A program made the position numbers and the translations under genes. From Verrucomicrobiota bacterium (GTDB lineage Bacteria > Verrucomicrobiota > Verrucomicrobiia > Verrucomicrobiales > V1-33): a stretch of DNA of 64,000 nt. Location of the stretch: contig JBDKER010000004.1 of assembly GCA_039795165.1 (NCBI GenBank), positions 48,234 to 112,233 of the forward strand. The letters run 5' to 3'. Positions 1 through 64,000 of this stretch are shown piece by piece (the stretch's first letter is position 1; each line of letters opens with the position of its first letter). Below the pieces are notes generated by a model. It saw only the letters and a program-made list of their open reading frames with translations. It made no database searches and had not been told where the DNA came from.

Positions 1-735
1 GGTAATCCGGGCAACAGCCTGCGCACCCAGCTGCGCGCCGAATACCGAAGTGAATTCGGTGGTGACCACGCCTTCAGCCTCGGCGCTGCTCTGAGCGAGC
101 CGATCTCCACCAGCATCTCCGATGACTTCAAGGACCGGGCCGAAGACAACGGCATGCCCAATCTTGAAGCAAAGGCCCAGCTCCGCCTCGGTCAGCCCGA
201 TGGCGATACTCTGCTTGCCCGGCCAGCCCTGGAAGCCGGCGTCTCGGGCGTCTACGGCGAGTTCCGCAAGTTCACGGGAACGGCTCCGCCATGGCCGCCG
301 CCTGATATCATCCGTCCGTGGGGAGCCGCACTCGAGGCCGGAGCCCGCCTCGGCAGCCGCTTCGGCATCCACGGGGAACTCTATGCCGGCGAAGCCCTCG
401 GCAATTACCTCGGCACAGCCCTCCAGACGGTCAATCCCGCGAACCGGAAGGCGATCGCCAGCCACGGTGGCTGGCTGGAAGCCACGCTCGTCTTCACCCC
501 CAGCCTCCGCATGAATGCCGGATACGGCATCGACCAACCGGATCGCGCCGACCTCTTTGCCGGACAGGTTGCCCGCAACCAGACCGCCTATCTCAACCTG
601 TTCTCGAGCATAACCCCGGAACTCACCGTCGGCCTTGAGCAGACGTGGCGAAGAACCGAATACCTTGGCCTGCAGGGATCCGACCGTGCTAATGAGGGTT
701 GGTCGACCATGCTGAGCCTTCAGTACGGCTTCTGA
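1..735 (+). CDS. Outer-membrane beta-barrel / porin-like protein, 3' fragment (5' end lies outside the window)
   Basis: Frame 1 is open from base 1 to the TGA at 733-735. The sequence has an alternating Gly/Tyr/Leu beta-strand-like pattern and ends ...TMLSLQYGF; a C-terminal aromatic residue is typical of OM beta-barrels. Confidence 0.5.
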   Translation, partial: GNPGNSLRTQLRAEYRSEFGGDHAFSLGAALSEPISTSISDDFKDRAEDNGMPNLEAKAQLRLGQPDGDTLLARPALEAGVSGVYGEFRKFTGTAPPWPPPDIIRPWGAALEAGARLGSRFGIHGELYAGEALGNYLGTALQTVNPANRKAIASHGGWLEATLVFTPSLRMNAGYGIDQPDRADLFAGQVARNQTAYLNLFSSITPELTVGLEQTWRRTEYLGLQGSDRANEGWSTMLSLQYGF

Positions 736-752
736 ACAAGTCCCGCCACACC

Positions 753-2618
753 ATGAATTTCCGCCATCTGCTGCCCGCGGCCGCTGCCCTTGCGGCGGGA
801 TCCGCCGCCTTTCTGCTTTCTGCCCGATCTCCCGAGGCTGCCCAGTCTCTGCCCGCTGCCACCGCACCGCGCAGTGTCCGCATCTATATGGGAGGCGACA
901 TCCTCACCATGCGTGGTGATGCCCCGGAATACGTCGAGGCGCTCGCGGTTGAGAACGGCCGCATCATTCACGCCGGTGACCTCAGTGAAGCCCGCCAGAT
1001 CGCGGGAACGTCCCCGGAAATCATGGAACTCGGCGGCCGCACGCTCCTTCCTGGTTTCATCGACGGCCACGGACACATTGCTGATTACGTGATGTCATGG
1101 GGTAAACCCGACCTCAGCCCGCCCCCGGTCGGCGACACCCGCACCATCACCGATATCCAGAAGAAGCTGTCGGTCTACCTGGCCAGATCGGCTCCTCCTG
1201 CCGATCAGCTGGTCGTCATCAGTGGCTATGATGACAGCCTGCTCGAGGAGAAACGCCATCCCACCCGACATGACCTCGACAAGGTCAGCACGAACGTCCC
1301 GATTCTGATCGTGCATGCATCCGGCCACCTCGTGGTCGCCAATTCTCCGGCACTGGCCATGGTCGGCATCACTGCGGAAACCGAGGATCCGGACGGCGGG
1401 GTCATCCAGCGGGAACAGGGGAGCCGGGAACCCAATGGCGTCCTCGAGGAAACGGCCGGCTATCCATTCATGGCACGCCTGCCGCGCATGGCCCTGCCGG
1501 AACAGCTCCGCCTGTTCGACGAAATCCAGGCATGGTGGGCCAGCTACGGCCTGACCACCGCTCAGGATGGATTAAGCAATCCGGCCTCACTGGCGATGCT
1601 CCGGGAAGCCGACCGCACCGGCCGTCTCATCCTCGATGTGATTTCCTACCCGATGTGGAAACTCCTGGGCAAAGTCGGCGATTTCGATGCGCGCGCTGCC
1701 TCCTTCGATATCTACCCGCCCGGATCCCAGCTCTCCAATGCCGGCCGGGCCTACGAATCGGACCGCCCGGCTGCCACCCCGCCCTCCATCGATGCCAGTT
1801 CCCGGGGAAAGCTCAAGGTGGGCACCTACGGCCACCATCACAAGATCGGCGGCATCAAGATCACGCTCGATGGTTCACCGCAGGGGAAAACAGCATTCAT
1901 GACGCAGCCGTATCATGCCCCGCCGCCCGGTCAGAAGGAAAGCTACCGTGCCTATCCAACCCTCGAACAGGAGGAAGTCAGCGCATGGCTCGACGCCGCG
2001 TACCGCCACGGCATCCAGGTCATCGCTCACACCAATGGCGATGCCGCCGTCGATCAGCTCCTCACCGCGGTGGCCGCCGCTCGCGGCAATCACGGAAACA
2101 AGGACCTGCGCCCCGTCGCCATTCATGCCCAGCTCGCCCGCTACGATCAGCTCGACCGCATGAAGGAACTCGGCATCATGCCCAGCTTCTTCTCGGCCCA
2201 CACTTTCTTCTGGGGCGACTGGCATGTGCAGAGCTTCGGACGCGACCGCGCACACCGCATCAGCCCACTCGCCCGCGCCCATGCCATCGGACTCAAGTAC
2301 TCGAATCACAACGATTCTCCCGTCGTTCCGCCGGACATGATGCGGCTCGTCTGGTCGGCTGTGAACCGCGTCAGCCGCAGCGGCGCAGTGATCGGTTCGG
2401 CCGAACGGGTTTCTCCCTTCATCGCCCTCAAAGCGGTGACCGCATGGGCCGCATGGCAGTACTTCGAGGACGATACCAAGGGCACGCTCGAAAATGGCAG
2501 GCGCGCCGACCTCGTCCTGCTCGAACGCAATCCCCTCAAGGTGGATCCCATGACCATCCGCGACATCCGTGTCATGGAAACCATCAAGGACGGCAAGACG
2601 ATCTGGCTGCGGAAATAA
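753..2618 (+). CDS. Secreted metal-dependent amidohydrolase (Amidohydro_3 / YtcJ-like)
   Basis: ORF 699..2618. The ATG at 753 gives a signal-like N-terminus, MNFRHLLPAAAALAAGSAAFLLSA. It has the PGFIDGHGH (HxH) metal motif and later HTNGD and H/D blocks laid out as in this family. Confidence 0.85.
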   Translation: MNFRHLLPAAAALAAGSAAFLLSARSPEAAQSLPAATAPRSVRIYMGGDILTMRGDAPEYVEALAVENGRIIHAGDLSEARQIAGTSPEIMELGGRTLLPGFIDGHGHIADYVMSWGKPDLSPPPVGDTRTITDIQKKLSVYLARSAPPADQLVVISGYDDSLLEEKRHPTRHDLDKVSTNVPILIVHASGHLVVANSPALAMVGITAETEDPDGGVIQREQGSREPNGVLEETAGYPFMARLPRMALPEQLRLFDEIQAWWASYGLTTAQDGLSNPASLAMLREADRTGRLILDVISYPMWKLLGKVGDFDARAASFDIYPPGSQLSNAGRAYESDRPAATPPSIDASSRGKLKVGTYGHHHKIGGIKITLDGSPQGKTAFMTQPYHAPPPGQKESYRAYPTLEQEEVSAWLDAAYRHGIQVIAHTNGDAAVDQLLTAVAAARGNHGNKDLRPVAIHAQLARYDQLDRMKELGIMPSFFSAHTFFWGDWHVQSFGRDRAHRISPLARAHAIGLKYSNHNDSPVVPPDMMRLVWSAVNRVSRSGAVIGSAERVSPFIALKAVTAWAAWQYFEDDTKGTLENGRRADLVLLERNPLKVDPMTIRDIRVMETIKDGKTIWLRK

Positions 2619-2692
2619 CCACTGCCTCCCCATGGGAATCGTCAGGATTTCCGGCTGGCACCGCCCGCGGATATCAGTTAGGAACGCAATTC

Positions 2693-4612
2693 ATGAAGAA
2701 AATCCTGATCGCCGCATCGGTCTGTGCGTTCCAGCCTGCCGGGGCCATCGACATCATCAAGGCGGATAATGTCACGCCGCTCAACGATCCCCTCAGCTGG
2801 CTCGGGGGAGTGGTTCCGGGGCCTGACGACATGGTGGTGGTGGACCGGACGATCCGCTTCTACCGGTTTGCTCCGCTGGGTGGATCCCTCGAAGTCAAAG
2901 GCATCCGGGTCACGGACGCCGGGAATCCACTGGCAGTGAATGTCACGGCGGGCGCTGTTCTGGGGATTGGCGCAGGAGGCATCGCGGTCGAGGGCGGCAT
3001 TTCCCAGTTCGAGACGAGCTATCATCTTGAGTTGAGTCCCGACCTTGAGCTTACGGCGGATCAGTCATGGGACATCGCGGATACCACGCAGGCAGCGGAT
3101 CTGAAACTGGTGGGCCGGGCCGAGACGGTGCTTGATCTGGGTGGGCGTACGCTCACGAAGAACGGCCCGGGCTTTGTGCAGATCGATGGTGGTTACGATG
3201 TCCGCCGCGGGCGCATGGTCTGCACGCAGGGAACGGTGACCCTTGTTTCGGGTGGCTCGGGTGCCCGCAGTCTTGTGGTGCCTGCGGATTTCACGGCGCG
3301 CCTTGACGGAGGCGAATTCAATCTCTGCAAGCTGAGCGGTGCCCTCGACTTCAGTGGGCGCATCGAATTGAACGGCGGAACTTTCAGCGTTGGTCCGGTC
3401 TTCAGTAGTTCGCTCTACCAGAGCATGACGGCAGGCGGAACCATAGAAGTGCTGGCCGACAGCACCCTCAGTCTGCCCAATCAGAATTCCAAGCCGGCCA
3501 CCCCGGTCTTCTTCACGGTGGCAGCCCCCATCAGGGGAAATGCCACGCTTACCGTATCGGCCTCGACGCCGCGGACGGCGGATCGGCTCATCCTCACAGG
3601 CGATAACAGCGGATTTACCGGGACCATCCGGGTCGCGGCTGCTTCGGGCAATGCCATGCTTCGGCTCGCCGATCCCCGATCGGGTAGCGCAGCTGCTTCA
3701 TGGTTCATCGCGCAGGGCAATGCGCTCGAGATCGCCGCCGGCCAGATCGAACTGGGTGCGCTCTCCGGCGAGGGCATCGTCGCGAATGCGGCGGCCTCGC
3801 CCTCCACGGTCACCGTGGCCGGTGGGCAATTCAGCGGGACCTTCGCCGATGGCCCGGCTCCCCTTGCGCTCCGCAAAACCGGTCCCGGCACCCTCCGTCT
3901 CTCCGGTACGTGCCTGCACACGGGCGGCACCAGCGTAACCGATGGCAATCTCGAAATCGCAGCGGCGTCTTTCGATGACCGGGGCGACATCCACCTCGAA
4001 GGCGGTGGCCGGCTCACGCTGGCCTTCACCGGAGACATGCCGGTCCGGTCCCTGTTCGTTGATGGTGTACCGCAGCCAGCCGGACGCTGGGGTGCCCCGG
4101 GATCCGGTGCCACCAGCACGTCCGACCGCTTCTCCGGTCAAGGCACGATCGAAGTTCTCAGCGGACCCAGTTCGCCTTTTGACCAATGGGCTGCCGCCGC
4201 CGGACTTCAGGGAGCCGAGGCGACTCCCACGTCAGACCCGGATGCCGATGGCGTCCCGAACCTGCTGGAGTTCGCCATGGCGGGCGACCCCCGCAGCGGA
4301 GATTCAGCTCCCTCGCTCCGCGCCGCCACCGTCCGCGTCACGGGCGAGGATTTTCTGGCGGCCACTTTCCCGGTGCGATCAGGTGCGGTCTTTTCCTCCG
4401 GATCGGCTTCGGTCGACGGCTTCACCTGCAAAGTGGAGGGATCCCTGCGGAATCTCGAGTCGTGGAACGCCTCCGTTGCCGAGTGGTGGCCCGCCCTCGC
4501 GGATGGCCTCCCGGCTCTCCCGGCCGGCTGGAACTACCGCACCTTCCGCCTCACGGAATCCATGGCGTCCCATCCAGCGGGCGCGCTCCGGTTCCGGGTC
4601 TCCCTCCCGTAA
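2693..4612 (+). CDS. Secreted autotransporter-associated beta-strand repeat protein
   Basis: The ATG at 2693 (MKKILIAASVCAF...) lies inside the long ORF 1532..4612. It has repeated ...L(T/R)K(N/T)GPGTL.LSG... beta-strand repeat units, the DPDADGVPNLLEFAMAGDP Ca-binding-type motif, and a C-terminus ...ALRFRVSLP. Confidence 0.7.
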   Translation: MKKILIAASVCAFQPAGAIDIIKADNVTPLNDPLSWLGGVVPGPDDMVVVDRTIRFYRFAPLGGSLEVKGIRVTDAGNPLAVNVTAGAVLGIGAGGIAVEGGISQFETSYHLELSPDLELTADQSWDIADTTQAADLKLVGRAETVLDLGGRTLTKNGPGFVQIDGGYDVRRGRMVCTQGTVTLVSGGSGARSLVVPADFTARLDGGEFNLCKLSGALDFSGRIELNGGTFSVGPVFSSSLYQSMTAGGTIEVLADSTLSLPNQNSKPATPVFFTVAAPIRGNATLTVSASTPRTADRLILTGDNSGFTGTIRVAAASGNAMLRLADPRSGSAAASWFIAQGNALEIAAGQIELGALSGEGIVANAAASPSTVTVAGGQFSGTFADGPAPLALRKTGPGTLRLSGTCLHTGGTSVTDGNLEIAAASFDDRGDIHLEGGGRLTLAFTGDMPVRSLFVDGVPQPAGRWGAPGSGATSTSDRFSGQGTIEVLSGPSSPFDQWAAAAGLQGAEATPTSDPDADGVPNLLEFAMAGDPRSGDSAPSLRAATVRVTGEDFLAATFPVRSGAVFSSGSASVDGFTCKVEGSLRNLESWNASVAEWWPALADGLPALPAGWNYRTFRLTESMASHPAGALRFRVSLP

Positions 4613-4677
4613 AGCTTCCAGCGGTGGCCCGTGGAAAATCCGTGGCTGCAGGCGTGCCCCTGTGGCAGGATGAAGGC

Positions 4678-5799
4678 ATGACGCTGCGATTTTCCGCCCT
4701 GCTCGCTGCCCTGCTGGCCCTCGCGGTCTGCCCTGCCCCTGCAGATGCACCCGCAGACGTCCGTCCGGGCGACACCTTCGCGGCGCGCGACACCCTGTCT
4801 CCGGCCAGCGACCCGGAAACCGATGCGGCCGCCTGCCTCCAGCAACTCACATGGACGACTGCGGATTTTTCCGTGACCTGCGAACCCCGCCACGAAACCC
4901 ATGGCGACCTCCTGCTCCGCTTTCCGAGTGCCCTCCCCAGCGGCCATGAGAAGAATGACCGCGTGGCCCTCGAATGGTACCAGGCCCGCAGCCGCGATGG
5001 AAAACTGCTGCGCGCCCCCGCCGTCGTCGTCGTTCACGAATCCGGAAAGGGCATGGTGGCCGGCCGCACCTTTGCACGCGGTCTGCGCACGCGTCAGTTC
5101 CACACCTTTCTGATTCATCTGCCGGGCTACGGAGCCCGCCGCTCGGACTGGACCGCGGACATCCGCAACCTCCTGCCTTCGATGCGCCAGGCCGTGGCCG
5201 ATGTGCGCCGCGCCCGGGATGCCATCGCTGCCCTCCCGCAGGTCGATGCCTCGCTCATCGCCGTGCAGGGCACCAGCCTCGGTGGCTTCGTCACGGCTAC
5301 GGTGGCCGGACTCGACCGGGCCTACCAGCGTGCCTTCATCCTCCTCGCAGGGGGCCAGCTTTCCGAAGTCCTGCTCCACGGGAACCGCGACGCCGCAGGC
5401 ATGCGGCGGCAACTCGAGGCAGCCGGGATTACCCACGATCAGATCCGCGAACTCTCGATGGCCATTGAACCCATGCGCCTCGCTCACCGCGTCGATTCCT
5501 CCCGCACATGGCTCTTCAGCGGGAAATTCGATGAGGTGGTTCCTCCGCGCTGTTCGCATGCCTTCGCTGCCGCCGCCGGACTTGCCGGAGAACATCACCG
5601 AGAACTCCCCGTCGGCCATTACTCGGCCGCCCTGCTCCTCCCGGTCATTCTCCAGCAGATCGGCGATCTGATTGGTCAGTCGGCCCCGGCGACCCCTCCG
5701 CAGCCGGCGGCATCGCCAGCTCCCGCATCGCCGCCGTCTCCTCCTCAAACGCCGTCAGCAGGCCCTGCACCCGGTCACGCTGGGTCACCATCGCAATGA
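4678..5799 (+). CDS. Secreted alpha/beta hydrolase (dienelactone hydrolase / S9-like fold)
   Basis: The ATG at 4678 gives the signal peptide MTLRFSALLAALLALAVCPAPADA. The nucleophile elbow is GTSLGG, with an HESG block and a late PVGH. The Pro/Ala-rich tail overlaps the convergent gene. Confidence 0.7.
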   Translation: MTLRFSALLAALLALAVCPAPADAPADVRPGDTFAARDTLSPASDPETDAAACLQQLTWTTADFSVTCEPRHETHGDLLLRFPSALPSGHEKNDRVALEWYQARSRDGKLLRAPAVVVVHESGKGMVAGRTFARGLRTRQFHTFLIHLPGYGARRSDWTADIRNLLPSMRQAVADVRRARDAIAALPQVDASLIAVQGTSLGGFVTATVAGLDRAYQRAFILLAGGQLSEVLLHGNRDAAGMRRQLEAAGITHDQIRELSMAIEPMRLAHRVDSSRTWLFSGKFDEVVPPRCSHAFAAAAGLAGEHHRELPVGHYSAALLLPVILQQIGDLIGQSAPATPPQPAASPAPASPPSPPQTPSAGPAPGHAGSPSQ

Positions 5800-6370
5800 C
5801 CAGATACTGGGTAATGGCCAGCCCGTAGCACCACCAGCCCACGGCACTGGCAGCCGATCCCGGCGAACCACCCCATACCACCGCCATGATGGCCAGCACG
5901 GGTGACGAACGCCGCAGGTGCAGGTAGAAGAGATTCCGGATAATGTCGCGCCGCTCCCGCCACGCAGCCCGCCTGCCTTCCGCCGTGTGCAGCCGGAGCG
6001 ACAGCGGCTTCCGGTGCAGGAAGCCGAAAAGGTCCTCGTCGGGCATGCTCTCAATCACCCCCACGGCCAGCAGCAGCCGCAGCACGAGCGTCTGCCAGAC
6101 CTGCGATTCATCCGTGGTCCGATGCCATGGCAGCCACCCGAAAAGCACATCTTCCAGATTGGCCGTCGCCGCCAGCAGTAGCAGCGCCCCCCGGAACCAG
6201 TGCTCCAGATCCCGCTCCAGCTCGGCATCCGACGTCTGCACCCGCAGCACCCGCCGCAGCAGAAAACGGAACAGCGGAATCGCCACCAGCCCGCAGATCA
6301 GCCGCACCACCGGCCGCAGCACGGGCTTGAAGACGAAATCGCGGAAAATACTGCCAAAAACTGCCGGCAC
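5645..6370 (-). CDS. Hypothetical multi-pass membrane protein
   Basis: This is the 3' part of ORF 5645..7093(-). It has hydrophobic helices (LICGLVAIPLFRFLL, ALLLLAATANL, VLRLLLAVGVI, PVLAIMAVVWGG, WWCYGLAITQYLVIAMV). The proposed GTG start at 6370 is in frame. The upstream part of the ORF overlaps the L,D-transpeptidase gene and looks non-coding. The start is uncertain. Confidence 0.4.
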   Translation of the reverse strand: MPAVFGSIFRDFVFKPVLRPVVRLICGLVAIPLFRFLLRRVLRVQTSDAELERDLEHWFRGALLLLAATANLEDVLFGWLPWHRTTDESQVWQTLVLRLLLAVGVIESMPDEDLFGFLHRKPLSLRLHTAEGRRAAWRERRDIIRNLFYLHLRRSSPVLAIMAVVWGGSPGSAASAVGWWCYGLAITQYLVIAMVTQRDRVQGLLTAFEEETAAMRELAMPPAAEGSPGPTDQSDRRSAGE

Positions 6371-6457
6371 CCCTGCCGATGCACCGGGATCGCCACCTCC
6401 GCCAATCGAAATCCGGAATGGCAGATCTCCGGAAACAATCGTAAACTGCCCACAAGG

Positions 6458-7201
6458 ATGATGCCGCGCCGAACTCTTCTGCTGCAACTCGCCGCCCTCA
6501 CCAGTCCCGTCTCCCGGGCCGCGGCGGCCAGCCTCACCGTTCCGGAGCAATGCCGCCAGCTCATCACGGTGATCGCACCGGCATGGAACGCCACCCGCGC
6601 CACGCTCCGCCGCTGGGAACGCCCGGACAGCCGCAGCCCATGGACTCCCGCCGCCCAGTCCATTGCCGTCGTCCTCGGCCGCGCAGGCCTCCGCCCCGGC
6701 CGCGGTCTCCACCCGGCCATTCCCGGCCAACCAGCCAAGCAGGAAGGCGACGGCTGCTCGCCCGCCGGGCTTTTCTCCCTCGACACCGCCTTCGGCACGG
6801 CCCCCAAGACTTCGCGTCCCTCCCGATGGCCATGGCTCCCCATGACCAGTCACCACGCCGGAGTCGACGACCCCCGTTCCCGTCACTACAACCGCATCGT
6901 CGACCGCCGCTCCGTGCTGCCCGACTGGAGCAGTGCGGAGAACATGATTCCAGGCAGCGGAGTCTACCGGCTCGGACTCGTCGTCCGCCACAACTGGGAC
7001 CAGCAGCCCGGTGCCGGATCCTGCATTTTCCTCCACATCTGGGACCATCCCGAAGCCACCACAGCCGGCTGCACGGCCATGGACGCAGCCCACCTCGCCA
7101 GCCTTCTCCAGTGGCTCCAGCCGTCGGCTACCCCGCTTCTCCTGCAGCTGCCGCAGGCCCTTGCGGCCCGCCTTGCATGGCTGCCGGGGATTGCTTCATG
7201 A
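6458..7201 (+). CDS. L,D-transpeptidase family protein
   Basis: The ATG at 6458 (MMPRRTLLLQLAALTSPVSRAAAA) lies inside ORF 6200..7201. The catalytic-type block is GAGSCIFLHIW....TTAGCTAM (His ... Gly-Cys). Confidence 0.65.
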   Translation: MMPRRTLLLQLAALTSPVSRAAAASLTVPEQCRQLITVIAPAWNATRATLRRWERPDSRSPWTPAAQSIAVVLGRAGLRPGRGLHPAIPGQPAKQEGDGCSPAGLFSLDTAFGTAPKTSRPSRWPWLPMTSHHAGVDDPRSRHYNRIVDRRSVLPDWSSAENMIPGSGVYRLGLVVRHNWDQQPGAGSCIFLHIWDHPEATTAGCTAMDAAHLASLLQWLQPSATPLLLQLPQALAARLAWLPGIAS

Positions 7202-7217
7202 AAAATCGGATAGCACT

Positions 7218-7233
7218 TGGTACGATATTTGCT
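7218..7233 (+). promoter_or_regulatory. Sigma-54 type -24/-12 promoter-like element upstream of rpoN
   Basis: The sequence TGGTACG-ATAT-TTGCT compares with the consensus TGGCACG-N4-TTGCW. The GG/GC spacing is exact and there is one mismatch. It lies in the locally AT-rich spacer between the ldt stop (7201) and the rpoN ATG (7291). Confidence 0.5.
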
Positions 7234-7290
7234 TGATCGTGCTCCGAGGCTATGCGAGACACGGGTGGCCGGATCGGGCCGGTCCACCCC

Positions 7291-8709
7291 ATGAAGCCAT
7301 CGCAGTCTCTCGGACAGCACCTCAGCCAGCAGCAGAGGCTCTCCCCGCAGCTGCAGCAGAGCCTGAACATTTTGCAGGCACCTGTCTTCGAACTGCGGCA
7401 GATGATCGATCAGGAACTGCAGCAGAATCCAGTCCTCGAAGCGGAGAGTCATGAGGTCTCCCTTGAACAGGAACGTCCGGAAAGGGAACTGGAGGACGAC
7501 GGGTTCGACCGCGAATTCAGCGAGCTTTCGAGGATGGATGACGAATGGCGCAATTACCTTTCGCAGGCCAGTGCCTCGCGCGGACCCCGCACTGCGGAGG
7601 AGGAGGAACGCCGCCAGTTTCTCTTCGATTCCCTCTCGGAACCTGTCACGCTGCAGGAACACCTGACCCAGCAGCTGGCCATGGTGGAAGCGCGGCCGGA
7701 GGTGCGCCGACTCGTGGAAATGCTCATCGGGAGTCTCGACGACCGCGGTTTCCTCGGCACGCGCATCGGCGATGTCAGTCTGGAATTCGGGATTCCCCTC
7801 CCGGATCTGGAGGAGGCGCGCGACATCCTGCAGTCGTTCGATCCCGCGGGCGTGGGAGCGGAGGACATGCGGGAGAATCTGCTGCTGCAGCTGCGGCGCG
7901 ATGGCCGGGAACACAGCCTTGAAAGCCGCATCATTTCGCAGCATCTCGAGGACCTGGCGCACAAACGCTATCCGCTTATGGCGCGGCGTCTCTCCGTCGA
8001 AGTGGCCGACATCAACCGGGCCGCCTCCGCCATCGCTCAGCTCAATCCGCGTCCGGCTTCCGCCTTTGCATCGACTCCACGGCAGTTCATCACACCCGAT
8101 GTCATTGTGAGCCGGCAGAATGGAAAGTACGTTGTCACGATGACCGATGACCAGTTGCCGCGGCTGCGCATCAGCAATCTCTACAAGGACATCATGTCCA
8201 AGCCGGGTGAGCGCGACAATGTGAAGAGCTACATCCGCGACAAGATCCGGAGCGGCAAATTCCTCATCCGCAGCATTCATCAGCGGCAGCAGACCATTCA
8301 GCGCATCGCCGAGGAAATTGTGGCCCGGCAGGAACCGTTTCTCCGCAGCGGTCCGTCGGAACTGCGCCCGCTCAACATGGCCACGGTGGCGGAAGCCGTG
8401 GGCGTGCACGAGACCACCGTGAGCCGCGCCATTGCGGGCAAATACATGGCCACACCCCAGGGCGTTCAGGAAATGCGCTACTTCTTCACTTCCGGTCTGG
8501 CGACCGATGACGGAGAGCAGCGTTCCAATACGAGTGTGAAGACGGCACTCGCCGAATTGATCCGCGCCGAAGAGGGAGCCAGTCCCCTCAGTGATGAAGA
8601 CCTTGCGAAGATGCTCACGGAACGCGGGGTGCGGATTGCCCGGCGCACCGTCGCCAAGTACCGGGAAGCACTCGGCATTCTACCGAGTCACCTGCGCCGC
8701 CGCTTCTGA
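7291..8709 (+). CDS. rpoN: RNA polymerase sigma-54 factor
   Basis: The N-terminus MKPSQSLGQHLSQQQRLSPQLQQSLNILQ is Gln/Leu-rich region I. The C-terminal HTH and RpoN box read ...ARRTVAKYREALGILPSHLRRRF. Confidence 0.95.
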   Translation: MKPSQSLGQHLSQQQRLSPQLQQSLNILQAPVFELRQMIDQELQQNPVLEAESHEVSLEQERPERELEDDGFDREFSELSRMDDEWRNYLSQASASRGPRTAEEEERRQFLFDSLSEPVTLQEHLTQQLAMVEARPEVRRLVEMLIGSLDDRGFLGTRIGDVSLEFGIPLPDLEEARDILQSFDPAGVGAEDMRENLLLQLRRDGREHSLESRIISQHLEDLAHKRYPLMARRLSVEVADINRAASAIAQLNPRPASAFASTPRQFITPDVIVSRQNGKYVVTMTDDQLPRLRISNLYKDIMSKPGERDNVKSYIRDKIRSGKFLIRSIHQRQQTIQRIAEEIVARQEPFLRSGPSELRPLNMATVAEAVGVHETTVSRAIAGKYMATPQGVQEMRYFFTSGLATDDGEQRSNTSVKTALAELIRAEEGASPLSDEDLAKMLTERGVRIARRTVAKYREALGILPSHLRRRF

Positions 8710-8760
8710 AAGCGGGCGGCCCCGCCTGAGACCCGGGGCGGCCCCGCCGCAGGGCCCGGA

Positions 8761-10878
8761 TCAGCCAAGCCCCGACCGTGCAAGGAGCGGACCAAGTTCG
8801 GGATCGCGGCCCATGAAGTCACGGAAGAGCTTTTCGGGAGGTTCGCTGTTCCCCTTCGCAAGAATGCAGTCGCGGAAGGCGCGGCCCGTTTCCTCATTGA
8901 GCACGCCATCCCGCTGGAACCGGCTGAAGCAGTCGGCATCGAGTACCTCGGCCCACTTGTAGCTATAGTAGCCGGCTGCGTAGCCGACCGGACTGGCAAA
9001 GAGATGCGTGAAGCGGCGGGCCATGGCCGGCGGCCGCGTCTGCAGGGGCATCAGGTATCCCTCCAGCATTTCATCGACAGCCGCATCAAGGTCGGCACCG
9101 GACGCAATGGACGTGGCGGCATGCATGTGCAGCCCGAGGTCCATGCGTGCAAAGCTCAACTGCCGCATGAAGGTGGCTGCCGACATGTAATTGCGCGCCG
9201 CCAGCATCTTACGGAAGAGCTTCTGCGGAATCGGTTCGCCGGTCTCCACATGCCGCGCAAAGAAGTCAAGACTCTCCCGTTCCCAGCAGAAATTCTCCAT
9301 GATCTGCGAGGGAAGTTCCACGAAATCCCAGGCGACATTGACCCCGTTGAGCGAGCGCACTTCGACCTGGCCCAGCAGATGGTGCAGGAGGTGTCCGAAC
9401 TCGTGGAAGACGGTCTCGACTTCGTGATGCAGCAGCAGAGCCGGCCTGCCATCGACGGATGGAGTCATGTTGCCGCAGATCAGTCCAAGGTGTGGTTCAC
9501 GGTCGGCATCACCGACCGGAGGCCGCCCGGTGCGCAGGGAATTCATCCATGCTCCGCCGCGCTTGCTGTCGCGCGGATGCCAGTCGGCATAGAACGAACC
9601 GAGATGCACGCCGCGGGAATTGCGGATCTCGTAGAACTTCACTTCCGGGTGCCAGACCTCCACGGCCTCGGCCGCGGTTCCTTCCGGGCGCTCTGCCCCC
9701 GGGGCCACGAAAACGACCGGGCACTCGCGGATTTCGATCGCAAAGAGGCGCTCGCACAGGCGGAACATGCCACTGAGGACACCGTCGATGGGAAACCACG
9801 GGCGCAGTTCCTCTTCATCGAAATCATAGAGGGCGCGGCGGCGTTTTTCGGTCCAGTAGGCAACTTCCCACGGCTGCAGAGGCTCGGCCGGGGTCCGCAG
9901 CTGCTCGGCGCGGAATTCCTGAAGTTCGCGGCACTGACGGCTGAAGGCCGTGGCAATGCGGGCATGGAGATCCGTCACGAAATCGAGCGCGCGCTCGCCG
10001 TTGCGCGCCATGCGGCGTTCCAGCACGAGGTCTGCAAAGTGTGCCTTCCCCATGAGGGCAGCCTTTTCCTGCCGCAGCGCAAGAATCGAACGCAGCAGCG
10101 GCGTATTGTCCCATGGATCATCGCGGCCAACCCGGCTGCTCGCTTCCCATGCGCGTCGGCGGAGTTCCCCATCGTCGAGGTGCTCCAGCACCGCCATCAG
10201 ACTCGGAACCTTCAGAGTAAACCGCCATACCGGCCTTTCCTCAGTCCCGAGCCCCTTCGCGCGCGCATCTGCGAGGGCGGCGGCCCGGGCCGAATCCGGC
10301 AGACCGGCGAGCTTCGCCTCGTCGTCGATGAGCATTTCCCATGCATTGGTCGCATCGAGCACGTTCTCGGAAAACTTCTGCGTGTCGCGCGCCAGCTCGG
10401 CCTCCAGCGATTCAAGGCGCTTCCTTGCCTCCGGCGGGAGATCGGCCCCGCTCTGCCGGAAATCCGCCAGAGTTTCCTCCAGAAACCGGCGCTGCACTCC
10501 TTCCAGCCGGGCGGCTTCCGGCGTTCCTGCGAAGGTGCGGATCACATCCCAGAGCGATTCATTGAGGTACAGACCCGCGAAGAATTCGGAGACCTCGGGC
10601 AGCATGGCGTTGTAGGCTTCCCGCAGTTCTGGGGAATTGCACACGCTGTCGAGATGACTGACGAGGCCCCATGCGTCATGCAGTGGCGTGAGGGCGTCCT
10701 CAAAGGCCTGCAGCACAGTTCCGAAATTCATCCGGCCCCGGTCCGTGCGGCAGAGGGCCTCAATGTTCTCCCGCGCCTGCTCCAGCGCCTTCCGGATGTC
10801 TGGGCCGATCCGCTCGGGGGTCAGCTGCGACCATGGAACATGAAACGGCGAGGCAAGGAACGGATGCTGGGAGGACAT
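8761..10878 (-). CDS. prlC: M3-family zinc metallopeptidase (oligopeptidase A-like)
   Basis: The 705-aa ORF carries HEFGHLLHH (HExxH) and the overall M3 layout (FFAGLYLNESLWD..., YYSYKWAEVLDAD). Confidence 0.85.
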   Translation of the reverse strand: MSSQHPFLASPFHVPWSQLTPERIGPDIRKALEQARENIEALCRTDRGRMNFGTVLQAFEDALTPLHDAWGLVSHLDSVCNSPELREAYNAMLPEVSEFFAGLYLNESLWDVIRTFAGTPEAARLEGVQRRFLEETLADFRQSGADLPPEARKRLESLEAELARDTQKFSENVLDATNAWEMLIDDEAKLAGLPDSARAAALADARAKGLGTEERPVWRFTLKVPSLMAVLEHLDDGELRRRAWEASSRVGRDDPWDNTPLLRSILALRQEKAALMGKAHFADLVLERRMARNGERALDFVTDLHARIATAFSRQCRELQEFRAEQLRTPAEPLQPWEVAYWTEKRRRALYDFDEEELRPWFPIDGVLSGMFRLCERLFAIEIRECPVVFVAPGAERPEGTAAEAVEVWHPEVKFYEIRNSRGVHLGSFYADWHPRDSKRGGAWMNSLRTGRPPVGDADREPHLGLICGNMTPSVDGRPALLLHHEVETVFHEFGHLLHHLLGQVEVRSLNGVNVAWDFVELPSQIMENFCWERESLDFFARHVETGEPIPQKLFRKMLAARNYMSAATFMRQLSFARMDLGLHMHAATSIASGADLDAAVDEMLEGYLMPLQTRPPAMARRFTHLFASPVGYAAGYYSYKWAEVLDADCFSRFQRDGVLNEETGRAFRDCILAKGNSEPPEKLFRDFMGRDPELGPLLARSGLG

Positions 10879-10982
10879 GCAGTGAAGTCAGAGGTTTGGG
10901 ATCATGCGCTCCATGACCCCGGGAGGCAAGCGCGCCGGTGCCCGCTGCGGGTCGGTTCGGTGGCGCAGAATCCGGCCGGTGA

Positions 10983-11297
10983 TCACAGACCAAAGCCTGG
11001 CGGCAGACCCATGCCGGAAGTCATCTTCTTCATTTCGCCTGCGGCGAGGTTGCGGCCAGCTTCGAGAGCCTGGCGCACCGCCGCAAGCACGAGGTCTTCG
11101 AGGATTTCGACGTCTCCGGGATCCACGATGGAAGGATCGATGCGGATGGATTGAATGTCTCCCGCGGCGGTGGCCTGCACGCGGACCTTACCGGCGGCCG
11201 CGGAGCCTTCCACGGTCTTCTGGGCGAGTTCCGCCTGCACGCGCTGCATATCCTGCTGTGCGCGCTGCGCCTGCTTGAGAAGCTTGCTGAGATCCAT
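10983..11297 (-). CDS. ybaB: YbaB/EbfC nucleoid-associated DNA-binding protein
   Basis: The 104-aa protein reads MDLSKLLKQAQRAQQDMQRVQAELAQKTVEGSAAAGKVRV...DVEILEDLVLAAV..., which is the typical YbaB pattern. Confidence 0.9.
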   Translation of the reverse strand: MDLSKLLKQAQRAQQDMQRVQAELAQKTVEGSAAAGKVRVQATAAGDIQSIRIDPSIVDPGDVEILEDLVLAAVRQALEAGRNLAAGEMKKMTSGMGLPPGFGL

Positions 11298-11351
11298 GCG
11301 GCATCCCTAGACCGGAAAAGCAACTCGCGGGCAAGTGCGGAAATGGGGACT

Positions 11352-12176
11352 TCACGTGAATTCCATCCCGCACTGATGACAGTAGCGCGCCCGGAAATCG
11401 TGATCGTCCCAGCCGCATTCCGGACAGCAGCGCCGCTGCCGCGAACGCGACATTTCGCGTCCGATCTCGGCAGTCACGACCCCTGTTGGTACCGCAATGA
11501 TCGCAAATCCCGTCAGCATGATCACCGAGGCCATGAATTTCCCGGCCACCGTGATGGGAGCGACATCCCCGTAGCCCACCGTGGTAATCGTCACGATCGC
11601 CCAGTAGATCGCCTGCGGGATGTTCGCGAAATCTGGATTCGCGCCGCTCTCGAGCACATAGACGATCGTTCCCTCCACGAGCACGAGAGTGAGGACGGCG
11701 GTGAGGAAGATGAGTATCTTGCGGCGGCTGGCCCGGATCGCATTGAGCAGCAGACTGGCTTCACCCAGATACTCGGCCATTTTGAGGATGCGGAACATGC
11801 GCATGAGCCGCAGTACCCGCACGGCCATCAGGAAGTGCGAACCCGGCAGCAGCAGTTCAAGATAGCCCGGCAGAATCGAGATGAGATCAATGATGCCGAG
11901 GAAGCTCAGCGCATAGCGCCCTGGCCGCCGCACGACTGCAAGGCGCAGCAGATACTCGGCAGTGAAGAGCAGGGTGAAGGTCCACTCGAGAATCTGGAAA
12001 AGCCGGAGGTTTCCGGCCCGGATTTCCTCGACACTCTCGAGCATGACGACGATCACGCTGCAGGCGATCAGAATCAGCAGCACTACATCGAAGATCCAGC
12101 CGGCCCGCGTATCCGAATAGAAAATGATGCGGCGCAGCTTCTCCCGCCAGGCTGGCTGAACTGGGTCGTGATCCAT
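11352..12176 (-). CDS. Voltage-gated-type (6TM) potassium channel with C-terminal zinc-ribbon tail
   Basis: The selectivity filter is TTVGYGD and the S4-like helix is RVLRLMRMFRILK. The tail is CPECG...CHQCG. The ATG at 12176 is preferred over the TTG at 12212. Confidence 0.85.
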   Translation of the reverse strand: MDHDPVQPAWREKLRRIIFYSDTRAGWIFDVVLLILIACSVIVVMLESVEEIRAGNLRLFQILEWTFTLLFTAEYLLRLAVVRRPGRYALSFLGIIDLISILPGYLELLLPGSHFLMAVRVLRLMRMFRILKMAEYLGEASLLLNAIRASRRKILIFLTAVLTLVLVEGTIVYVLESGANPDFANIPQAIYWAIVTITTVGYGDVAPITVAGKFMASVIMLTGFAIIAVPTGVVTAEIGREMSRSRQRRCCPECGWDDHDFRARYCHQCGMEFT

Positions 12177-12227
12177 GATCCGCCTTTCTACGCTTCCGGT
12201 GGATAGCCGCAAGCCCTGCCTGCATGG

Positions 12228-13772
12228 TCAGGGCAGCCGTTCTTCCCGGTAGGCGGCCAGCGCTTTCCGCAGAGCGGCGGCAAGGTCCTTCTCACCAGCG
12301 GATACCGCGGCCGTGAGAGCTTCGGTGGCCGTGGCGGCTGCTCCCCTGAAGTCCCCGTTGGCTGCCTGCGCGGCCGCCAGCGTGTCGAGGACAAAGGGTG
12401 ATTTTCCGGCGCTCAGCTGGTTGGCCTTTCTGGCCATGGCGAGGGCTTCGGCAGGTCTGCGCAGATCCTTTGCAGGACCGGTGGCCAGCAGGCCCGCGAG
12501 GTTGTTGAGCAGACTCAGATCTTCCGGAGCCCGCGTCAGCCCGGTCTCGAGGCAGTGGATCGCATCCGCCATCTGCCCGGCCTCCGCGAGCTTCCCTCCG
12601 AGCGCTCCGGCCATCGCCGGAAAGTTCCGGTGGCGTTCCAGAAGACGGGCATGTCGGCGGAAGAAAGCCGCGGCTTCCCCGAGATGACCACCCAGCGTGA
12701 GGTCGTTCAGCCAGAACGATGGATCGGGTGCTGCGGGTTCCACCAGCCAGCGTCCCGGAAACGGAAGCGCTGCATCGTGGCGCTCCGACCCGGCCCGGGC
12801 CGCGGCGGCGTCGCGCAGGATCCGGTCCGCGCCGGTCCTGCCGCGGTAGATGGCCACCAGCCGACCCCGCCCATCCAGCAGAAAGCTAGTCGGAATCGGG
12901 AGGCTCACAATTGCTCCGAAGAGCTGACGGTGCGCCGAACCAAGACGCCGGAACGCTTCATCGGTCAGCAATCCGGCCGGGAAGGGAACAGCTTCCTTCC
13001 GCAGCCATGCCCATGCGTCCTGCGGCTTCGTGCGGTGCAGTTCATCGCGGCCATCTGCGCAGAGCAGCACCGGTGTGACCCCGGCCGCCTTGAACTGGGC
13101 GGCGGCTTCCTTCCATTCCGCCAGTTCGCTGCGGCAATCTGGACACCATGAAGCAAAAAGGTTGAGGAGGATGGGTCCCTCCGCGTCGCTGATGGACCAT
13201 GCGCTGCCGTCGGGCCGCTGCGAAGGCAGGACAGGGAAGGGGACGGGATGAAAGAGGGTCACTGCACCGGAGAGGGCCGGGCTGCGGGCCTCGAGGGGAT
13301 GTGGCGCTTGCGGTGCGGCTGCTGACTTCAGCGGAGAGACGGCCGGAAATGGGTCGCCCTGGGTGAATTGCACCAGAGTCCCCGGCTTCACCTCGCGCAG
13401 TTCCTCTCGGCTGCCATCCGGCCACCGCACGCTCACCGAGTCAATCTCCGGATTCTTTCCGAGCCCGAAATGCAGGGTCCGGCTGCTCTGCCCGAGAAAT
13501 CCCTCTCCAAGCTTCACGGTCCGCACGAGCGGTCGTTCCGGAGCCGACCGCAGCCGCACTTCCACTTTTGCTCCCGCCGCGTCCCGGCAGGCTTCCGTTC
13601 CTTCCAGCCGGATCTGGAGGCTGCGGCCCGACGGTGCCTCATTGCGCAGAAATCGCACCATGGGAGCCGTCCGGTTCGTCACCCAGACATCCAGATCTCC
13701 ATCCCCATCCCAGTCGGTCAGGGCCAGCGACCGGGCATCGTCCGGAAAATCGAAGCCGCTCAGCGCCGACAC
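12228..13772 (-). CDS. UnbV/ASPIC domain + TlpA-like thioredoxin fold + TPR protein (downstream part of a TGA-interrupted CRTAC1-like gene)
   Basis: The ORF has a GTG start. Its motifs are DWDGDGDLDVWV (FG-GAP), an UnbV-like block (KVEVRL...LGEGFLGQSSRTLHFGLG), ASWCPDC in a redoxin fold, and C-terminal TPR-like helices. It is in the same frame as ORF 13959..15839. Confidence 0.75.
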   Translation of the reverse strand: MSALSGFDFPDDARSLALTDWDGDGDLDVWVTNRTAPMVRFLRNEAPSGRSLQIRLEGTEACRDAAGAKVEVRLRSAPERPLVRTVKLGEGFLGQSSRTLHFGLGKNPEIDSVSVRWPDGSREELREVKPGTLVQFTQGDPFPAVSPLKSAAAPQAPHPLEARSPALSGAVTLFHPVPFPVLPSQRPDGSAWSISDAEGPILLNLFASWCPDCRSELAEWKEAAAQFKAAGVTPVLLCADGRDELHRTKPQDAWAWLRKEAVPFPAGLLTDEAFRRLGSAHRQLFGAIVSLPIPTSFLLDGRGRLVAIYRGRTGADRILRDAAAARAGSERHDAALPFPGRWLVEPAAPDPSFWLNDLTLGGHLGEAAAFFRRHARLLERHRNFPAMAGALGGKLAEAGQMADAIHCLETGLTRAPEDLSLLNNLAGLLATGPAKDLRRPAEALAMARKANQLSAGKSPFVLDTLAAAQAANGDFRGAAATATEALTAAVSAGEKDLAAALRKALAAYREERLP

Positions 13773-13930
13773 CGTCGCAAACGTCCCGTTCCCCGCATTC
13801 AGAAAGGCACAATTCGGTTCGCGGCCACTGAGTGAATTCCCGGCATCGATCAGTTCATCGACCCGCCGGATGGACTGACGGTACGGGCTCCGGGAGTCCA
13901 GTTCCTTTTCCTCAAGGAGGAGGGGGGACG

Positions 13931-13949
13931 TGGAGACAACCTGCCTCCA
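13931..13949 (-). other. RNA hairpin 9 nt downstream of the in-frame TGA (SECIS-like candidate)
   Basis: The minus-strand mRNA reads UGA AGUGUCUUC UGGAGGC-AGGUU-GUCUCCA. The stem has 7 bp including one G.U pair, and the loop is AGGUU. Confidence 0.35.
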
Positions 13950-13958
13950 GAAGACACT

Positions 13959-15758
13959 TCACAAATCGTCCGGGATTGCCCCGGTCACAAAGCCGTTCGC
14001 CACGAGCAGATCCGGCCAGCTGTCGCTGTCGATGTCCGCAAAGAGCGAGGCCCAGCTCCACCGTCCGACCGTGATGCCTGCCGGAACACTCACATCGCGG
14101 AACCGGCCCGCCTGATTGGCCTGATTGAGAAAGAGAGTATTGCCGCGCGCCAGCCTCCGGAACCTCCCCCTCACGTCTTCCGGCAGATCGGGCCGGAAGC
14201 GGTCCTGCGCCGTGATGCGGCTGCCCGCGGACGAAAACATCGCTCCCAGATGAATGTCCGGCCAGCCATCCCGGTTGAGATCGCCGGTCGCCGCACTCAT
14301 GCCAAAGGCACCTTCGCTGAGGCCCGCCGCTTCCGTGGTGTCCCGGAACTGAGGCTTTCCATCCCGCCGGCTCTGCAGGAAGAGGTTGTTCCGCCCGAAG
14401 TCGTTGGCCACATAAAGGTCCGCGAGGCCATCGTCATTGAAATCGTCCCAGACGGCCGCGTAACTGAAGCGGCGGTTGCCGGCATCGAGACCGGTCTCGG
14501 CGGTCGCATCGGCAAACCGCTGCCACGATCCCGCAGGCCCCGCTCCGTCGTTCCGGATCAGGAAATTCGGTCCCCCGTTGTTGGCGTCGAAATGCGGCAT
14601 GGGAACGGCCAGTTCACCACCTTCCCCCGCACTGGGAAAATAGCGGGCGGCATACAGATCGATGTCGCCGTCGCCATCGTAATCGGCCCCGGCGAGGCCG
14701 TACACGTTGAGCACGGGCGGCAACCGCAGCCGCGGGACCATGCGGTTCCCGGTATTCTCGAAAAACACCAGCGGACCAGCGGTCGCCACGACCAGATCCG
14801 CATCGCCGTCATTGTCGAAATCCGCAAAGAGCGCGCACTGCGAGGAATCCAGCAGGTCCACTCCCCAGGAAGCTCCCGCATCCTCGACCGTCCCATCGTC
14901 ACGATGCAGGAGAAGCCGGTTCGGCAGACCCCCGGGCTGGCAGACATAAACGTCTTCACGTCCATCACCATTCACGTCGGCCACGGAAACCCCATGATGT
15001 CCGAACTTGAAGAAGGGCAGCGATGCCTGCAGCTGGAGACGATAGCCGCCGTTCCCTCCCGCCAGCTGCGCAGCCACTTCAGGCAACCCAGCGAGTACCT
15101 CCGCGGTCTGATCGCTGAACCACGGGCGCTCGGCCGCCGCCGTCACTTCCTCGAAGGAAAGACAACGCACGCCCTGCAGCACACCCGGCTGATCGGCCCG
15201 TTCCGTCCGCCAGCGTGCCTCCCAGTTCAGATTCACTTCGCGACGCCCGCCCGCCGGGACCGCACCGTCCAGATGAAGCAGATGAGTCGTGACCGTGCTG
15301 CCTCCCTTTTTCGCCGGTGGCTTCACCCCCACCGTCTTCACTTTGAAATGAATCGCACCATCCCCGCCGAGGAGAGCCCGCAGCTGCGCCAGCGCATCCT
15401 TCCATGGCACGTCCTTCCCGGGCTCCGCCACCGCGCCACCCCGCCGGATCCCCACGGAATCGGTCGACAGCTTTTCCGCCTCCCCGGAAATCACCGCAAA
15501 CCTTCCCCGCAGGGAATCCGCATCCTCTCCGGCATCCTCCAGCGGTTGCAGCAACCGCTTCAGCTGCGCCTGCGCCGCCTCCGCAAATGCCTCCGTCTCC
15601 CAACCTTCCTGCGCCGGATCCGGCATCACCGGCCGCGGCACCGGACAAACCGCTGCACTTTCCTCCTCCGCCGCCGCCGGCTCGCAGATCCCCACCCCAA
15701 GGACCGCCACGAGGCACCGCGTCCCGATCAGGAAAAGCCTTTTGCGTCCCATTCGCAT
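13959..15758 (-). CDS. FG-GAP/VCBS repeat protein (CRTAC1-like), upstream part ending at the in-frame TGA
   Basis: There are multiple D.D.DGD.D / FG-GAP repeat units (DVNGDGREDVYV, DFDNDGDADLVV, DYDGDGDIDLYA, DFNDDGLADLYVANDF, DLNRDGWPDIHL, DIDSDSWPDLLVANG). The ATG at 15758 (MRMGRKRLFLIG...) is signal-like. The ORF track start is 15839. Confidence 0.75.
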   Translation of the reverse strand: MRMGRKRLFLIGTRCLVAVLGVGICEPAAAEEESAAVCPVPRPVMPDPAQEGWETEAFAEAAQAQLKRLLQPLEDAGEDADSLRGRFAVISGEAEKLSTDSVGIRRGGAVAEPGKDVPWKDALAQLRALLGGDGAIHFKVKTVGVKPPAKKGGSTVTTHLLHLDGAVPAGGRREVNLNWEARWRTERADQPGVLQGVRCLSFEEVTAAAERPWFSDQTAEVLAGLPEVAAQLAGGNGGYRLQLQASLPFFKFGHHGVSVADVNGDGREDVYVCQPGGLPNRLLLHRDDGTVEDAGASWGVDLLDSSQCALFADFDNDGDADLVVATAGPLVFFENTGNRMVPRLRLPPVLNVYGLAGADYDGDGDIDLYAARYFPSAGEGGELAVPMPHFDANNGGPNFLIRNDGAGPAGSWQRFADATAETGLDAGNRRFSYAAVWDDFNDDGLADLYVANDFGRNNLFLQSRRDGKPQFRDTTEAAGLSEGAFGMSAATGDLNRDGWPDIHLGAMFSSAGSRITAQDRFRPDLPEDVRGRFRRLARGNTLFLNQANQAGRFRDVSVPAGITVGRWSWASLFADIDSDSWPDLLVANGFVTGAIPDDL

Positions 15759-15855
15759 CGATTTCCGAACGTACCGGATCAGCAGTTCTCTCAAAAGGAA
15801 CGGCCGACCCCTCGCAGGATCGGCCGCCCCAGAAGACACACGTACCTAACAAAAA

Positions 15856-16536
15856 TCAGGCCCGGCGGCGGCGCAGCACGAAAGCTGCACCGAGCAGACC
15901 CAGCACGCCGGCGGCCGGTTCGGGGATCGCCGTCGCGTCGAGGCGGAAATTGTCGATGTGCAGTCGCGTCCCGGTAAGGCTCTGCACCGCGATGCGGAGG
16001 TTGCCCCCCGGAGCCACGGCACCAGTCGTCCACGAGAAGGTGGCGTCACCGAAGGTACCACCCGCCGGAGCGATCGTGCTGGTATCCAGATCGGAAAAGA
16101 AGCCCGAGGGCGTGTACAGGGTGTACGGACCACCGACGGCACCGGGAGCGGGCAGCGCATCCAGCGAGGAAGTCAGGGAAAACCGCCCCGTGCCAGCACC
16201 CCAGTTGGCCCGGTTCCCCACGCCTACCGTGAGCGTATAGGTAGTGTTGGCGGCCCAGGCTGTCCCGAGATCCTGATAGATCAGACCGAACTCGTTGCCG
16301 TCAAAACCAAGGTGCGCGAGACCATCCGACGCAAAGCCCCCGATCGTCTCCATGAAATTAGTGTTGTCGCCACCCTGAGGATCGGACCAGCCATTGGGGA
16401 CCGCATCGGACCAGCCGCCGCCTCCCTGAATGAGCGCGAGGTCGTCTTCAAATCCAGGATTGACAATGTTGACAGAAGCCGCGCCGGCGATTCCTGCGCT
16501 GGCCGCGAGGGCAATGAAGATCGGTGAAATGCGCAT
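15856..16536 (-). CDS. PEP-CTERM sorting-domain secreted protein
   Basis: The signal peptide is MRISPIFIALAASAGIAGA. The C-terminus is IPEPAAGVLGLLGAAFVLRRRRA, i.e. a PEP motif, a TM helix and an Arg cluster. Confidence 0.8.
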   Translation of the reverse strand: MRISPIFIALAASAGIAGAASVNIVNPGFEDDLALIQGGGGWSDAVPNGWSDPQGGDNTNFMETIGGFASDGLAHLGFDGNEFGLIYQDLGTAWAANTTYTLTVGVGNRANWGAGTGRFSLTSSLDALPAPGAVGGPYTLYTPSGFFSDLDTSTIAPAGGTFGDATFSWTTGAVAPGGNLRIAVQSLTGTRLHIDNFRLDATAIPEPAAGVLGLLGAAFVLRRRRA

Positions 16537-16617
16537 AAGGAGGATAGGGTTATGAGCTTAAAAACGCTGAGACCCTGTTAGAGTGACAAAATCGACACCG
16601 GAAGTCAACGCCTTTCC

Positions 16618-16656
16618 TTTAATGAATCGATTTTAATTCAGGGTAACTTCATTAAA
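16618..16656. repeat. AT-rich inverted repeat TTTAATGAA-N21-TTCATTAAA in the promoter region of the PEP-CTERM gene
   Basis: It has perfect 9-nt arms (16618-16626 and 16648-16656) and lies inside a locally AT-rich spacer (about 16540-16700). Confidence 0.5.
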
Positions 16657-16745
16657 CCGCACCCCTATACTGGGCCAAGAGCACCGTTTCACCGACATAC
16701 GGGCTGCGGGAGCGCAGAATCGCAACGTGGCAGCACCCGCCTTGC

Positions 16746-17642
16746 TCAGTTCTGCTTTGGCTTGGCCGCGTTGGTCTTCTGAACCTGTTCCTGCTGGATG
16801 GAGAGACGACGCTCGCGCAGATTGCGGTACTGTTCGACCTTGGGTTCGATCGACTTCCGGATGGCATCGGCCTTCTGGAAGTAGCTGCGGCGCGCAGCGG
16901 CGGCGGCATCGCCACTGAGACCGCGGTTGATGGCGGCCCGGAAGCCTTCCTGCACGATCCGGTTCGATTCCATCTTCATTTCCCGGATTTCCTGGGAAAG
17001 CCTCAGTTCCTGTTCGTAGATGGCATCGGTTTTCGCAAGGGCTGCATCGACGGTACCCGCCGGATTGGTCGGGGCAGCCGTGGATTCCTGAATCTGTCCG
17101 GCCAGTTCCTCGCGTCCGGTGTCGGGCACATAATCAAGGGAGTACTTCTCGCTCCAGCCGGCCGGCAGATCTTCCGAGAGCACCTTCTTGACGCCACCAT
17201 CATGCTGGATGGTCACGAATCCCTGACCGAATTTGCTGATGCTGGCAGCCTTGAGAACTTCGCCAGACGGCAGCGCCAGCTCTGGATAGGTCTGCTGCTT
17301 GGCGGTGAGGCGGACTTCGGTCATGGCGGCCTCGAAATCGGTCACGGAGGCGTCCCATTCTATCTTGAGGGCATCGAGTTCCTGCTTCAGGGCGGCGATT
17401 TCCTCCTGCAGTTTCGGTACGTCCTTGGTGACCGCTTCCTTCTGGGCTTCCCGCAGTGGCCCGAGCTTTTTCTCGAGAAAGTCAATCTCGGACTGGCGTT
17501 GGGCCATGGTGCCGGTGATGCTGGCGACTTCGGCCTTGGCGGATTCGAACTTCTCGGAGCGCTTGTTGCGGTCCCAGAAATAGGCAAGGCCACCGCCGAG
17601 GGCGAGAAAGAGAAGCAGGGAACGGATTCCGGAAGTGTCCAT
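16746..17642 (-). CDS. Membrane-anchored coiled-coil protein (hypothetical)
   Basis: The N-terminal TM helix is IRSLLLFLALGGGLAYFW. It is followed by long heptad-like Glu/Lys/Leu/Ala segments. Confidence 0.6.
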   Translation of the reverse strand: MDTSGIRSLLLFLALGGGLAYFWDRNKRSEKFESAKAEVASITGTMAQRQSEIDFLEKKLGPLREAQKEAVTKDVPKLQEEIAALKQELDALKIEWDASVTDFEAAMTEVRLTAKQQTYPELALPSGEVLKAASISKFGQGFVTIQHDGGVKKVLSEDLPAGWSEKYSLDYVPDTGREELAGQIQESTAAPTNPAGTVDAALAKTDAIYEQELRLSQEIREMKMESNRIVQEGFRAAINRGLSGDAAAAARRSYFQKADAIRKSIEPKVEQYRNLRERRLSIQQEQVQKTNAAKPKQN

Positions 17643-17651
17643 GATCGAGAA

Positions 17652-18020
17652 TCAGTTGGCGTTGCCCGACTCAAGGGTCTGCCGGTGGGCCTCCCGCCCG
17701 GCTTTGAGTTTGGCGACTCGCTCCTGCACTTCCTTGCGGAGCGCCAGCAGCGCATCGCGTTCCTCGAGGAGCGATTCTCCCGTGCGGAGTGCCTCGTCGG
17801 CCTTCTCTCCCTTGTACTGCTGCAGGGATGCCATCTCCTTCTGGAGTACATCGTGCTTCGCGTGCAGCGTCACCAATTCCTGCCGCGCCTTCTCCGCCTG
17901 CAGCTCGAGGTCCTTGACCTCGGCATCGTTGACGGCCGGTGCACAGGAAATGAGCGCGGAAGTGCCGATGAGGACAGACGTCCAGCACACGCATCTGACG
18001 GAAAAGAAGGAAAGGAACAT
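17652..18020 (-). CDS. Small coiled-coil lipoprotein (hypothetical)
   Basis: The ATG at 18020 gives MFLSFFSVRCVCWTSVLIGTSALISCAP, a lipobox-like LISC. The rest is coiled-coil-like (LELQAEKARQELVTLHAKHDVLQKEM...). Confidence 0.5.
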   Translation of the reverse strand: MFLSFFSVRCVCWTSVLIGTSALISCAPAVNDAEVKDLELQAEKARQELVTLHAKHDVLQKEMASLQQYKGEKADEALRTGESLLEERDALLALRKEVQERVAKLKAGREAHRQTLESGNAN

Positions 18021-18090
18021 GACACAGGGGAACTTCCCTGACCTTGTGGACCGGCCAGCTTCCTGCAAGTCCGCAGATAAAGTTCTGCGT

Positions 18091-19425
18091 TCACGATTTC
18101 CTCACATTTCCACTCCCGTGGAGCCGCTCAAGCACCCGCCGCAGCATCCCGAGCGCCAGATCCACTTCCTGCGCCGAAACATTGAGCGGTGGAAGCCAGC
18201 GCACCACGGTCGGCCCGGCAGCCACCGTGAGCAGCCCTTCGTCCATGAGGGCCCGCACCACCGCAAGCGACGCCATGCCGTCGTCCGAATGCCACGCCCC
18301 GCAGGCTTCCAGCGCCTCCACATCGAGTTCAAATCCAATCAGCAGACCCAGTCCCCGCACTTCGCGGACAAGGGGATGATGCCACGAACGCACTTCCCGC
18401 ATGATGCGGGCACCCGTCCGGGCCGCCGCCGCACAGAGGTCCTCCGAGGCAACGGCCCCGAGAACCGCCAGAGCCACCGCGCAGCCCAGGGGATTGCCCC
18501 CGTAGGTCGTCCCATGACTCCCCGGCCCAAGCACATCGCAGAGCATTTCTTCCCGTCCGGGCGCCACCGCCCGTTCGCTGATCCAGACGCCGCCAAACGG
18601 AAATCCACCCGCAATCCCCTTGGCCCAGCTCACAGCATCGGGCACCAGATCCGGAACCACCGGTTTCCAGCCGCACCAGTGACCGGCCCGGCCCAGTCCG
18701 CACTGTACTTCGTCCATGAGCAGCAGCGCATTGTGGCGGCGGCAGAGCGCTTCACAGGACCGCAGGAATTCCTCGCTGGCCACATGCACCCCACCCTCGC
18801 CCTGCACGGGCTCCAGCAGCACCGCGACCGTGTCCTCACTGAACGCTGCCTCCAGCGCACGCACATCGTTGAACGGCAGATGCTGAAACCCTTCGAGGAG
18901 CGGTCCGAACCCAGTCTTCACCTTGTCCTGACCCGTCGCCGAAATGCCCCCGAACGTCCGGCCATGGAAGCTGCCATGGAACGTGATGATCCCCCTCCGC
19001 GGAGTCCCGTCGGCCTTCGGCACCAGATGCCCGAACTTCCGCGCCAGTTTCAGCAGCGCTTCGTTGGCCTCCGCCCCGCTGTTGCAGAAGAAACACTTCC
19101 CGGGGGCCTCCATCACCGATTCCACAAGGAACTGCCCCAGCTCGCCCTGACCCCGGATCTGATACCAGTTCGAACAATGAATCAGCGTCCGGCCCTGACG
19201 CTCAAGAGCCTCCGTCATCACCGGTGGACAATGCCCCAGCGAGCAGACCGCTACGCCTCCCCCGAAATCAAGGTAGCGCTTCCCTTCCTCATCCCACAGC
19301 CAGCTGCCTTCCCCGCGCACCGGAGCCAGCGCCAGACGCCCGTAGTTCGGAACCGTGTACCGCTTCACCAGATCCAGCGTCGACAGTCGGGCGGCACCCG
19401 CCCCAGCAGAAGTGTTTTCGTTCAT
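18091..19425 (-). CDS. argD: Class-III PLP aminotransferase, probable acetylornithine aminotransferase
   Basis: Motifs are YGRLALAPVRGEGSWLWDEEGKRYLDFGGGVAVCSLGHCPP, LLMDEVQCGLGRAG and WAKGIAGG. It lies immediately downstream of argB. Confidence 0.8.
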   Translation of the reverse strand: MNENTSAGAGAARLSTLDLVKRYTVPNYGRLALAPVRGEGSWLWDEEGKRYLDFGGGVAVCSLGHCPPVMTEALERQGRTLIHCSNWYQIRGQGELGQFLVESVMEAPGKCFFCNSGAEANEALLKLARKFGHLVPKADGTPRRGIITFHGSFHGRTFGGISATGQDKVKTGFGPLLEGFQHLPFNDVRALEAAFSEDTVAVLLEPVQGEGGVHVASEEFLRSCEALCRRHNALLLMDEVQCGLGRAGHWCGWKPVVPDLVPDAVSWAKGIAGGFPFGGVWISERAVAPGREEMLCDVLGPGSHGTTYGGNPLGCAVALAVLGAVASEDLCAAAARTGARIMREVRSWHHPLVREVRGLGLLIGFELDVEALEACGAWHSDDGMASLAVVRALMDEGLLTVAAGPTVVRWLPPLNVSAQEVDLALGMLRRVLERLHGSGNVRKS

Positions 19426-19445
19426 GGTTGTTCAGATGGCCGCAG

Positions 19446-20345
19446 TCACGGCACAATCTCGGTGCCGATCCCCTGGTTGGTGAAGATTTCAAGCAGCAGA
19501 CTGTGCGGAATCCGTCCGTCAATCATGTGCACTTTCTGAACCCCGGCATCAAGCGCCGACAGCGCGGACCGCACCTTCGGAATCATCCCCCCGCGGATCG
19601 TCCCGTCATTCACCAGCCGCTCCACACCCTCCCGGTCAAGGGACGGAATCAGGCTGGCCGGATCCCCGGGATCCCGCATCACCCCCAGCACATCGGAAAT
19701 GTAGACGAACTTGGACGCCCGCAGCTTGCCAGCCAGGGCCGCCGCAGCGACATCGGCGTTCACATTCAAAACGTTATCCGTTCCTTCCTCGCTCGCCACC
19801 GGCGAAATCACCGGAACTTCCTCACGGTGCACCGCCGCCAGCACCTCCGCCACCCGGAAGCCATGCACCGACCCCACAAACCCAAGGTCCACCGGCTCTC
19901 CATCCTCTCCCTTCACCGGCGCATTCCGGTGCCCCAGAAACACATCCCGACCCCGCAACCCCACAGCCCGCCCGCCGGACTGATTGATGAATCCCACCAG
20001 CTCCCGGTTCACCACGTCCTGCAGCGTCCTCTCCACCACGGAAATCGCACGCGCATCAGTCACCCGCAGCCCACCCACGAAACGCGCCTCCAGCCCCTCC
20101 TCGGCCATCGCCCGCGAAATCGCCTTCCCCCCGCCATGCACCACCACCGGATTGATCCCGGCAAGCTCCATGAACACCACATCCCGCAGCAAACCCTGCA
20201 CCAGTTCCGGATCATCCATCGCACTCCCCCCGAACTTGATCAGAAAAGTCTGACCCCGGAAGCGTTGCAGCCAAGGCATGGCCTCAATCAGCACTCCAGC
20301 CTTCATGATCTGCTCCGCATAGCGCTCTCTCGTGGTCTCATTCAT
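19446..20345 (-). CDS. argB: Acetylglutamate kinase
   Basis: Motifs are FLIKFGGSAM, VVVHGGGK and NVNADVAAAALA. The ATG at 20345 (MNETTRERYAEQIMKAGVLIEAMPWLQRF) gives the usual length. Confidence 0.9.
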   Translation of the reverse strand: MNETTRERYAEQIMKAGVLIEAMPWLQRFRGQTFLIKFGGSAMDDPELVQGLLRDVVFMELAGINPVVVHGGGKAISRAMAEEGLEARFVGGLRVTDARAISVVERTLQDVVNRELVGFINQSGGRAVGLRGRDVFLGHRNAPVKGEDGEPVDLGFVGSVHGFRVAEVLAAVHREEVPVISPVASEEGTDNVLNVNADVAAAALAGKLRASKFVYISDVLGVMRDPGDPASLIPSLDREGVERLVNDGTIRGGMIPKVRSALSALDAGVQKVHMIDGRIPHSLLLEIFTNQGIGTEIVP

Positions 20346-20605
20346 GGTATCAAAAATCAGGGAAAGCCGCGCATATAGCATACCCATTGCGCTTTGCTCC
20401 CGGATTTTCACGGAACTGACCCCCGACCGCACCGCCAGATTTTCCAGAAATCCCCGGGTTTTCAGAATGGTTCGCGATTTTCCCGTTGCATCCTCTGCCG
20501 CCTGCCCGCAGAGCCACTAAAATCCTCTTCCAGGGTTGGTGCCCCATCCGTCCCCTCCGGATCGCCGACGTCACCCGCAGATCCGCGATTTTTTCCCGTC
20601 TTTCT

Positions 20606-20627
20606 GCTTGTGAAATTTTTCACAAGC
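20606..20627. promoter_or_regulatory. Perfect 22-bp palindrome with a Crp/Fnr-family type operator core (TGTGA-N6-TCACA)
   Basis: The sequence is GCTTGTGAAA-TT-TTTCACAAGC. It is centred about 43 nt upstream of the actA ATG (20660), in the argB/actA divergent spacer. Confidence 0.6.
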
Positions 20628-20659
20628 TCCTACGATCCGCCCCGCTTCTCTCTGCACTC

Positions 20660-21316
20660 ATGGCCAATCTCTTTCCACGCTGGACGAATACGCTGCCGCT
20701 GAAGCTGCTGATTGCCCTCGGTTTTGTCGGGGCCTCGGTGGCGGCCGGGGTGACCTACTACTTCACCCAGGAGTACACCCGCAAAGGCTACATGCCATCG
20801 CAGCCGATTCCGTTTTCCCACGAAATCCACGCCGGGCAACTCGGGCTCGACTGCCGCTACTGCCACAGCTTCGTGGAAAAGTCCGGACACGCCAACGTCC
20901 CCGGTTCGAACACCTGCTGGAACTGCCACCAGCACGTCAAGACGAACAGCCCCCACATCGCCAAGATCAAGGAAAGCGTCGAAACCGGGAAACCCATGCA
21001 GTGGGTCAAAATCCACAAGGTGCCTGATTACGCCTACTTCAACCACAGCGTCCACGTGAACAGCGGCGTTTCCTGCGTGAGCTGCCATGGCAAGGTCAAT
21101 GAAATGCCTGTAGTCTTCCATGACCAGAGCCAAAGCATGGGATGGTGCCTCGACTGCCACCGCGCTCCCGAGAATCATCTCCGCCCACTCGACAAGATCA
21201 CAAACCTGAACTGGACTGCCAAGGACGCTGGACAAAACCAGAAGGAAATGGGCGAGAAACTGAAGGCAGCGTGGAAGATTAATCCCCCGGAAAACTGCGC
21301 CGGATGCCACCGCTGA
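20660..21316 (+). CDS. actA: Alternative complex III subunit ActA (pentaheme cytochrome c)
   Basis: It has an N-terminal TM anchor and five CxxCH motifs (CRYCH, CWNCH, CVSCH, CLDCH, CAGCH). It is the first gene of an actABCDEF-ordered cluster. Confidence 0.85.
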   Translation: MANLFPRWTNTLPLKLLIALGFVGASVAAGVTYYFTQEYTRKGYMPSQPIPFSHEIHAGQLGLDCRYCHSFVEKSGHANVPGSNTCWNCHQHVKTNSPHIAKIKESVETGKPMQWVKIHKVPDYAYFNHSVHVNSGVSCVSCHGKVNEMPVVFHDQSQSMGWCLDCHRAPENHLRPLDKITNLNWTAKDAGQNQKEMGEKLKAAWKINPPENCAGCHR

Positions 21317-21394
21317 AATCAATTCAAATTACTGCAAACCGCTGATCCCCAGCTGATTGTCTAAACCAAAGACCGCAGAACTTTCCGGAACGCG

Positions 21395-24300
21395 ATGAAA
21401 CGCATTTGGCACCACCCTGAAGAACCAAAGACCGGCAAGCGCTTCTGGCGCAGCCTCTCCCAACTCGCCAAGACTCCTTCATCAAAGGAATGGCTCGACC
21501 GGGAATTCCCCGCCGGAGCTGCGGAAATGAAGGATGAAGCCGACGCGGAAACGAGCCGCCGTTCCTTCCTGAAACTGATGGGTGCCAGCACGGCGATGGC
21601 CGGCATGGCCGCCTGCCGCCGCCCGGAACTCCACATCACCCCCTACGCCAAGGCCCCGGAATGGGTCATTCCCGGCAAGGTCCTCTTCTACGCCACCAGC
21701 ATGCCCCGCACGGGCGGCGGCACGGCCATGGTCGTCCACACCCACGAAGGAAGGCCCACCCACCTCCAGGGCAACAAGCTCCACCCGGAAAGCAATGGCA
21801 GCCTCGACAGCCAGGCCCAGGCATCCATTCTCAATCTCTATGACCCGGACCGGGCCAAAGAAATCCTCAATTTCGGAAAGCCAGCCAGCCGCGACGACTT
21901 CTTCGGTTTCCTCGAAAAGAAAAAGACAGAATGGGCCGCCGCGGAAGGAGCCAACCTCGCCATCCTGACGGACGAGACGGTTGCCCCCACCCGCGAACGT
22001 CTGCTCGGTGAAATCGTCAAGAAGTTCCCCAAGGCCAAGGTCTACCAGCACGAAGCCTTTGGCTCAGGCAATCCCCGGGCCGCCCTCGCCGCGGCTCACG
22101 GACCCGGAACGGTCGCCCATTACCATTTCGACAAGGCCGACCGCATCTTCTCGCTGGATTGCGATTTCCTCGGACTCGACCGACTCGGCAATCTGTCGGT
22201 TGGACAGTTCATGTCGCGCCGCAAGGCGGATAGCCCGGATGACGGCGCCTCCATGAACCGACTCTATGTCGTGGAAGGCCGTTACACCCTCACAGGCGGC
22301 ATGGCGGACCACCGCCTCCGGGTCCCCGCCAGCCAGACGCTCAAGGTTGCCGTCGACCTCGCCAAAGCCATCGCGGCAACTGCCAGCCAGTCGGCTCTTG
22401 CCACGGCCGCCTCCGCCGTGAAGCTTTCCGGCGAATTCCGCGGTCGGGACGACTACGCCGCATGGATCAAGTGCGCCGCCGACGATCTTGTCGCCGCCAA
22501 AGGCAAAGCGCTCGTGGTGGCTGGATCGGCTCACGAACCGGCCGTGCACGCCCTCACGGCACTCATCAATGATGCCCTCGGCGCTCTCGGAACGGTCATC
22601 GAACTCAAGCAGGGTTCCGTCCTCGCCATCGCAGGAGGAGCCGCCGAACTGGCAACCGCCGCCACGGCCAAGCAGATCGATACCCTCATCATCCTCGGAG
22701 AAACCGATCCCGTCTTTGAAGGAGCGGCTGCCAAACTCGGCGACGCCCTCAAGAACGTCCCCAACGTGATCGCCCACACGCTGCGTCACCGCACGGCGAC
22801 CGCCCGAGCGGCCTCGTGGATCGTTCCCGCGACCCACTACCTCGAACAGTGGGGCGATACCCGCGGATTCGACGGCACCTATTCGGTCGCTCAGCCCATG
22901 ATCGCCCCGCTCTACGCGGCTGCCATCAGCGACACCCATCTGCTTCTCTCGCTCGTCACCAATGAGTCGCTCACGGCCCCGGCTACCCCCGCCGCCGCTC
23001 CCGCACCGGGCGCTCCCGAAGATCCAGGCCCGGAAGCAAAAGCGGTCCGCGATACCTTCAACGCTCTCGTCAAGGGAGCTGACGACAACGCATGGACGAA
23101 TGCCCTGCGCGATGGCTTTGCAGCGGCCAGTGCCTACCCGGCGGCCCCTGCCTTCAACGCCGCTGCTGCCACCCAGCTGGCCGGCACCGCCACCGACACG
23201 GCCCTTGCTCAGGGCGAGTACGAAGTGGTGTTCGTTCCCTGCGCCAAAATCCACGATGGCCGCTACATCAACAATGGCTGGCTCCAGGAAGCGCCGGACC
23301 CGATCTCCAAGGTCACATGGGATAATGCCGCCATCGTCAGTGTCAAAACCGCCAAGGAACTCGGCATCAACCTCTTCAATGAGGACGCTGCCGATGTCAT
23401 CGAAGTCGAGGTCAATGGCCTGAAGCGGTGGTTCCCAGTCATCACCGTCCCGGGACACGCCGACAACAGCATCCTCCTCACCGCGGGTTACGGCCAGAAC
23501 GACCCGGGACAAGTCGGCAACGGAACGGGTTTCGATGTCTACCCCCTCCGTTCCGCCGCCACGCCCTACTTCGCCGCAGGAGCCAAGGTCGCCAAACTGA
23601 AGGCCGCCGTCACCGGTGATGCCCTCTCCACCATCGCGGGCCGCACAGAAATTCCCGCCGTCTACCCGCTCGGCACCACCTCGGAACACCACAGCATGTA
23701 CGGGCGTGCCCTCGTCCGCGAAGGGACCGTCGAAGACTGGAAAAACCATGCCGACTTCGTTCTCGATCAGGGAACCGATGGCCACCTCCACGGCAACCGT
23801 GAGGAAAAATTCGCCGAAAACGCCTACAGCTTCTACAAACCGGAAGGAGCCAAGGACAGCGATGGCAACCGCATCCCGCACCTGAGCGATCCCACCCACC
23901 AGTGGGGCATGGTCATCGACCTCAACAAGTGCACGGGCTGTACTTCCTGCCTCGTCGCCTGCCAGTCGGAAAACAACATTCCCATCGTCGGCAAGGATCA
24001 AGTCCGCCGCGGCCGCGAAATGCACTGGATCCGCATGGATCGCTACTTCGCCACCGACCTCGACTCGGACGCCGCCCTCAATAACCGGCGCGTCGAACGC
24101 AACCCCTTCGATTCCCAGGACAACTCATGGAACGAAGACGAAATGGACGACCCGGAAATGCTCGTCCAACCGGTGGCGTGCCAGCACTGCGAATCCGCTC
24201 CCTGCGAAACAGTCTGCCCGGTCAATGCCACAGTCCACAGCGAGGATGGCCTCAATGTGATGGTCTACAACCGCTGCATCGGTACCCGCTACTGCGCCAA

Positions 24301-24916
24301 CAACTGCCCGTTCAAGGCCCGCCGCTTCAATTTCTTCGATTACAACAAGCGCAACCCACTCGTGACCCGCAAGGTCGGCAGCTTCGAGTTCAACAACCTC
24401 TACGCCGGTCCCGCCGGGGAACGGCACGACTCGGAACTGAGCAAGGCCCAGAAGAATCCGAACGTTTCCGTGCGGATGCGCGGTGTCATCGAGAAGTGCA
24501 CCTATTGCCTGCAGCGCATCGAAAGCGCCCGCATCGATACCCGCGCCAACGCCCGCAAGGCGAAGTCGCGCGCCACCGGTGCCACGGACGATAAGCTCGT
24601 CATCGAGGAAAAGGACCTCATGATTGCCACGGACCGCGTGCGCACCGCCTGCCAGGAAGCCTGCCCGGCAGAGGCCATCGCCTTCGGCAATCTCAAGGAC
24701 GACAAGAGCAGCGTGGTCGCTTGGAAGAACAATTCCCGCAATTACGAACTCCTCGGCTACCTGTCGGTGCGGGCCCGCACGACCTACCTCGCACGCATCA
24801 AGAATCCCAACCCCGCCCTCGTCGCCGCCTCCCCACGGGAACAGCGCAAGGTCGGTCAGGGATCCAAGACGCGCCACATTCATGTCGATCACGGCACCCC
24901 CGGAGCCGCTCACTGA
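21395..24916 (+). CDS. actB: Alternative complex III subunit ActB (molybdopterin-oxidoreductase-like + FeS fusion)
   Basis: The Tat motif is SRRSFLKLMGAS. Ferredoxin-type Cys clusters are CTGCTSCLVAC, CQHCESAPCETVCP, CIGTRYCANNCP, CTYC and CQEACP. The length is 1173 aa. Confidence 0.9.
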   Translation: MKRIWHHPEEPKTGKRFWRSLSQLAKTPSSKEWLDREFPAGAAEMKDEADAETSRRSFLKLMGASTAMAGMAACRRPELHITPYAKAPEWVIPGKVLFYATSMPRTGGGTAMVVHTHEGRPTHLQGNKLHPESNGSLDSQAQASILNLYDPDRAKEILNFGKPASRDDFFGFLEKKKTEWAAAEGANLAILTDETVAPTRERLLGEIVKKFPKAKVYQHEAFGSGNPRAALAAAHGPGTVAHYHFDKADRIFSLDCDFLGLDRLGNLSVGQFMSRRKADSPDDGASMNRLYVVEGRYTLTGGMADHRLRVPASQTLKVAVDLAKAIAATASQSALATAASAVKLSGEFRGRDDYAAWIKCAADDLVAAKGKALVVAGSAHEPAVHALTALINDALGALGTVIELKQGSVLAIAGGAAELATAATAKQIDTLIILGETDPVFEGAAAKLGDALKNVPNVIAHTLRHRTATARAASWIVPATHYLEQWGDTRGFDGTYSVAQPMIAPLYAAAISDTHLLLSLVTNESLTAPATPAAAPAPGAPEDPGPEAKAVRDTFNALVKGADDNAWTNALRDGFAAASAYPAAPAFNAAAATQLAGTATDTALAQGEYEVVFVPCAKIHDGRYINNGWLQEAPDPISKVTWDNAAIVSVKTAKELGINLFNEDAADVIEVEVNGLKRWFPVITVPGHADNSILLTAGYGQNDPGQVGNGTGFDVYPLRSAATPYFAAGAKVAKLKAAVTGDALSTIAGRTEIPAVYPLGTTSEHHSMYGRALVREGTVEDWKNHADFVLDQGTDGHLHGNREEKFAENAYSFYKPEGAKDSDGNRIPHLSDPTHQWGMVIDLNKCTGCTSCLVACQSENNIPIVGKDQVRRGREMHWIRMDRYFATDLDSDAALNNRRVERNPFDSQDNSWNEDEMDDPEMLVQPVACQHCESAPCETVCPVNATVHSEDGLNVMVYNRCIGTRYCANNCPFKARRFNFFDYNKRNPLVTRKVGSFEFNNLYAGPAGERHDSELSKAQKNPNVSVRMRGVIEKCTYCLQRIESARIDTRANARKAKSRATGATDDKLVIEEKDLMIATDRVRTACQEACPAEAIAFGNLKDDKSSVVAWKNNSRNYELLGYLSVRARTTYLARIKNPNPALVAASPREQRKVGQGSKTRHIHVDHGTPGAAH

Positions 24917-24958
24917 ACCTTCCTTCACCCTCTCCCAACTTCCCAGTTCCGCCAGCCT

Positions 24959-26476
24959 ATGGCCACCGCAGAAGCCCACGATCACCCGCCCGCCAGCGGT
25001 GCCCCTTCCCGCGCGAAGGTGCTCCTCCGCGAGCCGCTGGTTCTCAATAACCGCAACTACAGCTGGATCACGAACAAGATCGCCAGCGTCATCGAGGAAC
25101 CCCAGCCGCTCCTCTGGTGGATCCTCATCGTTCCCTGCTTCCTGCTCACCCTCGTCATGGTGGGCTGCTTTACCTACCTGATCTCCACAGGGGTCGGCGT
25201 CTGGGGGCCGAACCAGCCCGCCGCATGGGGCTGGGACATCACCAACTTCGTGTTCTGGATCGGTATCGGTCACGCCGGTACCCTCATCTCGGCCATTCTG
25301 TATCTGACCCGTCAGAAATGGCGGACTGCCGTGAATCGTTCCGCGGAAGCCATGACCATCTTCGCGGTCATGTGCGCCGGCCTCTTCCCGGCTCTCCACG
25401 TCGGACGGGTCTGGATGGCATGGTTCCTTGCTCCCATCCCCAACAGCAACCAGATCTGGCAGAACTTCAAATCGCCCCTCCTCTGGGACGTGTTCGCTGT
25501 GTCCACCTATTTCACGGTCTCCGTGATCTTCTGGTTCCTCGGGCTGGTCCCTGACCTCGCGACCATGCGCGACCGCACGACCCATCCGGTCAAACGCACG
25601 CTCTATGGAATTTTCGCACTCGGCTGGCGCGGCGGAAACCGCCAGTGGCGCCACTACGAGATTGCCTACGGACTGCTCGCCGCGCTCTCAACCCCGCTGG
25701 TCCTCTCGGTCCACACCGTCGTTTCCTTCGACTTCGCCACGTCCGTGGTCCCCGGATGGCACACCACCATCTTCCCACCCTACTTCGTGGCCGGTGCCAT
25801 CTTCGGCGGGTTCGCCATGGTGCTCACCCTCATGATCCCGGTCCGCAAGATCTACGGTCTCCAGGACCTCTTCACCATGAAGCACATCGACAACATGGCG
25901 AAGATCATCGTGCTCACCGGAACCATTGTGGGCTACGCCTACCTCATGGAACTCTACGTGGCATGGTACTCGGGCAGCCTCTTCGAGTTCGATGCGTTCA
26001 AATGGCGGATTCTCTACGGACCCTACACCTGGGCCTACTACGCCATGTTCTTCTGCAACGTCATCGCCCCGCAGGCCTTCTGGTTCAAAAAATGCCGCGA
26101 AAACCTGTGGATCGTCATGGCTGTCTGCATGTGCGTGAACGCCGGCATGTGGTACGAACGCTTCGTCATCATCGTGACCACCCTCGCCCGCGACTTCCTC
26201 CCAGGAGCGTGGGACATGTACCACCCCAGCTGGGTCGAAATCTGGTCGTTCATCGGAACCTTCGGATTCTTCACGATGCTGTTCCTCCTCTTCCTGCGCT
26301 ACCTTCCCGTCATCGCCATCGGCGAAGTGAAGGCGGTTCTGCCGGAAGCCGACCCGCACTACGACCCCACCGCGAAATCCCGCGACATCACTGTGCCGGC
26401 TCCCACCTACGAAGGCGACCTCGAACACACAGGCGGCCGCCCGGCTGCCGGTTCCGCCACCGCCACCGCATCCTGA
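24959..26476 (+). CDS. actC: Alternative complex III subunit ActC (NrfD/PsrC-like quinol-interacting membrane subunit)
   Basis: The protein is polytopic and matches the NrfD-family pattern ([23 protein letters not shown]...). Its position follows actB. Confidence 0.9.
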
Positions 26477-26497
26477 ACCTTTCACCGGATCACTGCC

Positions 26498-27052
26498 TTG
26501 AGCACACCATTGAAACGAGTCCACGGATACCTCGCGGAATTCACCACCGTGCAGGATGTCTACCACGCCGCCGAGAAAGTGCGCGATGCCGGCTTCACGA
26601 GCTGGGACGTCCACTCTCCCTTCCCCATCCATGGCATGGATGAGGCCATGGGTCTGCCCCGCAGCATCCTCCCGAAGTTCGTCTTCGTCGGAGGTCTCAC
26701 AGGCCTGCTCACAGCCTTCGCCCTGCAGTACTACACGCAGGTCATCGACTACCCAACGGTCGTGCAGGCCAAGCCAGCCAACATCTACACACTGCCGGCC
26801 TTTTTTCCGGTGATGTTCGAACTCACCATCCTCTTCTCGGCCTTCACCGCCCTCTTCACCTGCCTCGCCATGATGAAGCTGCCGCGGCTGCACCACCCGC
26901 TCTTCAACGCTCCTTCGTTTTCCCGGTTCTCGGACGACCGCTTCTTCCTCTGCATCGAGGCACGCGATCCCCGCTTCTCGCTGGAGAAAACCAAATCCTT
27001 CCTCTCGGAACTGGGAGCCCAGAACATCGAACTCGTGGAGGACGAAGTCTAA
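26498..27052 (+). CDS. actD: Alternative complex III subunit ActD (DUF3341)
   Basis: It has a TTG start. The sequence YLAEFTTVQDVYHAAEKVRDAGFTSWDVHSPFPIHGMDEAMG plus two TM helices fits the family, as does its position. Confidence 0.85.
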   Translation: MSTPLKRVHGYLAEFTTVQDVYHAAEKVRDAGFTSWDVHSPFPIHGMDEAMGLPRSILPKFVFVGGLTGLLTAFALQYYTQVIDYPTVVQAKPANIYTLPAFFPVMFELTILFSAFTALFTCLAMMKLPRLHHPLFNAPSFSRFSDDRFFLCIEARDPRFSLEKTKSFLSELGAQNIELVEDEV

Positions 27053-27055
27053 GAT

Positions 27056-27763
27056 ATGCGCTACTTTTTCCTAGCTCTGCTCCTCGCAGGAGTGATGGTG
27101 GTGGGAACCGCAGGTTTCCGGGGTGACAAATTCTCCCGCACTCCCATCGAAATCTTCGATGACATGGACCACCAGGCGAAACTCAAACCCCAGTCGCCCA
27201 GCGGATTCTTCAGTGACGGAGTCGGTCCCCGCAAGCCCGTGGCCGGCACGGTTCCCATGGGTCTCGAAATCCCGGAGAAAACTACCGCGGAAGGTGCCTT
27301 CGTGGCCTACGGATTCTCCCACGGAAGCGATTACTACAATACCGGCCGGATCGGCGACTTCTACGGCGAAGGCTACCCGGAACAGATCGTCATCGACGAA
27401 GCCTTCCTCCGCCTCGGCAAGGAACGCTACGACGTCAACTGCGCCATCTGCCACGGAACCTCGGGCAATGGGGCGGGCGTAACCGGCAAATTCGGAGTCC
27501 CCAACATCGCCAACTTCCACACTCCCGGCTTTCTCGACCCGAAGGACCCCGCCTACCGGGCCAATGGTTCCATCTACGAAACCATCACCAAAGGGAAAGG
27601 CCTCATGGGCGGCTACGGAGCCAACATTCCGGTGCACGAACGCTGGGCCATCGTCGCGTGGGTCCGCACCTTGCAGATGAGCCGTTCCGCACCTCTTTCC
27701 GATCCCGCTGTGAAGGCCGCATGGGATCTCCTCAACCCGGCTCCCGTGGCTGTCACCAAGTAA
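27056..27763 (+). CDS. actE: Alternative complex III subunit ActE (monoheme cytochrome c)
   Basis: It has a single CAICH motif, the downstream block GKGLMGGY...RWAIVAWV, and a signal/anchor at the N-terminus. Confidence 0.8.
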   Translation: MRYFFLALLLAGVMVVGTAGFRGDKFSRTPIEIFDDMDHQAKLKPQSPSGFFSDGVGPRKPVAGTVPMGLEIPEKTTAEGAFVAYGFSHGSDYYNTGRIGDFYGEGYPEQIVIDEAFLRLGKERYDVNCAICHGTSGNGAGVTGKFGVPNIANFHTPGFLDPKDPAYRANGSIYETITKGKGLMGGYGANIPVHERWAIVAWVRTLQMSRSAPLSDPAVKAAWDLLNPAPVAVTK

Positions 27764-27782
27764 CATACCTTCTTCTTCCGAT

Positions 27783-29144
27783 ATGAGCCACCACGTTGCG
27801 GTTTCACATCTCCCTGCCGATGGCGAACGGCTCCAGACGGGCCGGTTCGCTCAGTGGAAGACTATCCTCCTGGGTGCCGGCGCTGCCGGCCTCGCGGTCT
27901 CTCTGATCCTCTTCCTGCTCGGAGGAGAACGGGCGAATTCGTTCGCCTTCAGCTACCTCTTTGCCTTCGAAGTCTTCTTCACGGTGACCGCAGGTTCGCT
28001 GTTCTGGATCCTCCTCCACAGCGCTTCCAATTCCTCATGGGGAGTCGCCATCCGCCGGATCCCGGAAACACTCGCGCAGTCATTCGTTCTCCTCTTCCTC
28101 CTCGGACTTCCGCTCTTCACTCCCCTCTTCCCGCTGGCCGCCAAGCCGGAATGGACCCGCCACGTCTGGGAATGGATCGGCCTGCACCAGGACGTGCTCG
28201 CCCACCCAACCCCGGAAACGAAAGGGCTTTCCCTGCACGATGCCCTTGGCGCAAATCACGACACGCTCCTGCTCTACAAGAAGTTTCCCTACCTTCATAT
28301 CGGCTGGAACTTCCTCCCTGGCTGGGACTACCGCTACCTGATCTTCTTCGGCGTTCTCTTCTTCCTCGCCCGGAAAATGCTCGGCTATTCGATCAGCCAG
28401 GACGCCACCGGCGACGTCAAACCAACGTACAGCGCCCGCCGCTTCGCCAGCGGTGGCATGGTCCTCTTCGCAGTCTGCTCGACCTTCGCGTCCATCGACT
28501 GGGTCAAGAGCATGAACTACAAGTGGTTCTCAACGATGTTCGGGGTCAATGTGTTCGCAGGCTCGGCACTGGCCGCCATGGCTGTCACCATCCTCGTGGT
28601 GGGCACCCTCGTGAAAACTGGACACCTCCGCCACATCGTTTCGGAGGAACACTTCCACCTCATGGGTAAACTCATGTTCGCCTTCACGGTCTTCTGGGCC
28701 TATATCGCCTTCAGCCAGTTCTTCCTCATCTGGTACGCCAACATTCCGGAAGAAACTCAGTTCTACGGAATCCGGAACACCAACGGATGGTGGTACGCCA
28801 GCCTCGGCCTCGTCTTCCTCCACTTTGCCGTCCCCTTCGTCCTCCTGCTCCGCCGTAACGCCAAACGCGACATCGGCTTCATCATGGGATGCGCCGCCTT
28901 CATCCTCGGGGTCCACATGCTCGAAATGTACTGGATGATCGTTCCCGAACGCGGTCGTGCCCTCTACGATGCCAGTTCAGCGACTGATTCCGCCACTTGG
29001 CTCCGTGACGTCGCCTTCGACCTGATTGCCCTCGTCACTTTCGCCGGACTCTACGGATTCACGCTCCTGCGGAACCTCGCGAAGCACAGCATCTATCCCT
29101 GCGGCGATCCCCGCCTCGAGGAATCCATCAACGTGGCCAACTGA
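27783..29144 (+). CDS. actF: Alternative complex III subunit ActF (second NrfD-like membrane subunit)
   Basis: The polytopic 453-aa protein follows actE. Confidence 0.8.
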   Translation: MSHHVAVSHLPADGERLQTGRFAQWKTILLGAGAAGLAVSLILFLLGGERANSFAFSYLFAFEVFFTVTAGSLFWILLHSASNSSWGVAIRRIPETLAQSFVLLFLLGLPLFTPLFPLAAKPEWTRHVWEWIGLHQDVLAHPTPETKGLSLHDALGANHDTLLLYKKFPYLHIGWNFLPGWDYRYLIFFGVLFFLARKMLGYSISQDATGDVKPTYSARRFASGGMVLFAVCSTFASIDWVKSMNYKWFSTMFGVNVFAGSALAAMAVTILVVGTLVKTGHLRHIVSEEHFHLMGKLMFAFTVFWAYIAFSQFFLIWYANIPEETQFYGIRNTNGWWYASLGLVFLHFAVPFVLLLRRNAKRDIGFIMGCAAFILGVHMLEMYWMIVPERGRALYDASSATDSATWLRDVAFDLIALVTFAGLYGFTLLRNLAKHSIYPCGDPRLEESINVAN

Positions 29145-29170
29145 ACCAAACGGCTCATCTTCTCCTTCCC

Positions 29171-29572
29171 ATGCAAGATCATTCCGGAGATACCCTCGGC
29201 AACCGCTTCCTCACCTTCTGGGGAGCCCTCGCCGCCATTGCCGCGGTCGCCGTGTTGCTCGCTCTCTACCGCTGGTGGGCCCTCCCATCGGACAGCGCTT
29301 CGTCCGATGGCGGAGCCGGAGCCGCCCGCGCTACCATCGCGGCTACCGTTCATTCCGAACAACGCAAGGAATATAGCACCGCTGCGGAAGTCGAAGCCGG
29401 AAAGAGCGTCCGCCTCCCGGCCGACGCGCTGATCTCTTACGCCGCCGCTGTCCTCAAGACCCAGAAGCCCGTGCCCGGTCCTCTGAAAACCCCAGAGGCC
29501 ACCGCCCGCGAGGCTGAGGAGAAGTCGAAAACCGAGCACGATCCCAACCTTTCCAAGTTCGAAGGCAAGTAA
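29171..29572 (+). CDS. Hypothetical single-pass membrane protein (possible accessory ACIII subunit)
   Basis: It has one TM helix (FLTFWGALAAIAAVAVLLALYRWW) and a charged C-terminal tail. It is tightly packed between actF and the CcoN-like gene. I recognised no family motif. Confidence 0.5.
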   Translation: MQDHSGDTLGNRFLTFWGALAAIAAVAVLLALYRWWALPSDSASSDGGAGAARATIAATVHSEQRKEYSTAAEVEAGKSVRLPADALISYAAAVLKTQKPVPGPLKTPEATAREAEEKSKTEHDPNLSKFEGK

Positions 29573-29604
29573 CCGCAACCCGGAACGTCCCGCTTTTTCC
29601 GCCC

Positions 29605-31092
29605 ATGAGTCAGGAAACACCATCCCTGCCCCCCGGAGTCACCCCGGAGGATATCGAGCAGCGCGCCGCCATCGACCGCTCCACTCGCTTCCCGGTTCTC
29701 TTCTTTTTCACCAGCGGAGCCGCATGGCTGCTGGTGGCCACGCTGCTCGGTCTCCTCGCCGCGCTGAAATTCGTCGCCACCGGAGCCTTCAAGTTCGAGG
29801 TGCTCAACCTCGCACGCGTGCAACCCGCTTTCGTCAACGCCCTCGTCTACGGCTGGGCCTTCCAGGCGGGCATCGGAGTCATGATCTGGATCATGGCCCG
29901 ACTCTGCCGCACGGAACTCCGCAACCCCGTCACGCTGATCGTTGCCGGGCATTTCTGGAACCTTGGCGTTACCCTTGGGATCGCTGGCATCCTCGGCGGT
30001 CAGGGCAACCTGCACATGAAGATGATGGAGTTCCCGCCGCTCGTCTGGCCCCTTCTCCTCATCGCCTACACGCTCATCGTGGTCTGGTTGGTCATCATGT
30101 TCGCCGCACGCCGGCGTCAGGAGACCTACGTCTCCCAATGGTACATCCTCGCAGCCTGCTTCACCTGGCCATGGATCTACCTCGTTGCCAACGTACTCCT
30201 CAACGTCTTCAAGAAGGCCGGTGTCGCTGGCCCGGTGGTCGCCTCGTGGTACTCCAGCGGTGTCACCTTCCTCTGGATGGTTCCCGTCGGACTCGCGAGC
30301 GCCTACTTCATCATCCCGAAAATCACCGGAAAGCCGATCCATAGCTACAATCTCAGCAGCTTCGCTTTCTGGTCGCTCATCGTGCTCGCCCCATGGGCCG
30401 GCGCGCAGGAACTCATCGGCGGCCCTGTCCCCGTCTGGATTCCGGCAGTCGCAGGAACGGCTCAGATTCTTCTGCTGATCCCCATGCTCGCCGTCTGCGT
30501 AAATCACTTCAGAACGGTGAGCGGATCGCATGAACTAGTCGCTGTCAGCCCGAGCCTCCGCTTCACGTTCATGGGCGCTGTCGGTTACGTCTGTCTCTGC
30601 CTCGCGGCTGCCATTCTTGGATCCATGACCCTGAGCCGATTCACCTTCCTAAGCTTCACGCAGGATGCGGTCTTCCTCACCGGAACCTACATGTTTTTCA
30701 GCATGGCCATGTTCGGAGCCATCTACTTCATCGTGCCACGCATCACGGGCTGTGAATGGATCAGCGGTGCCCGCATCCGTCTCCACTTCTGGCTGTCTGC
30801 CTATGCCTGCATCGGGCTTTGCCTGCTGCTTCTCGTGGCTGGCTTCTCGCACGGTGCGGCCATCGATACATGGGATACTTCCTTCGAGTCCGCCGTAACC
30901 TTCTCCAGCGGCTACCTCGTGGGAAGAATTCTCCTCTGGCTCTTCCTGCTCGTGGCCAACGTTGTCTTCCTGCACCACCTCGCCCTCATGGTAATGAACC
31001 GGGGACGCAAGGCGGGCGACCCAACCCTGATCGCACCCACGCCGTACGACACCGCCGACATTGTCATCACCACCGAAGGAGCCGAGGCATGA
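29605..31092 (+). CDS. CcoN-like (cbb3 oxidase subunit I homologue) membrane protein lacking the canonical heme/CuB histidine ligands
   Basis: Shared blocks with CcoN are SWY, AYFIIPK..KPIHSYNLS..FW.LI...WAG, FGAIYFIVPR and RLHFWL. There is no His at the ligand positions (F76, S218, Q268/E269, T361/M363). Confidence 0.8.
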   Translation: MSQETPSLPPGVTPEDIEQRAAIDRSTRFPVLFFFTSGAAWLLVATLLGLLAALKFVATGAFKFEVLNLARVQPAFVNALVYGWAFQAGIGVMIWIMARLCRTELRNPVTLIVAGHFWNLGVTLGIAGILGGQGNLHMKMMEFPPLVWPLLLIAYTLIVVWLVIMFAARRRQETYVSQWYILAACFTWPWIYLVANVLLNVFKKAGVAGPVVASWYSSGVTFLWMVPVGLASAYFIIPKITGKPIHSYNLSSFAFWSLIVLAPWAGAQELIGGPVPVWIPAVAGTAQILLLIPMLAVCVNHFRTVSGSHELVAVSPSLRFTFMGAVGYVCLCLAAAILGSMTLSRFTFLSFTQDAVFLTGTYMFFSMAMFGAIYFIVPRITGCEWISGARIRLHFWLSAYACIGLCLLLLVAGFSHGAAIDTWDTSFESAVTFSSGYLVGRILLWLFLLVANVVFLHHLALMVMNRGRKAGDPTLIAPTPYDTADIVITTEGAEA

Positions 31093-31850
31093 ACAGTCTG
31101 AAATCATTCATTCTCACCATGGGAGCCTGCGTTGGCGTTCCCACCCTTGTCATGGCCGTCCTGCCCTACGGCAAGGAACGCAACCGCCAGGCGGTCGCCT
31201 ACCAATCGCTCCCGGACCCCGCCAATCCAGCTGCCCCTCCCAAGGATCCCGAAGAACTCAAAGGCCTCTACTACCCCACCAACTACGCCGGCGACCGGAA
31301 GCGCGGTGAAATGGTCTACGCCCACGAAGGCTGTGCCCAATGCCACACCCAGGTTGTCCGGCCCGACTACGCAGGCATCGACCAGTTCAAGAAGGGATTC
31401 GGACGCGAACAGGAATACGCCAAAGAAGTTCCCGTGGCGGTCCGGCAAACCCATCCGTGGGATTACATGCACGAGGATTTCGCCATGATCGGTGTCCGCC
31501 GCGTGGGTCCGGATCTTGCCAATGCTGCGTACCGTTACCTCGACAAGGATGGCCGTCCTGACCCCGTAAAGGTCAATGCTCTCTACCAGCACTTCTATTC
31601 CCCCCGCTCCCTCCGCGGCTGGTCCAACAGTCCATCCTTCAAGCATCTCTTCCGCACCGTCCGCAAGGAAAAGCCGGAAGGACGTGGCGATGCTCTCCAG
31701 CTTCCCGCAAACATCGCTCCGGATGACGGATACGAAATCATTCCAACCGACGAAGCCAAGGCCCTCGTGGAATATATCCTCGGGCTAAAGCGCGACGCCC
31801 CGCTCCCTTCCGCCATCACCGGCATCGTCCCGCAGCCGGGTGCTCAGTGA
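31089..31850 (+). CDS. CcoO-like monoheme cytochrome c (cbb3 oxidase subunit II homologue)
   Basis: It overlaps the upstream gene by ATGA. It has an N-terminal TM helix, the motif YAHEGCAQCHTQVVRP, and VRRVGPDLANA. Confidence 0.8.
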   Translation: MNSLKSFILTMGACVGVPTLVMAVLPYGKERNRQAVAYQSLPDPANPAAPPKDPEELKGLYYPTNYAGDRKRGEMVYAHEGCAQCHTQVVRPDYAGIDQFKKGFGREQEYAKEVPVAVRQTHPWDYMHEDFAMIGVRRVGPDLANAAYRYLDKDGRPDPVKVNALYQHFYSPRSLRGWSNSPSFKHLFRTVRKEKPEGRGDALQLPANIAPDDGYEIIPTDEAKALVEYILGLKRDAPLPSAITGIVPQPGAQ

Positions 31851-31874
31851 CCGACCGTTTTTCCAGCTTTTCCC

Positions 31875-32651
31875 ATGGCCTCCTCTCCTGACAACATCGA
31901 CTACGACCGCACGGTGAACGTGGCCGGACTCCACGCGGCGGCCGCCCGCGAACGCTCCGCTACCCCCATCGGAACTACCCCGGTCTCTCTCTGGGTCGTC
32001 CTTGCCACCGGCGTCGTCACCATCCTCGCCGGAGGCTACCTCGGCCGCAATACCGGTTCGGACCTCGGAGCCGCCAACCTCAACGGCTACAACTATACCC
32101 TCCAGTACCCGGAAGGAGCCGGAGGAGGTGGCACCGCCATGAGCGATGAAGAACTCCGCGAGGACGCCAACTGGCTCGCAGCCGGCAAGGCCGTCTACAC
32201 CGGTGCTGGCAACTGCGTCGGTTGCCACCAGGCCAGTGGCGAAGGCGTCGCCGGCCAGTTTCCTCCGCTCAAGGCGTCGGATTGGGTCACCGGAAGCGAT
32301 AAGCGCCTCGTCGCCATCCTGCTCTACGGCATCGGTGGTTCCTTCACAGTCAACGGGAAGACCTACAACGGCCAGATGCCCGCCCAGGGGACAGCCCTCA
32401 ACAACAAGCAAATCGCTCAGGTCGCCTCCTACATCCGCAACGACTGGGGTAACAAGGCATCCCTCATCTACGACGACCAGGTCGCCGCCGTGAAAAAGGA
32501 AATCGTCCGCCAGGCTTCATGGACGCAGACGGACCTCGAAGCCGCCATTCCCGCCGACGCGGTCTGCCCTGTCTCGGAATGGCCTGCCAAAATCTCAGCC
32601 GCCGCCGGTGGAGCCGCCGCCACACCTGCTCCGGCACCCGCCAAGAACTGA
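31875..32651 (+). CDS. Membrane-anchored class-I monoheme cytochrome c
   Basis: It has a TM helix (VSLWVVLATGVVTILAGGYL), GNCVGCHQ...FPPL...YNGQMP...IAQVASYIRNDWGN, and an Ala/Pro-rich tail. Confidence 0.8.
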   Translation: MASSPDNIDYDRTVNVAGLHAAAARERSATPIGTTPVSLWVVLATGVVTILAGGYLGRNTGSDLGAANLNGYNYTLQYPEGAGGGGTAMSDEELREDANWLAAGKAVYTGAGNCVGCHQASGEGVAGQFPPLKASDWVTGSDKRLVAILLYGIGGSFTVNGKTYNGQMPAQGTALNNKQIAQVASYIRNDWGNKASLIYDDQVAAVKKEIVRQASWTQTDLEAAIPADAVCPVSEWPAKISAAAGGAAATPAPAPAKN

Positions 32652-32711
32652 CTTTTCTGATCCGCGAACCGCTCCGCAAACCTCCCGCTGAAACCCGAAC
32701 TTCCCAATCCC

Positions 32712-34589
32712 ATGGCTGCCACCGCCGATCACACCCACGACCACGCTGCGCACGGGCACGACCACGATCACCACGATCATCACGACCCGGGCTTCATCAA
32801 GAAGTACATCTTCTCGACGGACCACAAGATGATCGGCGTCCAGTACGGCATCTCCGGTCTCCTCTTCCTCGCCTTCGGATTCATGCTCATGCTGGTCATG
32901 CGCTGGAGCATCGCGCATCCCGGTGAGCCGCTGCCGGGCGGACTCCGCTGGATCCTTCACATCTTCGGTGATGACTTCGTCACCCGCTGGGCCCCCGATG
33001 GCAAGGTCTCGGGCTCCCTCTACAACATGTTCGGTGCCATGCACGGCACCATCATGGTGTTCTTCGGTGTCGTGCCCCTCGGCTTCGCTGCCTTCGTGAA
33101 TTTCGTCATGCCTCTCCAGATCGGTGCTCCCGACATGGCCTTCCCCAGACTGAATATGTGGAGCTACTGGCTCTTCTTCATCAGCGGGGTCTTCATGATG
33201 GCCAGCTTCCTCCTCCCCACCGGAGCCGCCCAGGCTGGCTGGACCAACTACTCACCGCTCGCCGCCGTCGTGCAGCGGAATACCGATGCCCGCTTCTGGA
33301 CCGGTCAGACCCAGTGGCTCTTCGCCATGGTCTTCAATATCTCCGCGTCCCTCCTCGGCTCGGTAAACGTCCTCACCACCGTCATCAACCTCCGCGCCAA
33401 GGGCCTCACATGGATGCGCCTCCCGTTCTTCACATGGGCAATGTTCGTGATCGGCTTCCTCCTGCTCCTCGCCTTCCCGCCTCTCGAAGTTGCCGCTCTC
33501 ATGCAGCTGAGCGACCAGGTTTTCCAGTCGAGCTTCTTCCTGCCGACCGGTCTATGGACGAGCGAAGCCGGCATTCTTGACATTTCCGGCGGCGGCCACC
33601 CGGTTCTCTTCCAGCACCTTTTCTGGTTCCTCGCCCACCCCGAAGTCTACGTCCTGCTCCTTCCGGGGATCGCAATCGTCGCAGAGATCATTCCCTGCAA
33701 CACCCGGAAGCCGCTCTGGGGTTACAAGTCCATGGTCTATGCCTTGCTGACCCTCGCCTTCCTCAGCTTCATCGTCTGGGCTCACCACATGTACCTAACC
33801 GGCATGGGCACGGTCGTCGCCACGTTCTTCCAGTTCACCACGGTGATGATCTCGGTCCCGTCCGTTATCCTTCTTACCTGCCTCATGCTCTCCCTCTGGG
33901 GTGGATCAATCCGATTCCCGGTGCCCATGCTGTTCGCCACCGCCTTCCTGCCCATGTTCGGTATCGGCGGTCTCACTGGTCTCCCCCTCGCCTTCAGCTT
34001 CATTGACCTCTACCTCCACGACACCTACTACGTCATCGCCCACTTCCACTACGTGGTCGCTCCCGGTGTCATCTTTGCCCTCTTTGCGGGTGTCTATCAC
34101 TGGTATCCGAAGGTGACCGGCCGCATGATGAATTCCTTCCTCGGTCACCTGCACTTCTGGCCCTCCCTCATCATGATGAATGTCCTCTTCGCCCCGATGT
34201 TCATTCAGGGGATGGCGGGATTCCACCGCCGCTGGTACGATGGCGGCAAGGTCTTCGAAATCACCAGCCACAAGTACTTCTACCTGAATGAGATCATCTC
34301 ATGGGGCGCATGGGGCCTCGGTCTGGCCCAGATCCCCTTCATCATCAATTTCTTCCTCTCAGCCAAAGCCGGCCGCAAGGTGACGTCGGACAACCCGTGG
34401 AACGCCACAACGCTTGAATGGTCGGCTCCAACCCCACCGCCGCACGGCAACTTCCTGACCGAACCGGTCGTCTACCGCGGTCCCTACGAGTACAGCGTCC
34501 CCGGGGCTGACAAGGACTACAGCCCGCAGTGGGAACCTGTCACGGCGAAGGAGGCCGAGGAAACTGCCAAGGTGGCAGTCCCGCACTGA
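32712..34589 (+). CDS. ctaD: aa3-type cytochrome c oxidase subunit I
   Basis: All canonical ligand motifs are present: FGAMHGTIMVFF, WFLAHPEVYVLLLPG, VWAHHMY and VIAHFHYV. The N-terminal extension is His-rich. Confidence 0.95.
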   Translation: MAATADHTHDHAAHGHDHDHHDHHDPGFIKKYIFSTDHKMIGVQYGISGLLFLAFGFMLMLVMRWSIAHPGEPLPGGLRWILHIFGDDFVTRWAPDGKVSGSLYNMFGAMHGTIMVFFGVVPLGFAAFVNFVMPLQIGAPDMAFPRLNMWSYWLFFISGVFMMASFLLPTGAAQAGWTNYSPLAAVVQRNTDARFWTGQTQWLFAMVFNISASLLGSVNVLTTVINLRAKGLTWMRLPFFTWAMFVIGFLLLLAFPPLEVAALMQLSDQVFQSSFFLPTGLWTSEAGILDISGGGHPVLFQHLFWFLAHPEVYVLLLPGIAIVAEIIPCNTRKPLWGYKSMVYALLTLAFLSFIVWAHHMYLTGMGTVVATFFQFTTVMISVPSVILLTCLMLSLWGGSIRFPVPMLFATAFLPMFGIGGLTGLPLAFSFIDLYLHDTYYVIAHFHYVVAPGVIFALFAGVYHWYPKVTGRMMNSFLGHLHFWPSLIMMNVLFAPMFIQGMAGFHRRWYDGGKVFEITSHKYFYLNEIISWGAWGLGLAQIPFIINFFLSAKAGRKVTSDNPWNATTLEWSAPTPPPHGNFLTEPVVYRGPYEYSVPGADKDYSPQWEPVTAKEAEETAKVAVPH

Positions 34590-34622
34590 GCGTGCCACCA
34601 GCAATCCACGAATTCCTTTCCG

Positions 34623-36074
34623 ATGGAGATCCCTTACACCGTAAATGCACGGCCCGATACCGGCCTCTACAATGCCAAAGTCGGTATCTGGCTGTTCCTC
34701 GCCTCCGAAGTCATGCTCTTCGGCGGATTGTTCTCTTCCTACGTCTTCCTGCGAATCGGGGCCGACTTCCCATGGCCATTCCATGAACTGAAAGTCAGGC
34801 CTGGCTTCATCAACACAATGGTGCTCATCGCATCGTCCGTGTCGGTGGTGGCCGCATGGGCGGCCGTGAAGGCGCGCCGCTTCGGATGGTTCCAGTTCAA
34901 CATGATCTTCACGCTCCTCTGCGCGCTGGGATTCATGGGAATCAAGGGCTACGAGTACTACCACAAGTTCATCCACTACTCGTTCGAATTCACGGACGGG
35001 TCGGTCATCAATGGCCACCCGGTTCACACCGACGAAAAGAACCATGGGGACCGCATTGTCTTCGACGAGGTAAAGTCGATCGTCCTCGATCTCCGGAACA
35101 GCAATCTCGACTTCCTCAGCCAGCGGCGGGAAGCCAAGGGAGATCTTCCCTACGCCGCTCCGTCGACCGCTGATCTCAAGTTCAAGACGCCCAGCGGCAA
35201 GGAAATCACTCTCACGAAACAGTGGCTCAAAACCGCCAAGCGCCAGTGGATGGATGCCGCCACGGACCTCTCCCGCAAGGTCACCGCACTTGAACTCGAA
35301 AAGGCCGCCGCCAAAGGCAACGAAGAAGCCCTTTCAGCCATTGGTGTCCGCCTCGATGCCGTGAACAAGGAGGCCATCGACAAAGCCAAGGCTGATGACC
35401 TCACGCAGTCGCTCAAACTGGAGGTCGTCGGGAATCCCCTCCTTTTCCTCGTGAAGGAAGGAATGCTGGCCCGCTACGGTCAGGCCGAGATGAGTTTCAA
35501 GGATTCCACCGTCCTCCAGGGTAAACTGGTCACCGACTCCATCGAGTTCAACGCCGACCTCATCGACCTCCGCAAGAACAAGGATCCGGAAAAGGCTCTC
35601 GTCTGGAAGTACTATCCGGATCTCAAGGACGATTTCCTCCGTCACCGCGATGAAAGGACGGAATCCTTCAAGAAGCGCTACCCGAAAAGGGCCGGTACGG
35701 CCGACGGCGATCCTGACAACCTCCGGGAATCCCTCCGCTTCGAATTCGAGGAAACCCTTCCCAAGGACCTTGCCCACAGTCTGCTGCATGACCGGGAGAA
35801 GACCGTCAGTCTCCCCCGCAGCGAAAAACGGTTCTACTCGAACTTCACTCCAGCCCTCAGCCCGTACTACGCCATCTACTTCCTGATGACTGGTCTGCAC
35901 GGCCTCCACGTTATCGGCGGTGCCATCGTGCTCGGCTGGTTCCTCATCACAGGAAAGAAAATGTACCGCGAAAATCCGGAACACCTCGCCAACCGCGTGG
36001 AAGTAGGCGGCCTCTTCTGGCACTTGGTCGACCTTGTGTGGATCTTCCTCTTCCCGCTCTACTACCTCATGTAA
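34623..36074 (+). CDS. ctaE: Cytochrome c oxidase subunit III with a large internal soluble insertion
   Basis: The N-terminal part is WLFLASEVMLFGGLFSSY...GIKGYEYYHKF. The C-terminal part is YFLMTGLHGLHVIGG...GLFWHLVDLVWIFLFPLYYL. They are separated by about 280 hydrophilic residues. Confidence 0.85.
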   Translation: MEIPYTVNARPDTGLYNAKVGIWLFLASEVMLFGGLFSSYVFLRIGADFPWPFHELKVRPGFINTMVLIASSVSVVAAWAAVKARRFGWFQFNMIFTLLCALGFMGIKGYEYYHKFIHYSFEFTDGSVINGHPVHTDEKNHGDRIVFDEVKSIVLDLRNSNLDFLSQRREAKGDLPYAAPSTADLKFKTPSGKEITLTKQWLKTAKRQWMDAATDLSRKVTALELEKAAAKGNEEALSAIGVRLDAVNKEAIDKAKADDLTQSLKLEVVGNPLLFLVKEGMLARYGQAEMSFKDSTVLQGKLVTDSIEFNADLIDLRKNKDPEKALVWKYYPDLKDDFLRHRDERTESFKKRYPKRAGTADGDPDNLRESLRFEFEETLPKDLAHSLLHDREKTVSLPRSEKRFYSNFTPALSPYYAIYFLMTGLHGLHVIGGAIVLGWFLITGKKMYRENPEHLANRVEVGGLFWHLVDLVWIFLFPLYYLM

Positions 36075-36084
36075 GCTCACTGCC

Positions 36085-36441
36085 ATGGATTCCTCCCACG
36101 AAACCCATCCGGCGCACGACGCCCCCGATCATCCGATCGATTTCGGCAAGGCCATCAAGACCTACCTCAAGGTCGGAGCCACCCTGATCGTCTTCACGTT
36201 CATCACCGTCTTCGTCGCCTACAAGGTCGACCTCGGAGATATCCATCTGAACATCGCTCTCGGCCTGCTCATCGCAGCATTCAAGGTTTCGCTGGTCGCG
36301 CTCATCTTCATGCACCTCAACCATGAACGGGGGCTGATCTACAAGACGCTCCTGTTCACGATGATCTTCTTCGCTGCCATGATGTTCCTCTTCTGTCTGG
36401 CTTACAGCGACCCGATCCATAATTCCTTTCTGCAGCCCTGA
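36085..36441 (+). CDS. Prokaryotic cytochrome c oxidase subunit IV (COX4_pro-like)
   Basis: The ATG at 36085 starts a protein with the pattern YLKVGATLIVFTFITVF...LIAAFKVSLVALIFMHLNHE typical of bacterial subunit IV / CyoD-like proteins. Confidence 0.75.
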   Translation: MDSSHETHPAHDAPDHPIDFGKAIKTYLKVGATLIVFTFITVFVAYKVDLGDIHLNIALGLLIAAFKVSLVALIFMHLNHERGLIYKTLLFTMIFFAAMMFLFCLAYSDPIHNSFLQP

Positions 36442-36454
36442 ACCGATTGCAGCC

Positions 36455-36658
36455 ATGTCCCTCAAAACCTTCCACGTCTTTTTTCTCGTGCTGGCGATTC
36501 TCTTCGACCTCGGGATGCTGGCGTACGCGTATCTCGGAGAGAACAGCGTCACCGAGGAACTGAGGGCCTATGGAGTCGGCTTCGGTGTCATCGCTGCCGT
36601 CCTCATCGCCTATACCATCTGGTACGTCCGCAAGAAGGCCCCCACCATCATCGTCTGA
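36455..36658 (+). CDS. Small two-helix membrane protein (hypothetical)
   Basis: The 67-aa protein has two hydrophobic helices and GC3-rich codons. It is packed 13 nt after the subunit IV gene. Confidence 0.45.
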   Translation: MSLKTFHVFFLVLAILFDLGMLAYAYLGENSVTEELRAYGVGFGVIAAVLIAYTIWYVRKKAPTIIV

Positions 36659-36678
36659 ATCCGGACCCCCCCTCAATC

Positions 36679-36870
36679 ATGAGCCTATCCCTCTCCATCG
36701 CCTGTGCCACCTGCATCGGTCAGGATGGCCAAGTCACCGTCATGGCAGCCAATGGGGCCGTCTTTGTGATGCTGGGTGCTCTCATTCTCGTGTTCGGCAC
36801 CATCCTCGCTGTTGTTATCTCGTTCATCCGCCGCGCCCGCCGCTTCGCTGCCATCAATCCGCAGCCCTGA
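36679..36870 (+). CDS. Small membrane protein with N-terminal CxxC (hypothetical)
   Basis: The 63-aa protein begins MSLSLSIACATCIGQDG, has one TM helix and ends in an Arg-rich tail. It lies directly upstream of the subunit II gene. Confidence 0.4.
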   Translation: MSLSLSIACATCIGQDGQVTVMAANGAVFVMLGALILVFGTILAVVISFIRRARRFAAINPQP

Positions 36871-36897
36871 TCCCCTACATTCCTCCATCCTTCCGTT

Positions 36898-37734
36898 ATG
36901 GGACTTCTCAATAAACTCCTCGGTATCCCGCCCGTCGGCTCGGAGCATGGCCACATGCTCGACCACATGCTCGAGATTGTGCACTGGTTCATGCTTGCCC
37001 TCGGCCTTGGGTGGAGCATTTTCGTTGGCTATTCCCTCTTCCGCTTCTACCGGAAACGGAATCCGAAGGCGTCGTACACCGGTGTCACCAGTCACGCTTC
37101 CAGCCACCTTGAGATCGGGGTCATCGTTACGGAGGTCATCCTTCTCCTCGGGTTCGCATTTCCACTCTGGGCCACGCGCGTCGATCAGTTCCCGGATCCC
37201 GATGTCCGCATCAATGCATGGGCCGAACAATTCAAATGGAACTTCCATTACACCGGTGCAGACGGCAAATTCGGCATGACAAACCGGTTCCTCATTTCGT
37301 CCGCCAACCCCATTGGAATCGACCCGGAAGATCCGAACGGACTTGATGACATCGTGGTTCCGGAACTTTTCCTTCCCAAGGGCAAAAAAGTTGAAATCGC
37401 CGTCACTTCGAAGGACGTGATCCACAACCTCGCCCTCGTCGGCATGCGCATCGCTCAGGATGCCGACCCTGGAAAAGTCAGCCGCATGTGGTTCATCCCA
37501 TCCGCTCTCGGCGACTCGGAAGTCATCTGCGGGCAGCTCTGCGGCGCAGCTCACGGCAACATGAAGTCTCTCCTCCACGTGGTCGACCAGAAGAGCTTCG
37601 AAGGATGGGAAAAGGATGCGCCGAAATTCCGCGACACTCCCTTCGGTGCGGAAGCCGCGAAGAAACTCGGACTCGCCGAAACTCCCGCCGCCACCCCGGC
37701 TCCGGCAGCGGCTCCCGCCCCGGCGGTCCAGTGA
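36898..37734 (+). CDS. ctaC: aa3-type cytochrome c oxidase subunit II (CuA subunit, no fused cytochrome c)
   Basis: It has two N-terminal TM helices. The CuA motif is DVIHN...CGQLCGAAHGNM (H, CxxxC, H, M). The tail is Pro/Ala-rich. Confidence 0.85.
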   Translation: MGLLNKLLGIPPVGSEHGHMLDHMLEIVHWFMLALGLGWSIFVGYSLFRFYRKRNPKASYTGVTSHASSHLEIGVIVTEVILLLGFAFPLWATRVDQFPDPDVRINAWAEQFKWNFHYTGADGKFGMTNRFLISSANPIGIDPEDPNGLDDIVVPELFLPKGKKVEIAVTSKDVIHNLALVGMRIAQDADPGKVSRMWFIPSALGDSEVICGQLCGAAHGNMKSLLHVVDQKSFEGWEKDAPKFRDTPFGAEAAKKLGLAETPAATPAPAAAPAPAVQ

Positions 37735-37768
37735 GACAGCGACCCGTTCTCCACAGATCATGATCACC

Positions 37769-37795
37769 GCGGGCGCTGAGAGTCTCAGCGCCCGC
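37769..37795 (+). terminator. Strong GC hairpin (probable intrinsic terminator or attenuator) after the subunit II gene
   Basis: The sequence is GCGGGCGCTGAG-AGT-CTCAGCGCCCGC, a perfect 12-bp stem followed by TCTGTTT. It starts 35 nt after the stop at 37734. Confidence 0.65.
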
Positions 37796-37839
37796 TCTGT
37801 TTCCAGAGGAGAGACAGATTTTCCGAGACTCTGACCATC

Positions 37840-38853
37840 ATGGCCACCAAAGCCGACCGCCTGCTACCGCGCCTTGCGCTGCTGACCCTCGTGCTCCTGT
37901 ACCTTGTGGTGCTGGCTGGTTCGGTGGTGCGGGCGACCGGATCGGGCATGGGCTGTCCGGATTGGCCCCGTTGCTATGGGAAGCTCATTCCTCCCACCCG
38001 TGCGGAGGACATCGATGTGGCAAAACTCGATCTTGAACGGTACCGCCGCTCGTGGGCTTCGCACGGCAGAGAGGACGTGGAGGTCACGGAGGAATCCATC
38101 CGCAGGAATTTCAGCGCGCTGGAAACATGGATCGAATTCATCAACCGCTGCCTCGGTGCCGTGAGTGGACTTGCGGCGGTGGCAACGTTTCTCTGTTCCA
38201 TCCTGTCATCCCGGAGCGACTGGCTGCTGCGTGGCCTGCTGCTGGCGGAACTGGTGCTGTTTGGGGTGGTGGCATGGCTAGGCAAGGTGGTCGTGGATAC
38301 CAATCTCCTGCCATGGAAGATCACGCTGCACATGATGCTGGCCATGGGGCTCATCACCATGGCGCTGGCCATTCTGCACCGTGTGCGTCCGGGATCACCG
38401 GTGCCGGTGACGCGATCGATGCGTTGGCACCTCGCTGTCTGCCTGCTTGCGGTCCTCGTGCAGACTGTGGTCGGCACTCAGGTGCGCGAACTGGTCGATG
38501 AGCACAGCCTCGCATCCTGCTGCGGGGACAGGCTGGAGCAGCATCTCGGAATCTCGCTCGTCTGGCATCGCATCGGAGCCATCACGACGCTCACGCTCGT
38601 GGCCATCGCCTTTTTCCGCCTGCGCTTCGGAGCAGGGAAGGGGGCGGATGCAGCGCCGCTGCTTACGAATGCGCTCGGTCTGCTGGTGGCCGTGGAGTAC
38701 GGGGTCGGTGTCCTCCTCATCCGGGCCGGACTGCCTGCGGCTCTTCAGCCCGTCCATCTTGTCCTTGCCTTCGTACTTCACGGTCTGCTTTTCGCCCTGC
38801 TGCTGCGCAGCCGGTTGCAGCCAGACAACTCGTCAGCCAATCTGACTTCCTGA
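37840..38853 (+). CDS. ctaA: Heme A synthase (COX15/CtaA)
   Basis: The motif is LVVLAGSVVRATGSGMGCPDWPRCYG. The protein is polytopic with conserved His in helices (LHMML, WH). Confidence 0.85.
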   Translation: MATKADRLLPRLALLTLVLLYLVVLAGSVVRATGSGMGCPDWPRCYGKLIPPTRAEDIDVAKLDLERYRRSWASHGREDVEVTEESIRRNFSALETWIEFINRCLGAVSGLAAVATFLCSILSSRSDWLLRGLLLAELVLFGVVAWLGKVVVDTNLLPWKITLHMMLAMGLITMALAILHRVRPGSPVPVTRSMRWHLAVCLLAVLVQTVVGTQVRELVDEHSLASCCGDRLEQHLGISLVWHRIGAITTLTLVAIAFFRLRFGAGKGADAAPLLTNALGLLVAVEYGVGVLLIRAGLPAALQPVHLVLAFVLHGLLFALLLRSRLQPDNSSANLTS

Positions 38854-39830
38854 TGCCTGTTCCCGCTTCCGGCCAATCCTCCGATGCTCCCGTGGCGGTC
38901 CCCCTGCGCCCGGGATTCAGCCGCGGGGATTTCATGCTGCTCACCAAGGCGCGCCTGAGCGCTCTGGTGGTGATCACCACGGCTGCAGGATATGCGCTGC
39001 ACCTCGCTCTGCGTGAATGGCCGGACGCCCTGCCATGGCGGCTTGTCCATACGCTGCTGGGAACCGCGCTGACGGCCTTTGGAGCCTCGGTGTTCAACCA
39101 GCTCATGGAGATGGATGCCGACGCTCGCATGCAGCGGACGGCCGACCGCCCCCTCGCTGCCCGCCGTCTCCAGCCTGAAGTCGCCTTTCTGATCGGTGCC
39201 CTCCTTGCCGGAGCTGGGCTCATTCATCTGGGCGTCAAAGTGAACGTGGAAGCGGCTGCTCTCGCGGGCCTGACGCTGCTGGTGTATCTTTTCATTTACA
39301 CCCCGATGAAACGCACGTCGGTCTGGAACACGATCGTGGGGGCCGTGTCCGGAGCCATTCCGCCTGTCATCGGCTGGGTCGCCGTGGCCGGTGGCAAGGA
39401 GTTCCGCAACTATCACCGCGAACTGATCCGCTGGGACCTCCTCGCAGCGCAGCCCGCCTTCTTCCTGTTCGCCCTCCTCTTTCTCTGGCAATTGCCTCAC
39501 TTTCTCGCCATCAACTGGATGTACCGCGAGGAATACATCAGGGGTGGCTTCGTGATGTGGAGCAACAACGATGAAACCGGTCGCGCCACGGCCCGCCGGG
39601 CCTTCGCATGGAGCCTGCTGCTGCTTCCGTTGGCACTCTGGCCTCCGCTGGCTGGGTTCACTTCATGGATTGCGGCGATCCCGGGGCTCCTGCTGGGAGG
39701 TTGGCTGGTCTGGCTCAGTCTCCGCTTTCTCCGGAATCCCGACCGCGCAGCGGCCCGCCGGCTATTTCTGGCAACCCTGCTCTACCTCCCGGGCATGCTC
39801 GCGGTGGTCCTTTGCTGCGCCCGTAACTGA
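38853..39830 (+). CDS. ctaB: Protoheme IX farnesyltransferase (heme O synthase)
   Basis: It shows the UbiA-family pattern (NQLMEMDADARMQRTADRPL, YTPMKR). The start overlaps the ctaA stop (TGATG). Confidence 0.9.
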   Translation: MPVPASGQSSDAPVAVPLRPGFSRGDFMLLTKARLSALVVITTAAGYALHLALREWPDALPWRLVHTLLGTALTAFGASVFNQLMEMDADARMQRTADRPLAARRLQPEVAFLIGALLAGAGLIHLGVKVNVEAAALAGLTLLVYLFIYTPMKRTSVWNTIVGAVSGAIPPVIGWVAVAGGKEFRNYHRELIRWDLLAAQPAFFLFALLFLWQLPHFLAINWMYREEYIRGGFVMWSNNDETGRATARRAFAWSLLLLPLALWPPLAGFTSWIAAIPGLLLGGWLVWLSLRFLRNPDRAAARRLFLATLLYLPGMLAVVLCCARN

Positions 39831-39857
39831 ACGGTAGCCGTCCTTCTCCTAAACATC

Positions 39858-40586
39858 ATGGAAGCCCCCGCCCCGGACACGCCCCCTCCATCAAGACGCA
39901 CCGCCGTCGCCATCTGCCTCGTCCTCATGGCCCTCGGCACAGTGGTCTGGTTCAATTACTACCTCAAGGTCCGCCAGGATCTCATGAAGGGCCGGCTCCC
40001 CAAAAAGCAGTCCGTCGAAAAGGACCCGGGATTTTTCATCGATGCCAAGGGCCGCGAACGGCGTCTCGAGGAGATCAAAGGCAAAGTCATTGTCCTTTCC
40101 TACGTCTATACGACCTGCCCCAGCGGCTGCGCCGGCGTCGCTGATGCCATGAAGCGCCTCCAGGATGAATTCGGAAGCGATCCCCGCTTCCAACTCGTTT
40201 CCGTCAGTCTCTACCCGGAAAACGACCGGCCGGAACTGCTCCGCTCGTGGACCGAAACCAAGGGATTCTCCGGGGACAACTGGTGGTTCCTGACCACGAA
40301 AAACGGAACTCCAGAGGAAGGCGATGCCCTCCGCAAATGGATGATGACCACCTTCAAGATCTCCGTGAAGCGAAAGCCGGAGGACAAGATCCGCGAGAAC
40401 CCCGCCGATATCTGGGACCACTCGCTCGTCATGGTCATGGTCGATCACCGGGGAGCCGTCCGCACGCCCACGGATAATGATTATTTCTGGTATCCCTTCC
40501 ATCCGGCCTTCGATGACTCATGGTATCCGCGGCCCATCGCCGAGGATGTCCGCAAGGTGCTCGATGAAGCCGCCCGCGGCGAATGA
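39858..40586 (+). CDS. SCO1/SenC copper chaperone
   Basis: It has a TM anchor, a thioredoxin-like fold with YTTCPSGC (CxxxC), and a downstream DHS. Confidence 0.85.
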   Translation: MEAPAPDTPPPSRRTAVAICLVLMALGTVVWFNYYLKVRQDLMKGRLPKKQSVEKDPGFFIDAKGRERRLEEIKGKVIVLSYVYTTCPSGCAGVADAMKRLQDEFGSDPRFQLVSVSLYPENDRPELLRSWTETKGFSGDNWWFLTTKNGTPEEGDALRKWMMTTFKISVKRKPEDKIRENPADIWDHSLVMVMVDHRGAVRTPTDNDYFWYPFHPAFDDSWYPRPIAEDVRKVLDEAARGE

Positions 40587-40602
40587 CAAAACGTTGCCCG
40601 CC

Positions 40603-41088
40603 ATGACCAGCCTCCCGCTCATCAACGCCTGTCTGAATTCCCTCGCCACCGTCTTCCTGCTGGCAGGGTGGTACTTCATCCGCCGCGGTCAGCGCGGGCA
40701 GCATGCCCGCTGCATGATCGGAGCCCTTGCCGCCTCGGCCGCCTTTCTCGTCTGTTACCTCGGATGGCATGGCTGGCTCGTCCAGCACACCGGCAAGGGC
40801 CATGTTCCTTTCACTGCTCAAGGCCCTGTCCGGACCGTCTACTTCACAATTCTGTTCACTCATCTCATCGGCAGCTTCGCGATCGTCGCCCTCGTACCCA
40901 TGACCGTGGCCCGCGCTGCCCGCAGGCAATTCGAACGGCACCGGGCCATCGCCCGATGGACGCTCCCCATCTGGCTCTATGTCTCCATCACGGGCGTGAT
41001 CGTCTACCTCATGAACTACCGGCTCTTCCCTTCCTCGGAATGGGAAAAAATCCGCGCCATCGGCCAGCAGGAACGGATGGCAGGCTGA
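40603..41088 (+). CDS. DUF420 (CtaM-like) membrane protein
   Basis: The ATG at 40603 gives MTSLPLINACLNSLATVFLLAGWYFIRR...HARCM...FTHLIGS...RHRAIARWTLPIWLYVSITGVIVY. The oxidase-assembly context supports the call. Confidence 0.8.
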   Translation: MTSLPLINACLNSLATVFLLAGWYFIRRGQRGQHARCMIGALAASAAFLVCYLGWHGWLVQHTGKGHVPFTAQGPVRTVYFTILFTHLIGSFAIVALVPMTVARAARRQFERHRAIARWTLPIWLYVSITGVIVYLMNYRLFPSSEWEKIRAIGQQERMAG

Positions 41089-41131
41089 GTGTGCCAGCAG
41101 GGACGAGACCCGGCAGACACTCACATGAGCA

Positions 41132-42169
41132 TCACAGCCCAATAGCTTGCCTGACCTTGCCGGCCAGCTCGTGGAATGCGCCGCTCACTGCGTTCACGCC
41201 GGCGGGCTGCAGGGCTACAGGGTGCCCGCTGTCGCCGCCCTCCCGGGTCGGCATGTCGATGGGAATCTGCGCGAGCAGCGGAACACCGAGCCTCTGGGCT
41301 TCCTTCTCGCCACCGCCCGACCCGAAGATCTCATAGCGCTTCCCATCGGAAGGACACAGGAAGTAACTCATGTTCTCCACGATACCCAGCACCGGTACAT
41401 TGACCTTCGCAAACATGGAGGCTGCCTTGCGGGCATCAATGAGCGCCACCTCCTGCGGCGTGGTCACTACGATCGCCCCGTCCACCGCCACGGTCTGCAC
41501 AATCGTCAGCTGAATATCGCCCGTGCCCGGCGGCAGATCGAGCACCAGTACATCAAGGTCTCCCCATGCCGTCTGCCGGAGAAACTGCTGCACATAACGC
41601 GTCGCCAGCGGTCCCCGCACAATCACCGGCGAAGCATCGCTCAGCAGAAAGGCCATCGACATCAGCTTGAGCCCGTGCGCTTCAATCGGAATAATCTCGT
41701 TCTGCTCGGTCGCCATCGGCTGTTCGTCGGTCCCGAACATGAGACCAACGCTCGGCCCATAAAGGTCGCAGTCACACAGCCCGACGCGCAGTCCCGCGGC
41801 CTTGAGGGCCACTGCCAGATTGCTGGCCACGGTTGATTTGCCCACGCCCCCTTTGCCGCTGGCCACGGCGACGATCTTCCGGATGCCCGGAATGCTGCTC
41901 TTGCCAACCCCGGCCGCGGCCTCCGGTTCCCGGATGTCGAAATCGAGCGAAACCTTTCCCACTCCCGGGATCTCCGCGAGCGCCCTGGTGGCGGCTTCAT
42001 GAATCTGCCGCGGCACGTTTGCGTCCCGCGTCGCCATCTCGATGCGAACCCGCACGTCCGCTCCCTCGATGCGCACATCCTTCACCAGCCCGAACGCCAC
42101 GATGTCCCGGCTGAATCCAGGCCATTTCACGGTGCGCAGAGCATCAACGACAGCAGCTTCGGTAATCAT
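41132..42169 (-). CDS. apbC: Mrp/NBP35 family Fe-S cluster carrier ATPase (with N-terminal DUF59-like domain)
   Basis: Motifs are the VASGKGGVGKST P-loop, DLPPGTGD and a CPS..G block. The ATG at 42169 (MITEAAVVDALRTVKWPGF) is the likely start. Confidence 0.9.
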   Translation of the reverse strand: MITEAAVVDALRTVKWPGFSRDIVAFGLVKDVRIEGADVRVRIEMATRDANVPRQIHEAATRALAEIPGVGKVSLDFDIREPEAAAGVGKSSIPGIRKIVAVASGKGGVGKSTVASNLAVALKAAGLRVGLCDCDLYGPSVGLMFGTDEQPMATEQNEIIPIEAHGLKLMSMAFLLSDASPVIVRGPLATRYVQQFLRQTAWGDLDVLVLDLPPGTGDIQLTIVQTVAVDGAIVVTTPQEVALIDARKAASMFAKVNVPVLGIVENMSYFLCPSDGKRYEIFGSGGGEKEAQRLGVPLLAQIPIDMPTREGGDSGHPVALQPAGVNAVSGAFHELAGKVRQAIGL

Positions 42170-42399
42170 GAGAGTCACGAGAAACGCACCGCGTCCCCGT
42201 TTGGCAACCAGGGAATCGCAAGCAGTGCGTCGTGACGGCCCAGGCGCTTGCGCACGCCTCACCCGCACCGCCGGAAACCGTATCCCATAGCCCCCGCAGC
42301 TCGATTTTTCAGTAAATTCCCGCTAAACCGCGTCTGCGGAAACCGTTCGTTCTAATAGCAACCTCCGGCCTGCGTGCCGTCCCTCCGAACGATCCATCC

Positions 42400-45300
42400 A
42401 TGAAAGCGCTTCTCCTCAGCCTCCCGGCTCTGCTGACGACCCTGCCGGCTACCGCCGAAGTCCAGTTCAACCGGGACATCCGCCCGCTCCTCTCGGAGAA
42501 CTGCCTCCAGTGCCACGGACCGGACCCGGGCTCCCGCAAGGCCGGGCTGCGGCTCGATACCAAAGAGGGCTTCTTCGAGAAAACCGAAGACCGCGGCCCC
42601 ACCGTGATCGCCGGAAAACCAGACGAGAGCCCCCTCTTCCAGCGCCTCATCGCCACGGATCCGGACGACGTCATGCCGCCACCGGAATCGCACAAGGAAC
42701 TGAAACCGGAACAGAAGGAACTCATCCGGCAGTGGATCACGGAAGGAGCCTCGTGGCAGCCTCACTGGGCCTTCCTCAAACCCGAGCGCCCACCGGTGCC
42801 GACTCCGGCGGCCGCCCCCCAGCCCGTCCGGAATCCGATCGATTCGTTCGTCTTTGCTAAGCTCCAGGAAAAAGGCCTCCAGCCTGCCAGGGAAGCCGAC
42901 CGCGCTACCCTCGCCCGCCGTCTTTCGCTCGACCTCATCGGTCTGCCTCCTGCGCCCGAGGACGTGGTTGCCTTCGCCGCCGACCAATCACCGGATTACT
43001 ACGAGAAGTACGTCCAGAAACTGATGGCCTCGCCCCACTACGGGGAACACCGGGGCCGCTACTGGCTCGATGCTGCCCGCTACGGCGATACTCATGGCCT
43101 CCACTTCGACAACTACCGGGAAATGTGGCCGTACCGCGATTGGGTGATCGCGGCCTTCAACCGCAACCTGCCGTTCGACCAGTTCACAACGGAACAAATC
43201 GCGGGCGACCTCCTCCCGCAGCCCACGCTCGACCAGCAGGTAGCCACGGGTTTCCACCGCTGCAACATCACCACCAACGAAGGCGGCACCATCGTCGAGG
43301 AAAACCTCGCCAATTACGCCCGCGACCGCGTCGAAACCACCTCGTGGGTCTGGCTCGGGCTGACAGCAAACTGCGCTGTCTGCCACGACCACAAATTCGA
43401 TCCGCTCTCCACGAAGGATTTCTATTCCATGGAAGCCTACTTCCGGAATACGACGCAGCCCGGCCTTGATGGCAACGTCAAGGATTCCTCGCCGGCCATC
43501 ATCGTGCCGCAGACGGAAGAGGACCGGAACCGCTGGGCGGCCATCCCCGGAGAAATCGAAGCCAAACAGCAGTCGATCGCCCGCCGCCGCGAAGAAGCGA
43601 AGGGAGCCTTCGATGGCTGGCTCGCTTCTGCGAGGGCCGCCGATCTCGGCGACGGCGTCCGTGCCGAAGGACTGATCGCCCACGCCCCGCTCACGGAAGG
43701 CGTCGGCGATGAAATTGGAGCCATCTGCGGTCAGCCCATGCGCTTCAAGGCCACCGGCCCGGTCTCATGGAAACCGGATGGACGCATCGGTCCTGCCCCG
43801 GTACTCAATGCCGCCACCACCTTCGATCTCGGCAACCAAGGCGACTTCGAAAAGGATCAGGCCTTCAGCTACGGCGCGTGGGTCCGCGCGGCCGGCAACA
43901 ATGCCTACGCAAGCATGCTCGCCCGCATGGACGAGGGCAACAACTACCGCGGCTGGGACCTCTGGCAGAATGGCGACCGCTTCGCCGTTCATCTCGTCAA
44001 CGCATGGCCCGGCAACGCCATCAAGGTCCAGACCCGACCGCCCACCGTCAAACCCGGCGAATGGCAGCACTTCTTCATGACTTATGACGGATCCGGCAAG
44101 GCCGGCGGCATCCGTCTCTTCATCAATGGACGCCAGGTCGAGACCCGAGTCGAGGCCGATACTCTCACGGAGTCCATCCGGACCACCGTCCCGCTGAAGA
44201 TCGGTCAGCGCAGCGCCGGGCAGTTCTTCGAAGGAGGAAGCGTCCAGGACGTGCGCGTCTATGCCCGCCGCCTCGAAGCCGCGGAAGTGGAATCGCTGCA
44301 CAATACCGGACCTCTCCGGGCCATGCTCGCCATCGATCCCGGAAAGCGCACCCCGGAACAGCAGCAGGCCCTCTACGATTTCTATCTCACAACCATGGAC
44401 CCTCCGTCGCAGCAGCTGCGCACGGAACTCGCTGGTCTTGAACAGGAACGCGACTCCATCCGCGAACGCAGCCCGGTGACCCACATCCAGGCGGAAAAGC
44501 GCGACAGCACCCCCATGGCACACATCCTCTTCCGCGGGAATTATGATCAGCCCCGCGAAAAGGTGGAGCCCGCCGTCTTCTCCGCCCTCCACCCGCTGCC
44601 GGACGGAGCACCCAAAAACCGCCTCGGCCTCGCCCAGTGGCTTAACTCGCCGGAAAATCCCCTGACGGCTCGCGTCACCGTCAACCGCTTCTGGCAGGAA
44701 CTGTTCGGAACCGGCATCGTGAAGACGGCCGAAGACTTCGGCATCGTGGGCGACCCTCCCAGCAACCAGGCCTTGCTCGACTGGCTCGCGGTGGAATTCC
44801 GCGAGAATGGCTGGGACATCCGCAAGCTTCTCACGACCATCGTGACTTCCTCGGTCTACCGTCAGGAAGCGGTCACCACGCCGGAGAAACTCGAAAAGGA
44901 CCGCGATAACCGCCTCCTCAGCCGCGGTCCGCGCTTCCGCATGGATGCCGAAGTCATCCGCGACAGCGCCCTCGCCGCCAGCGGTCTCCTCGTTCCGAAA
45001 ATCGGTGGCCCCAGCGTCAAGCCCTACCAACCGGAAGGCATCTGGGACAAGGTCGGCATGATCGAAGGCAACACCCGCATCTATCAGCAGGATAAGGGCG
45101 AGAACCTCTACCGCCGCAGCCTCTACTCGTTCTGGAAACGGATGGCCCCGCCGGCCAGCCTCGAAATCTTCAATGCTCCGGCCCGTGAGATTTCCTGCCT
45201 GCGCCGCGAACGCACCAATACCCCGCTCCAGGCCCTCGCTGCCCTCAACGATGTGCAGCTTCTCGAGGCCGCCCGCGTCCTCTCGGAAAAGGCCATGCGG

Positions 45301-45564
45301 GAGGCGGGAGCATCATTCGAGGAAACCCTCGGCTTCCTCACCGCCCGCGTGCTTTCCCGCTGCCTCAGCCCGGACGAAACCGCCATCGTCCGCCAGACGC
45401 ACGAAACTGCGCTCGCTTCGTTCCGGGAACGCCCGGAAGACGCTGCGAAGTTCATCCGCCAGGGAGAGACGGTGCCGGATGCGAAGCTCGATCCCGCCCA
45501 GTTGGCAGCATGGCTCACGGTCGCCAACCAGATCATGAATCTCGACGAAGCCCTCAACAAGTAA
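42400..45564 (+). CDS. PSCyt1/PSCyt2/PSD1 (DUF1549/DUF1553) protein with an internal LamG-like domain
   Basis: It has a signal peptide, CLQCHGPD (PSCyt1), [13 protein letters not shown] (PSCyt2), a LamG-like block ([11 protein letters not shown]...LFINGRQ...[11 protein letters not shown]), and a PSD1-like C-terminus. Confidence 0.85.
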
Positions 45565-45578
45565 ACCCTCTGCACACC

Positions 45579-47039
45579 ATGAGCCTCCTCGAGGAATTCC
45601 ACCGCAATCAAACCCGCCGCCGCTTCTTCGAACGCGGACGTCACCTGCTCGGCGGTGCCGCGCTTTCGTCGCTCCTCGGCGAAAGTCTGCGCGCCAGCCT
45701 CGGTGCCGCCGAAGTCTCCGGCTCCGCCCTGCCGCACTTCGCGCCGAAGGCAAAACGCGTCATCTACCTGCACATGGTTGGCGGACCCTCCCAGATGGAC
45801 CTCTGGGACTATAAGCCGGAAATGGAAAAGTGGTACGACAAGGACCTCCCGGATTCCATACGCGGTGGCCAGCGGCTCACCACCATGACCAGCGGCCAGT
45901 CCCGCTTCCCCATCGCCCCCTCGAAGTACAAGTTCAGCCAAGCTGGCAAAAGCGGGCTCTGGATGAATACAGAACTGCTCCCGTACACCTCGAAAGTGGC
46001 CGACGACCTCTGTGTGATCCGCTCCATGCACACGGAGGCCATCAACCACGAGCCGGCCATCACCGCCATGCAGACGGGAAATCAGATCGGCGGGCGGCCG
46101 TGCATCGGATCATGGCTCAGCTACGGGCTCGGTTCCTCCAACAAGGATCTCCCGGCGTTCGTCGTCCTCGTGGCCGAACCCACCAACCGGGAACAGATGC
46201 AGGCAATCTCGGCGCGTCTCTGGTCTGCTGGCTACCTTCCGGGCGAACATGCCGGAGTCTCCTTCCGTTCCAGCGGCGATCCCATTCTCTTCATCAACAA
46301 TCCGGAAGGCATGCCGCGCGAACTCCGCCGCAGCCAGCTGGATGGCCTCAAGGCCCTCAACGAAATCAACTACCGCGCCGTCGGCGACCCGGAAACCCAC
46401 ACCCGCATCAGCCAGTACGAAATGGCCTTCCGCATGCAGAGCAGTGTCCCGGACCTCACCGATCTGTCGAAGGAAAGCGAACTCACATGGCAGCTCTACG
46501 GCGAGGAAGCCAAGAAGCCCGGCACCTTCGCGGCCTCGGCTCTCATGGCCCGCCGCCTTGCGGAACGCGGCGTCCGCTTCATCCAGATCTACCACAACAA
46601 CTGGGACCACCACGGCAACCTCGGAGGCCGCATGCCCTTCCAGTGCCGCGACATCGACCAGCCGGTCCACGGCCTCATCACGGACCTCAAGAACCGCGGC
46701 ATGTTCGACGACACCCTCATCATCTGGGGCGGTGAATTCGGACGCACCATCTACTCGCAGGGCGGTCTGTCCCGCGAAAACTACGGCCGCGATCACCACC
46801 CGCGCTGCTTCAGCATGTGGATGGCCGGCGGCGGAGCCAAGGGCGGTACGGTCTATGGCGAAACGGACGAATTCTCCTACAACATCGTCAAGGATCCCGT
46901 CCACATCCGCGACTTCCACGCCACTGCCCTGCACCTCCTCGGCATCAATCACGAACGCTTCACCCACCGCTTCCAGGGCCTCGACTTCAAACTCACGGGC
47001 GTCGAACCCGCCAAAGTCATCAAGGACCTGCTCGGCTGA
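45579..47039 (+). CDS. DUF1501 (sulfatase-like) protein, Tat-exported
   Basis: Motifs are [44 protein letters not shown] and GRDHH. It is the classic partner downstream of PSCyt/PSD genes. Confidence 0.9.
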
Positions 47040-47048
47040 AGCTGCCAC

Positions 47049-47798
47049 TCACGCCAGTGCCGCGAGCATGGACCGCAGGATCTCCGGATCCGCGGCCTTC
47101 CGTTCGTACTCGCCAGGCACCGCTGCCGCTCCCATCGCCATGTCGGGCCTCCGGTACGCCATGGGACTCGCATAGGTGGAACGCGCGGACAGATGAAATT
47201 CCCGGATGCCTGACTTCCGCAGCGGAGCCACCAGCCCCGGCCGCAGGCCGCCGCCTGCGAGCAGCGCAATGCGCCCGGCGGCCTGCCCCTGCAGTGCCGT
47301 CAGCGTGGCCACGCCAGCCTCCACGGTGGGTTGCCCGCCGCTGGTGAGCACGCGGGGAATCCCCAGCCGCATGAGCACCTCAAGGCTGCGCGGCAAATCC
47401 CGGCTCACATCGAAGGCCCGGTGAAAGGTCATGTCGAGGCCCGCCGATACGGCCACCAGCCGACCCGCCACCGCTTCATCAATTTCCCCGTCGGTCGTCA
47501 GACAGCCGAAAACCACCCCATCGGCCCCCAGACCACGCGCAACGCGGATGTCTTCCTCCATGATCCTGCCCTCGGCTGCCGAGACCACAAAGTCGCCCGC
47601 CCGCGGACGGATCATCATCATGATGCGGCCACCATAAACCGCCCGGGCCTCCCGCAGAAATCCCGCGGACGGCGTCGTGCCTCCTTCCACCAGTCCCGCA
47701 CACAGCTCAATGCGCGGCACCGCGGCGACCGCACAGGCCTCAACCGACGCCATGCAGTCGACACAGATTTCCAGAAGGGCAGGGGACGAAGCAGACAT
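47049..47798 (-). CDS. cutC: Copper homeostasis protein CutC
   Basis: The ATG at 47798 gives LLEICVDCMASVEACAVAAVPRIELCAGLVEGGTTPS...MIRPRAGDF...HRAFD...RVLTSGG. Confidence 0.85.
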   Translation of the reverse strand: MSASSPALLEICVDCMASVEACAVAAVPRIELCAGLVEGGTTPSAGFLREARAVYGGRIMMMIRPRAGDFVVSAAEGRIMEEDIRVARGLGADGVVFGCLTTDGEIDEAVAGRLVAVSAGLDMTFHRAFDVSRDLPRSLEVLMRLGIPRVLTSGGQPTVEAGVATLTALQGQAAGRIALLAGGGLRPGLVAPLRKSGIREFHLSARSTYASPMAYRRPDMAMGAAAVPGEYERKAADPEILRSMLAALA

Positions 47799-47906
47799 GC
47801 CGCGGCCGTAAGCGCTGGCACACCTCCGCGCAGCCGGGATTTTTTGGGCTGGCCAACCTGGAGAAGCTCCTGCTAGGTAAGGGAAGGTCTCCGACGTCTC
47901 CAAGCC

Positions 47907-49817
47907 ATGAAGCGCCTCCTGATGCCGTTCCTCGCCGCCGCCCTTGGCGGTTCCGCCGCCGCAGTCGACTTGAAAGTCGACATCAATCAGCGCGCCCCGG
48001 CTGCGAACACGCCGGCCAATACCCAGGGTGGCTTTCTGCCTATGACCATCAATCCGGCCATCACCGGACCCCTTGGGCCGGATGCTGTCACCACCACCAC
48101 CTTCGGAGCCCAGACGGTCAGCATCCGTGGCACCGGCAGCAATGTGACGGCCTTCGATGACCGCAGGCGCACGCAGCCCGTCAACGCCGGGGATTTCACG
48201 CAGGCCCCGCTTCTGCAGGACTTCATCTTCGCCCTCTTCAATGCCTCGCTCAACCCAGGCGCAGGACTCGACATCACCATCACCGGCCTCGAAGCAGGCA
48301 AGGAATATGCCATCACGGTCTGGTCGTATGATCAGTCGAGCCCGGGCAACCGCGTGTCGGACTGGTCCGTGAGCAATGGCGGCACCGCCGAGGATTATAC
48401 CTTCGATGGCCGCGTCCTGCCCTTCGACAACAGCCAGTACCAGGTCAATCTGACCGGATTCGCCGACCCCACCGGGACCCTTGTCATCACGGCGCGCCGC
48501 GATCCGGAAAGCAAGGACCAGACCGGGGCCAATCAGCACGGTGTGTTTCTCAATGGTTTCTGGATCCGCGATCTCTTCCGCGACACGGACAACGATGGCA
48601 TGCCGGATGGCTGGGAAACCACCTACGGCCTCAATCCGAATGTCAATGATGCCGCCCTCGACCCGGACAAGGACGGTCTCGCCAACCTCGCGGAATTCCT
48701 CGCGGAAACCAATCCCCAGAACCCGGATTCGGATGGCGATACGCTCCCGGATGGAACCGAGAATAAATCCGGTATCTGGTCAGGGCCCACCAGCACCGGC
48801 ACCAATCCCCTTGTGGCCGACAGCGATGGCGACGGACTCGGCGACGGACGGGAAAACCCCGACCTGCCATGGACCGGCCCGACCCAGCCCGGCACAGATC
48901 CCAACAAGTACGATACGGACACGGATGGATTCGGCGACGGCACCGAAGTCAACTGGCCCTCGCATCCACGCGACCCCGCGGTTTTCCCGAATCCAGCCAG
49001 CGGAGCCACCCTTGGCGTGGAATTCGATGACGTCCTGCCCAGCACCCAACCGGGCTTCCAGAGCCTTCCGGGCTCAGGTACCATCAGTTCCACCGAACTC
49101 ACCGGTACCTTCGGACCGCACACCGTCACCGTCACTGCGGTCGGCTCCACCTTCCTCCAAAGCCGCGACCGCCTCGCCGCGGCCGGAGGGGGCGACTTCA
49201 ATGGCCTCTTCCGCGACTTCGTCTTCGCCAACACCAGTGCCGACGAAGGCGATGGGCTCGATGTCCGCATCACGGGACTCGCCCCCCTCACCAGTTATCC
49301 GGTCACCCTCTGGATGTGGGACCCCACCAGCGCCACGGTAGCGCGGCGCTCGACATGGCTGGCCAGCGACGGCGGCAACGGAACCACCGTCAAAGTGCCG
49401 TCCTATTCCCTTGAAGGCACCAATCTTCCCACCGCGCTCGGCGAACGTCAGGTAAAGTTCACGGCCACCACCGATGCCGAGGGCGTGCTCCTGATCGAGG
49501 GACGCAAGGAAGAGGGGTACTTCGCGACCGCGGCCACCGTCAACGTCTTCCTCAACGCCTTCCTCATCGGCCCGCCCCAGGCCCCGGAGGTGCCCATCAC
49601 CATCACCTCACTCGGCCCGGTCACCCCGCAGGGCATGACCCTCGCATGGAGCAGCGAGGCCGGCCGGGTCTACCGTCTCGAGGCCTCGTCCGACCTCGGT
49701 CAGTGGACGCTCATCGATGGTGCCATCCCCGGACTGCCAGGCACCACCACTTTCACCGATACGACCGCTCCTGCAGGTACGCTCAAGCGCTTCTACCGCG
49801 TCAGCCGCGCTCCGTGA
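47907..49817 (+). CDS. Secreted protein: two paralogous uncharacterised beta-rich domains flanking thrombospondin-type-3 Ca-binding repeats, with a C-terminal ...FYRV module
   Basis: It has a signal peptide. The TSP3 units are DTDNDGMPDGWE, DPDKDGLANLAEF, DSDGDTLPDG, DSDGDGLGDG and DTDTDGFGDG. An internal duplication is visible by eye. It ends ...KRFYRVSRAP. Confidence 0.7.
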   Translation: MKRLLMPFLAAALGGSAAAVDLKVDINQRAPAANTPANTQGGFLPMTINPAITGPLGPDAVTTTTFGAQTVSIRGTGSNVTAFDDRRRTQPVNAGDFTQAPLLQDFIFALFNASLNPGAGLDITITGLEAGKEYAITVWSYDQSSPGNRVSDWSVSNGGTAEDYTFDGRVLPFDNSQYQVNLTGFADPTGTLVITARRDPESKDQTGANQHGVFLNGFWIRDLFRDTDNDGMPDGWETTYGLNPNVNDAALDPDKDGLANLAEFLAETNPQNPDSDGDTLPDGTENKSGIWSGPTSTGTNPLVADSDGDGLGDGRENPDLPWTGPTQPGTDPNKYDTDTDGFGDGTEVNWPSHPRDPAVFPNPASGATLGVEFDDVLPSTQPGFQSLPGSGTISSTELTGTFGPHTVTVTAVGSTFLQSRDRLAAAGGGDFNGLFRDFVFANTSADEGDGLDVRITGLAPLTSYPVTLWMWDPTSATVARRSTWLASDGGNGTTVKVPSYSLEGTNLPTALGERQVKFTATTDAEGVLLIEGRKEEGYFATAATVNVFLNAFLIGPPQAPEVPITITSLGPVTPQGMTLAWSSEAGRVYRLEASSDLGQWTLIDGAIPGLPGTTTFTDTTAPAGTLKRFYRVSRAP

Positions 49818-49945
49818 TAGCGTTCTGATGCGCTGATTCAGGGTGATTGCCGCCCCGGTAGAAGCGCCGGGGATTCCGCGGACAGGGGATTCCCATGGCG
49901 GAGAATTTCTGACACTCTCCTGCGGAAATCCTCCCCTTTTTCGCC

Positions 49946-52900
49946 ATGCTGTCCCGCTTTCCCCTGTTCTTGCTGGCTGCCGTCCCGCTCACCGCGGCAG
50001 TGCAGACATCCTTCGAGGAAGATTCCCTCAGCCCCCTCGTCCTGCTCGACATCCCGAACGCATCGCTCGGCAATGTCATCTTCGACGCCGCCAATGACGA
50101 ACTCGACTTCACGGCGGGCGGCAACACGGACATGTGGGGAGCCCGCAACAACGCAGCCATCGCATGGACCGCCATCCCGGATGGCCTCGCCGCGGGCAGC
50201 ACGTGGACCGTGGAAACCGAAGTCCGCATCAACAATGTCGCCCAGAATAATCAGGTCGCCGGCCTGACCTTCTATGGCGGGCCGAACGGGGCCCGCCCGG
50301 ATATCACGTTTGGACTCGACAACTGGGACCCCGCCGCCCGGGCGGTGCGGCTGCAGGGCCTCGGAGACAATGTCCCCAACACGGCCATCACCACGACGGC
50401 AGGCCAGGTCATCCTCCGCGTCGACATCACCGAATCGGGAGCCACGGACACCTGCAATTTCTTCTTCCGCACCTCGGCCACGGAACCATGGCAGCAGATC
50501 CCCGGAGCTGCCATCAACTACCAGACGAATTTCCCGAATTCCCGCGTCGGCCTCACCTACAAGACCGCTGCCGCCAAAGCCGGTGCCGCGTTCACCTACT
50601 TCAATGTCTACGACTCGTCGAAACAGGCCCCGGTGATCAATGGCCAACCGGGCGATGTCACGGCCCTCGTTGGCGGTGTGGCCCGCTTCAGCGTCGCTGC
50701 CAGCGGCGGCGGAACGTACCAGTGGCGGCGCAACGGAGTGCCCATCGCAGCGGGAGGAACCGGCGACAGCCTCGTCATCGATCCGGTCGCACAAGCCGAC
50801 AATGGCTCCAGCTTCGACTGTGTGGTCACGAATGGAAACGGCAGCACCACGAGCCGTGCCGCCCAGCTCACGGTGCTCGCTTCGCCCCCGGTCGGACATG
50901 GCTACTATGCCAGCGCGGTCCAGGCCGAGCCCTCGCTTTTCGCTTATTTTCCAGTCGATGGCAGCGTGGCTCCTGCGGTCCGCAATGTCCGCCGTCCTGG
51001 ATTCAGTGGAACGCTCAGCGGTGACACGGCCCACGACAGCACCGGCGGCCGTGTCATCGGCATCAAGGGGCTGCGTTCGGCCGGAGCGGGATGGGTCACG
51101 GTCAACAAGGACCCGGAGTGGGACTTCGCAGACGGCGAGGGCACCATTGAAATGTGGGTCTATCAGACGGCCCCCGCGGGATACAATCCCTGCCTCATCG
51201 CCGTGCGCCATGATGCCTCGGGCGGCACCCGTTTCAGCTTCCATGCGGACACGGCGGGAAACCGCATCTGGTTCTTCAATGGCAGCGGTGCCCCCACATG
51301 GACCCTGCCGTCCACCAGCATCGGCAGACTCATGCACCTCGCCGTCGTCATGAAAGCCGGACAGGCCGAACTCTTCCACAATGGCGAGAGCCTCGGCACC
51401 GTAAACCAGACGCTCGGCAGCGGCCTCGGCCTCCCGGCCATCATTGGAGCCGCCGGACCCAGCACGCAGGAAGCGTTCCCCGGACACCTCGATGAAATCG
51501 CGCTCTACTCGGAAGCCCTGCCGGCCAGTGCCATTGCCGCCCACTACGAAGCGTCGCAGAATCCGGCCGCGGGGAGTCCCCCTTCCTTCGCGGCCCAGCC
51601 GGCCTCCACGTCGGTCGATGAGGGAGCCAGTGCTACGTTCCAGTTGAGCCTCGCCGATCCTCAGGGAGCCAGTTACCGTTGGGTGCGCAACGGCGTCGAC
51701 ATCCCCGGAGCCACCGAACCATCCCTCACGATCGCCGCCGCTTCCCTCGCGGACGACGGAGCCACCTTCCAATGCGTGGTCTACAATGCATTCGGTGGAG
51801 CGCTCAGCAATCCCGCCACACTCCGCGTCATCGACACCAACCCGCCAGTCCTCCAGTCAGCCAGCGCGCCCATCTCCGCAGGCCAGGTCATCGTCACTTT
51901 CAACGAACCGGTCGATCTCGCCGGAGCGGAATTCCGCATCGCCGGCGGCACGGTCACCGCGGCCGTGGCCGGACCCCTGCCGGGCATGGTCACGCTCACG
52001 GTGAACGGACTGACTCCCGCCACGGCCTACCGCCTCACCGTGATTGGCATCCGCGACCTCACGGGGAATATCCTGACAAATGCCGAGACCGCCTTCACGG
52101 CCGCTCCGCCGCCGGTGCCCGCTCCCATTGGTCTCGTCCGTCCGGAGCCGGAACCGGCAGGGCCCGCCACGCGCCGCGGACCATTCACCCTCGCGGAAAT
52201 CCACTACCACCCGCGCAGCCGGACCGATGGACGCAATCTCGAATTCGTCGAACTCTTCAATTCCCAGCCATGGACCGAAGACCTGAGCGGCTTCCGGCTG
52301 AGCGGCGAAGTGGAATTCGCCTTCCCCCAGGGCACCACAGTCCCGGCAGGCGGGCGACTCGTGATCGCCGCCGTTCCCGCCGATGTGCAGGCAGTGCACG
52401 GCCTCGCGAACGTGCTCGGTCCATGGCAGGGTGCCCTCAATAACGCAGGCGGAACCCTGCGCCTCATCGACGTCTCGAAGGCGGTCGTTTTCGAGGTGGA
52501 GTACGATTCCGGTCACCCATGGCAGCCGGCTGCCGACGGAGCCGGTCATTCCCTTGTGCTGGCCCGGCCGAGCTACGGCATGAACGACCCTCTGGCATGG
52601 GACGCCAGCGCGGCCGTCGATGGTTCCCCGGGAGCCGCCGAGCCAGCCCCGGCCCATCCATGGCGCAGCATCCTCATCAATGAAGCCGCCGCCGCCGGTC
52701 CGGGAGCCGACTTCATCGAACTCAGCAACCACGGCAGCGAATCCGTTGATCTGAGCGGCTGCGTGCTCAGCGACGACCGCAACGCCCTCAAGTACACGTT
52801 CCCCGCGGGAACCAGCCTCGCTGCCGGTGCCACGGTCGCCCTCGACTCCAGTCAGCTGGGATTTGGACTGAAAACCGATGGCGATACGGTCTATTTCCGC

Positions 52901-55900
52901 GCCCCCGGTGCGGCTGGCGAGCCGGGCCGCGTCCTCGATTGCCTGCGCTTCGGTGCCATGGCCGCGGGAACTTCCACAGGACGCTACCCGGATGGTGCCC
53001 CTGTCTTCTCCACCCTCGCGGAACCATCCCCCGGAAAACCCAATGCCCGCCCAGCACCGCAGACAGCGGTCATCTCCGAAATCTTCTACAAGGCCCCCGC
53101 AGGCTCGCTCCAGCCTCCATTCGTCGAAATCACCAACGTCACGGCGGCCCCGCTCAGCCTGAGCGGCTGGCGCCTCCGCGGCGGAATCAGCTACGACCAT
53201 CCGTGGAATGCTCCGCCCCTCGCCCCCGGAGCCAGCATCGCCATCACTTCCTTCTCTGGCCGACTGAACAGCGGAACAGGTGAACGCCTCCGACTCGAAC
53301 AGCCCATCACCATCACCGATGGAGCCTTCCCAGTCACCGCCTATGTGGTCGCGGATGAAGTCACCTACGGCACAGGTGGACAATGGGGCCGCGACAGCGA
53401 CGGAGGTGGCTCCAGTCTGGAAAAAACCGACCTGCGCGCCGACGGCCGGCTCGCCGCCAGCTGGGCCGACAGCCGGAACCCGGAACGACAGGACTGGGTC
53501 ACCATCGAAGCCACCGGTGTCCTCGACAACGGAAGCGGCTCGGCCATCGACCGGCTCCACGTCATGATGCTGGGAGCCGGCGAATGCCTCATCGATGCCA
53601 TCGAGGTCATTCAGAACAACGGCCCCAACCGCGTCACCAACCCGGGATTCGAAGAGGGCACCACGGGCTGGCTGCTTCAGGGCACACACGACAGCAGCAG
53701 CATCACCACCCCCGGATGGAACAGCGCTCAGTGCCTCCACGTGCGCGCCGCCGGACGCGGTGACCTCGCCGGAAACCGCCTCTCGGTTCCCCTCACCACA
53801 ACCCTTGCCCCCAACTCCACCGCCACCATCCGCGCGAGAGTCAAATGGCTGCGCGGTCAGCCGGAAATTCTCCTCCGCCTCGCCGGAGGCGTGCTCGAAG
53901 CCACCGGCAATATCCTCCCGCAAGGCTGGTCCGCCGGAACGCCCGGACTGCCGAATTCCACCCGCCGCCCGAACGCCGGACCCGCCATCAGCGCTGTCAC
54001 TCATCTCCCCGTCCTGCCCGCGGCCGCCGAACCAGTCACGGTCTTCGCCCGGCTCGACGACCCCGACGGCATCGGGCTCGCCCTCGTCCGCTACCGCCTC
54101 GACCCATCAGTTCAGCTCAACAGCGTGGTCATGGATTACCGCGGCGGCGGAATCTTCAGCGCCGAAATCCCCGCGCAGGCCGCCGGAACCCTCGCCGCCT
54201 TCACCGTGACGGCCTACGACTCCGCCGGAGCCTCCCGCGAATTCCCCGGCGACCGCCGCGAAGCCCTCGTCCGCTGGGGCGATCCCACACCGCCTGGAAA
54301 CCTCGGCGTCTTCCGCTTCTGGATGACCGAAGCCACCCGCAACGCATGGACCAGCCGCATCAGAAACAGCAATACCCCGCTGGATGTCACGTTTGTGCCC
54401 AACCCGCAGCGCGTCATCTACAATGCCTCGGCCCAGTACAGCGGCAGCCCGTGGCACACGAGTGCCTTCAATGGCCCTCAGGGAAATCCCTGCGACTACG
54501 ATTGCAATGTTCCCTCCGACGACCGCTTTCTCGGAGAAACTGACTTCATCCTCGCAGGTCCGGGAACCTTCGGCGACGACACTTCCCTGATCCGCGAACA
54601 GACCATCTGGTGGATCGCCCGGAGAATCGGTCTCCCCAGCATCCACCGCCGCTTCTGCCGCGTCGTCATCAATGGCACGCAGCGCCAGACTGTCTTCGAA
54701 GACACCCAGCAGCCCAGCGGCGCATGGGTCGATGCCTACTGGCCCGACGACGATGACGGCATGATCCATAAGGCCCAGGACTGGATCGAATACGCCGACA
54801 ATGGCACCACCTTCGGCACGACGCTGCGCGCCTTCCTCGCCAAACGCACCACCACCGGCGGAATCCACAAGGACGCTTCCTACCGCTACCAATGGGCCCT
54901 GCGGTCCACCGATTCCGGCAACGACTGGACGGATTTCCGCCGCCTCGTCGACGCCTTCAATACCGGCAGCAGCGGCAACGATCCCGCCTTCTTCAACGCA
55001 GTCGATCCTCTCGTGGACGAGGATTCATGGGCCCGCGCCCTCGCCGTCCAGCGCATTGCCGGAAACTGGGACACATGGGGATACACCTACGGTAAGAACA
55101 TGTACCTCTACAAACCAAAGCGCGGCCCATGGGCCATGACCGCATGGGATATCGACTTCAGCTTCGGACTCGTCGGCGATGCCGCCACCACGGGCCTCGA
55201 AGTGAATACCCAGGACCCGCTCTGCACCAAATTCCGCACCAATCCCGCTTTCCGCCGAGCATGGTGGGCCGCCTTCCGCGACGCCGTCGATGGCCCCATG
55301 GTCACAACCACCGCCAACGCCCGCATCGATGCCATGGTCGCCGGACTCGCCACCCAAGGCATCACCGCCAATGCCGGGCAGGTCTCAACCGTCAAAACCT
55401 ACATCAGCTCGCGCCGCAGCTACATCATCTCCCAGCTCAACACCGCCTACCCCAGCACCACCTTCGCCATCTCCGGCAGCAATACCCTCACGGACGATGA
55501 CGGGGCCATCACCCTCACCGGCACCGCCCCGCCCGGCGTCCGCTTCCTCCGCATCAATGGGATCGACTACACCCCGTCGTGGTTCAGCCAGACCAGCTGG
55601 CGCCTCAACCTCAACCTCTACGCAGCGAGCAACGCACTCACCGTTCAGGGCATCGACCGCCGCGGAGCCATCCTTGGTTCCTTCCCCGTCTCCGTCACCG
55701 TCACCGGCCCACCCATCCTCCCAGCCATCACCATCAACGAATGGATGGCCGGCAATTCTCCGGTCAGTGGCATCACCGACCCTTCCGACGGCCGCTCGGA
55801 TGACTGGTTCGAACTCCATAACGGCGGCCAGACCGCAGTCGACCTGAGCGGATTCTTCCTTTCGGATGATCCAGCCCTGCCTGGCCGCTTCGCCCTTCCC

Positions 55901-56386
55901 AGCGGCACGGTCATTCCACCAGGCGGATTTCTGCTCGTCTGGGCCGACGGCGAGCCAGAACAGAATGGCACGACGCCAGGGCAACTGCATGTGCCCTTCC
56001 GCCTCAGCGCAGCCGGTGAACCGATTCTGCTCACCGCCCCAGATGGCCGTCCAGTCAATGCTGTGAGTTTCGGCCCGCTCGCCGATGATGCCGCCGAAGG
56101 GCGCTTCCCGGACGGGTCCGCAGGATACGCACTCCTGACCATTCCTTCGCCAGCTGCCCCGAATGTGTTCCTGAGCACGGCCGGAGCGGCATGGTCGGCC
56201 GCAGGCTACAGCGTCACCATCACCAGCACCCCCGGCCGGAAGTACCAGCTCCAGTACAGCGATGGCCTCGTCACATGGTCCCCGAAAGGCGATCCCGTGG
56301 TGGCCACCGCCCCAAGCCTGACGCTCACCGACCCCTCCCCGGGCCCGGCCCCGCGGGGATTCTACCGCGTCGCCCTCATTCCCTGA
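49946..56386 (+). CDS. Giant secreted multidomain protein (LamG-like, Ig-like, lamin-tail domains, CotH kinase-like domain)
   Basis: It has a signal peptide. Ig-like units include ...TYQWRRNGVPI...FDCVVTNGNGS and ...SYRWVRNGVDI...FQCVVYNAFGG. The LamG block is LMHLAVVMKAGQAELFHNGESLG...LDEIALYSEAL. LTD blocks include ILINEAAA..ADFIELSNHGSESVDLSGCVLSDD and ITINEWMA...DDWFELHNGGQTAVDLSGFFLSDD. The CotH-like block is GNWDTWGYTYGKNMYLYKP...WDIDFSFG. Confidence 0.85.
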   Translation: MLSRFPLFLLAAVPLTAAVQTSFEEDSLSPLVLLDIPNASLGNVIFDAANDELDFTAGGNTDMWGARNNAAIAWTAIPDGLAAGSTWTVETEVRINNVAQNNQVAGLTFYGGPNGARPDITFGLDNWDPAARAVRLQGLGDNVPNTAITTTAGQVILRVDITESGATDTCNFFFRTSATEPWQQIPGAAINYQTNFPNSRVGLTYKTAAAKAGAAFTYFNVYDSSKQAPVINGQPGDVTALVGGVARFSVAASGGGTYQWRRNGVPIAAGGTGDSLVIDPVAQADNGSSFDCVVTNGNGSTTSRAAQLTVLASPPVGHGYYASAVQAEPSLFAYFPVDGSVAPAVRNVRRPGFSGTLSGDTAHDSTGGRVIGIKGLRSAGAGWVTVNKDPEWDFADGEGTIEMWVYQTAPAGYNPCLIAVRHDASGGTRFSFHADTAGNRIWFFNGSGAPTWTLPSTSIGRLMHLAVVMKAGQAELFHNGESLGTVNQTLGSGLGLPAIIGAAGPSTQEAFPGHLDEIALYSEALPASAIAAHYEASQNPAAGSPPSFAAQPASTSVDEGASATFQLSLADPQGASYRWVRNGVDIPGATEPSLTIAAASLADDGATFQCVVYNAFGGALSNPATLRVIDTNPPVLQSASAPISAGQVIVTFNEPVDLAGAEFRIAGGTVTAAVAGPLPGMVTLTVNGLTPATAYRLTVIGIRDLTGNILTNAETAFTAAPPPVPAPIGLVRPEPEPAGPATRRGPFTLAEIHYHPRSRTDGRNLEFVELFNSQPWTEDLSGFRLSGEVEFAFPQGTTVPAGGRLVIAAVPADVQAVHGLANVLGPWQGALNNAGGTLRLIDVSKAVVFEVEYDSGHPWQPAADGAGHSLVLARPSYGMNDPLAWDASAAVDGSPGAAEPAPAHPWRSILINEAAAAGPGADFIELSNHGSESVDLSGCVLSDDRNALKYTFPAGTSLAAGATVALDSSQLGFGLKTDGDTVYFRAPGAAGEPGRVLDCLRFGAMAAGTSTGRYPDGAPVFSTLAEPSPGKPNARPAPQTAVISEIFYKAPAGSLQPPFVEITNVTAAPLSLSGWRLRGGISYDHPWNAPPLAPGASIAITSFSGRLNSGTGERLRLEQPITITDGAFPVTAYVVADEVTYGTGGQWGRDSDGGGSSLEKTDLRADGRLAASWADSRNPERQDWVTIEATGVLDNGSGSAIDRLHVMMLGAGECLIDAIEVIQNNGPNRVTNPGFEEGTTGWLLQGTHDSSSITTPGWNSAQCLHVRAAGRGDLAGNRLSVPLTTTLAPNSTATIRARVKWLRGQPEILLRLAGGVLEATGNILPQGWSAGTPGLPNSTRRPNAGPAISAVTHLPVLPAAAEPVTVFARLDDPDGIGLALVRYRLDPSVQLNSVVMDYRGGGIFSAEIPAQAAGTLAAFTVTAYDSAGASREFPGDRREALVRWGDPTPPGNLGVFRFWMTEATRNAWTSRIRNSNTPLDVTFVPNPQRVIYNASAQYSGSPWHTSAFNGPQGNPCDYDCNVPSDDRFLGETDFILAGPGTFGDDTSLIREQTIWWIARRIGLPSIHRRFCRVVINGTQRQTVFEDTQQPSGAWVDAYWPDDDDGMIHKAQDWIEYADNGTTFGTTLRAFLAKRTTTGGIHKDASYRYQWALRSTDSGNDWTDFRRLVDAFNTGSSGNDPAFFNAVDPLVDEDSWARALAVQRIAGNWDTWGYTYGKNMYLYKPKRGPWAMTAWDIDFSFGLVGDAATTGLEVNTQDPLCTKFRTNPAFRRAWWAAFRDAVDGPMVTTTANARIDAMVAGLATQGITANAGQVSTVKTYISSRRSYIISQLNTAYPSTTFAISGSNTLTDDDGAITLTGTAPPGVRFLRINGIDYTPSWFSQTSWRLNLNLYAASNALTVQGIDRRGAILGSFPVSVTVTGPPILPAITINEWMAGNSPVSGITDPSDGRSDDWFELHNGGQTAVDLSGFFLSDDPALPGRFALPSGTVIPPGGFLLVWADGEPEQNGTTPGQLHVPFRLSAAGEPILLTAPDGRPVNAVSFGPLADDAAEGRFPDGSAGYALLTIPSPAAPNVFLSTAGAAWSAAGYSVTITSTPGRKYQLQYSDGLVTWSPKGDPVVATAPSLTLTDPSPGPAPRGFYRVALIP

Positions 56387-56453
56387 AGATTCCGCATCTG
56401 CGGGACCGGAATTGTCTGGTCACTGCACGCAGAATGCTCTTACCCTGGTGAAA

Positions 56454-57149
56454 ATGAAGACGCTGAAGCCAATCCTCGCCCTCCTTGCCTTCGCCGCACC
56501 GGCGGGCGCCGCGACGGCCATCCTGAATCCCACCTCGATTCAGTACCTCAATGCCGTGAGCCAGGAACTCGGTGGCCTCGACAACGAGACCAACCTCATC
56601 GACGGATCCGGTCTCTCCGCCGCCCCCACCATCGGAAACTACCAGTCGGTCACCCACGCCGCCGTCAGCTTTGGCCCAACCAATGCATGGGTCACCACGG
56701 ATCCCGGTGGCTACCCGAGCGATTTCTTTGCTGCGGGCGGCCTGCCGCAATCCTTCGGCATTTCCCTCGGTGGCCTCTTCTCGGTCGAATCCGTGGTCGT
56801 CTGGGGATATCACTTCGGAAACGCCAACGGCAATTCCGCCAGCCAATTGTCGCTCGATTTCTCCGTCGATGGTGGCCTCAGCTACGTGTCGTCAGTCAGT
56901 GGCCTCGCCGTGAACACCAATGCAGTCGTCGGGGGGGCCGCCGAAGCAACCTTCGGAGTCGTCAACGCCAACTTCATCCGTGCTACCTTCACGGACAATC
57001 ACTTCGACCCGTCCAACGCCGGCGCGGGCGGTGACCGCCTCGGCATCGCGGAAATCCGCTTCACGGGCGGTGAGCCGATCCCGGAACCAGGATCGGCCCT
57101 GCTCGCGGGCCTCGGCCTGATCGCTGCTTCCTTGCGCCGCCGCCGCTGA
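56454..57149 (+). CDS. PEP-CTERM protein with discoidin (F5/8 type C)-like domain
   Basis: The signal peptide is MKTLKPILALLAFAAPAGA. Further blocks are NLIDGSGLS...WGYHFGN...GIAEIRF, and the C-terminus is IPEPGSALLAGLGLIAASLRRRR. Confidence 0.8.
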   Translation: MKTLKPILALLAFAAPAGAATAILNPTSIQYLNAVSQELGGLDNETNLIDGSGLSAAPTIGNYQSVTHAAVSFGPTNAWVTTDPGGYPSDFFAAGGLPQSFGISLGGLFSVESVVVWGYHFGNANGNSASQLSLDFSVDGGLSYVSSVSGLAVNTNAVVGGAAEATFGVVNANFIRATFTDNHFDPSNAGAGGDRLGIAEIRFTGGEPIPEPGSALLAGLGLIAASLRRRR

Positions 57150-57165
57150 CCCGCGGCCCGTCGGC

Positions 57166-60100
57166 ATGATGACCGCCCGGCATTCCGCAGTCGCCCTCGC
57201 CCTGCTCGCCCAATCCCTCCCAGCCCAGCTGAAGGAGGGAAACGCAGCAGACGCACCCAGACTGTCCCCGGAAGAACAGCGCGCCGCCTTCAACGCCGCC
57301 CCGGGATTCTCCATCGAACTCGTCAGCAGCGAAGCCGAAGGCACCGAAAAACCGGTCGCCCTTCACTTCGATGACGCAGGCCGCCTCTGGACGACCACGG
57401 CGACGGAATACCCACTCGACCTCAACGACCCCGCCCAGGCCGACGAGGCCCGCCGCAAATGGCAGGAAGGCGGGCGCGACCGCATCCTCGTCATCGATCA
57501 ACCGCTCGGACCCGGACCGCACCGGCCCCGGATTTTTGCCGACGGCCTCGTCATGCCCATGAGCGTCCTGCCGCACGGCAAGGACGTGCTGGTGGCGCAC
57601 GGATCGGAGATTCTCCGGCTGCGCGACCGCGATGGCGACGGACGGGCGGACGACCGCACGGCCCTGCTGCGCGGCTTCGGTGTGCAGGATTCACACACCA
57701 TGGCCCACCAGTTCATGTGGCTCCCGGATGGATCGGTCCTCACCATCCAGGGTGTGCTCGGTTCCGGCGGAATCACGGACGCAGCCGGACGCCTGACGAA
57801 GTTCAACTACGGGAAATTCGCGGCCTTCCAGCCCGATGGCACGGGATTCCGCCTCATCGGAGCCGGCCTCAACAACACATGGGGTGTCCACCTCCAGCGC
57901 AATGGCCAGCTCTGGGTCCAGGAAGCCAATTCCTTCGACCACTGCCTCGCCCCCTTCGAGGAAGGTGCTCACTTCCACGGCTGGAACGAGGAACCATACC
58001 TCCCGGACGCGCCATGGCAGCCGGGCGTCGGCGAAGTCGATCTCGGCAGCACGGGCCTCTCGGGCCTCGCCCGAAGCGAAGACCGCCGCGGCGGCTTTCC
58101 CCCGGAATGGCAGGAGCGCTTCCTCATCGCCAATGCCGTGACCGGTTCCATCAACAGCGTCACCGCGGCACCGGACTCCGCCGGAGGCTGGAAAGTGTCG
58201 CGCGGTCCCGACCTGCTCACCTGCCGCGACCGCCGCTTCCGTCCCGTCCAGATCGCCTTCGGCCCAGACGCCTGTCTGTACGTCATCGATTGGTACAACC
58301 CGGTGATCTCTCATAACGAAGTTCCGCGCAATCACCCGGCCCGGGACAAGTCGAGTGGCCGCATCTGGCGCATCCGTCACGATTCCCAGAACCACCGCAG
58401 CGCCCCAGATGTGGAACGCGCCGCGGACAGCGACCTCCTCCAGCACCTCGCCTCCCCAGTCACATGGGAAATGCGCGCCGCATGGCACCAGATCGTCCTC
58501 CGCAAGGCGACCGCTCTCATTCCCCAACTCCTGAACATTGTCCGCAAGACGGAAGCTCCCGACGACCTCCGCATCCACGCCGTGTGGTCACTCGCCGGAC
58601 TGCGGCAGTGGGACGCGGAAACATGGAGCGCGGCACTCGCCTCCGGAGCGTCGGAACCACACGCCCGCGAACTGATCCGCGCCCTTCGCACGGCATCGGT
58701 CCCTCCCGAGGCCACCGCTCCGTTTCTCTCAAAAGTCGCGGCGTCCCGCCGCGAACCTGCCGTCCTCCGCGAACTGGCCCGCTATGCCCGGCACGCCCCC
58801 GCCATCCCCCCAGCCCTGCTCGCGGAGATGCTCAGGGGGTATGCGATTCCCGACCCCGCGCGCCGTCCCGGCGTCCAGGGGGAAACCCTCACATGGACGG
58901 GCTATCAGCAGGCTTTTCTCAACCACCAGCTGGAACTCGCCATGGCCGCTCAACCGGACGCCGTCCGCCAGTTGACCACCAACCCCGGTCTGCTGACGTC
59001 TCTCCCGGAAAGCATCCGGCCTGTGCTCGAGCGCCGCAGTTATTCGGAACGCTTCGCCGCCGGACAGTTCACTGCCCCGGACCTCGCAAACCCCGCGATC
59101 CGCTCGGCGGCCCTCGCCTGCGCAGAATCCGTTCCGCCCGCCGCCGCTCTTCTCCGCAGCTACCTCAAATCCCCGCCGGATCCCCGGGCCGCCGCCGACT
59201 GGTTGCTCGATGCCCCGGCCAGCACGGCCGCGGCCGCCCGCCTCGCGGCCGCTCCACTCGCCCTCCGGCTCCTCGCCTCGGCCAACCCGGAGGATTGGTC
59301 CAGCGCCCTCGATCTCGCCGCCGTGGCCTGCACAGATGCCCAGCGCAGCGATATCATCGCTGCCCTCCGCCTGATCCCGGAACGCCAGCCCGCCCTCGCT
59401 CTCGCAGCCGTCCGCTGCGCCCTCGCCACAGGCCTCCGCGACCCGGATTTCTTCCGCGGAAATGCCCGCCGCCTCACCGCCGCGCCCGCGGTCCGCGCCG
59501 CCGCATGGCAAGGCTGGTTCCATTCCGCCCCCGAAGCCGACAAGCCTGCCGTGGAAGCCGAACTGCGCACATGGATCGCAACCCTGCCACCTCCCAGTCA
59601 GTCGGAAGTGCTCGAGGAACTCGCCTCCACGGAAACCGGGACCCACTTCGCCCTCAATCACGCCTTCGCCCCCCTCCTCGCCGAGGATGCCTCCCGCCTC
59701 AGCGCCCTAGCGGACGAATTGAGCGAACGCGTGCCGTCCCACGGACGCCTCGCCGAAACCCGCCAGCGCGCGGAATCACTCCGCTCGACGGCAGCCCTCA
59801 CGGAACGCTCGGCCCGCCTCGCCGCAGCCGTTGCCAGCGGCACCCTGACCCCGGACGCGACGGCGGGAGCCCCGCTCTTTGATAGTCTCTGCCTGCCCTG
59901 CCACGCCGCGCAGGGCAGGGGAGTGGCCATGGCTCCACCACTCGACGGCAGCCGCAGCCGCGACTTCGCCGCCATCTTCACTGCCCTCATCCATCCCGCC
60001 GCCGCCGTCGAAAATGTCTTCCGGCCCTTCCACGTCCGCTTCCTCGATGGTTCCTCCGCAGAAGGATTCCTGCAGTCACGGCAGGGAAACCGCCTGACTC

Positions 60101-60252
60101 TTCAGTTCATGGGCGGCTCCACCAGATCCGTCAGCGCCCTGCGCACATGGACCGCCCGCTACCGCAACGGTCACAGCATCATGCCACCACTCGCTACGGG
60201 CCTCACGGACCAGCAACTGGTCGACCTCGCCGCCTTCGTCCGCACGCTCTGA
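57166..60252 (+). CDS. PVC-type heme-binding protein (membrane-bound-dehydrogenase-like beta-propeller + HEAT-like repeats + C-terminal CxxCH cytochrome c domain)
   Basis: The N-terminal block is PGFSIELVSSEAEGTEKPVALHFDDAGRLW, followed by YVIDWYNPVISHNEVPRNH, a long Ala/Leu-rich helical middle, and the C-terminal CLPCHAAQGRG ... MPP. Confidence 0.8.
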   Translation: MMTARHSAVALALLAQSLPAQLKEGNAADAPRLSPEEQRAAFNAAPGFSIELVSSEAEGTEKPVALHFDDAGRLWTTTATEYPLDLNDPAQADEARRKWQEGGRDRILVIDQPLGPGPHRPRIFADGLVMPMSVLPHGKDVLVAHGSEILRLRDRDGDGRADDRTALLRGFGVQDSHTMAHQFMWLPDGSVLTIQGVLGSGGITDAAGRLTKFNYGKFAAFQPDGTGFRLIGAGLNNTWGVHLQRNGQLWVQEANSFDHCLAPFEEGAHFHGWNEEPYLPDAPWQPGVGEVDLGSTGLSGLARSEDRRGGFPPEWQERFLIANAVTGSINSVTAAPDSAGGWKVSRGPDLLTCRDRRFRPVQIAFGPDACLYVIDWYNPVISHNEVPRNHPARDKSSGRIWRIRHDSQNHRSAPDVERAADSDLLQHLASPVTWEMRAAWHQIVLRKATALIPQLLNIVRKTEAPDDLRIHAVWSLAGLRQWDAETWSAALASGASEPHARELIRALRTASVPPEATAPFLSKVAASRREPAVLRELARYARHAPAIPPALLAEMLRGYAIPDPARRPGVQGETLTWTGYQQAFLNHQLELAMAAQPDAVRQLTTNPGLLTSLPESIRPVLERRSYSERFAAGQFTAPDLANPAIRSAALACAESVPPAAALLRSYLKSPPDPRAAADWLLDAPASTAAAARLAAAPLALRLLASANPEDWSSALDLAAVACTDAQRSDIIAALRLIPERQPALALAAVRCALATGLRDPDFFRGNARRLTAAPAVRAAAWQGWFHSAPEADKPAVEAELRTWIATLPPPSQSEVLEELASTETGTHFALNHAFAPLLAEDASRLSALADELSERVPSHGRLAETRQRAESLRSTAALTERSARLAAAVASGTLTPDATAGAPLFDSLCLPCHAAQGRGVAMAPPLDGSRSRDFAAIFTALIHPAAAVENVFRPFHVRFLDGSSAEGFLQSRQGNRLTLQFMGGSTRSVSALRTWTARYRNGHSIMPPLATGLTDQQLVDLAAFVRTL

Positions 60253-60292
60253 CCGCAGCGCAGTTAGGGGGCACTCTCGCCGACAGGTTTCC

Positions 60293-60616
60293 TCAGCTCA
60301 GAAACGAACAGATATACTGGCAGATGCCCTCATCGACCGTGATCGTGAACCCGCTGTTTCCGGGCACATCGAATTCCGTGCCGGCTCCATACTGGCGCGA
60401 CTCGCTCTCTCCATCGAGCACAACACTGCACGATCCCGCGGTCACTTCCATCTTCTCCGGTGCCCCGGTGCCGAAATGATATTCGCCAGGATAGATCAGC
60501 CCAAGGGTCTTCTTCTCCCCGCCCGGCAGGATCACGGTGTGACTCACCACCCGGCCATCAAAGTAGACATTGGCCTTCGTATGGACCGTGACACTGGAAA
60601 AAGATTCGGCTGGCAT
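60293..60616 (-). CDS. ppnP: Pyrimidine/purine nucleoside phosphorylase PpnP (DUF1255)
   Basis: The 107-aa protein shows ANVYFDGRVVSHTV....G.KKTLG.I.PGEYHFGT..PE.M.V..G, a cupin-like pattern. Confidence 0.8.
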   Translation of the reverse strand: MPAESFSSVTVHTKANVYFDGRVVSHTVILPGGEKKTLGLIYPGEYHFGTGAPEKMEVTAGSCSVVLDGESESRQYGAGTEFDVPGNSGFTITVDEGICQYICSFLS

Positions 60617-60709
60617 GATGCCAGGCTCTTCGCCCCGCCGCCCGTCCTCCGCAAGCCCGTCGTGCCCGCCTGATCAATCCGTCCGCTCCCATCCGTTCTT
60701 CCCGGCTGC

Positions 60710-61831
60710 ATGCTCCTCTCCCGCCGCCACTTCCTCGCATCCCTCCCGCCGGCCCTCGCGGGTCTGCGGACGACTGCCTCGGAACTGCCTCCCTTCCCGG
60801 ACCCGGAAAAAGGCATCAGCACAGGCTGGACCATCGCCGTTCTCCCGGATTCCCAGAATTACGCCAAGTTCGCCGCCAATCAGAAGCACTTCGACCGCAT
60901 GTGCCAGTGGATCGCCGACCACCTCGCCCCATGGCGCATCCAGCTCGTGCTCCACGAAGGGGATTTCGTCGAACAGAACGGCATTGCCGAGGGCGGCGGC
61001 CGGGGCTGGGGGGACCAGAATTCGGAACAGCAATGGGAAAGCGCCCGCAGGGCCCTCGCCCCGCTCGCAGACAAGGTCCCCGTCATCCTCGCCACCGGAA
61101 ACCACGACTACGGCATCCGCAACGCGGAGAACCGCGATAGCCGGTTTCCGGAATTCTTCCCGAACGACTGGAACCGCCCACGCAGCGGCAGCATCCTGCT
61201 GGAAGCAGCCCCCAATGCCGCCGGAAAGCACACCCTCGAAAATTCAGCGAGCGCCTTCACCGCGCCCGATGGCCGGAAAATCCTCGTCGTCTCCCTCGAA
61301 TGGGGCCCCCGCCGCGCCGTCGTCGAGTGGGCCCGGGACCTCCTCGCGCGTCAGGAATACGCCAGCCACACCGGGATTCTCCTCACGCACGATTTCATCA
61401 TCCCCGGCGACCTCCGCGATGGCCAGGACGGCAACCGCCGCCGCTCCGGCAACCCCCACACCTACGGAACCGAACGCTCCGGCGATACCCATGACGGCGA
61501 AGACCTCTGGAAAACCCTCGTCTTCCCGTCCCGCAATCTTCATCTCGTTCTCAATGGCCACGAAATGGGCTCGCACGTGGGCCGCCGCACCGATCCCAAT
61601 GCCGCCGGACATTCCGTCCACCAGCTCCTGTTCAATGCCCAGGGCTTCGGCGGTGGATCGGACGAAAAAGGCAACGGCGGCGATGGATGGCTCCGCCTCA
61701 TGACATGGGAACCAGACGGCCGCACCCTCACTGTGCGCACGTTCTCTCCACTCCACGCGGACGCTGGCCGATCCCCATGGTTCAAAGGCCCCCAATGGCA
61801 ATTCCAGCTCACCTTCCCGGCGGTCCACTGA
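60710..61831 (+). CDS. Tat-exported calcineurin-like metallophosphoesterase
   Basis: The Tat-type N-terminus is MLLSRRHFLASLPPALAGL. Motifs are HEGDFVE, GNHD, LLTHD and LNGHEMG. Confidence 0.8.
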   Translation: MLLSRRHFLASLPPALAGLRTTASELPPFPDPEKGISTGWTIAVLPDSQNYAKFAANQKHFDRMCQWIADHLAPWRIQLVLHEGDFVEQNGIAEGGGRGWGDQNSEQQWESARRALAPLADKVPVILATGNHDYGIRNAENRDSRFPEFFPNDWNRPRSGSILLEAAPNAAGKHTLENSASAFTAPDGRKILVVSLEWGPRRAVVEWARDLLARQEYASHTGILLTHDFIIPGDLRDGQDGNRRRSGNPHTYGTERSGDTHDGEDLWKTLVFPSRNLHLVLNGHEMGSHVGRRTDPNAAGHSVHQLLFNAQGFGGGSDEKGNGGDGWLRLMTWEPDGRTLTVRTFSPLHADAGRSPWFKGPQWQFQLTFPAVH

Positions 61832-62549
61832 TCCCAGCACCGGCGCCACCGCTCTCCCGGCAGTCAATCGCCCGCACCTCGGGCAGCTCGGTCACCGCAT
61901 AGAGGAACTCGTTGAGATGCTTCCGCGGCAACCGCAGCCGCAGACTCACGCGCCGCAGCCCGCCGGGCGCTTCCTCCACCGAAAACGAATCGGCAATGCC
62001 CCGGTACTGCCCCAGCAGATACTGCAGCCGTAGCCGCGTCTTCCCACTCGCCGGATCAAAGGTCACTTCCGCATCCACTGTCCGCATGCCCCCAAGATGC
62101 CGGATCTCCCACTTCTCAACCCAGACCAGCACCAGTCTAACCAGCACCGCCGTACCCAGCGCCGGCACCGCATAACCAGCCCCCGCCACAATGCCAATCG
62201 CCGCCGTCATCCACACGGCCGCCGCCGTCGTCATCCCGCTTACGAGCCTGCCCCCATGCACAATCGCTCCGGCCCCCAGAAACCCCACGCCCGTCACAAT
62301 CTGCGCAGCCACCCGACCGGAATCCCCCTGCGGCGTCGTGAAGACAAAGGACACCATCGTGTACACCGCGGCTCCCAGACAGACCAGAATGAGCGTCCGC
62401 AGCCCAGCCGGTTTGTCATGCCGCTCCCGCTCGGTCCCAATCAGCGCCCCGCAGGCAATCGCCGCAAACGCCAGCACGATCTGCAGCCACGGGGCCGACA
62501 GCTGGGGCCGCAGGCTATCAACAATCAGGGAAATCCAGGACATCATCAT
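61809..62549 (-). CDS. mgtC: MgtC/SapB family membrane protein
   Basis: Motifs are ALIGTERERHDKPAGLRTLILVCLGAAVYT and TGVGFLGAGAI. It has a C-terminal ACT-like soluble domain. Its 3' end overlaps the convergent phosphoesterase gene by 23 nt. Confidence 0.85.
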   Translation of the reverse strand: MMMSWISLIVDSLRPQLSAPWLQIVLAFAAIACGALIGTERERHDKPAGLRTLILVCLGAAVYTMVSFVFTTPQGDSGRVAAQIVTGVGFLGAGAIVHGGRLVSGMTTAAAVWMTAAIGIVAGAGYAVPALGTAVLVRLVLVWVEKWEIRHLGGMRTVDAEVTFDPASGKTRLRLQYLLGQYRGIADSFSVEEAPGGLRRVSLRLRLPRKHLNEFLYAVTELPEVRAIDCRESGGAGAGISGPPGR

Positions 62550-62578
62550 GTAAACTCAATTGCCTGCCGCCGCAGATG

Positions 62579-64000
62579 TCAGCCTTCCTTGATCTCCGGC
62601 AGCTTGCCGGCGCGGTAGTCAGCCAGCGATTTCTCCAGCACTGCCCGCAGCGTCCCTTCCGCCCGCGCCACCGCTTCTTCCTGCAGCCGGACCGCTTCCT
62701 CCCGCCGCTCCAGCAGAAAACAAACCCGCGCCAGCGTGTCGAGCGATGCCGGATCGCTCTCCTTCTGAAGTTCCACGCTGCGCCTCGCACATTTCTCGGC
62801 CGCTGCCAGCACGACCGCCCCGGGCTTCGCAAACCGTGTCACCAGCTTCCACGCCACCTCGTTCATCAAGCCCGCATCGTCGGCTGCCTCGCGCCTCAGC
62901 AATTCCGCAAGGCCCGCGGCTTCCGCTTCCCTGCCTTCCGCTGCCCAGGCTTCAAGCCCCAGTGTCCTCATCTTCCGCTGCTCCTCAGGCCCCGCCACCT
63001 CCGGCTTGAGACGTAGCAGAATGCCCGCAGCCGTCCGGTAATCCTTCGCCGCCACCCTCTTCTCCAGATCCGCAAGGGTCGGCTCAATCCGCCCTCCGGA
63101 AGGCCCGGCCGCCGCTTCCCCGGCCTGCCGCACCAGACTCAGCACCCCGCGGGCAGGGATGCCCTCATGCAGGGTCAGATGCGCCACCCCTTTCCCCGCG
63201 GAATTCTTCCCATCCCCAAGATGCGTGATCGTGGCCACATGACTGATCGCATTCCCGCTGGTATCCAGAACCGGGGATCCGCTCGAACCGGGAGCCCAGT
63301 CGGTGCTCACATGCATGCGCAGCCGATGCAGATCGCCTTCCCCGCCTCCTTTACCCGACCAGAAGAACCGGTTCACCATCCCATCCGTGAAATACCCGGA
63401 GACATTCAGCGGACTGCTCAGCAGAAAGGCCGGATCCCCCGGCCGCACCTGATCATTCAAAGGCAGTACCGGAGCCGTCAGCCCTTCGGCACGCAGCAGA
63501 CAGGCGTCCATCCCCTCACTCGCTGCAAGGACCGCCACCACCGGCCACGGCACCCCGGCCGCATCCACCACCACCAACTGTCCCTCCCGCATGTCGGCCG
63601 GTGGCGACGCCACATGATAACACGTGGCCACCACGCCTCCCTCGGCCACCGGATACCCACCCGCCAGATTCAAATGCCAGCGGTCGCACTTCCGGCAGAG
63701 ATAATGCCAGCCCACCGCCAGACGGCTGGCCTGCGCCGACTGCCAAACCTCCGAAGGCCGCAGCGCCGTGGTCCGGCACAACGGCAGCGAAATCACAGCC
63801 GGCTCAGGGAAGGCCAGTCCCGCGGCCACCGCGGCCGGACCCAGCCCAGCCCGCTTTTCCCGCAGTTCACTGAGTTTTCCCAGCAGATCCCGCTGATCCG
63901 CAGCCGCCTGCTCAATCGGCACCCCCGGGGCCTGACCCCGGACATTCGATGCCCCTGCAGCAAGCACGGCGACCAGCGAGACAGAACGGACGATCTTCAT
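62579..64000 (-). CDS. Secreted trypsin-like serine protease with C-terminal helical (TPR-like) domain
   Basis: The ATG codon occupies 63998-64000 on the minus strand and gives MKIVRSVSLVAVLAAGAS. Triad candidates are ATCYHV, GMDACLLR and APGSSGSPVLD. The C-terminal half is Ala/Glu/Leu-rich and helical. Confidence 0.75.
   Translation of the reverse strand: MKIVRSVSLVAVLAAGASNVRGQAPGVPIEQAAADQRDLLGKLSELREKRAGLGPAAVAAGLAFPEPAVISLPLCRTTALRPSEVWQSAQASRLAVGWHYLCRKCDRWHLNLAGGYPVAEGGVVATCYHVASPPADMREGQLVVVDAAGVPWPVVAVLAASEGMDACLLRAEGLTAPVLPLNDQVRPGDPAFLLSSPLNVSGYFTDGMVNRFFWSGKGGGEGDLHRLRMHVSTDWAPGSSGSPVLDTSGNAISHVATITHLGDGKNSAGKGVAHLTLHEGIPARGVLSLVRQAGEAAAGPSGGRIEPTLADLEKRVAAKDYRTAAGILLRLKPEVAGPEEQRKMRTLGLEAWAAEGREAEAAGLAELLRREAADDAGLMNEVAWKLVTRFAKPGAVVLAAAEKCARRSVELQKESDPASLDTLARVCFLLERREEAVRLQEEAVARAEGTLRAVLEKSLADYRAGKLPEIKEG

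Follow-up and report, generated by a model that had tools for sequence, protein, structure and literature searches.

A homologue of CcoN, the subunit I of cbb3 oxidase, without heme b, heme b3 or CuB ligands was found between the genes of alternative complex III (ACIII) and those of an aa3 oxidase in the 64,000-nucleotide stretch of verrucomicrobial DNA analysed here (the window). This protein (N-like) is a conserved, selected pseudoenzyme, and the purifying selection acting on it is as strong as that on the neighbouring respiratory genes. It is encoded together with a CcoO homologue (O-like) and a monoheme cytochrome c (cyt c). With a probability of roughly 0.6, this trio is a catalytically dead descendant of the ACIII-linked cbb3 oxidase of PVC bacteria, now serving as a scaffold that docks two c-type cytochromes and passes electrons to a separate oxidase. 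Two observations are new here: liganded relatives occupy the same slot behind actF, and a FixS/CcoS-like gene lies upstream of ligand-bearing copies only, among the loci examined. No prior description of the ligand-less module was found in the open-access literature.

Organisation of the act-to-cta region

All genes described below lie on the + strand. The ACIII genes started with actA (20486..21316), encoding a pentaheme cytochrome c subunit with five CxxCH motifs and one predicted transmembrane (TM) segment (Pfam Cytochrome_C7 and CIII), whose upstream position is kept in related loci. The true start of actA may be internal; the JGI call is 218 aa. It was followed by actB (21395..24916), an Fe-S/molybdopterin-like subunit carrying a TAT signal (matches to Pfam Fer4 families and TAT_signal), actC (24959..26476), an NrfD-type membrane subunit (Pfam NrfD, 7.1e-21), actD (26498..27052; Pfam ActD, 5.7e-64) and actE (27056..27763), a monoheme cytochrome c (Pfam Cytochrome_CBB3 and Cytochrom_C) with one CxxCH, as in 61/61 homologues. 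The gene actF (27783..29144) was assigned as the second large membrane subunit by its size and its position behind actE, and the Pfam search gave no match for it. The following ORF (29171..29572) encodes a small protein of 133 aa with a single TM segment predicted at 14–32, a putative ActG by position. Its slot holds an ORF of 97–153 aa in all act-linked loci. The 133-aa ORF had a dN/dS of approximately 0.10, and BLAST detected no similarity between it and its counterpart in the liganded locus L087.

The trio comprised N-like (29605..31092), O-like (31089..31850) and cyt c (31875..32651). The gaps from actF through the 133-aa ORF, N-like, O-like and cyt c to ctaD were 26, 32, −4, 24 and 60 nt, with the start of O-like overlapping the end of N-like (ATGA); coordinates, gene order and overlap were as given in the first-pass annotation. 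Downstream, ctaD (32712..34589) encodes subunit I of an A-family oxidase, which has its complete ligand set (MHG, AHPEVY, WAHHM, AHFHYV; Pfam COX1, 1.8e-120) and a His-rich N-terminal tail. It was followed by ctaE (34623..36074), a COX3 interrupted by a hydrophilic insertion of ~290 aa, a COX4_pro small subunit (36085..36441; Pfam COX4_pro, gene called in L001) and ctaC (36898..37734; Pfam COX2), a CuA-type subunit II that lacks a cytochrome c domain (H176...C211xxxC215xxxH219xxM222). The CuA motif was found in 57/57 CtaC homologues and CxxCH in 0/57. With no cytochrome c fused to subunit II, this aa3 needs an external c-type donor.

A hairpin at 37769..37795 on the + strand, with a 12-bp stem containing 10 G-C pairs, was by far the strongest terminator-like match in a scan of 26–42 kb. 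The other two + strand matches had 5-bp stems, and no strong terminator hairpin was detected 5′ of 37769 in the scanned range. The hairpin is likely to mark the end of an act-to-cta transcription unit. Beyond it, ctaA, ctaB, SCO1/SenC and DUF420 genes (37840..41088; Pfam COX15-CtaA, UbiA, SCO1-SenC and DUF420) cover heme a and CuA biogenesis for aa3.

Ligand loss and selection in the CcoN homologue

N-like matched Pfam COX1 (1.5e-31) and TIGR00780 ccoN (8e-29), the latter with 100.9 bits, below the equivalog cut-off of 583.15. The phmmer matches were CcoN chains only, with an E-value of 1.5e-22 to Pseudomonas stutzeri CcoN (3mk7_A). An AF2 model (pLDDT 86.9, pTM 0.89) aligned with 3MK7 chain A in Foldseek at TM 0.84/0.89; the top seven structures were all CcoN (TM 0.83–0.89), with NorB and ba3 ranking lower. 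The CcoN homology claimed in the first-pass annotation was thus borne out, and the model indicates that N-like keeps the 12-TM fold of heme-copper oxidase subunit I, closest to the C family. Databases annotate such genes as 'cbb3-type cytochrome c oxidase subunit I'.

Ligand columns were read off phmmer and MAFFT alignments using P. stutzeri CcoN numbering as the reference. The axial His pair of low-spin heme b (H60, H347) was replaced by F76 and L358, and the proximal His of high-spin heme b3 (H345) by V356 (MAFFT) or A355 (phmmer). The three CuB His (H207, H257, H258) were replaced by S218, Q268 and E269, and the cross-linked Tyr (Y251) by A262. This alignment to CcoN substantiated the earlier statement that all six ligand His are replaced and added the loss of the Tyr. 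The earlier residue assignments held for F76, S218, Q268 and E269, whereas the equivalent of IGHVH had been placed at T361/M363 and belongs at V356/L358, with both alignments putting it about five residues earlier. N-like contains nine His in total (116, 137, 246, 301, 309, 394, 416, 457 and 458), with none among residues 310 to 393. As had also been claimed, the four ligand helices contained no His (TM2, TM6, TM7 and TM10 of the AF2 model), so the ligand loss is independent of alignment register.

The same loss was found among relatives. No His occurred at the H207, H345 or H347 column and no Tyr at the Y251 column in 114 full-length homologues, and stray His were limited to eight at H60, one at H257 and three at H258. 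Each of 80 Verrucomicrobiales species loci kept at most two of the seven ligand positions, and the full set was missing in 123/126 full-length representatives drawn from the 150 best matches. No substitute ligand (His, Met, Cys, Lys or Tyr) was conserved across the ligand-less clade.

In comparison with locus L006, N-like had a dN/dS of 0.019, and O-like and cyt c had values of 0.028 and 0.032, alongside 0.012 for ctaD and 0.026 for actF; dN/dS values of 0.019–0.14 indicate purifying selection. Homologues with 43%–99% identity and conserved synteny were found in at least 80 species genomes, 285 representative clusters (mostly degenerate) were retrieved at E ≤ 1e-30, and the identical sequence was present on 21 independent contigs. 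Within the ligand-less clade, constraint was most relaxed in TM6–TM10 and least relaxed in TM1–TM3. The positions conserved in this clade all carry the same residue as live CcoN, indicating that no new motif has arisen. In agreement with the first-pass annotation, a terminal oxidase function of N-like is very unlikely. The protein is conserved and selected, the cytochromes keep their c-heme sites and the downstream aa3 is fully liganded.

Cytochrome partners, distribution and origin of the trio

O-like matched Pfam FixO with 33.5 bits (gathering score 29.6) and aligned at 37% identity (E 1e-33) with CcoO from an operon bearing the full ligand set. It has an N-terminal TM segment (4–22), a CAQCH heme c site (C82xxC85H86) and the R-x-G-P-D-L block, and CxxCH was found in 77/77 homologues. 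The heme site had been described as intact; the motifs agreed with this description, but Ser181 aligns with the axial Met (SxMP motif) of 3mk7_B and of the L087 CcoO. Among the 77 homologues, this column held M in 44, S in 21, C in 7 and H in 3, and the Met was also kept in the ligand-less loci L085, L086 and L088. In the clade of the window protein, the heme-attachment site is intact, but the canonical His/Met ligation is lost. A heme without the canonical Met may lie off the main electron path.

The third protein, cyt c, matched Pfam Cytochrom_C (9.3e-13) and, over one domain, TIGR00782 ccoP (3e-11; 43 bits vs. a cut-off of 180). It is a TM-anchored monoheme cytochrome, as previously described, with a single predicted TM segment (37–55), CVGCH and a conserved Met168. 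CxxCH was present in 73/74 homologues and the Met in 74/74. The protein resembles one CcoP heme domain and carries one CxxCH only, whereas CcoP has two class I heme c domains following a TM anchor. The third subunit of fully liganded PVC operons is likewise monoheme, and cyt c is 34% identical to that of one such operon.

Compared with the cbb3 oxidase CcoNOP of P. stutzeri (3MK7/5DJQ), the trio shares the N-O-(P-like) gene order, the 12-TM CcoN fold, a single-TM CcoO architecture with CxxCH and RxGPDL, and homology to a CcoP domain. It differs in lacking the six ligand His, the cross-linked Tyr and, in the clade of the window, the O-like axial Met, and in having a third subunit with one heme rather than two; its scores are also far below the equivalog cut-offs. 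None of ccoS, ccoI, ccoG and ccoQ was found near the trio.

About 60 Verrucomicrobiales species share the arrangement act–N-like–O-like–cyt c–aa3. An actF homologue lay directly 5′ of N-like in 57/59 loci with enough upstream sequence, O-like followed directly in 72/73 loci, and cyt c and ctaD came next in 62/62. The slot behind actF and the small TM ORF was likewise occupied in L085, L086 and L088 and in the liganded loci L087 and L089–L092. The first-pass annotation had read the module as a bridge or adaptor between ACIII and aa3, but other arrangements show that it is not confined to such a junction. In L085, the ligand-less trio follows ACIII and a real cbb3 lies further downstream, and in L086 and L088 it follows ACIII in a neighbourhood that contains no oxidase. 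In L026 and L027, the exceptions to the actF-adjacent slot, the trio heads the aa3 operon, and no act genes were found within 10 kb of it.

Five ligand-bearing loci were examined, four with the full set and one short of a single CuB His. The full set was found in the same slot behind actF in L087, L090, L091 and L092 (Telmatocola), with 35%–40% identity to N-like; these liganded relatives belong to Verrucomicrobiota and, in the case of Telmatocola, Planctomycetes. A FixS/CcoS-like gene lay directly upstream of CcoN in 5/5 ligand-bearing loci, and a P-type ATPase was encoded within 10 kb in 4/5. In contrast, no match to a FixS/CcoS-like ORF was found in the 64-kb window or any ligand-less locus. 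No CcoI-type P-type ATPase was found in the window either, and among the ligand-less loci only L085 had one, as part of its neighbouring real cbb3 cluster. The presence of liganded relatives in the same slot, together with a FixS/ATPase linkage found only there, suggests that the trio is a dead descendant of an ACIII-linked cbb3.

Opitutaceae and the methanotrophs of Verrucomicrobiota are reported to carry an ACIII-cbb3 'superoperon' (Refojo 2010, as cited in PMC8498564), and we observed it in Telmatocola sphagniphila (CP074694.1) and Verrucomicrobiota MAGs. The window shares with it actABCDEF, the small TM protein, subunit I (35%–40% identity), subunit II (37%) and the monoheme cytochrome c (34%). 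In the superoperon, CcoN is of the HHYHHHH type, a FixS-like gene directly precedes it and a P-type ATPase is usually present; all three are missing from the window, in which an aa3 operon is appended.

Proposed role and alternative explanations

The best-supported role for the trio is a membrane-anchored electron relay or docking module, and it is probably attached to ACIII as a scaffold or electron relay without catalytic function. We infer its association with ACIII or aa3 from gene order only. N-like is predicted to serve, free of cofactors, as a membrane scaffold on which the two single-helix cytochromes c are anchored and stabilised, and it probably docks both beside ACIII. Electrons from ActA/ActE would reach the c-hemes of the trio and could not enter N-like because heme b is gone; the c-hemes would instead hand them on to a separate terminal oxidase, which in the present operon would be the co-transcribed aa3 with its CuA subunit lacking a fused cytochrome c. 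Further points count against a relay. ActE alone might reduce aa3, according to reports on other ACIII systems (PMC5928083; PMC8552683), and the ligand-less trios of L086 and L088, with no oxidase nearby, do not favour a set acceptor.

The ACIII-aa3/caa3 supercomplexes of Flavobacterium johnsoniae and Rhodothermus marinus (Sun 2018; PMC5928083) are similar in that one unit holds the ACIII genes and, behind them, genes for an A-family oxidase, and the idea of wiring heme directly to oxidase, with no soluble carrier, is common to both. In those systems, subunit II (caa3) or ActA carries the c-heme feeding CuA as a fusion, whereas the window has neither fusion and instead has two separate membrane-anchored cytochromes and a dead CcoN between the gene sets.

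A purely structural relic is an unlikely alternative, in which the trio is kept solely since ACIII assembly or stability came to rely on former oxidase subunits, the c-hemes lie off the productive path and ActE donates directly to aa3. Precedents are the peptidase-derived core proteins of bc1 and Mo-less ActB, in which a catalytic fold is likewise selected after the loss of catalytic residues, presumably as a scaffold, although the fold differs and N-like is only a putative member of a complex. The conservation of ancestral fold positions only, without a new motif, would suit such a relic, as would the lost and variable (S, C, H) axial position of O-like, the trios behind ACIII even without an adjacent oxidase and the report that ActE passes electrons straight to caa3 in R. 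marinus (PMC5928083). However, the invariant CxxCH of O-like and the near-invariant CxxCH and invariant Met of cyt c argue that heme binding itself is under selection, and in L026 and L027 the trio accompanies aa3 rather than ACIII.

Improbable, in our view, is an enzyme with altered chemistry, either through a five-coordinate heme c in O-like that is catalytic or senses a ligand (peroxidase-like, or binding NO/O2) or through an N-like cofactor held by non-His residues. The change of Met to Ser, Cys or His in O-like could open a coordination site, Q268 at the former CuB position is kept in 110/114 close homologues, and some distant members retain H60 together with a Met at the H347 column. Nevertheless, the ligand-less clade shows no conserved alternative ligand, the maturation genes for FixS and CcoI have been lost and the catalytic helices show the most relaxed constraint. 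Moreover, most ligand-less lineages keep the O-like Met, implying that an open heme site is not the general function of the family. A decaying pseudogene, misassembly or annotation artefact without function, which might be suspected from the loss of all catalytic residues, as in a dead gene, and from scores far below NCBIfam equivalog cut-offs, is effectively refuted by the intact reading frame, the low dN/dS, the 21 contigs, the homologues and synteny in at least 80 species genomes, the 285 clusters and the confident AF2 model.

Returning to the scaffold reading, a broader version can be advanced tentatively, at somewhat less than even odds: the pseudo-oxidase subunit I would be an obligatory supercomplex scaffold, its two membrane-anchored c-hemes would wire ACIII to whichever terminal oxidase the cell uses, and a dead 'cbb3' would be the norm across much of Verrucomicrobiota. 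The six His of subunit I are treated as an invariant signature of the heme-copper superfamily, and the active-site His are described as completely conserved in all families but gNOR, in which one is replaced; qNOR contains a heme-less NorC-like domain (PMC11214002). These are also heme-copper-derived modules that lost a cofactor and persist as structural parts, but they keep a working binuclear centre, whereas the whole ligand set of subunit I is gone here. A clade that is large, under strong selection and devoid of all six His implies a second, non-catalytic use of the fold. If N-like is indeed a scaffold, it would be the superfamily's first pseudo-oxidase subunit.

ACIII-adjacent genes of this kind have been read as high-affinity cbb3 in studies of Verrucomicrobia genome physiology (PMC5615132 Text S1; PMC8498564), in which the genes may or may not be ligand-less. 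Wherever the ligand-less form occurs, surveys using ccoN as a marker would overstate microaerobic capacity, and under the scaffold reading, ccoN-based inferences of high-affinity (microaerobic) respiration for Verrucomicrobiota would be systematically wrong. Live and dead cbb3 can be told apart in genomes by a simple rule, the co-loss of FixS and CcoI. Fully liganded, partly liganded and ligand-free forms in one operon slot offer a natural series for studying ACIII-to-oxidase electron transfer and the change from enzyme to scaffold.

Loss of cofactor ligands in the CcoN-like protein

The first-pass annotation described the ORF at 29605–31092 as a homologue of CcoN, subunit I of cbb3 oxidase, in which every metal-ligand His has been replaced, and both points held. 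The protein matched the Pfam COX1 profile (1.5e-31) and, in phmmer, P. stutzeri CcoN (3mk7_A; 1.5e-22); its match to TIGR00780 ccoN (8e-29) fell far short of the 583-bit cut-off, at 100.9 bits. An AF2 model built on 65 homologues was confident (pLDDT 86.9, pTM 0.89) and superposed on 3mk7_A with an rmsd of 2.3 Å. Its top structural matches were all CcoN chains (TM 0.83–0.89), with NorB and ba3 ranking well below. The seven ligand columns of P. stutzeri CcoN were occupied by F76 (H60), S218 (H207), A262 (Y251), Q268 (H257), E269 (H258), V356 (H345; A355 in phmmer) and L358 (H347), so that the TM10 motif, previously placed at T361/M363, had been off by about five residues. None of the nine His residues (116, 137, 246, 301, 309, 394, 416, 457 and 458) lies in TM2, TM6, TM7 or TM10 of the AF2 model. 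The ligand loss is therefore independent of alignment detail, and an alignment error masking the His residues was rejected. Canonical ligation of heme b, heme b3 or CuB is impossible for this protein, which, compared with the CcoN of cbb3, lacks all the defining cofactor features. Active-site His residues of heme-copper oxidoreductases are completely conserved in all families except gNOR, where one is changed (PMC11214002). In agreement with the initial impression, no description of a His-less CcoN or pseudo-cbb3 was found in the open-access literature. The feature is real and well conserved, a pseudo-oxidase derived from cbb3, and probably undescribed so far.

The gene is not decaying. Against L006, the locus of the closest diverged relative, dN/dS was 0.019 for the CcoN-like gene, 0.028 for the CcoO-like gene and 0.032 for the cytochrome c gene that follow it, compared with 0.012 for ctaD, 0.026 for actF and 0.024 for ctaC. 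The identical protein occurred on 21 metagenomic contigs, a Verrucomicrobiales MAG carried a 99% identical locus, and homologues at 42%–99% identity were present in 80 or more GTDB species genomes, every one of them from Verrucomicrobiales (555 matching stretches confirmed in total by the genome scan). Within the 80-locus set, actF was immediately upstream in 57 of the 59 loci with enough sequence, the CcoO-like gene came next in 72/73, and the cytochrome c gene and ctaD then followed in 62/62; every one of the 80 loci retained at most two of the seven ligand positions. The low dN/dS, the recurrence on 21 contigs and the conserved synteny reject a pseudogene or artefact and show a conserved protein under strong selection. 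An exhaustive HMMER search yielded 285 representative clusters (50% identity) at E ≤ 1e-30. Among the best 150 of these, ligand columns were read for 126 representatives of 430 aa or more, and only three had the full set (HHYHHHH). Named members, usually annotated as 'cbb3-type cytochrome c oxidase subunit I', were all Verrucomicrobiota (Verrucomicrobiales, Opitutaceae/Opitutae and Chthoniobacterales), and the cluster names included MAGs only and no cultured host.

Gene order and relation to ligand-bearing cbb3 loci

The CcoN-like gene belongs to a tightly packed respiratory gene set on the + strand (20486–41088). Genes for alternative complex III (ACIII) come first, in the order actA (five CxxCH), actB, actC, actD, actE (one CxxCH) and actF. 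They are followed by a 133-aa single-TM ORF (29171–29572), the trio of CcoN-like, CcoO-like (31089–31850) and cytochrome c (31875–32651) genes, ctaD, ctaE, a COX4_pro gene, two tiny ORFs of about 65 aa each (36455–36658 and 36679–36870), ctaC, ctaA, ctaB, SCO1 and DUF420. Gene calls and the gaps around the trio (26, 32, −4, 24 and 60 nt) agreed with its annotated placement and ATGA overlap. Because these gaps are short and the sole strong terminator-like hairpin within 26–42 kb lies just 3′ of ctaC (37769–37795), the stretch from act to ctaC looks like one transcription unit. No second, genuine cbb3 is encoded in the window, where only the CcoN-like gene and ctaD matched a liganded CcoN.

A search by profile brought up 53 CcoN proteins with the full ligand set and 35%–40% identity to the window protein, from Coraliomargarita, Puniceicoccaceae, Opitutales and Verrucomicrobiia, whereas proteobacterial CcoN was much more distant (~22%). 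The planctomycete Telmatocola sphagniphila also has a fully liganded CcoN (37% identity). The four contexts studied that have a fully liganded CcoN (L087, L090, L091 and L092, the last being CP074694.1) all showed the order actABCDEF, a small TM ORF, a 60–86-aa ORF, CcoN, CcoO and a monoheme cytochrome c. This order recurred in the Chthoniobacterales locus L089, whose CcoN (HRYHHHH) lacks just one CuB His. The window CcoO-like protein and cytochrome c share 37% and 34% identity with the L087 CcoO and third subunit, respectively. Given this and the shared order, the trio sits in the slot orthologous to that of a cbb3 oxidase linked to ACIII. PMC8498564, with reference to Refojo 2010, notes such an arrangement in verrucomicrobial methanotrophs and Opitutaceae. 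An NJ tree, which is only indicative, with long-branch effects possible, placed the liganded sequences in a basal grade and the window protein within one large degenerate clade. Apart from this clade it showed one or more small groups of separate degeneration, with the Opitutales sequence P0125 (HHAQYHH) in one of them. No sequence tie was found between the ORF at 29171–29572 and its positional counterpart in L087, so naming it 'ActG' would be a positional guess. ActC and ActD are fused in L087 (5559–7559) and L092 (5088–7091) into a protein of about 666 aa with NrfD and ActD domains, and in L089 a lone COX2-like gene (12899–13738) follows the trio without a subunit I.

FixS/CcoS is needed for inserting hemes and Cu into CcoN, and the Cu is supplied by CcoI. 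The 60–86-aa ORF preceding liganded CcoN had a weak Pfam FixS match in Telmatocola, and these ORFs share the motif W..(K/R/N/D)G(H/Q/E)(F/L/M)......A..IF...EP.G..(T/S)D.FP across loci. This FixS-like ORF was present in 5/5 ligand-bearing loci; neither the window nor any ligand-less locus gave a match (best E 0.03, at unrelated positions). Similarly, a P-type ATPase adjoins the cluster in 4/5 ligand-bearing loci, namely the four fully liganded ones, with none within 10 kb in L089. No such ATPase lies anywhere in the 64-kb window, and among the ligand-less loci only L085 has one, as part of an adjoining genuine cbb3 cluster. The operon has thus shed its dedicated maturation genes, which is independent genomic corroboration of cofactor loss.

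Constraint on the protein was compared between the 53 liganded and 184 degenerate sequences. The conservation drop in the latter was smallest in TM1–TM3 (0.12–0.13) and largest in TM6–TM10 (0.29–0.38), the helices building the heme and CuB sites. Each strongly conserved position of the degenerate clade, mostly W, G or P, carries the same, likewise conserved residue in liganded CcoN, and no replacement ligand (His, Met, Cys, Lys or Tyr) or new motif was found conserved across the clade. Such a pattern marks a scaffold that was kept, not a new active site. With ligands lost, maturation genes gone and selection strong, the suggestion that the protein is no terminal oxidase is supported.

Cytochrome subunits and a proposed route to the aa3 oxidase

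The CcoO-like protein, with an N-terminal TM segment, C82AQCH86 and an R-x-G-P-D-L block, cleared the Pfam FixO gathering score (33.5 vs 29.6 bits), and its CxxCH was invariant in 77/77 homologues. The third protein is, as annotated, anchored by a TM segment and carries a single heme site (CVGCH, with Met168); it is a class I cytochrome with a relationship to one domain of CcoP, and its homologues kept CxxCH in 73/74 and the Met in 74/74. Downstream, CtaD is complete (MHG, AHPEVY, WAHHM and AHFHYV), with all canonical heme a, heme a3 and CuB ligands, and CtaC carries the CuA motif H176...C211xxxC215xxxH219xxM222. Since a fused cytochrome c was found in 0/57 CtaC homologues and ActA has its five hemes only, this aa3 depends on a c-type donor other than its own subunits, and the genes for two membrane-anchored c-type cytochromes lie between those of ACIII and aa3.

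We propose that the CcoN-like protein is a cofactor-free 12-helix platform that would anchor the single-helix CcoO-like and cytochrome c subunits, the part that CcoN plays in cbb3, with the three probably sitting beside ACIII. The ActA/ActE heme wire would deliver electrons to the two c-hemes and, with heme b missing as an acceptor, they would move on to another oxidase at its entry site, which in this case is CuA of aa3. This mechanistic role is read from gene content and gene order. That the CcoN-like protein is a non-catalytic, selected scaffold is very probable, the on-path relay by the two cytochromes is an even call, and we give the joint statement a probability of roughly 0.6. The main rival holds that the trio is a purely structural relic and that ActE feeds aa3 directly; the heme motifs of both cytochromes, kept almost without exception, speak against it, and we consider this rival unlikely.

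The heme c site of the CcoO-like protein, previously called intact, is so in CAQCH and RxGPDL, but Ser181 (31629–31631) aligns to the canonical axial Met of CcoO. Across 77 homologues, this column held M in 44, S in 21, C in 7 and H in 3, with Ser in the clade of the window protein. A repurposed enzyme or sensor using the Met-less heme could be imagined from this, but most ligand-less lineages keep the Met, so that such a role cannot be family-wide and is quite improbable. His186, which is common, is a candidate sixth ligand, yet Met-bearing relatives have it as well, and nothing convincing emerged as a clade-specific stand-in for the Met.

The genes of the proposed adaptor between ACIII and aa3 do lie between those of both complexes here, but other contexts show that the trio is not specific to this junction. 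In L085, act genes and a ligand-less trio are directly followed by a genuine cbb3 cluster (13234–21096; a 794-aa CcoNO fusion, FixP, FixG, a DsbD-like protein and a CcoI-like ATPase), so both forms share one genome. The Opitutaceae loci L086 and L088 have act genes and trio with no oxidase-related gene nearby, and these three loci weaken an aa3-specific adaptor. In L026 and L027 (about 7600–11500), of a clade 59% identical to the window protein, the trio heads an aa3 operon; a divergent 701-aa gene precedes it, and act genes are missing within 10 kb. The trio is tied to the quinol-to-oxidase segment generally, most often to ACIII.

The trio derives from CcoNOP of cbb3 and would work like it. 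It also resembles the idea of an ACIII–aa3/caa3 supercomplex (PMC5928083), although here, judging from the genes, the connecting hemes would be on separate subunits that a dead oxidase keeps in place; no ACIII supercomplex structure containing a CcoN was found in the open-access literature. Genome studies of Verrucomicrobia have taken ACIII-adjacent genes of this kind, which may be liganded or not, for high-affinity cbb3 oxidases (Text S1 of PMC5615132). For annotation and marker-gene ecology the trio matters in practice, and through it the wiring from ACIII to the oxidase becomes testable.

The aa3 genes (32712–37734) have further peculiarities. The CuA subunit gene, ctaC, comes last, after the two ~65-aa ORFs. 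The N-terminal tail of CtaD (32712–32790; MAATADHTHDHAAHGHDHDHHDHHD) is His-rich (12 of the first 25 residues are His) and could be a metal-binding extension. In CtaE (34623–36074, 483 aa), the COX3 halves (aa 19–115 and 406–481) are split by a hydrophilic, Lys/Glu/Asp-rich insertion of about 290 aa, which is unusual in subunit III.
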